A stretch of 63,348 nt of DNA, counting the filler, from Kipferlia bialata (taxonomy: Eukaryota): the NCBI GenBank assembly GCA_003568945.1. It is 4 parts of 4 records of this genome, joined end to end, with 100 filler letters (N's around TTAATTAATTAA, not from the genome) between each part and the next. Parts side by side here need not be neighbours in the genome. Positions count along the whole stretch, not along the records: positions 59,504 to 63,348 come from BDIP01000283.1; 3 more parts are not named here. The stretch is one strand, 5' to 3'. Below the pieces are notes generated by a model, which did not search any database, was not told the DNA's origin, and worked only from the letters and a program-made list of their open reading frames with translations. Made by a program: the position numbers and the translations under genes. How positions within the stretch are numbered: the stretch's first letter is position 1; each line of letters starts with the position of its first letter. Below, piece after piece: positions 1-63,348 of this stretch.

Positions 1-4
1 GGGG

Positions 5-52
<48 letters not shown>

Positions 53-81
53 TGTATATACTACACACAATATGTACTGAC

Positions 82-3000
82 CTTGGACACTGCGTATCCC
101 ATGTTGGTGGCTGGGGCATCGATGGGGTCCCAGGACACCTTCTTGACCCCGTCTGCCTGCACCCTATCTCTGATGGACCTGTGTGATGTGGAGACACCGA
201 TGGTGGACACAAAGGTCATGGGCACGTTCCTGATGGCTGCCAGGTGGACAGCAGTGAGGGTGCCCCTGGGGGGGTGAGGGGGATATAGTTATGGGGGGAT
301 ATATGTATATAGGCACCGAATATATCCCTCTATATGTATGTATACACATCTGCACCTGATGTTTGCAGGAGCGAGGTCCTCCCAGGCAGCCAGCCAGTAA
401 ACCCTAGCCCCACAATGCACAACAGCGTCCACCTCTGCACCCAGGGCCTGGAATGCAGCCTGGTCCATACCGAAGTACTCCTTATCGAGGTCACCCACCA
501 CAGCCCTGAGCCTGGAGGCCTCGGCCTCAGTGAAGGGCTGCTCGATGCCCTCTGCAGTGGATAGGAGTCTGGCCATGCCCTTCTCTGGGGTGGCAGCCCT
601 GACCAGGCAGTGGATGGTGCCTGTCACACGGGTCAGCATGTCACGCACAATGTGGGAGCCGATGAAGCCGGTGGCCCCAGTCACAAACACGTTGCGCACC
701 TCCCCCTCTGGGGCAGCAGGCAGGGCATCGAGTGCAGAGGACAGGGCGGGGGGGTGCTGGGCAGCCACCTGCCAGTCCATGGGGAGAGTGGCGGCACCAG
801 AGTTAGGGCCGGCACTGGCCTCAGCGGCCATGGCCTGAGGGTGAGGGTGGGTGTGCATATCAATGAGTATCACATGTGTATTGTACACACCTTGGCCTCC
901 TCCTCAAAGAGAGCACAGGTGGGGTGGGCAAAGAACTTGTTGAAGGCAAAGGCCCTCTTGGCAAGGTCCTTCCCAACCCTAGCGTCGTTCTGCAGGGTCA
1001 CCATGAGCTGGGCCACTCTGAGGGAGTCACCCCCCACGGCAAAGAAGGAGTCGTCGCGGTTGATGCACACCACGGGGATGTCCAGCACCTTGGCAAAGGC
1101 CTCGGCACAGGCTACAGCAGCTGGGTGGGTGGGGGGGTTGGTGGCTGGGGTGTGGACCCTCTTGGCAGCAATGAGGTCTGGGGCCATGAGGCGCAGGGCA
1201 GGCTTCGAGATCTTGCCTGGGGTGAGGGGGTGTACCTCCGATGCCAGTTGCGAGGGATGGTAGAATACTATGAGGGAGAGAATGACAGTGGGTCCCATAC
1301 CGGATGTAGTCCTTGGCATCTCCGGTATGCAGAAGAGATCCCTAGGGATCTTGTACTCAGCCAGTGACTCAGCCTGGAGGAATGCCCTCAGGGCTGCATC
1401 GTCCACAGCCATGCCCTCCTTGCAGGTGTAGAAGGCACACAGGGCCTCCCCAAGGGCCTTGTCCGGCACCCCAATGACATTGGCCTCAAGGATGGCTGGG
1501 TGTCTGTCCATGTAGTCCTCTATCTCAGGGGGGAAGATGTTGACACCTGGGGGTGGGAGGGAGGACAGAGGGAGACATAGGGTTGACCCTCCCACAAAAA
1601 TATCTATGTGTATGTACATAACCAACCCTTACCTCCTCTGATGACGAGGTTTCTGATCCTGCCCGTCACCCTCATGATGCCCTTGTCCGATATGCTGGCC
1701 ATGTCTCCGGTGTGTAGCCACCCGTTACGGAGGGCCTCGGCAGTCATCTCAGGCTGCTTGTAGTAGCACTTGAACACACCGGGGCCCTTGAAGCAGAGCT
1801 CGCCGTTCTCACCACAGGGAAGCACCTGGGGTGAATATGGGGCAGGCAGGGTGTGAATGTAACAATAGATTCTAACTAAATACACCCATCCCCACCTTGT
1901 CGTCGCTGTCGAGCACGGCCATCTCCCACTGGGGCAGCACCCTGCCTGCGTTGCCGTATGTGTCCTCAGGGGAGGAGAACCAGGAGGCACACACAGGGGC
2001 ACCCCCGCTGGTCTCGGTCATCCCAAAGGCACCACCGATCATGGCATTGGGGAACTCGGCCAGGATGGCCTGGGGTGGGGGGGGAGGGGGGCTACAGTAC
2101 AGTGTTACAGTCCATTCATATATATACACATACTAACCTGGCAGAGCTCCACGCCGACGGGTGCCCCGCCCATGACGAATGACTCGATGTGGAGTCCCTT
2201 GGCCTTCTCCTCGGCCAGGGCTGGGGATGCCAGCATGGCGTAGACCAGGGAGGGGATGCCAGTCACAGCATGTACACCGTACTTGTTGATGGCCCTCAGG
2301 GTCTTGGCGGGGTTGAAGGGCAGACCCATAAGGAGCTGGGTCCTGGCAGAACACTGGAACCAGAAGTAGGAGCCCATGGAGGTGCCTGGGGGTGGGGGTG
2401 GGGGGGGGAGGAGGATAGGGTAGCACATATCCTCATCTGTCCGTACCTGTGAAGTAGAGGGGGGATGTGACGATGGATGTCCCCCTGCCCTGTGGCTTGA
2501 TGGGCTTGTTGGACGCCTTGACAGACAGGGGGCCCTGGGCACACGTGGCGTGGGTCAGCTCGACAACCTGGGGGGAAGAGGGAGAGGGGGGGGAGGGGGG
2601 TGGAGACTTATACAATTATATACAATTACTACAGACCCTCCCCCACCTTGGGAGCCCCTGTGCTGCCACTGGTGAATGAGTACACCAGTGTGTCTGTTGG
2701 CTTCTGGTTGGCCCTGGCCTCTGCCACTGGCCCTAGACCCTCCTCCTCATTGAGGGCTATGCCCTGGGCCCTGAGGCCATGGAAGGACACAAAGGTGGGG
2801 GGGAGGCCTCCCTCGTTGGAGGCATCAGTAGCAGTGGCACTGCCCACAATCACCTGGGGGTCAGGGTCACAAGGGGAGGGGGGTATGGATATATATATAT
2901 ATATATACAGATACCCAACTCATACCTTGAGAACGTTCTGAGCCTCGGGTAAAGACTGCAGAAGGGCAATGTTGTCCCTGCGGGTGAGCCACAAATGAGG

Positions 3001-4025
3001 TTTAGGTGGTATATACAAGAATCAGCATATGGATACATGTATCTAAGTTGAGAGAGATAATAGTAACAGCACCAGTCCACCATCTGCGTGTCCCTACCTC
3101 CCTGTGAACTCCCTCAATATGATGATGGCTGCTGCGTCTGTGGATGACAGGCAGTGCCCCAGCTCATGGCCATAGTGGGGGGAGATGAAGATGAGGATGA
3201 AGCCACAGGCCAGGACAGCCGTCTCGGAGGTGGCAGCTGGGGTGGGGGTGGGGGGTAAGAGAGAGCAATCAGTGGAGATGATGGATATATGTATCATAGG
3301 ATACAATACACATCCATCTTACCTATGCACCCGTTGGGGAGTGCCACAGCCACAGCCTGACCAGGGGCCACACCAGCGGCATACAGACCCCTGCCGATAC
3401 CCTCGGCCAGGCGCTGCATCTCTCCACAGGTCAGCTCAATACCCTCATCGGGGAAGATCTGGGGGTTAGGAAGGAGGAAGTGCAATGGTAGTCATCGAAA
3501 GAGCAGGGGACAGGACACATGAACAGACAGCAAAGGTAAAAGGATATACGTGGCACGAGAGTACAGTATCCTATAGGGTATCAAGACATGATAGTGATAT
3601 GGGTGTGTGCCCTATATATGCATTGGCACAGATACACCCACCGTGTTGATGGCAGAAGGGTCGGCAGACTGGGCCCTGGCAAAGCGCCTGGCGTTAGGGT
3701 GTGATTAGCTTGTCTGGTCAGTACTATCTAGCGGTGAAATCATCACTATAATACAGACGAAAGTACAGTGAACGGAGGACTGAAGTGCACCATCATTCCC
3801 TTACCTGCCGAAGACTGGGCTGGGGATGTTCCACTCAGGCTTCTCAGCACCCTGACAGTGAGTATGGGAGCACTATCCTGCATGGAATAGGATGGAGAGT
3901 GGTATTGACCATGCAGGGAGATCACCCCTGCCGTTCTATCAGTGCCGCACCTTGACGTGGCTCTGCCCTGCACCGCTGGGCCAGGTCTCTAGGGGCTGGT
4001 AGTTGACCCTCCCATTGTCCACCAT
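82..4025 (-). CDS. Multi-exon NRPS-like adenylation-thiolation-reductase (A-T-R, carboxylic acid reductase-like) protein; 3' end runs off the window
   Basis: Spliced from ATG 4025 (MVDNGRVNYQPLETWPSG). A-domain motifs YSFTSGSTGAPK, GAFGMTETSG, GWLHTGDMA, GRIRNLVIRGGVNIFPPEIE, PRTTSGKI. Carrier motif FFAVGGDSL (~1020-1045). SDR reductase motifs NVFVTGATGFIG, VHCGARV and YAVSK (YxxxK). Confidence 0.9.
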
Positions 4026-4324
4026 GTAGGGGGCTAGGCCGCCATTTGCGGATGGCATATTGAGTGTGATGTCGAGAGGAGATTGGGACCGATATAGTCA
4101 CAGTAATGTGTCTTTTTGGCTAAAAGGGTGCAGGACCTGCACAGGTTTACAAAGTAGCTCTTGAAGTCATGGACCAGACTAGGGATTCTCATTCTACGGT
4201 CTGGCCAACACCAATGCGACTGCGACTGTCATTTTCTTCAATCATCAAACACACAAGTTCAGCTGAACCTTCCCACTCACACAATTCTCTATTCGTCAAA
4301 GTAAGTACAACACACACACCCTCC

Positions 4325-5574
4325 CTACTCGGTTGGCTCCACCTGGCTAGTGGCAGACACCTTCTTAAAGGAGCCCATCTTGGCCTTGTTGGCACCCACA
4401 GACACCAGGCCAAGGACATTGCTCCTGTTGATAGGGGACTCAACCTGGGGTGGGAAGGAGGGAAGGTAGGGGTTACTTAGAGATGCACTGACATGCACTA
4501 CTAACACTGGTTCATCCGATGAGGCACCCCACACCCACCTTGTAGACTGCGCTCTCGGGGTCTGCCCTCCTGATGCTGTCGAAGAGGAGGTTGGTGAACT
4601 CGAGGGTCACGTCGCGGCCCTGGGGTGAGGGGAAGAGTCACACAGAGCACTAGCACTAGCACAGAGGAGAATGATTAGTGATAACATTGTAGCAACACCT
4701 GCCCCCCACCCCTCTGCACACTGACCCACTGTATATATGTATACATGTATCTGTACCTGCTGGGCGTCGAAGGAGTCGAGTGCCTTGAATGTCCTGAAGG
4801 ACTGGTGCTTCTGGAAGGGGTTCCAGATGGACCTCTTGCCCACAGCCTGTCCATCGATGTTGACGCCGTTGGCAGAGCCCTCCTGACAGTCAGGGGGGAT
4901 ATAAAGGGGATGATGTACATCGGGTGGAGTGGGTGCATGCAGATAGGAAGGTAATAAGACATGAATGTAGTATAACGAAGCGTATATATGGGTGACACAG
5001 ATTGGCAATATTCGACCCTCTTGTCGATACATCCACAACTGACCCACAATGGGCCCTCCAGCATAACTCCAGCCCACCTTGGAGTAGATCCTGCATCCGT
5101 AGATCCTCTCGTCCACGCCCTGTGCCATCTTGGACAGGAATGCGTACTGGGGGTACTCCAGCACACCCCTGTGGATGTGGGTGATGTCTGTCAGCTTGGT
5201 GGACTCGTGGCGCTGGATGTTCTTGGTCTCAAAGTCGTACTTGACCCTGTAGATGGCCTTGTCAGTCAGGAGCACCACCCTCTCCTGCTCCATGTTCCAC
5301 TGGTTGATGGAGATGAACACGTAGCCCTTCAGGAAGCTCTCATCTGGAGTGAGAGGGTGTAGTAATCAGTCGTGTGCTCCATTGCAGACAGTATAAAGGA
5401 GTGGTAGGTCGTGAGAGACACCATAAACCAGTGAAAAGCAACACTAAAGGGAGCTCCTGATTCTGGCGAAACTGAGAGACTATGTCTAACGAAAACTCAC
5501 TGGGACGTACTCTGGGGGATGATGTGCTCACGGCAGAACTTGATTCCCTCAACAAGAAGTGCTACTTCGCTCAT
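4325..5574 (-). CDS. hSac2-domain, TPRG1/TPRG1L-like protein (start uncertain; frame stays open upstream to ~5665)
   Basis: ISINQWNMEQERVVLLTDKAIYRVKYDF resembles the TPRG1 family core as I recall it. C-terminus SNVLGLVSVGANKAKMG. Stop at 4325. Confidence 0.75.
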
Positions 5575-5726
5575 CTCGGTGTTCTTAGGGAAGTAGGACG
5601 AGTCAGGAAGAATGCCGTGACCCTTTGCCCAGAGTGACTGCAAAAACACATTAGGAGAGTTTGCTCACATGTCTGCACTCTCTACCCACCTGTGAGTACC
5701 CTTGTCCCCCGTCCACTGCCCCCTAG

Positions 5727-8700
5727 ATGTCCTCGGCGCCTACCCAGCCGGAGCAGGATGAGCAGCTCATCCAGTTCCTGGTGGATGCCCTGAACGCCGC
5801 CCCCTTCAACAGACAGGTGTCCATATTCTCGCTGCTCGATCTGCGTACACCCGCCAGTGCAGTCCAGCTTCTCAACGATGTGCTGGCTGAGATCCAGCCA
5901 GATATCAAGGCAGATGTGTCCACTGGGATCGAGGAGGCACTGATCCCCATGATTGAGCTGCTCCTTGTGCTCAAGTACCAGCCCACCAACATGACAGGCC
6001 AGGACCTCATCAACAGGTAGGGGGGGAGGGGAGTGAGAGAATTGGGTGGTGCTGGTATATGGGTGGTGTCAGGATGGAGGCGTGATGTTTGGGTGTCTTT
6101 CCCAATTTCTAGCCGTGTCATTATTATCACCTATACTTATCCCAGGCTGAAGGATGGTGATCTGCACACTGTGTTCGATGTGCTCTACTTCCTCCTCTCC
6201 CGGCTTGACCACTGCAAGCAGCGTGCCTACCTGTACCGCTTCCTGGGCCCAGTTGACATTGCCCTGGAGCACAGGGGGGACACAGTCGTCAGAGACCTGT
6301 CCCTACAGCTCAAGGAACTCCAGGTGAGACAGCATTGTGGCTGGATATAGGGATGTATTCATAGGGAGAGGTTGAGTGGGAAGAAATACTATTGCTGCCC
6401 GAGGTGTAAGTGAGTTGCAATTCCTAAGTGTGCAGACACATTCCACCCCCATAACCACAGGATGAGTTCAAGGCCATCCACTCCGAGTACACCCAGGCCA
6501 AGAAGAACACCCCAGACACCAACGCCCTGGCAGCTGACATCAGACGCCTGACACAGCTGGCACAGCAGCTGCAGTTCAGACAGGTACGGGCATATATGGA
6601 AACTAGACATGTACACGTATAATATAATAGCCCCCCCCCCCCCCTACCCCAGGCCGAGACCGAGGCCTCTCTGAAGGGCAGGGCTGGGGCCGCCAAGGTG
6701 GTGCCAGAGTGCCTCAGATACGCAGCCAGGGCTAGGTACAGTGTGTGAACATATTCTTTATACTACTTCATATTCTATTCTTATAGCCCCACTCCATACT
6801 GTGTAGTGCCCACCTCACCCTCAGGGAGAATGAGGAGAAGGCCGACGACCTGCGCAAGAGGATCGCTGCTCTGAGGGTGGGTGCCAACAGTGATGCAGCC
6901 AGACTGGAGATACTGAGCCAGAGGGCAGAGGGGGACGCAGACGCCACAGGGAGGTGAGGGGGGTGGTATGGATATATACACTATACTCTCTATATACAAT
7001 GATACTGTGCCTGACCCCAGGGAGCTGATGGGCATAGCCAAGAGGGACAATGAGGCTGTGACCAGGAATGTGGAGGACACGCTGCCTGTGCTCATCGCCC
7101 AGAAGAGACGCCTGCTGCAGCTGTGCAACGGACCCACGCCCAAGGTGGGTGGTGGCACTGGACTGAATACATATTGTATATATGTATGTGCATGTATATA
7201 TGAAAGGTGTCTCACCGCAGGAGGGTGCCATCCAGACCATGAAGTGCCAGGTGGAGGACAAGAGGGCAGAGCTCACCCAGCTGACACAGAAGAGGGCTAG
7301 TCTGGCAGTGCTGCACCAGCCTCAGGTGGGGGGTCGATGTATCAGTGTATGTATCTCATCTCTCTCTCTCTCTGTTCTAACCCCCCAGGCTGCCCAGCAG
7401 GACGATGCCTCCCAGGGCACAGACTTCCTCAGAAAGCAGGTCAGTTGTATTTGTATATATAGGCTATATTGTGGACATGCAGTTGTGCATGTTGTATGTG
7501 ATGTCTTGATACTAGCACCTCACCCCCCTCACCCAGGTAGCCTCCCTTGCCCAGACCCAGGCCAGGCTGCAGGCCAAGAGAGACGACTATGCCAAGAGGA
7601 TAGCAGACGACGAGGCCAAGCTGGTGGCCAAGTGCCAGTCACCTCAGGTGGGCATACACACATGCACACACTCGCTCTTTCTGTCTTTGTCTCACCCCCA
7701 GGACCTTGAGGAGGCTGTGGCGTCTGGGGATGCCGTGGTGTCCGAGACTGCGTTCAAGAACTGTGTCTCCATAGCCAGGAGGACCCAGCCCCTGTTCAGA
7801 CAGACCAGGCAGAGGGTCCAGACATCAAGGTGGGGGGTGTGGGATAGAGACATGGTATCATATGTTATGATATGATATAGCATGCCCCTGACCCCTAGGA
7901 AGGAGGCCATTGTGCTGCAGAGAACAGTGGACATCCTGACAGGCCTGGCGCAGCAGGAGGTATGGTACAATGATAGATGCATATAGATACATAGATCCAT
8001 GCTGTCTCTACATACACCCCCCCTGACCCCCAGGGCCAGGACATGGCCCTAGAGGGAGAGGGCGAGGGAGTGGATGTGGATGGGATGGTCGACAGACAGC
8101 AGGCCTCGGAGATGAGGACACTCCTGGCAGACCTCCAGAACACACTGCAAAGGAAGAGGCAGGACCTGGCACCCAAGGTGGGTAGTATATCCGTCTCTCT
8201 GTCTCTCTCCCTCCCTATCCCCCTCACTCCTAGGTAGCTGCCCTTAAGGAGCAGCATGCCGTGGTGGCACAGCTCGAGGCAGAGTTCCAGGCTTTGCAGA
8301 CTAAGGTACCAGGACCATGTTACCATGTACCCCTCTACACCCTCCTACCCCCCTGACCCCCAGGCCCAGGCCCTTGAGGCCGGTGACCAGGGCAGGGCCT
8401 ACCAGATGAAGAGGAAGGTGGCCAGGGTCAGCAGAGATGTTGAGGACCTCAGGTACACAACGCTGTATATGGGGCATCATTCATTGTTCAGGATACTCTG
8501 TGTGTATGGCATGTATCCCCCAGTCTCACCTTCCCAGGTCAGAGATCCACCGTCTGGAGTGTGTGGCGCATGTGACCAGGGCTAGGCTGGAGGCAGCCCA
8601 GTCAGGGAGGCAGGTGTCGAGGCAGAGGAAGGAGCTGACAGCAGAGATATCCAAGAGGGAGAACGAGGGCAGAGACCTCAAGGCCCAGCAGCGGAGGCTG

Positions 8701-8892
8701 AAGGCAGACCTCCCTAGACTCAGTGCCCAGAAGAGGCAGTTTGAGGATCTGCAGCAGCTGCTGGGGGGCAGGATGATGGCAGCCCAGGAGAGGCAGAGAG
8801 AGGCAGAGGAGGAGAGAGCAGCCGAGATGGACAGGTTCACGAGTGGGGCCAACCAGGCAGAGTCCAACAGACTGGTGGTGCCCCTGTCCTAG
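5727..8892 (+). CDS. IFT81: Intraflagellar transport protein 81 (multi-exon)
   Basis: N-terminal CH domain IQFLVDALNAAPFNR..QLLNDVLAEIQP..LLVLKYQP..VLYFLLSRLDHCKQRAYLYRFL, long coiled coil, C-terminal NRLVV. Stop TAG 8890-8892. Confidence 0.92.
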
Positions 8893-9157
8893 GGGATATA
8901 TCATCATCTGTAATAGATGGGAGTGTACATGTGGGTGGGATTGGATAGGGTACTTGGGTAGAGATACTGACACACACACAAACACACGTATATCTATAAT
9001 CTATTGTACACGTATCCAACATCGGTTGGACGTATCGAAGAACTCATACATGCATGCTATCGATGCTGTAGAGGTGCTCAGAAAAGAGAGCCAAGGACAC
9101 CAAAGAGTGGTGGTAAACAAGGGGAGGGAATATGGGTAAACACTGCGCCAGTCCCGT

Positions 9158-10980
9158 CTAGACTGTGACCACCTCGTCCCTCTGGCTCAGCATGGGCACC
9201 ACCAGCTTGGTCTTGGAGGCCTTGTGCCTGCGGTACCCTGCCCTGAACACACAGAATGTGATGAAGAACACAGCCACGATGACACCCACGCACAGTGTCC
9301 CTAGGACCATGACATAGGAGGTGAGGGTGCCACTGCGCCAGGGCTCGATGACAGACCCCCGGTAGTTGGCCTTGTCGTTGGACATGGCGAGGGTCACCTT
9401 GTTCTGGTCGTAGCATCTGCCGGACAGGTGGCACCGGGACTCGTAGGTGCGGAGGGTGGTGGCGGTGCTACCACCCAGCTCTGCCACTATCACCCTGCCC
9501 CCAGACCCCCTCTCTGCCCCCATGGTGTATGAGCACAGGCCGGTCTTGACCCCGTGGGCCAGGAGGATGGTGCCGTCATAGGAGTCGGCAGGCATCACAG
9601 CGCTGGGGTGAGGGGAATGTATGTATATATATATATAGAGAGAGAGAGAGAGAAAGATAGAGATAACACACATGGACGCTACCTGTTCCTGTGCAAGTGG
9701 CCTGTGGACCACAGCCTGATGGGTACACTGGAGGGGAAGTCAAGGACCTGGGGTGGGAGGGAGAGGGAGAGGGAGGGAGGGAGAGAGGGAGAGAGAGATA
9801 GAGTGAGATAGAGAGATGCGTGAAGGTACCTCACTAGAGGGAGGGGCTGGGGATGTCTCGTATCTGTCACCAATCACAACGTCAGAGGAACCTGGGGGTG
9901 AGGCGGGAGAGACACTAGTAAAACAATCTACATACATGTACCCTATCACCGTACCTGCCGCAGAGTGCCACTCTCTCTGGGGTATGTGGGTGAAGGCAAC
10001 ACCAGGGACATAGTTCCAACCGTTGGAGGAGGCCTGGGGTGAGACGCGGAGAATGGGCAGAGGGAATGTGATAAGAGAGGGAGACAAATAGAGACACACA
10101 GATGACCCTAACCTCATTGAATGCGAATGATGCTGCGTTGGTGTCGATGCAGCCCTCCTCCTGCACATAGGACGAGGTGCAGTTGTGGCTGGTGTCAAAG
10201 CCCCACACCACCAGGGCCGGCTTGGATGCCCCCTTGTACGCATAGACAGGCAGACCATGGTGTATAGGGGCACCAAGGATGTCACCGGCATCCACAGGGC
10301 CTGGGGGTCAGGGGGGGGGAGAGAGAGAGAGAGAGAGAGTTCACAGAGTGTGGAAAGGAGAGATCTCAACATCACCTACCTACGTAGTATGCACTTCTAT
10401 TGAGCAGGGCGAATATCTCGTCGCGTGTGAGCTCTGCATCGAACTCATGGTCGCCCAGGGCAAGGGTCCAGGGCACCTCGAGGGAGTCCATGTCGGAGAT
10501 GAACCTGGGGGTCAGGAAGGGGGGGGGGGGGGGGGGGGGGGGGAGGGGTGGGGGGGGGGGGGGGGGGGGGGGGGTGGGGGGGGGAGGGTAGACTCAGAGA
10601 GAGGGAAAATACTGGGATAGGGAGCTGGGTGATATAGTGACAAGGAGATGCGGCAGTGTGGATGTGCATGCGGGTGAGCACAAATGCATACCTGCTGACC
10701 CAGTGCACCTCACACTGACAATGTCCATGTCAGGTGTTGCAATGACAGCCACGGCCTGGTCAGTCAGAGAGAGGCAGTACACCATAGAGAGCTATGGGGG
10801 GTGGTGGAAGGGTATATACCCACCCACCTTGTCGTATCTGACATCTGCACTGCCATCCAGTGATATGGTGAATGTGCCCTCTCTCCCAGTCACAGTGGAT
10901 GAGACAACAGACCCAGGTTCAGAGCGACACAGAGAGAGGCCTACGAAGCCTAAGAGTACCAATACACACAAGTAGTGCAT
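9158..10980 (-). CDS. Type I membrane/surface protein of unknown function (multi-exon)
   Basis: Signal peptide MHYLCVLVLLGFVGLSLC. C-terminal hydrophobic helix YVMVLGTLCVGVIVAVFFITFCVF followed by basic RAGYRRHK. GT-AG exon chain. Confidence 0.7.
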
Positions 10981-11310
10981 GGAGTATCGATATCTATTGA
11001 AAAGACGGGCTCACTGAATGCGTATTCTCTGGCCGTTCAACTTAGACGCTCATTCACACTGACGCGTAGAGGATTAGACTGATTGAACCAGGCCTCACTC
11101 AATCACACACTCAATCCTTACTGATACTAACCTCTATTATGGAACATGGAATCTCTCTTGAATAACGGGATCATCATATAATCCTGAATAACGGGATCAT
11201 CATAACGGGTTCATCAACAATACAATCTCGCTAGTCTAGCAACACTTCTTCCACATCTTCCTGTGCAGGTGGTGTGCTGCCTATAGGTGTAGACTCTTTC
11301 TTGCCTCCCC

Positions 11311-11684
11311 TCACACCTGTGCCGGTACCTTGTCCTTCTTTAGTGGTGTGGTCAGGGTGTACTTGCCATTGGGCTGTCTAACCAGAACAGCTAACTGACA
11401 GTTGGCCGGGTTCCACAGTCTGGAAGGTGAGGAGGCGAGAAAGAGGGGAGAAGAAAGGCGGGGTAGGGGGGGGGGGGGTTAGGTAAGATGAGTGGAAAAC
11501 GCACGTGTTGAGATCGGCTACTGTCCAGCGGAAGTACCGCATCAGCATCATTCTGAAGGTGATACCATGGGTCACAATGACCACGTTCTCAAGAGAGTGG
11601 GGCTTCTTGATCTCACGCAGCAGAGAGGACCAGAAACTGTCCACCCTCCCGTAGACATCAGAGCCGGACTCGCCATTCGGGAAC
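11311..11684 (-). CDS. Histidine phosphatase/phosphoglycerate mutase family, Det1-like, 3' fragment
   Basis: RFPNGESGSDVYGRVDSFW..VVIVTHGITFRMMLMRYFRWTV..LWNPANC. The 5' part is lost at the scaffold end. Confidence 0.85.
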
Positions 11685-11829
11685 CTGTTGGTGGGATTGA
11701 GGGGATTGAGGGGCGAGGGGTGCCAGCGCGAAGAATTAAGTTAAAAGAGGGGGGGGGGGGGGGGCCAAAAAAAAATTTTGGGTTTNNNNNNNNNNNNNNN
11801 NNNNNNNNNNNNNNNNNNNNNNNNNNNNN

Positions 11830-11841
11830 TTAATTAATTAA
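11830..11841. other. Artificial scaffold linker (stops in all six frames)
   Basis: TTAATTAATTAA centred in an N run. Confidence 0.95.
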
Positions 11842-11885
11842 NNNNNNNNNNNNNNNNNNNNNNNNNNNNNNNNNNNNNNNNNNNN

Positions 11886-12610
11886 AGCACTCTCTGGGGG
11901 TTGTTGGACTGGAGGAGGTATACAGCCCACAGCTGTCTAAGCATCAGGAAGGGAGGGAAGCGCTTGCGGCCAGTCTTGCGCTTGCCAGGTTGGCCTGGGA
12001 TCTTGTTGCCGTCGTCGTCCACTGTGGGTTGTACGTAGTAGTTCTCCCAGAGTGCCTGTCTACTATAGCAGCGGGCATGGGAGGGTACTTCACTGGAGTG
12101 AGGAGTGTAAGGGTTAGATAATGAATACTGATGTATTACTTACCTGAGAACACCTCCTTCAGTCTATCCCTCTCTCTCCCAAAGTCTGACTGGTTGTTGA
12201 AGATGTTTGGACTGACTGGCTGGCCCAGGACCTTGTAGATGTCCTCAATGAAGCGGTTCAGCTTGAACTCCAGCCTGTCAGAGACAGTCATAGTAGCAGG
12301 GGATCTCCTGCTTATCTGTCCCATCCCAGTTCACACTGGCGTGGTACAAAGCACACTGTCTCCGTCTTTGACAAGGCACTTATCACAATTGGCTTGTTCT
12401 CGGGAGTACTGCAGAACTTTCTACCAGCGCCCGCACTCTTCCTCTTGGCAGTGGGACCCTTTGCGTGCAGCTGCTCTCACAGAGACGCAATCTCTATAGT
12501 TAACACTTTCTCGGTCTCTCTCAGAGGATGCAGCTCTCTGTCTCGCTCACTGTCGGACTCTCTCAGTGCCCGGATCTCTCTCTCTCTCTCATCCTCTGGG
12601 GTCTGGACCT
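11886..12610 (-). pseudogene. Possibly disrupted coding sequence of unknown family
   Basis: Protein-like segments (EREREIRALRES..IASL*EQLHAKG; DRLEFKLNRFIEDIYKVLG; ALWENYYVQP..FLMLRQLWAVY) in different frames, an in-frame TGA and a GTAAG intron. Confidence 0.3.
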
Positions 12611-13443
12611 ACCATTAGTATTACGGGTAATAGATATACGGGTTTTACGGGTAATACGGGTAATACGGGTAACAGGTGGGTCACCTGACGTTCTAGCCCC
12701 TCCGAGGGCTCTTCTCCCCACGCCTACTACCAGTATTAGAGTGACTAGTGGGGGTGTCTCCATGACAGACAACGAGTTCATTGCTGTTACCGTAATTCAT
12801 ATATACAAATATCCTTGCTGGTGACAAGGCCGGCAAAGCCACGCGAGTTCTAAACTTCGACGAAACACCACATTGATGCTACCTCGAGCCTCGCTTCCCC
12901 CGGACTCTCCGATTCTCCGAAGGGTTGCACTAAAAGTGAACACCCACACACTACACCCCCAATCTGATACATCCAGACGCACGTGCGACTGAAACGTCTC
13001 AAGACTCCAACCCAGACACACTCTGGAGCTATAGCTCCACCGTGATGCAGCTCGCTACCCGCTCGCTCATGCCAGTGCCAACAGTACTACTCACGAGTAC
13101 TCTCGGTCCCTACAGGACGGTACTACTAGCGGCTCAGATGGGGTCGATCCCTAGCCCCTCCGGGGCTAGTGACACTGACTCTGCAAGCATGCGACATTTA
13201 TGACACTCAAACGACATCTCTGTTAATCATAGACGGCTGACACGGACACCACAACAACCAAACAAGGACACAATAGGAATAATGATAGGACCCACACACG
13301 TACATGGGACCAATCGGAACAAGCAAACAGGACCAAGACTACTACTAAGTATCTAGATCCACAGAGGCACAAACTGGTGCCAGAGATGATATCTCTCCAA
13401 ATAGAGTGGCAAGGGGCCGTGGATAAAACGCTAGGGACACCCC

Positions 13444-16400
13444 CTACTCTAGGTACTGGATCCCATAGAGACCCTCGAGCTGTTTCATGGATCTGATGGC
13501 AGCCTGGGGGTGAGGTATGGGGTATATAAATGGCAGTCTATCCAACATACTATAAATATATAAATATAGTATATCAAACCGCTACCATATGGAATGATAT
13601 ATGAATACTTATGGATATGCAATGATATATACACACTCCGTGTACCTTGACGTTGCACTGTGACCAATGCAGTATATATATATGTATATATGTATATATA
13701 TATATATATATATATACATGGAGTGATATACTTGATACATATACGTATCATATACACACTATATATGATACCTTGACGTTGCACTGTGATGCGTCCACCA
13801 TGGCTCTGAAGGGGAAGTCGAGGGCCACAGTATCAAGTACACTGCACATTGTGATCTGTTGATTAATGATATATAGATGGAGATACTGATACTGCACATC
13901 GTGATCTGGGGTGGGCGGGGGTATACAGGCATAGTGGGTTGTCATACATATCACGTCGTACATACATATCCCTACCTGCATTCTGCCTGTCACATGACAC
14001 AATTATGGGGTGTTGTTACCTAGCAAGGTAATATATACTCATTATGTAATGTACATATAGTCCCACATGGATCCTGCCTGTCACACATGATACAAGTACG
14101 AGGTGTTAATTAATATATATACTATATTACATATACTACGTATATACACATCCCTACCTGCATTCTCCCCGTCCTGACGAATGTGTCGACTGCTGCCAGG
14201 AAGGTCAGGATAGATGAGTAGCCAAAGTGGGCATAGAACATGGCACGGCGCAGCCTGAGTGAGATATACAAATACGACTGTACACAAGAAGTGGTTAGAG
14301 GTATATGTATATAGAGACAGAGATGAGTATACACCAGAACTGATGGTATACAACATGGCACGGCGCAGCATGGGTTAGAGACAGTGATTATGAGAGAGGT
14401 AGACATGTACACGACAATACACGAGAACTGAATGTGTGTATGTATCATTGATATAGCCTGACACGACGCAGCCGGGGGATAAATAGAGAGAGAGGCAAAC
14501 ATATATGGAATGTATATAGGTATGGAGTACACTGGCTAGATACACATATTCTATATATATTCTATATATATCCACTGTTCCTTGCTATACTCTTGTGCTA
14601 TCACGGTATATGAACATGAATACCCATTTACGGCTATATAATAATAAACACTGTCCCACTGTACCTCGCGTTATGTGCTATGACGTTGTTCTGCACAGAG
14701 GGGGAGAGCATCCGGAACTGTCTGGTGATTAGAGTATAGAGATATATGGAGATATGGATAGAAATATGAATATACGCCAGATGCAATTATAGCAGTACCA
14801 TATACGGAACTGTCTGGGGGTATGGCAATGGACAGTAATACTAGTATATAGACAGAATTCATATCATTTTCTGACCACACACTCTGCATCCCCTCACCGT
14901 ATAAGCAGTATGTATATCCAAATATACACACACACATATATATACACATATCTATATACATATAGTAATGCCCATATAATAGTACCTGGCTACCCTCTCT
15001 GCCTCCTCCTTCTGTCTCTTCTCCTCTCTGCCCATCACACGCTGAGGTGTTAGAGGGGGGGGGAGGACTACATAAGAGGGCAGGTATATATACTATGTAC
15101 CCTCTCCACTACTCATACACTGCCTTCCCCGCTGCCTGCAGAGACCCCAGTATCAGTATCAGTATCACTACATATACAGGCCATGTATCATATATACACC
15201 ATATATATCTATTATCTACACACTACCTACCCTGCTGCCTGTATCAGTATCAGTATCAGATATATATACCATAGGTAGGTATATATATGCTATATATATA
15301 TATGTATGCTACATAGTATTAGAATCAAAACTATACTAGTGATACACACACCACCTGCCCTGCTGCCTGTAGTGACCCCAGGCTCAGGTTCTGTCGCATA
15401 GAGGGGGAAGGGGAGGGGGAGGGGGGTTGGGTGCCCTGGGTTGAGGGGGGGGGGGGTAGGGAGAGTGATATATTATGTCAATACAAGAGCAATATGAATA
15501 TACGACAATGGTAATGGGTGTGGAATATCACATATATCTATACATACACTCTGGTGTGTGTTGCAGCGGTACTTGAATCCCATTTAACCATGTCTATCCA
15601 GACTTGTCCCTGTTAACTGATAGATATATCACAATATACAATGCATATATATCCATCCATCTATACCTGTCCCTCTGTCTGTTGTTATCCCTCTATCATG
15701 ACAAACATGCTACAACATACATACACATATTAATATATACACTATTACTTAACCTATACATACACACACACATACATACATACCTGCCCCTCTGTCTGTT
15801 GTTGTCCCTCTATCACTGTGCCAGTCACAGCCAGACGGGCCAGGTCCTGGGGTGAGGCACACACATATGTGCATACTCATAACAACATGTTAGAGCATAT
15901 GTATATACATATATATATATATATACACCTGGAATGTCCTTGTGAGCATAGTGGCTGTGTCTATGACAGCTATGCATATATGCATATATACACATGTATA
16001 TATACATACATCTATATATATACATATACACACATATGTGTATATACATACCTGGAATGTCCTTGTGAGCATGGTGGCTGTGTCTATGACAGGTGTCAGT
16101 ATGTCCTCCACCTCAGTCCACACAGACACAAGGCGTCTGGGGGTAGGGGTAGGGATATGGGCACACAAAGAGGCTAATATTACATGTATATACATACACT
16201 GCATGTGGGGGAGAGGGAGGCATGAATAGGATGTGACACACTGACTGTATAGTACGACATATACACCATACCTAGCCATGTCCGATGTGTCTGTGGGGCT
16301 GATGCTACCCAGCACAGACACCACCATGGCACCCGCATGGCCTAGGGGTGAGGGGTATAGAGGTATACATATATATAGTGTATATATACATATTGGTATA

Positions 16401-19400
16401 CAGTTGGACATGGTACATCAGGCATATACGACCATGGCATGTCCTAGGATAGAAATTTGTATACATATATACACACACACTTGAAGAGTAGAGTGGTCTG
16501 AACGGATAAGTGGTTGGGGTACAGTTAGGATGATACAACTATACAGAGTCAATACAATGTAGTATATATATGAAGGAATACCTTGTCCGTTGCCTCCCTC
16601 ATCAAACCTAGCGGCCATAGGGTATATAGGTTATTAAATACTACTATGTCATATACATACCCTGTGGGTTCCCCCCCTCATCAAACCTATAGGCCAGGGC
16701 ACTGATGCCAGTCCTGGGGTTAGGTGTAGAGGGTTATAGATAAAGAGGTTATAGATAGGTGGAGGTATGTATAGAGAGGGTTAGGTGTAGATGGGGTTAT
16801 ATATATGAGGACCTAGAGTCAAAAGTGAAACAGCACACGACAACACATCAACACCACCCACCTGATCTGGTGCAGACTGGTCATATTACACATCCATTAT
16901 ACGGCTACATAGTACTTATACACATGCAATACATACTATACATACCACCCACCTGATCTGGTGCAGCCTGGTCTCGTTGTACAATCATTATACGGATACA
17001 TATGTAACAATAACAACATGCACAAGTATACCTGATCTGCTGGAGACTGGTCTGGACCTCCTGGTCTGTGTCATCCAGCCGGGCATTGACACAGGCCTCG
17101 GTCACAGCTGGGGTGGGGGTGGATATGGATATACATATATCTTGGGTATAACACATCCCACCCCCCCGAGTGCCTGTGGCTGTGCCCCTCTGACTGTAGG
17201 TGTATATATACATAATACTATATATAATACTATATGTATCTCTCTCTCTATAAGTACCTTCCAGTGCCTGTGGCTGTGCCCCCCTGATGGTGGGGACAGG
17301 CACAGCAGGGCCAAACAGACATGGGGTCAGAGGGGTATACATACATTGTAGGCATATATATACATCCATACCCAGCTGCTCTGCCACTGGGCTGAAGGGA
17401 CTGGACACAAGGTCAGGGGCCAGTCTGGGGTGAGACATTGGCCAATACATATGGGATAATGTATCAGTATCAGATATATCAAGCATCAATACTTACCAAC
17501 TGGGGTGAGACCATGGCCATTAGGATTATACCATTATAGGTAGTATATATACATATATATATATATATAGGTAGAATATACAAGACAGGGGTCAGTGCGG
17601 GTCAAAAGTATCACGATAGAATAGGGTACCCGCTTGACCATACCAGCATATACTATATATATATATATATGTCATAGTAGTGCATGTCACAATAGTGCAC
17701 AACTACTTGGATGGCCATGAGGGGATAAAGCTATATACATACATTCATGATAATACGCTACCGCACCTTACACTGGAGGGTGACAGAAGGTATGTATATA
17801 TATATAGTGCATTGTATATATCATACCTAGCGCTGGATGGTGAGACCACGGTGCCAGGGGGGGCAGACCTGAGGTGGGGGACAGTAGATACATGTGATAT
17901 ATATAGACACCAGACCATATATACATGGGGTGGGGGTAAATAGTTATATATGATGTACACTGACAATATAACATATACACATATATACCTGGGGTGGGGG
18001 ACAATATATAGAGGGTATCTATCAATCTATCCATATATACATACCTGACTGGTGTTGTCTGATACATACATTCACACCCCATCTATATATGTAATGATAA
18101 TATAGAAATGATGTATATATATACACACATACCTGATGGGTGTTGTCTGATCCATCTACACACCTCATCTAGTTAATATTGAATTATTATATATACTAAT
18201 ATACATATATATATATACATACCTGACTGGTGTTGTGTGACCCTGACCCCTGACTGGCAGGTACTGGCCATGGGCAGGGGAGGCATCTGGCAGTGAGAGA
18301 TGGGTATATATATATATATATATATATACATATTTACCTGGTACTGTGACGCTCTCCTCCACACACACTAATCTGTCTATCTGTATACATAAATATATAT
18401 ATCCATACATATCCCTAAGTACCTGGGACTGTGACACTCTCCTCCTCACTCGACACCTGCTCTGCCCCCTCCATTGCTATGGACCACATGTCTCTCTCCC
18501 TCTGCCGCAGGGCCTCCCTCTCTCTCTCCCCCACACTCACATCAGTCTCATCCTCTCTCTCTCCCTCTCCCTCCACGTGTGTGTCAGGGATGTCAGTCTC
18601 CACAACATCAGCCTCTCTCTCCCTCCCTGTCTCTCCCTCACCACTGGACACCTGACTCGTCTCTCTCTTGACCCGTCTGCGCCTCTTCACCTTCTTCCGC
18701 CTGAGGTCAGGCATGACTATGGAACAATACTATTAGTATTAGACAGGACACACCATACGACACTGAATCTATGATCCTCTCTATGAGCAATACATATAAA
18801 TACTCAGATATAGATATCCAAATAGAGATCCATGTATTGATACACACTACTGCAAAGAGGTCGGGAGACACTCTGTCCACAGGCATACCCCCACCTTCTC
18901 TCAGACGTTGACACAGATGGCTCAGCGTCGGTCTCTCTCTCTCTCTCTCTCTCTCTGGCCTGACTCTCCTCGGCCTGCTGTCTCTCTCTCTCCCTGGCCT
19001 GTTGGGTGAGGGGGTGGCCACACAAGTATTTACACATATACAAACACACGGGTGCTAATGCATAACCATAGGACACTACTCTCTCCCTGGCCTATTGGTG
19101 AGAGGGGGGGTTAAACGAGACACATACGCATATAGATAACATGGGGAAGAAGTTATACTGATCCCCCACCTCACCCATTGAATATAAACATTATTGAAAA
19201 CAATCGACACATATGAAGCAGTCCCACCTCCCAAACCAGGGTATATAGTGCATATGACTATATATGTAGAGGGTCCACCCACCTCCCCCACCACGGGACT
19301 GCTCTCCAGGAACTGGTTCTGACTGGCCAGGAACTGGGCCTGGGGTAATAGTAGATATACATACACACACATATATATATATATATACAATCTCATTCAT

Positions 19401-20659
19401 ATATATATACACATTACATATACACCAGGAGTGTAGATGAAATAGAGAAAGTTCTGACTGGCCAGGAACTGGGCCTGGGGTGTTAGTGTATATGTGAATA
19501 CATATATATATATGTACATACTATATCTGCAAAAGGAGTGTAGATGGAGACAGACAGGGTCTAGGGTTCTGACTGGCTAGGAACTGGGCCTGGGGTTTAG
19601 TATGTATATACAAGTATACATGAACTATTATACACACACACACACACGTATACATATACCTACAATTAGTATGATGACAGAGAGAGGGTTCAGGTTATGA
19701 CAGGCGAGGAGTCGGCATCCGGATATATGATACCTGCATGTGTCCGTAGGATAGGTCGTCTGTACTACATATATAATATTAGAAACAATAATATGTATAC
19801 TTACTATATCAGTGTACCTGCATGTGCCCGTAGGAGAGGTCGTCTGTCTCTGTCACACTCTGCTCTGTAGGGTAAGAGGGGTGTTAGCATATATACACAG
19901 ATATACATGTACAAGGGAGTACAAGGATGATACCGATGCTGATACAGTCTCTGTCACACTCTGCTCTGGAGGTGAGAGGGGGGGGGGTATACTCATGCAT
20001 CTATATATCTAAAGATACAAGGGAGTGCAAGACGGCTGAGTGTACCATCAGCGGTAGCATACATATACATATGCATAGTGGATCTATCCAGTCGTCTACA
20101 TAGAGATGGTCTAGCAGGGCAAGGATGCTACAAATATATCCATCCCCCAGTATACATGAGAGGTATGTGGGGTGTACGTACTGCGGTTGGAGGTTAGTTG
20201 GGGAGAGGGGGGTGAGTGTATGCAGTGGTCAATATGTGTCTAGAGCCTAATCACACATCCGCAGGCGCATCCACTCAACCCAACATGATAATACCAGTAC
20301 ACTAGGAGTCCCACATACTGGTAACTAACCACTGTGACACCAGATACTCACTATCACCCTCCAGTACCCGACATACATACATATAGACATCTCATGTCAC
20401 CCAGCATATACACACAGTTAACAGTAGAGGGCACACACACTGTCCCCCCCACCCTTGCTACCCACAGACATACACCACATCTACCCCTGACCCACGCATA
20501 CCCACCTCCGTATCCATACCCCTCGTGGCTGAAGAGCAGGTCGTCTGTCCTCACTGACGTCTCCTCCTCGGTCAGATACTCATCCCTCCCACCCCAGGCC
20601 ACACTGGCCGCACTCATGCTGCTGGAACCAGTACGGCTCCTGCTCCTGCGTAGCGACAT
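13444..20659 (-). CDS. Hypothetical protein, about 18 exons, long microsatellite-rich introns
   Basis: Mostly phase-consistent exon chain from MSLRRSRSRTG to AAIRSMKQLEGLYGIQYLE* (one or two junctions unresolved). E/R-rich low-complexity middle with RRKKVKRRRR. Confidence 0.7.
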
Positions 20660-20857
20660 CTGAGGCGCTGTGTCTCAGTACCCTAGGCCACAGCGACAGG
20701 AGGGGATGGAGTCAGAATGAGAGCCTCAGCCCTCCGACAATTCTCCTGAGGGGAATCGGACAGCCATTCTCACCTGCTCACCTCCCCCCTCTTTCCACCA
20801 TACCTGCTTGCTCAGTGACCTCTACCCACCCATTACCCTGTTGCGGAGTAGTAGTGG

Positions 20858-22620
20858 ATGCCTGAAGCTACCTGTGTGATTGTGGATAACAGGTACGGCC
20901 CCAGTGTCCAGTTATAGGTCCATTTGTGACTCTATGTGTCTTCTAGGCCTGTGTATCCCGTATGGACTGCTACCATGACACATTTTGTCTTAATACCTCT
21001 TTATTGTCCCTCTTATGCAGTGAGTTCTCCCGTAACGGTGACCTGCCCGTGAATAGGCTGGTTGACCAACTCGATGCTGTTGATGCAGTGATCAGGTGGG
21101 TATGGGCCGCAGAGGCATATATATCTGGGGTGTATGTGTATATATTGGTGAATTCGGGTGGGTCTTGTGTTTGTGTATGGCCTCTACCGCTCTAGTGTAC
21201 CAGCCAGTACTTGTATGTGGACTGTATACCCTACACTCTCCCTCTATTGTATGCCTCTCCCACTCTCTACGTACTGGTACGTGTCATACCAGCTCAGGGT
21301 ATAGGTGTATAGTCCATATATCCCCCCTCACCCCCTAGGAACAAGCTGAGCCAGTCTGCACAGGCAGTGGTGTCTCTGGTGGCATCAGGTGGCCCTGAGG
21401 TGGTGGTGCCCCCCACCCATGAGAGGCAGCACCTCCAGAAGGGGCTCAGGTACGTCAGTATAGTACATCACCCGCTATCTTATACTGATACTGACACTGG
21501 TACTGATACTGATACATCCAGAAGGGGCTCAGGTGTGTGTGTGTATGCGTTTCTGCTATGTCTTATATGGCCTCTGTATATCGCTGTAGTACTTCACCCG
21601 CCATCTCTGTAAGTTTGTGTCTCCTACCTCTCTGTACCCTCTCTGATTATCCAGGACCATCACACACAAGGGACTCCCATCTCTGGTGCAGGCACTGCAG
21701 GTACAGGAGATACATATGTATAAATATATTTTTACTGTATTCTGTTTATCTAGCAATGTGTGTATACATATAGGTTCAGGATGTGTACTATGTGGGTGTA
21801 AAGTATATATACAGAGCGACCCCTCCCCTCATGCCAGGTTGCCATGCTCTCCCTTCGCTACAGGCCTTCCAAGGACGCCACACAGGTACAGCAAATATGT
21901 GTATATTGCATTCATACAGATGTGTATATTGATGTATACTACATATACTGTTTCATGTCCGGTTATTCACAGGTACAGCATGTGTATGTATTACAATTCA
22001 CGTGTCACTATATCATCACCCGCAGCGCATTGTCATGTTGAGTATAACTATAACTACATATGCTACTAAGAACAGCTACTATGTTTCTAAAACATGTATA
22101 TATGCATAAGTATGTCCAATGCACCCTCACCCCTAGCGCATTGTCATGTTTGTGGGGTCACCCCTGGGGCCATTCCTCGAGGACGCAGAGAAGGTGTGCA
22201 TATTGTATATACTGTGTATACATACATGTAAGGCAACTTGCGTATTTTGTGTGCATACCTCAACGCAAAGAAGGTATTCATTACATCAATATATACGCAC
22301 GGATAAGTGTATTGAGTTCCAAGGCTGTATGTTGTTATTGTGTTGCTCTATCCCCCCCCCCTGACCGTTCAGCGTCTGAAGAAGGAGGGCAAGAGGCTGA
22401 GGAAGGCCAGGGTGTCTCTAGACATTGTGTCATTCGGGGCATGCTCTAGGGTATGTGTGGGCAACCTCCCTACAGTATTGGTATAGATCAAAATATTGCA
22501 CAATAGAGTAAGAGTTACGTAATGAATATATATATGAGTGTGCCCCCCCTCCCCCCACCCCAGGACAACCACCCCCTGCTGACCACCCTCATCCAGTCAT
22601 GCAACAGAGGCCCAGAGGAG
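20858..22620 (+). CDS. RPN10: 26S proteasome subunit Rpn10/PSMD4 vWA domain; 3' end in the gap
   Basis: MPEATCVIVDNSEFSRNGDLP..LQVAMLSLRYRP..RIVMFVGSPL..KRLRKARVSLDIVSFG matches the Rpn10 vWA pattern. Confidence 0.92.
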
Positions 22621-23582
22621 GTAGGGACATTGATGGATATAGATATGTATATACTATTACACTATATATAATGTATCATCATCCAGTCATGCAACAGAGG
22701 CCCAGAGGAGGTGAGGACATAGGATATATAGTATAGTATATGTATGCTATCACACAGTGTAAGTATGATACCCCCCCCCCCCCCCCCCCCCCCCCCGGGG
22801 CCCTTTTTTTTGTGCCCCNNNNNNNNNNNNNNNNNNNNNNNNNNNNNNNNNNNNNNNNNNNNNNNNNNNNNNNNNNNNNNNNNNNNNNNNNNNNNNNNNN
22901 NNNNNNNNNNNNNNNNNNNNNNNNNNNNNNNNNNNNNNNNNNNNNNNNNNNNNNNNNNNNNNNNNNNNNNNNNNNNNNNNNNNNNNNNNNNNNNNNNNNN
23001 NNNNNNNNNNNNNNNNNNNNNCCCCCCTGGTAAAACCCCCCCCCCCCCCCCCCCCCCCCCCAACCCTCTCCCCCCTAGTCAATATGTCAACAGCATACAA
23101 ATATGTCACAACGTGAGATATGACAGAAAACGTCATTGGTGATATGCAGTAGAGACTGCTAGATGCAACAGAGACACCCAACTCACGTACAGGATGCAGT
23201 CGAACACGGATCTGATGGCTGGATCGTTCCGTCTGATGTTGCCAACCTCCTCGCAGACACGGCATTGGATGCTCCCCATTCTGACACACAAACAGTCCCT
23301 GGGGCTACCTTTCTCTTGGCTTATTGGGCTTCTGGGTTAGCGACGCAACTACAGGGGCCCAGGTGAGTGGTGATTGGTGGCAGGTTCCTCAATCTGACTC
23401 TATGAATAGGCACCGATGTGTCACAACAATCTACGCTGATTGGCTCTAATCAATCAATGAGTGTAGACGAATCAGAATAATTGATTTCATATCATATGCC
23501 GCCGGAGTGGCTTTTCGGCTTCCCTTCGGCTACTATGCCGTTGTTGCACCCGATATATACCCAGACAACCTATAGTTCATAG

Positions 23583-25680
23583 ATGGCTCCCAGGTAGTAT
23601 ATTGTGACGCTACTCTGTACTATTTAGAAATTCGTATATAGGCACATTTCGAAATCAGAAACAAAAGTGAAGAAGAACTAGGGTTTAGCTGGAGTTGCGG
23701 CAACTGTTGCCTATCGCTCGCTTGTATTTCTTCATCTGTGTCATACAGACCGGTCATCACTATTTCGAGAACACACACTTGTCTGATCCTGCTTGCCTAG
23801 GTGGGTGTGGCCATCAGATATGCCGGTGGCTGCAGATGTGGTGGCTGAGACCGACTATGGGCTGTACCCCTTTGAGAGTGAGGAGCACTATGCCCTGTGG
23901 GTGGAGGAGGAGAGAGAGAGGGAGGGGGAGAACTCATCAGACCCGACTGGAGGTGAGGAGGGCCCGGGTCAGGGCGTGGCCAGTATGACAGAGGAACACA
24001 TGCGGCGGCGATACTTCAGGTATAGATAGACTCCTCCCCATTCCTGTCATCTATTAAGAACTCACTCACCACCTAGGCTAATGGTGAACAGTAATCTTGC
24101 ATACTACCCTGACGAGCCTGTGTATCGGTCGGCAGCGGAGGAGGCAGAGGCAGAGACACAGGGAGACGTAGACGGAGAGGGTCAGACCAAAGAGACGTTC
24201 CTCACTAGGTATGAACACATGTGGTCTCTCATTCCTGGCCATGATTCATTCTTACCATCAGGCGACTCTCCCAGTGGCTGGCAACTGCTAGCAAACAGCT
24301 CAATGGAGTAGGTATGGTGTGTCAGTGTCTGGATCTCTGTCTTCAGTCCTCTCCTGACCTCTAGGTGACTTCCTGGCGCCCTACCTCCCAGAGCTGGACA
24401 TCGCCACCTTCTGGCTCAACACAGTCAACGCGCTCATGGCTGTGCTCTCCCTCATAGCCCCTGCAGCATCTAGGTATGTAGTAGTGCAATATGCATGTCT
24501 CTCTGCTCTCTCATTCCAGACCCACCGTCCGGCTGTTCCTGCTCATCAGCTGCCTGACTTGCTTTGCATTCCCCCTGCTGGTGGTGGCTGTGGAAGTGGG
24601 TACGGGTAGTTGTTCTGTAGTTCTAGCCTCTCTCCATATGTATTCTAGTCTCTCTACATTGTAATATCACTTCTATTCAGCACCTCCTTCTGACCCTCCA
24701 GGCACCGCCTCCCTCCCCTCCCAGCTCCCATACCTTCCCTCCTTCCAGTATCTAGTACTGGCACTGGGTATGTGTCGATCCACATCTGCCTCCCTCTATG
24801 TATGAATATGAATATACATACAACATTGGCTCCTCTCCCCTCTCTGCCTGGTCCTATCCCTGCCCCACCCCAGTGTTCATCCCCGACGGATACATCACAG
24901 TCATAGCCAGTGTGGGTCTGTCCTCCTGTCTCCAGAGTGTGCTCATACTGCCGGCACTCAGTGCTCGCATACCAGCACTCAGAGAGGTACGCCCATATGT
25001 GATCATTGTATAGGCAGTGTTTATACATTCGACTACACACTGGTAATGGTCCACTACCGGAACTTACACTCCCTGTTTTGCATATACATTGCCCTTACCC
25101 TAGGTACAACTGGTGCGTGTTCTGTCCAGCAAGAGGGCCCTGCTGATGTACTTCAGTGGCACAGTCATAGCGGCAGTGGAGACACTAGGTACACATACCC
25201 ATACCCACTTCTCTCCATATAACCCCCCCCCCCTCATGTCCAGGTTTGCTCGAGTGCCTGTGCCGGTCTCTGCTGGGTGTACAGTACACAGTCAAGCTGC
25301 TGGTCTATGTAGCATTCATATGCCTCAGGTACTGGGAACACTGCTTTTGCTTCTACTCCTGGACTCTTCCACTTGAGCATGACTACATACTATAGTATGT
25401 ACACTCTTGTTTGTACTCACCCCCAGAATGAGGGACAATGCAGTGCTGCAAGGGTTCATGCACACTCTCAAGGATAAGGTGCGGCATAGTCTAATCATGC
25501 AGTCATCGCCCCCTGCTTCTTCTCCTCCCTCACCCCTAGGTAGAGGCCATCCCACGTGTGGGCCCTGTGTCTGTCAAGATTGGGGAGCTTGTGTCTCACA
25601 CGGTGTCACACTTTGTGACAGGCAGCTACAGTCAGCCAGAGGTTGTGGCAGAGGCAGAGCCACTGTCGGAGCAGGAGTGA
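23583..25680 (+). CDS. Multi-pass membrane protein, C-terminal half TMEM33/Pom33-like, with acidic N-terminal extension
   Basis: Spliced chain MAPRWVWPSDMP..EPLSEQE*. Several hydrophobic helices. AVETLGLL..LLVYVAFICLRMRDN loosely resembles TMEM33 (family call tentative). Confidence 0.5.
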
Positions 25681-26050
25681 GGGGTTGTCAGTGTATTTGT
25701 CCCCAGGCTGAGCTCTGACAATGTGTGAGAGAGATCAGTCCTTTTGGGTATATTGTTTCATAAGAGTGTGTGCGTGTGTGCTGTGTATAGATACATCAGG
25801 TTTCATTTATTGTGGTCTCCTGGCATATTGAGCACATATCCCCTACACCTTCTGTTCAACGAGGGAGACGATGTAGATGAAAATTCACAATCCTGTGTTT
25901 CTACCTCCGATGCATCGGCGTGACAAGCATCAGTATTGAGTATGAGTATTGACTACGGACAGCTGTCTGCTGGGAAATGGGCCATCTCAGTGACAGAAGC
26001 CTTAGCACTGTCTCTGGTTACTATAATACGGTGGTCTACCCATTCCGTCC

Positions 26051-27977
26051 TCACTCGATGTCGCTGTCTATCGAGTCAGCCTCGGTGTCAAACGTAGACT
26101 CATGCACCTAAAGGTGAGGAGTGGCACTCTAAACAGAGATATGGTGTGTAGTCAAGTGAGAAGAGACAAGAGAACACTGAAGCGACTGCGACATCCTCCC
26201 TGTCCCCACCTCGTACTCGTCCTCCTCCAGTTCAGACCCGGAGTCCACAAGGGTCTGGCCAATCTACACGGTCAGGGAGGTGATGGAGAGGGGGTTAGTA
26301 GCAGAAAGAGAGACTGCAAGACCGTACCGGGCTAGCCATGAACTCTGCTGTCATGCCTGGGTTGCCATCGAGCAGTAGGTGGATGAGAGAGGGCATAACC
26401 TCCACTCCGTTGATGGTCTCCCCACCCCTGGGGTCAGGCTATCCGTACTGAAATATTCTGTATATATGTAACCTGTTTGACCATCACCACCCCGTACCCT
26501 GTGAATGAGGCCAGCTCTACCAGGCCCTGCTCACTCAGCTCATTCCTAGACAGGTCTATGCCCACCAGCTCCTGTAGACCCACCAGGTGCTTGCGGATAA
26601 CCTGGGTGAGCCCGGGGGTCGCAACACTATGGTGACACAACAATGCAAGTAAACTGTGAACAGTACATATACATATCCTGTACCTCTACAATCCTGTCTG
26701 GCAGACCACATGATGCCAGGGCCAGCATGGTCATGTTGTCCATGGACCCCACACACTCCAGCACTGTGGGGCCATGGGCCTGGGGGTGGGGGTGGGGGTG
26801 GGGAATAGGGGATAGAGGGAAGATAGTGTGACAGATATTCAAAGTGTTAGGTAGAGGTACAAGGAGTGAGACACACTACACTATGTACCTCTCCGAAGTT
26901 GTTCTTGTTCAGAAGCAGAGTCTCCAGGCCCGTGCTCTGCCTATTGTGAGGGGGAGCGTATGAGAGAAATCAACAAGAGACAGGTGCACTCACCTCAGTG
27001 TGGTGATGAGAGCATTGACAGACCCTTCGGAGTCGATGCCTGGGGTTGGAGGATATGCATACTGATATACAAAGAGAGATAGAGGGCCGTGCCTGCCTCC
27101 GACAGGTCCAAGAACTCTAGCTGGGACAGAGACACCCACTCAGACAGAGAGGAGAGGGCCTAGGGGTGAGGGGTCTTCATCGTGAAGTGTGAGAGAGTTC
27201 CCGGAATCAATGTCCGTTTGACTGTCAGTGGTGACAGAGCTACGATCCACCCACCTCCTGTGAAACCAAGTGTCCCCCTCCCAGAGATATGGCTGATAGT
27301 ACCACACCACTCTCCTTCAGGGCATCAAGAACATCACCTGGGGGGAGACAAGAACACTGCAGACTCACCCTACCCTCTGACAACAAGTATGGTGACTCCC
27401 CATACCTGAGATGGGTGCGTTCCCTGTCATGTAGAGCTGGGTGACACAGGGGGGCAGGGCACGGCAGATGGTGCAAAGGGTCTCTGTCGACATCTCGCAG
27501 TCACTGTGGTCAGAGCACGTGGATACATAGAGAGGGGGTTGTAGTGGAAGACTCTGTAGCCCCACCTGATGCCGAGTGTCGTAAGTGCTGTCAAGGTGGG
27601 AAGGACTGCTGCCAGGGCAAGGCCTCCCTCGTCTCCCATGCCGCACCGGCTGAGAGTCAGAGACAGGAGAGAGAGAGAGAGAGAGTATGTCACCCACCCC
27701 ATCTGCAGGGACAGCACTGTGCTGGGCATGTGGGCAACCAGGGCTGCGGCACCTGCAGGGGTCAGGGGGTTCTCCTCCACATTCACATCCTCCAGTGTCA
27801 CCATGGAGCCTAGGACGCCACCCAGGGCCTAGGGGTGAGGCAGGGCAAGAAGGAAGGGAGAAGAGGAGCTGGGGCATGATAATTATGTGACATATACTGA
27901 CCTCAGCTCCCACAGCGCCAATGTTGTTCTCTGGCACAGAGAATATCATAAGGTTGGGCCCAATGCCGTTCTCTGAC
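26051..27977 (-). CDS. RNI-like leucine-rich-repeat protein with acidic tail (RanGAP/NLRC3-like), 5' truncated
   Basis: Repeats NNIGAVGAEAL, LEDVNVEENPL, LETLLLNKNNFG, LVGIDLSRNELSEQG, LIHLLLDGN. Tail ELEEDEYE..SDIE*. Confidence 0.85.
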
Positions 27978-28155
27978 TGTGAGTGATGACAGTGTGTGTT
28001 ACATAGGGGGGGGGGGGGGGGGCACCCCCCCCCACCCGCCCCNNNNNNNNNNNNNNNNNNNNNNNNNNNNACGGGAATCTCTCTCTCTCTCTCTCTCTCT
28101 CTCTATGTATATATATATATATATATATGTATATATCTATCTATCTAACCCCCAG

Positions 28156-40142: not shown

Positions 40143-43100
40143 ATGAGCAAGAGGGAGAGGGACTATGTCCCAATGGAGCGAGACCTCCCGAAGCGGTATG
40201 TCTTAAGTTGTCTGTCTGCTTTCTGAAAGTGATTGTTCTTCGTGACATACACACATACCTTATCTCTCTCTGATGAACCAAGGCGTGAGCCAAGCAGAGA
40301 GTATGGGGACCGGTACGATGCGCCTGCTGATCGCGACAGAAGGTATTCTTAAAGCCATATTGTCGTGTCAAGTTGGTATTGGTACTGGTCTAGTATATGC
40401 TCGTCTTCCATCTTACCTCAGAGGTGCCCCTAGATATGAGGATAGGCCCCCAGTGAGAGACGAGCGGAGGGCAAGCGACCGCGGGTGGGTGCTGATTGAA
40501 CCTCTCGTCATGTATCACCCCTCATATTTGTGTGACGATCTACATTTCCTACATATGTCACCCCACCTTACTCAGGCCCCCTCCCCCCCGCAGTGCGGAG
40601 AGGCGTCCCTCTGACGCTGTCCCTCGCAGTGACCGTGTGTATGGTAGAGAGGGCGACAGAGGGTGAGTGGTAATCTCGGTGGCTTCTCCAAATGTGTACT
40701 GTATACCCACCCACAGGAGGTATGAGGAGAGAGAGAGAGAGAGAGGCTATGCCAGGGAGGAGCACAGGGCACCCCGGGCAGAGGACCACCGCAGAGCTCC
40801 TCCTCAGGACTCAGGGTACCATAGAGATTATCATAGCTATCATAGCGAGTATGGGTGGGTCAATGTCAACGCTTGTATACGGTAGTCTTCCTTTCCATCA
40901 CACTCTGTCCCATATATTCATGATTGGTACTACTCCTCTTTCCCGTCATCGTATATCTGCTGCTCCCTGTGTCCCCCTCTCACCCCAGACAGCCTGAGAG
41001 GAGAGAGGCCCCTAGGGAGGTGTACAAGGTGGAGGGCAGGGAGTACTCCACCACCAGTCAGGCCTACAGACAGGGGGAGAGAGAGGCCTCCCGGCTGGAC
41101 GACCCCTGGAGAGAGGACATCCGCAAGGAGAGGGAGAGGGAGAGAGAGAAGACTACTAGGCCGGCCAGGGTGGAGTACAGAGAGGAGCCCCGACGCGAGA
41201 CCAGGCAGCCCCAGGTGTATGCCAGGGAGGAGATGCGGGTAGAGAGGAAGCGTGTCCCAGTGCCATACCCAGTCAGAGAGGAGAGGCGCGAGGCCAGGCC
41301 TGTGGAGTACAGACGTGTGGACCCTTACGCCAGGGAGGGTGAGAGACTGCCCCCTCAGGAGTACAGACGGGAGGAGAGGGAGAGAGTGGTGGAGCGCACG
41401 CCTGTGGCTGTGAAGAGGGAGAGGGATGACAGAGGGTGAGTAACAGTTTGATGGTACTTTGTAGTGTGATTGTTTCGTGGCTCTCCCTCTGTTCCTACTC
41501 CCTAATGTGTAGGTATGAGTACAGGAACGGTGGAGACCGTCGTGCCCCTCCCCCCGAGTACAGAGAGAGGGGCCCAGAGAGAGAGAGACCTCGCCACGAT
41601 ACCCGTGAGGTGGTGTATGTCAGAGAGCGCCCTAGAGAGGTTGTGCATGAGAGAGACAGACACAGGGAGCCTGGGTATGGGAGAGAGAGAGTGAGGGAGA
41701 TGCCAAGGGAGGTTGTGTACGAGAGAGAGAGACCTAGAGAGGCTGGGTACGAGAGAGATAGGGAGAGACCCAGGCAGGCAGGATATGAGAGGGAGAGAGA
41801 GAGACCCAGAGAACCCGTGTATGAGAGTGAGAGGCCCAGAGACACTGCCTATGAGAGGGAGCGGTCTAGACCTGTGAGCCGTGAGAGAGAGAGGCCTGCC
41901 GAGCCCCGGTACGAGAGGCAGGGGGAGAGAGAGAGAGAGAGACCTCGGGAGATGGTGCACACAAGGGAGAGAGAGATGCCACCCAGGGAAGAGAGGAGAG
42001 ATGTGCGTATGGAAGAGCCCCGCAGAGATGAGAGGAGGCCTGAGGCCCCTTCCCCCAGGGTCAATGGACGGGAGCCTGTCAAGAGGGAGGGAGAGAGAGA
42101 GAGGGAGCCTGTCAGGGACCAGTCCGCCCGGTCCTCCCCCCAGGACCGTCCTGCCTCCAGACCTGCCCAGCCTAGGGTGTCCCTACCCGACAGAAGGGGT
42201 GGGTACCAAGGGGGGGCCAGGGGTGGACATGGGGGGCAGAGGACAGCGGGGACAGGCAGCCTGGGTGGGTGCATTGGTGTCTATCAATACAACTGTAGAT
42301 CTGTTGCCTATTATACTTCTCATACACTAATATGAAGTTTATTGCCAGCCTCCCTCACCCCAGCCACCAACTGCTACCCCCTGCAGATAGAGGAGGGCAT
42401 GGAGTGGATGCTGTACGGAGTCACATTCGACTGCCCCAAGGTGGGTGTATTATGTGCACAACGTGATAGCACGCCTTCCACCCCCCTCACCCTCAGATGC
42501 CCCCCAAGGCCATGGCCGGGGCAGGTCTCAGGGCAGCCATCCTAAGACGGTGGCTGTCGGAGCTAGTCACTGAGGTCCCCAGGCACCTGGTGGAGTGTAC
42601 CGAGTCCACTGTGCTGTGCAGGCACCCCCTCACATACAAGGTACATATACATGGGGATACTGATACTGATACTGATACACCCCCCGACATACAAAGTGGG
42701 GATGTAGGGGTCAGGGTGTGGGTATGACACTGCCATGTCCCCAAGTGGGGCCTTATTGGTATCTAACGTACATCCCTCCCCCTACTGACCCCAGGACGAG
42801 TCACGTGTCTGCAAGGGAGACGTCAAGACCTTCAGCTTCACAGACAGGAGGCAGGGTGCCGTGGACATGCGTGTCAAGGTGTGCTCCATCTCCAAGGTCA
42901 ACATCAACGCCACCGTCGCTGCCCCCAACGAGTCCTCCGAGCAGGCCATCTCCCTCCTCAACAGAGTCACCCACCTGGCACTCAGGACAGGCCATGAGTA
43001 CCAGCGGATTGGGTCCAAGTACCTCGTCTCCAGAGTCACCAGCAAGGACCTGGAGCCCAAGATCAGGGGCAGGCTGGGCCGGATAGTGGACAATGAGGCG

Positions 43101-44295
43101 TATGTGCACCGGGCCTTCACCCTTGCCGTGCAGCCCACTGTGTCTGGGGCCATGATGGTGCATGAGGTCAACCACCAGATCAGGATGAACACCAGCATTG
43201 ACAGGATGGCACGGTCAGGGCAGTTACCATCACCTGAGCAGGCCGCCAAGGACCAATACAGGGTGCTGCCCTGCTACGACCAGGGCACCAACTACCTCCT
43301 GATGGGCATCGAGGTGGGTGTGTATAGTGTGTGTATGTTTTTATTTGTACGTATGTATGTACAGGTGTGTCTAAGGGTACACACCAGTATCGCCCTCTGA
43401 CATCCACAGGAGAAGGCCTTCGATGAGCGCATGACAGATGACGACACCGACACACGGACATTCAGAGAGTACTACACCACCAAGTTCGAGAGACCCCCTA
43501 GGGCCCCAGAGATGTGAGTTGTGTTCGTATACTATATGTGTTCAAAGAGTAGCATATGATTGTATGTACCTTTGGATTTTCAGTGTATCCCTTTGGTAGA
43601 ATGGATGTGCCTCCATGCACCCTGTCATCCTCCTATCATGCCACTCACTGTGCATATGATAGACTGACACTGACACTCAGGGTGTACATCTACAAGTGGT
43701 GCAGAGACAGGGTGGCCAAGATGCCGAGCCATGTCAACATGGTCAAGACACGCCTCAAGTCAGGCCACGACGCATGGCTCATCGCTGACCTCTGCTTCCC
43801 CGTGGAGCTGTCTGCCTCTGTCAGAGGGGCACTGCCACAGGTGTGTACAGTGTGTGTATATGTGTATGGATGTGTATATGTATATGGTCCTCCCCCCCCC
43901 CCACCCCCACCCCCAGGTGTGTGGTCTCAAGCCAGATGGCAAGCTGAAGTTCATGTCGTCTCTGGCCTCTAGGCTGGCCTCTGTCAACAGTGAGAAGGAG
44001 CACGCCATGCCCCCAGCCGATGTGCTCAAGGCATGGGGCGTCACAGTCGACAAGAGGTGTGTATTGAGACGATACCCTGCCATTCTTCTGCCCGTGTCAC
44101 TGTTCCTCACCCCCCAGGGCTCTGATGGTTGAGACCAAGAGGCTGGACGAGCCCAGGATCCAGGTGTCTGGGGCTAGACAGCAGGTCACGGCCAGAGACC
44201 TCAGGCGCAGCATGCAGAGGATGAGGCTCTCGGGGGTACGGGGTGTATTGTGTACACACTCTCTCAACCTTGGTACCACAGTCCTATGAGTGTAT

Positions 44296-44335
<40 letters not shown>

Positions 44336-46135
44336 ACCCCCAGGTTGAGCTTGACTCTCTGGGTCTCTTTGCATCTGACAGGGCAGACAGAAGGGTGGTG
44401 CAGGAGTTCGAGAACGCACTCCCCAGGGCCCTAGAGACTGTTGGCATCAGGGTGATGAAGAGGCCGCAGCTGGTAGTGCTGCCTAGGTCAGTGTATACTG
44501 GGTGTCAACCATATGGCACTTCCCAACACAACAGACTGTTGATGGATAATAGTGTATATATATGTATGGATACTAATCTTATGTACATATCCACTCTGAC
44601 ACCCAGGGGCAGTGGACCCCGTTGGGAGGATGACGTGATCAATGTCGTGACCCAGGAGAGACACAGCGTGTGTGTGTTCATGGTACGTGGCAGTGATGTT
44701 AATATCCTTCCCCCTCCACCTGTACCCACCCCCCAGGTAGACGACAACTCCAAGGACCTGTATGCCCTTATCAAAGAGGAGATCAGCGGCAGAAAGGGCA
44801 TACCCACCCAGTTCCTCAACACAAAGGTACATTCATTCACATAGAGACACCCTATATGGACTGTACTGATGCATGGGGTGTATACCCATACCCACCCCCT
44901 CTGACCCCAGGTGCAGAGTGGTCTGCAAAGGCAGAGGGGCATGATCACCAGCACCCTGGCCACGCAGATAGGCGCCAAGCTGGGGTACGGCAGAGGAATC
45001 AGTGATATATACTCTGATTTGTAAGGGTTTAGAGTGGCTTGCTGCATGTGTTTCTCAAGGTTGTTTATCCCTCCCCCACCCCCAGCCACCCTGTCTGGCA
45101 GCCCACTGGCACTAAGGACCTCAACGCCCTTGTTGTGGGTATTGATGTGTGGCACGGGCAGGGCAACAACGGGAGGTCCATTGTAGGCTTTGGTGGCTAT
45201 GACTTCAGAGGGGCAGACGGTCTGCACACCTCCGGGGGTCTGTCGGAGCACCCTGCCAAGCAGGAGGTGCTGTCCCACATCCAGGCAGGCACATACGAGC
45301 CCGACACCGGCAGCGATGCCCTCTACCACTTTGTAGACAGGTGCCTAGGCCTCAGAGCACCGGAGGGCAAGGCCCCTACGTGCAAGCCCCCCGACACTGT
45401 CATAGTCTTCAGGGACGGCACCTCCCAGGGGCAGCTGGAGGCGGTGCGCAAGCAGGAGCTGTCGCAGGTTCATAGGGCCCTGGCCAAGTACAGGCTGGGA
45501 GACGGGCCTGACCTCAAGCCGGTGCAGGTTGTGTACTGTGTGTGTGTCAAGCGGTCTGGTATCAGTATGGTGGCCACCAAGGAGTCGGACTTCCAGGCAG
45601 CAACAGACGGGAGGGCATTTGACCCCAGAGACGCCACCAACGCACCCACAGGAGCCGTGGTCATTGACCCCAGGATACTCAGGTACCACACCATACCATA
45701 TCATAGTGTCATAGGGCCAATGTGATGTTCTGATGTATTCTCATGGGTGAATCCCCCTCACCTTCAGGAACCCCGAGACTGAGTTCTTCCTCTTCTCTGT
45801 TGGCACCTCCCCCTCCACGTCTAGGGCCGTGCACTACCACATTGTGGAGAGTGGTGGGATGGCCAGGAGGGACATCTGCAACATCGCATACAACCTGTCC
45901 TTCCAGTACTTCAACTGGCCAGGTACGCTTGAGTCTCTTCCTCCACTGACTATAGAAAGAATCTATTATTGTATTATCATGCATCATTCACCCCCCAGGC
46001 CCTGTCCTTGTGCCGGGTCCCATCCAGTACGCCACCAAGGCAGCCTATCTCGCAGGGGAGTGCTTCAAGGGCCTCATCAGCGATGAGGCCAAGCAGACTG
46101 GGCTCTACTGGCACAGGGGCCTGGCATACCTCTAG
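40143..46135 (+). CDS. Argonaute family, PIWI-like protein with ~500 aa R/E/P-rich N-terminal extension
   Basis: N domain TNCYPL..WMLYGVTF; PAZ TFREYY..LIADLC; MID LYALIK..GIPTQF and QIGAKLG; PIWI VVGIDVWH, IVFRDG, FQYFNWPGPVLVPGPIQYATKAA; ends LAYL* at 46133-46135. First acceptor uncertain. Confidence 0.92.
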
Positions 46136-46399
46136 ACACCGTGTCTGGATGGGAAGGGAGGGCTGACCCTATCGGTACAGTGTCACTAGACGCTAGTGAC
46201 TCAGGAATAGAGTACAAATGTTATATTGTGGCTCTTCTCGCTCAATGCGAGATCTCCATACTGTATCTCACTGTAATTCGCGTTAGCCAAGACGGTCGGA
46301 TATCCGGCGGAGACTCAAGGCCCTTGAGTCAACAGGGTGACATACAAAAAGGCACTGTCCATCAGACGTTCTACTGTAACAAGTGTATTAGACAGAGAT

Positions 46400-47183
46400 A
46401 TGGCCCCAGTACCCTCTCGGGCTGTCCGGGTGACGCCTGAGGGTGCCTGTTCACTGCTGTACCTCCCCACCACTTCCCTCCCCACCTCGTGTCACATATC
46501 TGTAGCCTTGGCCCTAGGGTATGACAGTATGGAGAGCCTCCCCGTGCCGTCGGCAGTGGTGGCCTCCCTCCTACCCTCCCTGACAGTGCCTGGCACCCAG
46601 GACACCCTGAGTGACACTCTGTCCAGACTGGGGTGCAGCATAGACAGTGGGGCTAGTCGCGAGTTCCTCTCCATATCGTGTGAGTGTCCCTCCTCCTCTG
46701 CCCCTGCTGCCCTGGCCACCCTGACCCATGCCCTCGAGCATGCAGGGGCAGCCCCTCTGGGCCAGGGTGTGGTGGATGAGGCCTCTGCCGCTGTGTGCCA
46801 TATGGCTGGGTCAATGGCCTACCAGGGCAGAGAGTGTGCTAGGGAGCTGGCCCTGGGCCACCTACTCCAGCACTCAGACCCCAAGGCACCCCCCCAGCCC
46901 CTGCCCTGGGCCCTGGGTCCCCTATCTGATGTCTATCTGGGGAGCCGGTGCGTGTCTGCCTATGCTGTGACGGATAGTGTGAGACGTGCTGCCGGTGGTG
47001 CCTCCTACGTCGTGTCTGGCCCTGCCTCTGTCAAGGCAGAGATGGAGGAGACATTCAGACACCCAGCACTAGACACTGATGCCATGGACCCCTTCCAGCA
47101 CCAGAGGCCCCTCCCGGCCCTCTCCCCCCCTGACCATGCACCTGGGGTGGTGTCCATGGGCTATGGAGTTATTGGACAGGAAG
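46400..47183 (+). CDS. Possible inactive M16 peptidase / MPP-alpha-like protein, first exon
   Basis: ISVALALG..LSRLGCSIDSGASREFLSISCEC..ALATL loosely resembles the M16 N-domain. No HxxEH. Downstream exons lost in the gap. Confidence 0.4.
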
Positions 47184-47257
47184 GTATGTGGGTGCAGCCA
47201 GTAAAAATACTATTTTCCCCACATCTACATGGGCTCCATGTGTATATGTCTTGCCAC

Positions 47258-47306
<49 letters not shown>

Positions 47307-47508
47307 CCGCCCCGCGCCCCCCNNNNNNNNNNNNNNNNNNNNNNNNNNNNNNNNNNNNNNNNNNNNNNNNNNNNNNNNNNNNNNNNNNNNNNNNNNNNNN
47401 NNNNNNNNNNNNNNNNNNNNNNNNNNNNNNNNNNNNNNNNNNNNNNNNNNNNNNNNAACCCCCAAACCCCCCGGGGCCCCCCCCCCCCCCCCCTTCCTCT
47501 CCCATCAG

Positions 47509-48921
47509 GTGTGGCACCCAGCCCACGGTGGATAGGAGCCAGCTCGACATAGACCTCAGCGACCCATTCAGGACCAGGTACAGCGTGAGTATATATATGT
47601 GGTATATAGCTCTAGTGCAGTAGTGTTTTTCGTAAATCTGACTCTGGGTCATTATACGCCACCTCTTCTCCATGTCATTATGACTCTATGTTACTCTCTG
47701 TACCGGGCCTCACCCCAGGATATCAGAGCAGCTGGCCCTGGCTAACTCCACCAAGGACGACCTCGACAGGTATATGTATAGTATATGGGATCCCCCCCCC
47801 CACCCAGTTCATCTTCACCAACACCCATACTATGCAACTGACATGTAGGTGCAATGCTGAGAACGTGGGCAAGCTGACTCAGATCTGGGAGCAGCTGGGT
47901 GAGTGCTGTATCACATCTATGTCACCATTCAGTGTGTGTATGACACAGATGTCCTGTTCATAGCAGTGTATGTGTTCCTTGATGCTTCTGTGTGTTTGTG
48001 TATATACATAGATATGTATATGTCTATGTATGTGTGTGCCTCCCTCATATCAGGCTACTCCAACCAGAAGATCCGTGCCATGTCGGACCTTGCCACCCGC
48101 ATCACATCCTCAGGGGTGGCCAAGGTATGGGTGGATGCACATAGATAGAGAGAGTTGTATACGTATATATACATACATATATATGATATACATGATGCAT
48201 CCTCAGGGGTGGCCAAGGTATTCGTCGAGACAGTGCTATGCACACACATATATGGCACTGTGCAATATACACACGTGTGCTGCCTCATCGCCAGGTGGAG
48301 CCCAGGGAGAAGGCTGATGTGATCAGTCTGCTGCGCAATGCCACCATGGAGGCCGACAAGAGAAGGGCCAAGGCCCAGGTGAGTGGGGGTATCTCTATAC
48401 ATGTATCTCTATACATGTGTGGCGGGAGAGACTCTACCCCCCCTCTGACCCCAGTCCATAATATCCCAGCTCAAGGCCCTCTGGACCGAGTTTGGCCAGC
48501 ACGCAGAGGCCGTCCAGGCCCAGGAGGTGCGGGGTTGTATGTGTGTGTATTTGGACCACTTCGTGTCATGCTCCAGTACTGTGTCCCCCCCTTCCCCCTG
48601 TGTCAACCTCAGGAGTTCCAGCACAAGTTTGCCGCCAACCCGCTGTCTGACTCCACCCTCAAGGCCATGCACGACCTGCTCAGCGAGTGGCAGGAGAAGA
48701 AGTGAGTGCCCCCTAGTCTCTATATTACTATACCAGTGTCTTCATTGGCACCCATGCCAGCCGTATGACCCCCCCCCCCCCCCCCCCCCCCCCAGTTCCC
48801 CCCCCCCCCCCCCCCCTTTCTGACACAGGTACATGCTGGCTGTGCTCTCTCTCTCCCCCTCTAACACAGGTTCCAGCTGGCTATGAGGGGTCTGACCTCG
48901 ACGCCTCTCTGTGGTCCATGA
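47509..48921 (+). CDS. Helical/coiled-coil protein 3' part, weak MAP65/Ase1-like repeats
   Basis: Phase-consistent exons: KLTQIWEQLGYS..RRAKAQLKALWTEFG..LLSEWQEKKFQLAMRGLTSTPLCGP*. Confidence 0.5.
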
Positions 48922-49004
48922 GGTTTAACACCTTTGAAGACATGCTCCATGAGATGAAGAGAATGAGTGGCAGGGCCTGGGAGGCAACAACAGGTAGTCT
49001 GGAG

Positions 49005-49049
49005 TACAGTATTGATGAGACTATATGATATAGTTTCATCAATACTGTA
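49005..49049. repeat. 21 bp inverted repeat (hairpin)
   Basis: TACAGTATTGATGAGACTATA-TGA-TATAGTTTCATCAATACTGTA, one G.T pair. Confidence 0.9.
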
Positions 49050-49442
49050 TATAGTTACTATATCATACTACAATATACTATATTTATAATACAATCGTAA
49101 TCCAAGGGCATGGGAGGCACACTAGTATCACTCCTCAAGCATGAAGGCCCATAAATCAAGGGACCATTCAGCTGTCACCATTGAAAGCACACATGCAATG
49201 TGTGACACATGCTAATGAATGACGTGTGGTCATGACACACCTATGATGCCCGTCACGGCTTTATCATCTCCCGAACCTGGCCTTCTATACACTGGCCTAG
49301 GTAGCCAGAGGAAGCTACTCTCTGTTGTCCACTGTATACATATTTCTGTGAACGAAATTCAGTCTCTCTCTCATTATCATCTGAGTGAAGTCGCACTCTC
49401 TGTTATCTATTATATATGTTTCTATGTATCTCTCTCAATCAT

Positions 49443-51712
49443 CTACGTGAAGTCGCACTCTCTGATGTCAAACAGGTCCTCAACTGGGGCACGGGCCTAA
49501 TATCAGTCTCAGTCACGTATACGAATATATGTATATTAGTTAAACTGAATATGCAGGTACATATAATGTCCTCAACTGGGGCCTAGAAGTAAGACAATTA
49601 TTGAATTAGAGGATTAGTTTCATTAATTCTCAGCTGTGAGGTAGTTGGACCAGGCCTTTCAATATGGCATGGTCTCTTATCATCTCATATTGATAATTAT
49701 TCTATATCATGAATATAATATCACATATTGAAAGAATACCCACCTTCTCAGCTGTGAGGTAGTTGGACCAGGCAGGGCCGAACCAGGAGGAGCCAACTGA
49801 GGGGTCAGAACCAATCAATCAATCAATGAATCATCAATAATTAGTCAATCAATGAATCAAACAGAATATCAGTAAAACGTAGATATCCAATATGTATACA
49901 GGTTATGTCCTATACACTACATACCTAGCACGTGGTGTGTCAGTGCCAGTGATGCATAGCGGTCACACTCCTCAGCCGAGAACAGGTCGAGGTAGGCCTG
50001 GGGTGACTATGTATAGACGTAGTAATAGATGTGGAGAATGAATACACACATATATATATATCCACATATATATGTGTACACACCTTGAGTTCCGAGTGGT
50101 ACTCTGTGTATAATCTCTCTCTCTCCCTCTCTTTGTACACATCTATATATAAATATATATATACATACATACCTTCAGTTCCGAGTGGTACTCTGTATAC
50201 ACACACTCTCTCTCTCCCTCTCTTTGTATACATCTATATATATATATATATACATACCTTCAGTTCCGAGTGGTACTCTGTGTGTATAATCTCTCTCTCT
50301 CCCTCCCTTTGTACACATCTATATATATATATATACATACATACCTTCAGTTCCGAGTCGTACTCTGTATACACACACACTCTCTCTCCCTCTCTCTGTA
50401 TACATCTATATATATATATGTATAGATACCTTCAGTTCCGAGTAATACTCTGTGTGTATACTCTCTCTCTCTCTGTCTGTCTGTCTGTCTCTGTCCCTCT
50501 CTCTCTCTCTATATATATATATCCACATATGTATATATATATATACCTTGAGTTCCGAGTGGTACTCTGTGTATGATGGCAGCAGCACACTGGTGGCAGT
50601 GCCCAGTCTGGCCCTAGAATCAGTAAGATCAGATACACAAATATGAATGATAGAGGGTATAAGAGTATATATACATGAAGTGATAATGGTGGCAGTCCCA
50701 GTCTGGCCCTAGGGGTTAGGGATATACATGAATAAATGTATATATACAAAATATATACAATAAGAATATACTATAATGGAAGTACTGGTGGCAGTGCCCA
50801 GTCTGGCCCTAGGGGTTAAAGACATATATACATACCAGTATAAACATACACACACATATATATAAATATACATATATATTCATGTATAAACCCATTTGGA
50901 ATTTCTGGTGGCAGCGGTCCTGATGGTATGGCATTATCACATCAGATGATATATAAATATGTGTAACCAAGATATGCATTACACATACACGGCCTTCTGG
51001 ACACATATACAACTCCACTTGTCAAAGACCTAATTGATACCAGATATAACAATTCCTGACATATACGTATATATATATATATTGGTTGTGTATATATGCA
51101 TACATGTATATACCTGATTGATACCAGGTAGCTAGGGGCACCCCAGCCGTGGAGCTTGGACAGGGCGCAGTGGAGTCTGGGGGTCAATGACAAACAAAAC
51201 TAATTAGATCAGTAGGATAGCAATACTAAAGAAACAGTAATATTTCTATTATCAAGGAAACGTTGACGACAAGTGCTCAGAACAGAGTGGAAACAAGCAT
51301 TGCATGGATGTATGAATTATGAATTATGAATTATACCTTGTGGATGCCAAATAAATAGAATTGGATATCATCTAGTCCACGTGAAAAGCACACACACATA
51401 TATACAAATATATCAATGTACACATGTACACATGTATGAATATATCCATATTGACTAGTCACGTACACCCACTGCTTGGCCAGATGGGATGCCTTACGGG
51501 CTGTCTTGATATCCACCTAGGGTGAGATACATGGTACACATTATACACACATAGCAACAAGGAGAGAGAGATATGGAAAGGTAGACAGGAAGAGAGTTAG
51601 CTTAGAGAGAGAGAGAGATAGAGAGAGAGTACGTACCCCAATCACCACTCTCTCTGAGTTGGCCTCCAGAGTGGCAATGTCTCCATGCATGGGGTCAAAC
51701 CTAGACCCTTAA

Positions 51713-51757
<45 letters not shown>

Positions 51758-54664
51758 AGATCCCCTACCGTATGTGTCTCTGACCCTCTCTGGCACTTCA
51801 AGGGCACCAAAGAGCATGTCGGGGGCCTGGGGGTCAGATATATATATATATATATATATGTATGTATCTATATCTCTCTCTCTCTATATATATGTATCAG
51901 GGAACCAAACAGTATGTATAAAGAGCATGTCGGGGGCCTGGAGGTTGGATATATCCAGATTATGTAGACAATACTCACATACCAATGCAATAACTGTGCC
52001 CCACAGATAGAAGAACAACACCCATTGACTCTCCCTCTCTTCATACTTCAGTATACATACTTATACAAATACTATACCTGAGCCCCACACCCGTTGAGGT
52101 AGAAGCACTCCTCCTGCTGCAGTTCATCCCAACTCTGCTGGGCAATCCTAGGGTTAGGATAGAGACATATATATATTATATAGAAACTCCGATACTACAA
52201 CATTTATGTTAGGTCTATCCCTATTCCCAACTCTGCTGGGCAATCCTGACTGTTAGAGATTGGAGAACAGTAGAACAATACTTTGTACTGCGTTAAATGT
52301 ATATACCTTTGCTGGGCAACCCTGGGATGAGTCTACAAAAGTATATATGTATATATATATATACACGTAGAAATACATATATTCATATATGTCAGTACCT
52401 AGGTGGTGTAGCTCTGGGTCGATCCAACATAAACATATCATTCAACAAACTCTTGACCATGCATACTCCCTCTCTCTATGCACACTCATTACATATTCAT
52501 AGTATTGTATGAGTACCTAGGGGGTGTAGCCACCAGCTCTGGGTCGATTGTTGACTTCATGAGGTGGTAGTGCACGGGATAGGTGAACCTAACATAAGGG
52601 GGTTGGGGGAGAGAGAGAGAGAGAGAGGTGGTAGTGCACGGGGTAGATGAACCTATGGTGAGACAAGAGAGAGAGAGAGAGAGGTGGTGGAGTACGGGGT
52701 ATTGGGCTTGTACTCACTTTGCAATGAGCTGCTCGGCACTTGTGACATTAGTATATACACACATTCATAAGCATATATACACACATTCATAAGCATATAT
52801 ACACACATATCACTCATGTATGCATCTCACATCCTTGGAAAGGTGCATCCATAGAACATCTTAATAATACTCTACTCACTTTGCGATAAGCTGCTCGGCA
52901 CTTGTGACATCAGTGGGTATCCTAAACAGCAGCTGTGAGAAGGGGTGGGACAGGCTGACAGCACCCACGTCGCCCTCGGCAGTCACGCCCTGGGGGTTAG
53001 TATGCAATTACTATAAATATATATACAATTATTAATCAATACAATTGTACTATATGAGTGGCATTAATGCATCACTCGGCAGTCACGCCCTGGGGGTTAG
53101 GGAATAGAAAGGAGAATACCACATTGATGAATACACCGAACTACAAACCTACTTCTGCCAATAACAAGTCGAAAACGGAGCATACCAGAGCTGATACGTA
53201 TATCATGTATTTACACATACATTCACACATATAGTATATACACTATATATATACATATATAGTATACTATATAATTAGTATATATATACTATATATATAC
53301 TATATACTATATACTACATAATTAGTATATATATAGATATATATACTATCTACCTGAGGGAACAGCCTCCAGAAGGGTACATAGGATGGCATGGGGGCAG
53401 AGGGCTGGTGCTGCAGCTTGGCTTATGGTTAGAGGAATTAAAACTACACGATATCAATCCTAAAACATATGATGACAACATATGATTCGTCATTATACAT
53501 TTCCATATACATACACATGTCCTACATACCTGCCAACAGTACCCTGGCTGCGCATAGCCCGTTCACCTCCTGCTCACATCTGAAGCCAAGCCACTCTCTC
53601 TACATATATATACAGTTATATATATTGTATATATATTATCCGATACCTGCCAGGAGTACTCTTGCGGCACAGAGTCCAATCACCTCCTGCTCACATCTGA
53701 AGCCAAGCTCAGAGTCAAAGGGCGAGATGGCAGTCTGGAGGCCGCCTGAGGGTAAGTTATAATCAAACATATGATGTTAAACTGTTAAAAGATACACTAC
53801 TAGTATACAATTCAAGTAGTACGTATGAATGAACTGCTATATACATCAGAGTCAAAGGGCGAGATGGCAGTCTGGAGGCCTCCTTTATGTTAGATGTGTA
53901 TAGTATATATATTGTACATAGTATATAATGGTATATATATACTCGTATAGTAGCCTATACACATCAGAGTCAAAGGGCGAGATGGCAGTCTGGAGGCCGC
54001 CAAACGGTAAGTACCCACTGTGTATATTATCTGTCCATATTAATACATATATACATATACATATACGTACCAGCACAAGCTGGCAGTCTCTCCAGCAGTG
54101 CCACCCCCACTGGGAGGTACTCATACTATATACATATATGGATGTATATATGAATATACACTGCTACGTACCTGCCCATGCTGGTAGCCTTTCTAACAGA
54201 GCTACCCCCACTGGGAGGTTGGAGCACAGGAAGGCAGGCACTAAGAGTGACACGGGGTGGGAGGCACAGCCAAAGCCAGTGTCCCTCTCCATATCCATGG
54301 CACCGCCTGATATAAGGGTGTAGAGAGAGAGAGAGAGATGGGTATCCATATCCATGGCACCACCTTGGTTGAGAATAGTATATATGAATAGAGAGGATAT
54401 AATTAGGGTATAGAGGGAGAGACAGAGAGAAACAGACTGTCCCTCTCCATATCCATGGCACCACATGATATAAGGGTGTAGAGAGAGAGAGAGAGAGAGA
54501 TAGGATATTCCCCGTATATCCATAGCACCACTTAGGTGTCACCAACCGTACACAGCACTCGCACATCCTGTACACATGCTATACACATCCTGTACACTAA
54601 TTCATAGATATATACACGGTCCATATATACATATACCCACCCATGTCGATGTTGAGCAGCAGGC

Positions 54665-54701
<37 letters not shown>

Positions 54702-57700
54702 GAGACATATAGTACAGTATACACTGTATACATATACATACACCCACCCATGTCGATGTTGAGCAGCAGGCTATATATGTATATATATATAGTACGTAAA
54801 GACATATAGTACAATATACACTCTCTACATGTCCACCCACCCATGTCGATGTTCAGCAGCAGGCTGTCCATGACCTCCTCGCCACAGCCTGGATATTAAG
54901 GGTGTAGGGAGAGTATTAAGGGTGTAGAGAGAGTATTAAGGGTGTAGAGAGAGAGAGAGAGAGAGAGGGAGATATCCACTCATCACACACCGTCTCCTAG
55001 GCTTGTGCTCTCCATGTCACCAGCGTTCTCTCTCTCTCTCTCTCTCTCCTTGTCTCTCTGGGCTAGGCCTGGGCTCTCACTCACGCACCTGAGGGTGATA
55101 TGCGTATACTATGGTGTATATCCTACTGTCACAACTAACATTAAGTTGTTGAATCTCTTATCTAAGCGATGACCAGTAGTGGACACCGATATACTCTTAC
55201 CTTAAGTATATATTTACACGTACTATTCATACCTAGAGTTATCGAATCTGAGCGATGCAGCGGATGACCCCACTGAGCCATAGGTGGGGGTGTCAACGGA
55301 GAAGTCAACAAGATAGACAAGTCCTAAGGGTTGGATATATTTATAATAATATATGTGTATATATATATAGAGAGAGAGAGAGGGAGATGTGTCAACGGAG
55401 AAGACAACGAGGTAGACTAGACCTGGTGTGAGAGAGAGAGACACACACACACACACATATATATAGATATAGATATATATATATGTGTGTGTGTGGTGGG
55501 GTGTCCACGAAAAAAGTCAACCAGGTACACACATACAAGACTAAGGGGTTGGAAAGCGAGAGCGAGAGAGCGAGCGAGAGAAGGAGAGAGAAGGAGAGGG
55601 ATGAAGTCCAACACACATACCCATACCTCTCCCACAAACTTGATACGGGCGTTGCAATCCATTCAATATGTACAAAATTACCTCTCTCCTCCAGTCTTGA
55701 TATGGGCTCTGCCTTGACACCTCCCTCATATACTTATACATCTACCTATATATATATATATATATAGATCTCTATACATGTCTATATATATGTTTGGTAC
55801 ATATATATACACTGACCTCTCTCCTCCAGTCTTGATATGGGCTCTGCCTTGACACCTCCCTCATAGTCCACAAGGAGACGGTCCTAGAGTGAGTATATAT
55901 ATAGATATGTATACATATATATATATATACAGAGAGAGAGAGAGAGAGAGAGAGATGCCTGACCCTCCCTCATAGTCCACAAGGAGACGGTCCTAGGGTA
56001 AGAAGATATATAGATGAGTGAGTATATAGAGTACATGAATGAACATATAGAGCCATAGGGCAGATAGAGAGAGAGAGAGAGAGAGACAGGGACTAGTATA
56101 TACATATATCCATATATATGTATATGTATAGAGAGAGAGAGAGAGAGAGAGTACCTGTGGCAGCAGAGGGACACTGGCCAGGGCAAGGGCCCTGAAGAAG
56201 GGGGTGGGCTTGTACCTTCACATTAGAGAGAGAAACAGAGGAGGGGAAGAGAGAGGGGGACATTTGAAGAGAGAGGGNNNNNNNNNNNNNNNNNNNNNNN
56301 NNNNNNNNNNNNNNNNNNNNNNNNNNNNNNNNNNNNNNNNNNNNNNNNNNNNNNNNNNNNNNNNNNNNNNNNNNNNNATACGTACACTGGTATGCCACTG
56401 GCACTGAACGCACTCATCATGAACAGGTTCCAAAATACTAATGTATGTATATATACTATTTACACTATATAATCTATACGTAAAATAAACTACTTCATAT
56501 ACATATACTATAATATATACACGTACACTGGAATACCGCTAGCACTGAACGCACTCATCATGAACAGGTTCCATGCCCCAGGGGACAGATAGACCTCTCG
56601 GGTGCCAGGCTTGACAAGACGGCATCTAGAGTTAGATGAAATATATATGGAAATATAATTGAATAAATAATAATAATAATATAGTGATAGACTACACGGG
56701 TGCCGGGCTTCACAAGTCTACACCTTGGGTTTAGATATGTACCTGATATTGTATACATATGGAATTGATAAAAATACTCATTGCATATTCATGAATATAC
56801 CTGTTGTGTGCCCCTCTGAACACTCCGGCACAATACATTCTATACTATCGACAATATATATATACACACACCTATATGTATATATAACCATTGGTACCTG
56901 TTGTGTGCCCCTATGTATATGGTAATGTAATTACAATTATATATATATACATAAATACCTGTTGTGTGCCCCTCTGAACACTCCGGCACTCTTGGCAAGC
57001 TCAACTGGGGTGAGAAAGGTGTTACACATGTGAATAGTCTTCAATACATATGTATATATATAAATATACTAGTACTCTTGGCAAGCTCAACTTGAGGCTG
57101 AGAGAGGTGGTAAATATGTACAGTATCTTAATATAGACAAATATATTCGCTCCGTATGTATGTATAAGAGTACTCTTGGCAATATATATTACAAGGACGT
57201 AAGTCGGTAATAGAGTCTTGACATATCGTATTACAATACACATATCCACCGTACCATGGCAGAAGGGTGCAGGATGGGCTGCAGTCTGATATGCAATATA
57301 TACAATTAATGTATCTTTATATATTATAATTAATAAATATTATTATAATACTAGCCGTACCCATTGCCGCAGGGTGCAGGATGGGCTGGAGTCTGATGTG
57401 GTCAAGCACAAGGGAGGACTGCCTGGCAACCTATGATATTAGTATAAATGTATACACACTCATATATATATATATATATTGAGAGAGAGAGAGAGAGAGA
57501 GATATCAAGCACCAGGGAGGACTGCCTGGCAACCTAGGAGTCAGTGATATAGTATATATACTATAGTAAATATATGGGGAGAGAGAAATCGGTAGAAGAG
57601 ATCTGGGATACCTCATAGGTGGTTGATCCCAATGCATAGAGTATATATACATAATCAATATTACATAATAATGTATAGTATAGTTATATACCTCGTAATC

Positions 57701-59014
57701 ACTATTACATATTAATGTAGAGTATAGTTATATACCTCGTCTGTGGTTGATCCCAAGTTACCGGCCACGAACATCAGGATGCGCCTTAGTGTTAGGTATA
57801 CTAGTAACTAATGTATATACATACAATACACTAACATACTATACTAGTAGATACTAGTAGATACTAGTAGTACATATACATACTACGAACATCAGGATGC
57901 GCCTACTAGTCAGGTATACTAATAACTAATGTATATACATACACTCATATACTATATTAGTAGTAGTTCATACATAGAGCATCAGGATGCGCCTACTAGT
58001 CAGATACATGCATGATCATACAAACACTAGTATAGTATTATAAAAACTAGGTTATATATATACACAAACCTCTGTGCCACCAGGCTCTGTAACAGGATGA
58101 ATGTAATGCAAACATCAATACATTCTTATGTCTCTCTCTACATATATTAATATCAATATATATATATATATATATACCTCTGTGCCACCAGGCTCTGATG
58201 AAGGCAGACCGGGCAGATATCAATATATGTATTTAGGTATATACACAAATATCAATATATATCAATATACATTCATATACGTATGTCCATTATGTCTATA
58301 TGTATCTATACACTAACCTCTGTGCCACCAGACTTTGTAAGAGGATGAAGGCAGACCGGGCAGCAGCAGGCTCAAGCTTATCAACCTCATCTGGAGTTAG
58401 AGACAAAACAAATCACTGAAGCAGTGTATAGAATGCGGGTATCTATGTGATAACCAGGGGAATGCATTTCAAGCTTATCACCTCTGCGTATTAGAGAGAT
58501 ACACAATACTAAGAGTAGAGAGAGAGAGGTGAGGAAGGGGGGGAGAGAGAGACAAAGGACTCCACTCAACTACGAACAGCAGGAGTTATAGTAGCAAATA
58601 TGAAGACGTATAAATAGATACATTGTATAGCCTGAATTACCTACGAACAGTAGGTACGGCAGGACTGGCTCTCCGTCCTCAGTCTCGCACATGTACGTCT
58701 CAGACGGGCCTGGGGGTAAGATGGACACATATATCATAGAGAGGGGACGGTAGAACATGTACGTCTCAGACGGGCCTGGAGGTAAGAGGTATAAAGGCAT
58801 ATACACACAGATATGATAGGGAGGAAGAATAGAGAACATGTACGTCTCAGACGGGCCTGGGGGTAAGACTTCACATTTATAATGCCACTCTATGTACACT
58901 TATAAATCTATATTCTTTCAATGTCACTCAGTCTACATATCCATACCTCCCTCGATGCCTGTGCTGGACTGGTGGCATCCATCACACACATACATATATA
59001 TCCATCCATCTAAC

Positions 59015-59055
<41 letters not shown>

Positions 59056-59240
59056 ATGCATATGTATATATACCTCCCTCGATGCCTGTGCTGGACTGGT
59101 GGCATCCATCCATACACATGCATATATATATATATATATATATCATTATATATCTATATACATATACATGTATGCTGCTGTATATACCTCCCTCGATGCC
59201 TGTGCTGGACTGGTGGCAGGCAGCCTCAGACAGGGCATGT
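49443..59240 (-). CDS. Putative Crinkler/RHS-type NTPase + restriction-endonuclease-fold protein, >25 exons, 5' truncated
   Basis: Walker B-like YLLFVDEVDKL, ILMFVAGN, SGIP; C-terminal FYLNGCGAQAPDMLF..VVIGVDIK..WFGPAW; stop at 49443. Continuity across the gap at 56278-56377 is assumed. Confidence 0.6.
50083..50570 (-). repeat. ~87 bp tandem array of exon end + 5' splice site (5 intronic copies plus the exon)
   Basis: Minus-strand CAGAGTACCACTCGGAACTSAAG|GT (minor variants) near 50083, 50172, 50258, 50345, 50429 and 50547 with (AT)n/(AG)n spacers. Confidence 0.9.
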
Positions 59241-59447
59241 CTGGGGGTGAGATTATATAGGATAACTATATTGTGGGAGAGAGAGAGAGAGAGAGAGAAT
59301 GATATATCAGCCTCAGACAGGGTATGTCTGGGAAAACAATAGAATGCCTGGCATAGAGAGAGGGGGGGGGGGGGGGCAGGAGACAAAGTTGTTGTATAGA
59401 TATNNNNNNNNNNNNNNNNNNNNNNNNNNNNNNNNNNNNNNNNNNNN

Positions 59448-59459
59448 TTAATTAATTAA
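59448..59459. other. Artificial scaffold linker
   Basis: TTAATTAATTAA within Ns. Confidence 0.95.
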
Positions 59460-59503
59460 NNNNNNNNNNNNNNNNNNNNNNNNNNNNNNNNNNNNNNNNN
59501 NNN

Positions 59504-59549
<46 letters not shown>

Positions 59550-60351
59550 TGGTATACATATATGCACACACTCAAAAACATATACATATATATATATTCG
59601 TATATATATTCGAGTACCTTATCTCCACCCCATTTACAACCACCCTCGACACAGGGGAAGGGGGGACAGGGGGTGCACACTGATTGGTGGTTGAGGGACG
59701 AGAGGCATCCCTTCTAGAGGTGGTAGGGGGTGGTCTTACAGCTCTCTCAGCACCAGATGACACCCTTCTTGGCCTAGTGGTACTTCTAGGCCTAGTACTG
59801 GTGGATGGGTCCATCCGTGTAGGCCTGGGTGATACTGTCATCTGGACTGAACACTCAGGGGTGTAGTTGGACGGGTTTACTGACAGTTAGAGGAGGTTGA
59901 CTAACTAGAACAGTTCATATGGGCAATCGGTACGGCAGGGGGGGGATGGGGGGAAAGAGAAACCGTTGTCTGCTGTTGCAACTTACATATCTTTAACTCT
60001 TCCATGTTATCTGAAGATATGACGCCGAAAGCAGCTGCCATCACGTGTATATAGTCAGTATGTACCTCTATTCTAAATGGCAACGGGTATTACAGGGGCT
60101 ACAGGATTTCACACGATGATAAGGTAGAAGCGAGTCACCTTTGTGCTTGTCGTCTGCACCCTTAACACACGACCATGACAAAAAGCACATCTCTGATTGT
60201 CGAGACACATATCGTGTAACCAACCCAAGTATAATCATATACAGTGTGCTAGATCCATCCAACTCATCTGAATGATCCAATTACTGTCCTTACTATTGTC
60301 CATATACATGATCTCTTGGAGTGATTTCACTGAAGTATGCACACAACGTAT

Positions 60352-63127
60352 CTATTCACTCTGCTCCTCCAGTGTCACCAGATGCACCACCTTCTCATCA
60401 TCGTCCTGCTCAATAACAAGGAGGGCCTGATCATGAGAAGACAGTGATATGTAGAGATAAGATCTAAGAACAAACCTCACTCCACTTCCTCTACATATAC
60501 TATACACTCTTCGGCTGTATTGCTCAATCACAAGGAGGGCCTGGTGGTGATTATTCCATAAATCAACATCATATCACCCCATTTACTCCAAGCCATATAC
60601 CATGTTCTACTATACATTTGATGAATATATGTCTCAGTCACAAGGAGGGCCTGGTGGTGAGAAGACGTGTGTTGCACATAAACATCATACACTGTTATAT
60701 TTACAGACTTACACACATAATAATCCACATTACTACACTCATATGCTGTACACTCCAATACCTCATCCCCACATATGGGCACCAGGTGGCAGCAGTTGGC
60801 ATGGTAGATGTCAGCGTCCTCCTGGGGTGTTAGACAATTGCACTACCTACAAAGAAAACCTTCATATATATAACATTTACTGATTGACAATGTCAATTTG
60901 ACATAGTGAAATTGATCAGATCAACACATTCAACTCTCACTCACCGCAGGTATCTCCGTGCTGTGGTGTGCCCCTGTCAGCGAGTCCCAGGTGGCTATGC
61001 AGTTACAGTAGTCAGGGTACACAATGTGCCTACTGTTAGACACACCATGAAATGTACACTCTTTCACTTTCAAACGAGTACACTACGTGATACACCATGT
61101 GGGAGGGGTATCTTACATCCTCATTAATGTAAACAATCAAAGTCAACACTACATGTGATACTTAGTAAGAAAGGAACGATGTATTTACGTGCAAATATGT
61201 ATCCTACCTCCCCATTAGTGCAATATCGACCGTGTGGTTGTACGTCTCCAGTGCAGGCAGGACCTCCCACCCATGGGTGTGTGACTGACAGGTCTCTGGG
61301 GTGTACACAGTGTGCTTGTTGCCATACATAAAGTGGACCCTTCCCTCACACATTATGGCACTCTGCATATCTGTCACATCCACTTCAGTAGGGGGGGAGG
61401 GCAGGGGGGAGAGGGTGCGTGTGGATACGTCATACTCCCACAGGAGGGGGGAGGGGTACTCCTGGAAGGTGCTCAGGATGATCTGGGGTTGGAATACATA
61501 CTTGCATATACAAACCTACACTATTAGAACCCCGAAATGATAATATATACACATGGGATCGAGAGGTTACATACATAACCTGATTGATAAAAAATTAAAC
61601 CCACCTTGTCCTCCAGAGCACATGATGCCATCATGTCACCCTACATATATATTCATATATCTTAAACCAATATATTATTACGCATTCATTCATTCTATAC
61701 TATTCATTACTATGGAAATACACAACATGTATAGCTCAACACACCTTGTTCTCCAGAGCACATGATGCCATCATGTCACCCACAGTGTCTCTAGGCAGGA
61801 CACCCGACTGGACCTCCCACTCCCTGAGGGTGAGTAAGAGCTATAGAAACAAATATATATGTATATATATATAAGTATTAAGGACTAATCCTGATGATAT
61901 GACTGGACCTCCACTCCCTGGGGTGGGTGATGGGAATAGAAACACATATACATATGAATATATGGTGAGAAGTGGTGTTAATGCACGTACATGCCTGGAC
62001 CACCCACTCCCTGCGGGTGAGGGATAGCTACACATATGCACGTATATAAATATATATAAATACCATGATACCACATACATCATCACCTTGAGTCCAGTGT
62101 TAAGATGTACACACTCTCCCCAGACACCACAGCCACCTTGCCATTCCCAATGTAGTGGGCCTGGGGTTAGACACATATATATACATAATACTGAAATAAT
62201 GACATTGACCTAAAATGGACCTTTCGGTTAATCTCACTTCACAGAACCATGATTTTCATATATCTACAAATACTCCCATATACATACAAACACTCTCTCA
62301 TATATCAATCATTATATACCTGCGTGAAATTCCCCTGGTCTGATGGGTAGTGTGGTATGGGACACTCCACTGCCTCACACACCACCTCTCTCTCTCCCTC
62401 AGGTCCATCTCTTAGAGACAGAGTGACACCACCGGTGATGATCATATTGTCACATACTGGATCAGATATGGTAAAGTAATACTATCCGATATCTATCACA
62501 GACAGAGGGACACCACCTGTACAGACCTTACTATGTACAGTATCAGATACAAAGAGATATACTTATAATATACATATGAAGAGACACAGACTGACACCAC
62601 CTGTACTGACATTGGCATGACACACTGTATCAGTATATATGTGGCATACATTGTATTATTACTAAGTCTTTGGGTGCATAACTCCCTGTATACTGACTCT
62701 GTCACCATGTGATGTGTCGAGCAGAGATACACACATTCAGATACTGATACTGACTCTGTCACCACACGCTGGGTCGCATATAATGTGAGAATTGTAATAT
62801 ACACCGATAACACAACTAATACATAACTGAACACGATACTAAGATACAGAGAGAGAAATGACGGGAGAGAGAACTAGAGCGAGATTACCTATCCATGACA
62901 CTCCATAGACACATCCACCCATAGACTGTGTCAAACACACACTTTGATCATGATACATAGATACTTATACCTGTACGTGACACCCCGAACAAACACACAT
63001 CACATAATCAGTATCAATAATGAAGAGAGACTATTAGAGAACATACCTGTGCGTGATACTCCAAACACACACCCATCCCCAGTGGGGGTGACAGATGCAA
63101 GGGAGACGAAGTCGTCAAGGTCAACGC
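60352..63127 (-). CDS. Divergent kelch-like beta-propeller protein, 5' truncated
   Basis: Exon chain VYILTLDSREWE..LWEYDVSTRTLSPLPSPP..EGRVHFMYGNKHTVYTP..GWEVLP..ATWDSLTG..EEQSE*. Confidence 0.6.
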
Positions 63128-63348
63128 CTAGGGGGGAGAATATGGAGAGGAGGGGGATAGAGAGAGAGATGCAAGGGAGATGAAGTCATCAAGATCAACG
63201 CCTGGGAGTGAAGAGAGAGAGAGACGTTCAAGTTATAGTAAATATAGAGAGGGTAATGATAATGTAAGGGGGGATGAGTCATTGAGGGCAACACATAGGA
63301 GGGAGACTTGGGAGAGGGAGTCAGGTATCTCTGTTACAAAGGGGGGGG

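Follow-up and report, generated by a model that had tools for sequence, protein, structure and literature searches.

Intronic copies of exon ends, some of them synonymously recoded, in Kipferlia bialata

Introns of Kipferlia bialata carry partial copies of the ends of the exons beside them, which we call echoes, and some of these echoes differ from the working exon mostly by synonymous changes. A read-derived contig that crosses an exon and its echo at full depth, together with a census that found 81 echoes where 0.6 were expected, confirmed that the echoes are real. Their structure is that of the amphioxus “mirage”; what is new is their density, the lineage in which they occur, and a signature of selection in their codons and intron ends. 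Our preferred reading, to which we assign a probability of roughly 0.6, is that the recoded echoes once served as working junctions in other alleles and were introduced when haplotypes crossed over out of register. Much of the synonymous excess rests on about eight echoes in one gene, and for these we infer an allelic source.

Census and layout of the echoes

The window, meaning the whole stretch of 63,348 nucleotides analyzed here, is intron-rich, with short exons and with introns that are AT-rich and laden with microsatellites. Three N-flanked spacers of equal layout (11786-11885, 38747-38846, and 59404-59503) look like contig joiners, which would make the window four contigs. Within this one window, we aligned each exon of five genes (A, B, C, D, and F; 65 exons and 60 introns) to its flanking introns, using codon-blind scoring and retaining scores of at least 13. 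This returned the 81 echo segments from 120 adjacent exon-intron pairs, the expectation of 0.6 being derived from 3,780 non-adjacent pairs. Echoes were present in 38 of the 60 introns, which is not a genome rate, since the five echo-rich genes were picked after self-alignment, and they extended beyond the interval 52700..58350 to which the original prediction had assigned them. The codon census covered the five genes; four further small genes or gene fragments lay outside it, as did an exon-like segment of gene B, because its acceptor reads AT, and, in gene C, one exon end with an uncertain donor together with the exon that follows.

The genes fell into two classes, one whose introns are long, AT-rich, and echo-bearing (median 270 bases, GC 0.38) and one whose introns are short and nearly free of echoes (median 85, GC 0.49). 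Echo count rose with intron length (rho 0.70), and echoes occurred in 5 of 64 introns of short-intron genes. Of all echoes, 77 ended no more than 7 bases from a splice site and thus spanned the exon-intron boundary. Both 5′ and 3′ boundaries had been copied, each echo being a partial exon copy with a single splice site; GT was kept in 36 of 40 cases and AG in 29 of 37. Where an intron had both kinds, donor echoes lay upstream of acceptor echoes (13 of 13). Thirty-four of the 81 echoes were identical to the exon after trimming and 25 without it, and among the echoes we found indels, radical replacements, and two stop codons. We rejected insertion of a whole intron with both flanks, given that donor and acceptor echo counts correlated weakly (rho 0.25, P = 0.05), and also a processed, cDNA-derived insertion, as 60 introns yielded a single exon-exon junction match within a copy, and that match is an acceptor echo with an intron end similar to the end of the exon upstream. 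Four recoded blocks had no second copy elsewhere in the window.

The second echo-rich gene, gene B (13444..19864, minus strand), has 18 exons and 16 echoes. Its exon-like segment at about 17273-17327 (minus strand), where the acceptor reads AT instead of AG, has its own donor echo (17169-17193) and is possibly skipped or non-canonical. Gene D (28156..30628, plus strand), which we take from its motifs to be class I HDAC-like, carries five acceptor echoes within one intron. Echoes were also seen at exons at 21339-22620 (plus strand) that, we assume, resemble the vWA domain of the proteasome subunit Rpn10. The gene at 42500-46000 (plus strand), presumably Piwi/Argonaute-like on the basis of motifs in its open reading frames, has short introns nearly without echoes. 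In the segment at 82-3460 (minus strand), regions that we take to be carrier-like and reductase-like come after one that is acyl-CoA-synthetase-like, and the whole presumably resembles a carboxylate reductase or NRPS-like protein.

Gene A, its echoes, and their read support

Gene A, the host gene of the recoded blocks, occupies 49443..59240 on the minus strand and was mapped as 26 short exons, 25 of them by placing protein P0002 on the window and one as a further in-phase exon upstream; its N-terminus lies beyond the contig end. P0002, a K. bialata hypothetical protein, was the single 100% match to the translation of one exon. Its relatives, at 33–49% identity, are restricted to fornicates (Dysnectes and Chilomastix) apart from one unnamed protein, and two of six show sub-threshold AAA matches at a weak AAA-type P-loop region. 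A Pfam search with P0002 returned no families, and the AlphaFold model has a pLDDT of 31. The same-species proteins P0008 and P0009 appear to represent missing portions of gene A rather than a second copy, and the gene appears to be split across three protein records. The N gap at 56278-56377 probably hides one gene A exon: the 36-residue P0009 fills the matching gap in the alignment with relatives, and its end resembles an acceptor echo of the next exon.

The six echo-exon pairs originally proposed were all recovered in place on the minus strand, in a frame set by the P0002 mapping and two splice joints in run X2. Working exon 53647..53745, which the X2 spliced contig matches with no other letters, has a donor echo at 53530..53591 with eight synonymous changes and one replacement; 29 distal bases are identical, after which 9 of 11 codons are changed, the GT is kept, and the intron flank is unrelated. 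Exon 54172..54306, supported by the X2 contig and by protein mapping, has a donor echo at 54071..54118 (eight synonymous, one replaced) in which W has become C, a W that all four relatives covering the site retain. Between these exons lie two acceptor echoes (53846-53880 and 53964-54000) that share an end base and have different upstream intron ends, as seen in the census and in overlapping X1 contigs. Exon 56527..56625, placed by protein mapping alone, has a donor echo at 56386..56432 (four synonymous, none replaced) and an acceptor echo at 56686..56725 with six synonymous changes and one replacement, E to V, where the earlier count of six to none had stopped one codon short. The other earlier tallies were reproduced, among them those of the donor echo at 58070-58101 of exon 58318-58390 (three synonymous, none replaced) and of the donor echo at 52718..52748 of exon 52880-52989 (two synonymous, none replaced).

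The census added a second donor echo of exon 58318-58390, at 58178-58216, of the same type with a 7-base deletion. Exon 55233-55323 has two acceptor echoes within 55388..55540, separated by synonymous differences both from the exon and from one another, so that the exon head exists in three mutually synonymous versions; the near echo (55388-55423) has five synonymous changes and one replacement and bears private synonymous changes, and the far one is broken by indels. Exon 57361-57430 lies between a donor echo (57255-57293) and an acceptor echo (57505-57533). A five-unit donor array at 50084..50455, with similar intron flanks, reads as a plain minisatellite-like mirage. All these features are on the minus strand.

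We compared the assembly with reads of DNA run X1 and of run X2, the latter taken as RNA from its predicted type and two GT-AG joints, over 1.3 kb, using contigs that drop rare variants. An X1 contig (53972-54333) spans exon 54172 and echo 54071 with no differences at a depth of 394, compared with 389–428 in its neighbors, and so the layout of this pair is not a scaffolding product. Overlapping X1 contigs likewise support the acceptor trio at 53709-54000, and the 53530/53647 pair stands on the assembly, no listed X1 contig covering 53641-53683, an absence that tells nothing for or against it. A 1,218-base X2 contig has joints 54171->53744 and 53647->53421 over GT-AG introns, with no other letters. 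It follows that this one spliced contig uses the exon copies and skips the echoes, taking the first donor and last acceptor in both introns tested, so regular splicing is undisturbed there as far as a single contig, to which rare isoforms are invisible, can tell. X2 depth was absent over two echoes (including 53512-53597) in these contigs, which drop rare isoforms. Neither run showed other letters indicative of a second allele over the 1.3 kb, although an allele 75% alike would escape the 90% matching used.

Codons and splice signals

Because the working exon itself changes only synonymously, the correct null for pN/pS between echo and exon is about 0.5 and not the neutral value of about 1 assumed at first; when duplication, collapse, and conversion were simulated within a single clonal lineage, the ratio came to 0.47–0.53. 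After trimming of the distal overhang, unique mismatches at codon positions 1, 2, and 3 numbered 23, 15, and 75. Across all genes, with 53 exon ends bootstrapped, pN/pS was 0.18 (95% interval 0.11–0.28) trimmed and 0.30 (0.19–0.45) untrimmed, and the trimmed value was 0.21–0.23 under transition biases of 2–4. Gene A gave 0.12, while the other four genes gave 0.33 trimmed and 0.41 untrimmed, or 0.33–0.47 across trimming and transition bias. With the six hand-picked ends removed, the ratio was 0.28–0.36 trimmed and 0.44–0.57 untrimmed across transition biases; untrimmed alignments presumably enter unrelated intron and inflate replacements, and dropping the top six would bias the ratio upward. 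With alignments left untrimmed and the picked ends removed, no synonymous excess relative to 0.5 remains.

Among the 20 echoes with at least three changed codons, eight had at least three synonymous and at most one replaced, against 1.9–4.0 expected (P <= 0.03), and the untrimmed mixture test gave P = 0.015–0.32. We read the data as a mixture of many plain decaying copies and about eight echoes with dense synonymous blocks, and the earlier idea of passage through protein-level selection holds for some echoes while many others fit ordinary decay. Two blocks had reached or passed saturation, with changes in 9 of 11 codons against 6.8 expected at 53530-53591, and in 8 of 10 non-Trp codons against 5.75 at 54071-54118. 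On an allelic origin, such blocks would need lineages much deeper than ordinary polymorphism. Replacements were mostly radical, and relatives keep the exon residue at the W-to-C and D-to-V sites, from which it follows that the replacements likely arose after the copy had ceased coding. The differences were also polarized: in nine gene A echoes they clustered on the splice side and the distal tract was identical (24 identical codons at the distal end against 11.0, p = 0.003), and the three echoes tested from the other four genes showed no polarity.

Behind echo splice sites, mean flank identity was 0.44–0.46, compared with 0.32–0.34 in unrelated introns, and 20 of 76 echo flanks exceeded the 5% level of unrelated introns. 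Even identical echoes of 29–49 bases adjoined unrelated flanks. Scored with a matrix built from 84 predicted sites of echo-poor genes, echo acceptors averaged 3.6, working acceptors 3.1, and other intronic AGs -14.6; the branch motif was present in 86% of 28 echo acceptors, 97% of 60 working ones, and 19% of 649 other AGs. Neutral decay was simulated 2,000 times for the 13 acceptor echoes whose flanks differed strongly, and no run attained the splice score that these echoes show. This anatomy points to former working junctions.

Origin of the recoded echoes

Under our preferred reading, a local duplication over a splice site would first produce an identical echo, a mirage, tolerated since it has a single splice site. 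Allelic introns would then diverge quickly, leaving exon ends and echoes as the main remaining homology, and a crossover within the shared part would join the echo or exon of one allele to the exon end and intron end of another. The product would be identical in its distal part and diverged near the splice site, in a tract from which replacements had been purged while it still coded, and the displaced copy would later decay, gaining about one radical replacement. Crossover between haplotypes accounts for the polarity and the low pN/pS, for intron ends that are foreign yet intact, and for the proportion of echoes identical to the exon. In a toy simulation (200 individuals, 14 runs per setting), it gave pN/pS of 0.14–0.01 and 37–48% identical echoes (34 of 81 observed), with single clonal runs at 0.23–1.1; this shows sufficiency only. 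Against the reading stand the lack of a second allele in the 1.3 kb compared with reads and of a confirmed relative in metagenomes, the two saturated blocks, a codon asymmetry in gene A, and ratios in the other four genes that plain decay could produce. Cycling by duplication, collapse, and conversion within one lineage, as first envisaged, gives about 0.5 and so leaves the excess unexplained, and of the proposed capture from alleles or paralogs, alleles are the best reading. Some passages of PMC8516963 describe fornicates as lacking NHEJ and Rad51A and having two Dmc1 paralogs, and PMC6719624, in part, describes Dmc1 as stabilizing mismatched triplets; that this mismatch-tolerant recombinase helped to form echoes is speculation.

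We think it unlikely that the working junction instead outpaces its echo, the echo being a frozen snapshot while the exon end and adjacent intron undergo repeated error-prone re-synthesis, are under selection for divergence, or are replaced by sequence of a lineage richer in AT, with only synonymous changes surviving. Gene A lends this some color. It has the saturated blocks; of its 44 synonymous pairs, 31 have the commoner codon in the echo (P = 0.01), although half would be expected of symmetric alleles; exon codons at these sites are unusually rare (mean log RSCU -0.19 vs. 0.21 gene-wide); and exon stretches aligned to diverged echoes have a GC3 of 0.56, compared with 0.68–0.70 elsewhere. 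Yet the pattern is absent from the other genes (8 of 21; 39 of 65 over all genes, P = 0.14), the rare-codon excess on the exon side is not significant in a Fisher test (P = 0.13), and the junction would have to change at about eight times the echo’s own rate (pS 0.24 vs. pN 0.03). Selection for loss of homology would presumably strike the larger echo target first, and the near echo at 55388-55423 has its private synonymous changes. A variant of our preferred reading, with the incoming working copy derived from an AT-richer lineage, would absorb the codon asymmetry of gene A just as well as faster-evolving working junctions would.

We give somewhat less credence to the proposal that all echoes are ordinary single-lineage mirages, made by tandem duplication, decay, and conversion, with the excess produced by purifying selection on the exon and by picking examples by eye. 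Such an origin is probably true of many individual echoes: the ratios of genes B, C, D, and F, without polarity, are compatible with plain decay, the untrimmed ratio without the picked ends brackets the null, and the arrays at 50084-50455 and 28521-28858 have mostly similar flanks. Against it as a full account stand the trimmed all-ends interval, which excludes 0.5, the blocks of 8/1, 8/1, 6/1, and 4/0 synonymous to replaced changes, branch and acceptor signals that are different yet intact, and the identical echoes next to unrelated flanks.

Use of echoes in minor transcripts, with both copies now under selection, is most improbable. Their splice signals are intact, and three of eight recoded pairs offer a formal GT/GC-AG route across the shared part, but five pairs offer none, the three acceptors are purine-rich, the echoes contain radical replacements, indels, and stop codons, and the spliced contig, which takes the exon copies, spoke against the unusual splicing first entertained. 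We give just as little weight to assembly artefact or copying from a paralog: the assembly is fragmented with N gaps, the read comparison spans 1.3 kb, and the short-protein search is insensitive (even P0009 was missed), but an independent contig crosses exon and echo at even depth, junctions between echo and intron reappear in copies that have diverged, protein searches found no paralog, P0008 and P0009 resemble parts of gene A, and the 90% cluster has one member.

The original prediction knew of no description of such a system, and the structure has in fact been published. Mirages are described, in the parts consulted of PMC3087553 and PMC3902484, from amphioxus Adh3, the globins BflGb6 and BflGb9, troponin C, and PGBD5, as tandem duplications over 5′ and 3′ exon-intron boundaries, many of which keep AG/GT, with normal splicing and unequal crossing-over as the proposed origin. 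Kipferlia echoes likewise span boundaries at both ends, many with GT/AG, and leave splicing undisturbed in the two introns tested. Further features of mirages are a copy number that differs from haplotype to haplotype and somatic instability; the present data come from one sample. They differ in that amphioxus units, according to the same parts, are 81–100% identical including the intron portion, whereas Kipferlia flanks, except in a few arrays, are mostly near-unrelated yet functional-looking; in their density, 38 of 60 introns in five genes of a protist; and in divergence that reaches saturation. In the BflGb6 alignment of PMC3087553 (supplementary file 4, compared by eye), units D3–D5 of haplotype 1, set against the exon of that same haplotype, show six synonymously changed codons and no replaced ones, and three of the six states are common to the working exon of haplotype 2. 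This pattern supports an allelic reading and suggests that recoding is not unique to Kipferlia. The parts of PMC3087553 consulted leave the synonymous-only differences unremarked, and the word “synonymous” does not occur in the main text of that paper or of PMC3902484. A literature search that took in few subscription papers and did not extend to the original mirage paper (PMC117041), which may treat synonymous changes, turned up no description of boundary copies with synonymous recoding, nor of any such copies from a protist. The species’ genome paper without its supplements (PMC5874029) makes no mention of duplication, heterozygosity, ploidy, or allele, and among 237 pattern matches in metagenomes, no relatives were confirmed.

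Other systems share some features. The Rogers model of intron gain, as outlined in part of PMC2891723, also involves local duplication near splice motifs, an AG/GT proto-splice site being partially duplicated in tandem, but echoes copy an existing boundary, create no new intron, and leave the original sites in use; we rejected it, as neither the spliced contig nor the route test shows two AG/GT copies serving to bound a new intron. The Tetrahymena 90-bp exon arrays, in the relevant part of PMC6564038, are another protist case in which unequal crossing over has multiplied exon-intron units, but there each unit is an entire coding exon of an LRR gene. Mutually exclusive duplicated exons are whole exons with both splice sites and occur in mRNA. 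They too comprise two synonymously diverged copies, whereas echoes have one splice site; we rejected this comparison given the partial copies, the order of donors before acceptors, and the absence of X2 depth over two echoes.

We hold out, tentatively and as something short of probable, a wider version of our preferred reading, in which introns would be stacked splice-junction archives of deeply diverged lineages, exchanged by Dmc1 recombination that tolerates mismatches and finds its anchors in exon ends alone. A single genome could then be read as a record of the species' allele pool and of cryptic sex or introgression, and in hyper-polymorphic animals mirages would bear this signature generally, although it has been overlooked. 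Echo repeats probably break short-read assemblies and gene models. If the allelic reading is true, echo-rich introns would have a mechanism for their growth, intact decoy splice sites about 100 bases away would provide a natural test of exon definition, and intronic copies of exon ends would reveal past allelic exchange, and its depth, from one genome of a free-living fornicate.

Follow-up and report, generated by a model that had tools for sequence, protein, structure and literature searches.

Silently diverged copies of exon ends recur inside the long introns of Kipferlia bialata genes

The long introns of Kipferlia bialata genes contain partial copies of the exon ends beside them, and these copies differ from the exons mainly at silent positions. 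Within the window, that is the whole 63,348-nt stretch of DNA analysed, a search anchored at exon junctions returned 89 such copies, termed echoes here, at 333 junctions, where 0.4 were expected from other exons and 1 lay on the wrong side. The echoes probably derive from a coding-diverged homolog.

Results

Gene models were built and curated by hand, and the anchored search was confined to this window. For one gene, P0004, the model was compared with the public protein, and 24 of 26 exons matched in full, one in part and one not at all. Echoes occur in ten gene pieces, an HDAC gene and an Rpn10-like gene among them (the latter identity weakly supported, E 0.048), which bears out the suggestion of the initial annotation that the pattern recurs and is not specific to one gene. 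Pfam searches with 12 single exons gave one weak HDAC match, one weak unrelated match and nothing else. Ten control gene pieces with short introns showed no echoes once a single match was dropped. This match, which had lost its GT, and a low-complexity match at exon 15435 were removed, leaving 87 echoes for the statistics. Without anchoring, 66 of 74 direct, non-low-complexity exon copies reached the adjacent junction; four of the others ended 5–12 nt short and four lay further in, and there was one inverted copy.

An echo has an exon part of median 24 nt (14–62 nt), situated a median of 98 nt from the used junction across a spacer of about 80 nt and 31% GC. Echoes lie inside introns beside their own GT or AG and carry one splice site only; this GT or AG is lost in 11 of 87. 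Their offsets ignore the reading frame (modulo 3, 32/32/23), and the site is as strong as the used one in 26/46 donor and 18/41 acceptor echoes. Across 161 introns, length is about 114 nt plus 103 nt for every echo (r=0.89), and an echo is present in 38 of 58 introns over 150 nt and in 2 of 103 shorter ones. Echoes may be stacked at one junction. The initial annotation had described graded stages of divergence, which holds at exon 63047-63127 but not as a rule, since across 21 stacked junctions divergence is greater in the outer echo at nine, smaller at seven and the same at five.

The regional split is sharp. Echo-free genes (1-11785, 23300-28040, 38847-46135) have introns of about 60–140 nt and 47–57% GC, and echo-rich genes (13000-20000, 49400-63348) have introns of about 260–345 nt and 34–41% GC. 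Two multi-exon genes at 82-4058 (minus strand) and 42364-46135 (plus strand) look, judging by motifs, like an NRPS-type enzyme with adenylation, carrier and reductase domains and an Argonaute/Piwi protein, respectively. Within 28521-28953 and 50050-50577, echo-plus-spacer units of about 80–90 nt are repeated four to five times; these arrays show signs of secondary unequal exchange.

Left out of the gene chains were exons near 17283-17162 (unclear acceptor), 20801-20520, 34270-34622 and 46400-47577, a one-exon ORF at 35248-38745, and one intron of the 16 kb region. At 17372-17107 (minus strand) the best-reading exon follows an acceptor-like motif ending in AT, not AG; alternatively, an echo has here turned into a 28-nt exon of its own, and an intron would then have been gained from it. 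A candidate 16-nt micro-exon at 34251-34370 (plus strand) is duplicated with both splice sites, the copies being 85% alike, and the pair are possible mutually exclusive or tandem micro-exons. In a genome otherwise dense in introns, the ORF at 35248-38745 (plus strand) has none; it exceeds 1,160 codons and contains internal repeats rich in Ser/Thr/Val.

The echoes described in the initial annotation belong to a minus-strand gene, P0001 ('hypothetical protein KIPB_001879 [Kipferlia bialata]'), and the exon that they copy lies on a separate scaffold as proposed, within the last assembly piece (59504-63348) and past an artificial linker. The features of this locus are as follows.

59404..59503, no strand: artificial linker joining two assembly records, made up of 12 bases with 44 N on either side, from the sequence
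63047..63127, minus: expressed 81-nt exon of P0001, the predicted beta-propeller gene, spliced at both inner sites (spliced contig; translation matches P0001)
62320..62456, minus: next expressed exon of the P0001 gene (spliced contig)
62457..63046, minus: 590-nt GT-AG intron with two donor echoes and two or more acceptor echoes, spliced out as a single joint (spliced contig, search)
62996..63046, minus: AT-rich spacer from the used donor to donor echo 1 (sequence)
62969..63001, minus: donor echo 1, exon end plus GT (aligned 62995-62971, GT 62970-62969; alignment, anchored search)
62887..62920, minus: donor echo 2, GCVYGVSWI plus GT (aligned 62916-62889; alignment, anchored search)
63164..63203, minus: acceptor echo 1, AG (63203-63202) plus exon start (63201-63167; alignment, anchored search)
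63260..63296, minus: acceptor echo 2, decayed, with AT in place of AG (aligned 63294-63260; 22/35 identical)
62491..62624, minus: two acceptor-side echoes, both decayed, that belong to the next exon (62540-62491, 62624-62582), changes mostly amino-acid-altering (search, alignment)

The exon 63127-63047 ends in TGT GTG TTT GGA GTA TCA CGC ACA G|GT. All three echoes initially reported were recovered as described: donor echo 1 is identical to the exon end at 20 of 25 positions, with four synonymous codons and V>L; the more diverged donor echo 2 at 21 of 28, with three synonymous and three changed codons; and acceptor echo 1 is identical to the exon start at 32 of 35, with GAC>GAT twice and V>I. 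They score 19, 16 and 30, against maxima of 10 (donor side) and 12 (acceptor side) in 300 shuffles per intron. Acceptor echo 2, absent from the initial list, scores 11, a value reached in 2 of 300 shuffles. The 590-nt intron also contains a GDRVS-like repeat pair (62690-62776), possibly very old echoes, whose members are closer to each other and to a piece of another DNA contig than to the present exon.

A structure model of P0001, built from a three-sequence alignment (pLDDT 66), matches Kelch and other propellers in Foldseek (E about 1e-7), and no Pfam Kelch model exceeds its curated cut-off (best 22.9 bits against 70). On this model the product is a beta-propeller protein, and the original label of Kelch-like applies at the level of the fold only. 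Two paralogs of P0001 were found, at 39% and 42% identity. At the other end of the gene (60391-59879, minus strand), the spliced contig has a donor inside the annotated last exon, leading to a further exon with a stop at the joint, unlike the end of P0001.

Contigs of two sequencing runs were compared with the P0001 gene only, for both mis-joins and splice-site use. One contig of a DNA run (X1) spans 61752-63339 without a single difference, at a depth of 447.7 that is in line with its neighbours (449.2 and 473.6), so that the copies are spanned evenly and the mis-join contemplated in the initial annotation did not appear. As run X1 is possibly the source of this DNA, it counts as a second assembly rather than a second sample. 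A spliced contig from run X2, presumed RNA, has eight GT-AG joints, uses the inner donor at 63046 and an inner acceptor near 63128, and skips every echo in the gene, although contigs drop rare forms. Because the DNA contig spans the echoes at even depth and the spliced contig uses only inner sites, the echoes are both genomic and intronic: it is confirmed that the named echoes are real and are spliced out as part of introns. Among the DNA pieces listed, and filtered records aside, 62989-63115 has exactly the depth of that single contig, and a depth excess over 62862-62988 traced to an unrelated piece outside the echoes. Among these pieces, no further contig raised the depth at donor echo 2 or along most of the exon, which speaks modestly against a second locus that matches. 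No second allele at the P0001 locus was seen in run X1.

Further echoes of this gene and of the neighbouring gene P0004 illustrate the range of divergence.

61995..62010, minus: acceptor echo of exon 61823-61745, with a second, gapped one near 61903-61966 (search)
61605..61641, minus: donor echo, 36/37 identical, intron flank unrelated-looking (search)
60521..60650, minus: two acceptor echoes of exon 60426-60391 (search)
54071..54118, minus: clearest P0004 echo, 15 codons with 8 synonymous and 1 amino-acid change (search, protein comparison)
53530..53591, minus: mosaic P0004 echo that matches the exon exactly in its far half and differs by 8 synonymous codons and 1 amino-acid change in the half next to the junction (alignment)
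56686..56723, minus: P0004 acceptor echo, CRLVKPGTR kept with 5/9 codons recoded (search)

The synonymous bias claimed at the outset is only suggestive from the three named echoes, where 10 of 15 changes fall at codon position 3 (p=0.08), and in the P0001 gene alone (13/23, p=0.19), but it is clear over the window. The null for these tests is a local duplication in which the exon changes silently and the echo changes anywhere, rather than one third of changes at each position; simulated neutral echoes gave position-3 shares of 0.41–0.45, with a maximum of 0.556 in 900 runs. In strict alignments of the 87 echoes, changes at codon positions 1/2/3 number 23/14/105 of 142 (0.74), with a pN/pS of 0.145 (bootstrap 0.10–0.21 over 60 junctions). 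The bias persists without the five most recoded echoes (73/105) and in three genes with outside support for the frame (80/109). P0004 contributes 62/80 and the 13–20 kb gene, with frames from the model only, 25/34; the verdict thus rests on the window as a whole, and chiefly on these two genes. Some echoes keep the peptide despite recoding of 8/15, 8/20 or 5/9 codons. In loose alignments, which run into the spacer and take in decayed echoes, the overall pN/pS rises to 0.28, with 0.47 among acceptors and 0.51 in the P0001 gene. Echoes in conserved genes contribute only six changes, and 31 of the 87 strict echoes match the exon exactly and so carry no information on origin.

Position-3 changes are balanced (GC>AT 30, AT>GC 38), whereas those at positions 1–2 run AT-ward (21 vs 8; Fisher p=0.014), as expected if a long period of coding divergence preceded a brief one of neutral decay. 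Position-3 changes also crowd toward the junction (-0.104, against a simulated detection bias of -0.004, sd 0.023; 0/2000), and the far end of an echo is often identical to the exon. Changes vary among echoes beyond binomial expectation (p=0.0004). The intron flanks of echoes score above other introns of the same gene (p<=0.001), and in 22 echoes with at most one change over at least 25 nt the 20-nt flanks are identical at only 230/440 positions, so that the flanks are related but have diverged much further than the exon part. Conversion between exon and echo within a chromosome was rejected by reasoning, as it is unable to bring pN/pS below 0.5.

The kept peptide, the silent divergence and the drifted but related flank are most simply explained by a second functional copy of the gene as the source. 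The paralogs found are too distant, and a diverged haplotype, possibly from a hybrid, is therefore favoured. The silent bias and the junction gradient suggest that one end was homology-directed from a different template. We see an even chance that the echoes are seams left in one step when homology-directed repair copied from a strongly diverged version of the gene concerned, probably that of another haplotype, and then rejoined out of register. Exon and echo versions would have diverged while both were coding, one of them coming from a different functional copy. As only exons would still pair between such copies, a broken end would invade at an exon near its junction and copy through the splice site into the intron of the other copy. 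On losing homology in this foreign intron, the end would be released and joined to the resident DNA upstream, about one intron-length back, doubling the junction, with the return joining probably made by Pol theta or a microhomology switch. Joints would survive selection only where the extra piece ended up within an intron, and the new direct repeats could then expand and contract by unequal exchange into stacks of two to five. The route should give a far part that is identical, a near part that is recoded and a flank that is partly foreign, all three of which are observed. As one genome was compared, the newcomer could be either the exon end or the echo.

It is known from plant splicing that AT-rich sequence reads as intron, and the inner splice site may win by analogy because the AT-rich spacer is read in this way. 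The most recoded tracts have about 8 silent changes in 11–12 codons, a density that exceeds ordinary allelic diversity, and under the haplotype reading it would take a hybrid, or lineages of great age, to account for them. A donor haplotype was not seen at the P0001 locus in run X1, and two metagenome scans contained no relative.

What has been described of K. bialata repair partly fits these steps. Rows of PMC8516963 Supplementary Data 2 list PolQ, five Rad52 and Msh2, with no Ku70 and no PolD3/Pol32 entry, and the accompanying text describes canonical NHEJ as absent in metamonads (PMC8516963, in part). MMBIR in yeast is described as requiring PolD3/Pol32 (PMC4888836, in part), and the missing listing is a mark against textbook MMBIR. 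The organism was reported as likely diploid (PMC5874029, in part).

A two-step history is unlikely, although it draws the silent differences from the same source and departs from the one-step reading only in the seeding step. An old local tandem duplication would seed the echo, and mis-paired allelic conversion or unequal crossover would later refresh the echo or the exon end while the spacer drifts. This would explain why exon parts can be identical while their flanks are diverged yet still related, and it agrees with the whole-unit tandem stacks at 28595-28858 and 50084-50455 and with stacks lacking an order of age. However, frequent recombination on targets of 14–62 nt would be needed, and the far ends of echoes should be decayed and the near ends fresh, whereas the far ends are the identical part.

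That the template was a paralog, extant or lost, such as a homeolog after hybridisation or genome doubling, is improbable; the lost-homeolog form of this idea merges with the one-step reading. P0001 does have paralogs, and the near-saturated silent divergence suits old duplicates. The grouping of echoes with paralogs, put forward in the initial annotation as a check, was not supported: five of six echo peptides score 30–51 against their own gene and 14–21 against the two paralogs found, the sixth being uninformative. In a weak search, the exon of the most recoded echo matched only its own protein among 36 candidates. The unaltered contig depth over donor echo 2 and most of the exon, among the pieces listed, and the presence of echoes in the Rpn10-like gene also argue against a paralog.

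Ordinary local tandem duplication spanning a splice site, with the echo then decaying neutrally while the exon changes silently, is very improbable and was rejected as the general cause in the window. It would account for the anchoring, orientation and stacks and for the AT-ward drift at positions 1–2, it is compatible with the named echoes and with the P0001 gene when these are taken alone, and it suits decayed echoes such as those at 62491-62624 and 63260-63294. Its floor is nevertheless a pN/pS of about 0.5 and a position-3 share of about 0.45, against the observed 0.145 and 0.74, and it predicts flanks as identical as the exon part and no gradient toward the junction.

We regard it as highly improbable that echoes are selectively kept as coding sequence for rare isoforms, or that the working junction is hypermutable and the echoes are spared. 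Many echo splice sites do match the score of the used site and the peptide is often kept, but a single splice site per echo, offsets that are not multiples of three and the lost GT or AG speak against selection, as does the spliced contig of the P0001 gene, within the limit that rare forms drop from contigs. Hypermutation predicts a strong AT excess in exons, and the counts of 38 vs 30 fall short of that. Finally, an assembly mis-join of two haplotypes or loci, conceivable in a short-read draft of a reportedly diploid genome (PMC5874029, in part), has a negligible probability given, for the P0001 gene, the read-derived contig that spans the echoes without differences at single-level depth and the flanking exons joined in the spliced contig.

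Discussion

The intron architecture described here is real, pervasive in the window and apparently undescribed. No description of the echo pattern was found in the literature searched, which comprised titles and the starts of abstracts, with subscription papers outside its coverage. The accessible part of the K. bialata genome paper makes no mention of such repeats and has 0 matches to 'tandem' or 'duplicat'. The parts of the architecture resemble known scars of duplication and template switching, while the signature of exchange between diverged gene copies was unexpected.

Internal or tandem genomic duplication as a source of introns, as outlined in part in PMC3443670 (Gao and Lynch 2009, Hellsten 2011), likewise involves short direct intragenic duplications hidden by splicing. 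There an exonic AGGT segment doubles and the identical copies make a new intron (PMC3443670, in part). Echoes instead double a junction that was already in place and leave the number of introns unchanged, with silent differences already present between the copies; AGGT does not supply both sites of a new intron, as the inner sites are the ones spliced. Compared with neutral internal duplication, echoes share the direct repeat of the junction but, over the window, show neither codon-blind decay nor flanks equal to the exon part.

One-sided invasion has homology at one end and an illegitimate joint at the other. Echoes would have these features, and a short duplication at the seam, in common with FoSTeS-MMBIR (PMC4888836, in part). 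They differ in that the process would recur at many junctions of ordinary genes with a coding-diverged homolog as template, and in that Pol32 is unlisted. Intron gain by double-strand-break repair in Daphnia, as far as it is described in PMC3443670 and 10.1101/051292, also places direct repeats around an AT-rich insert; echo repeats instead measure 14–62 nt, mostly reach the adjacent old splice site and are silently different. Transfer of introns between paralogs similarly moves introns by recombination of coding-diverged copies (PMC3443670, in part), but no matching paralog was found, intron positions are unchanged, and none of the loci searched resembled an echo more closely than the echo's own exon did.

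Mutually exclusive exons that arise by tandem exon duplication are whole exons with two splice sites and a synonymous-biased divergence. Echoes share the tandem exon-like copies and the synonymous bias but are partial, with one splice site in place of an acceptor and a donor and without conservation of the frame.

Tentatively, and with somewhat less than even confidence, we propose that long Kipferlia introns are built of modules of about 100 nt, and that every module is the fossil of an exon end, stranded there when deeply diverged haplotypes or species recombined. The genome would then archive past outcrossing or hybridisation one junction after another, and this repair route, in a lineage lacking canonical end-joining, would be a main driver of both intron growth and the replacement of splice sites. 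Echoes give a concrete route to the lengthening of introns, and they pose a puzzle for splicing, in that equally strong outer sites are skipped in an organism whose spliceosome is described as reduced (PMC6679479, in part). In metamonads, neither sex nor parasex has been seen directly (PMC8516963, in part). Should echoes prove to be pieces of diverged alleles, a single assembly would hold countable recombination seams and fragments of lost alleles, and genetic exchange would become testable in metamonads.
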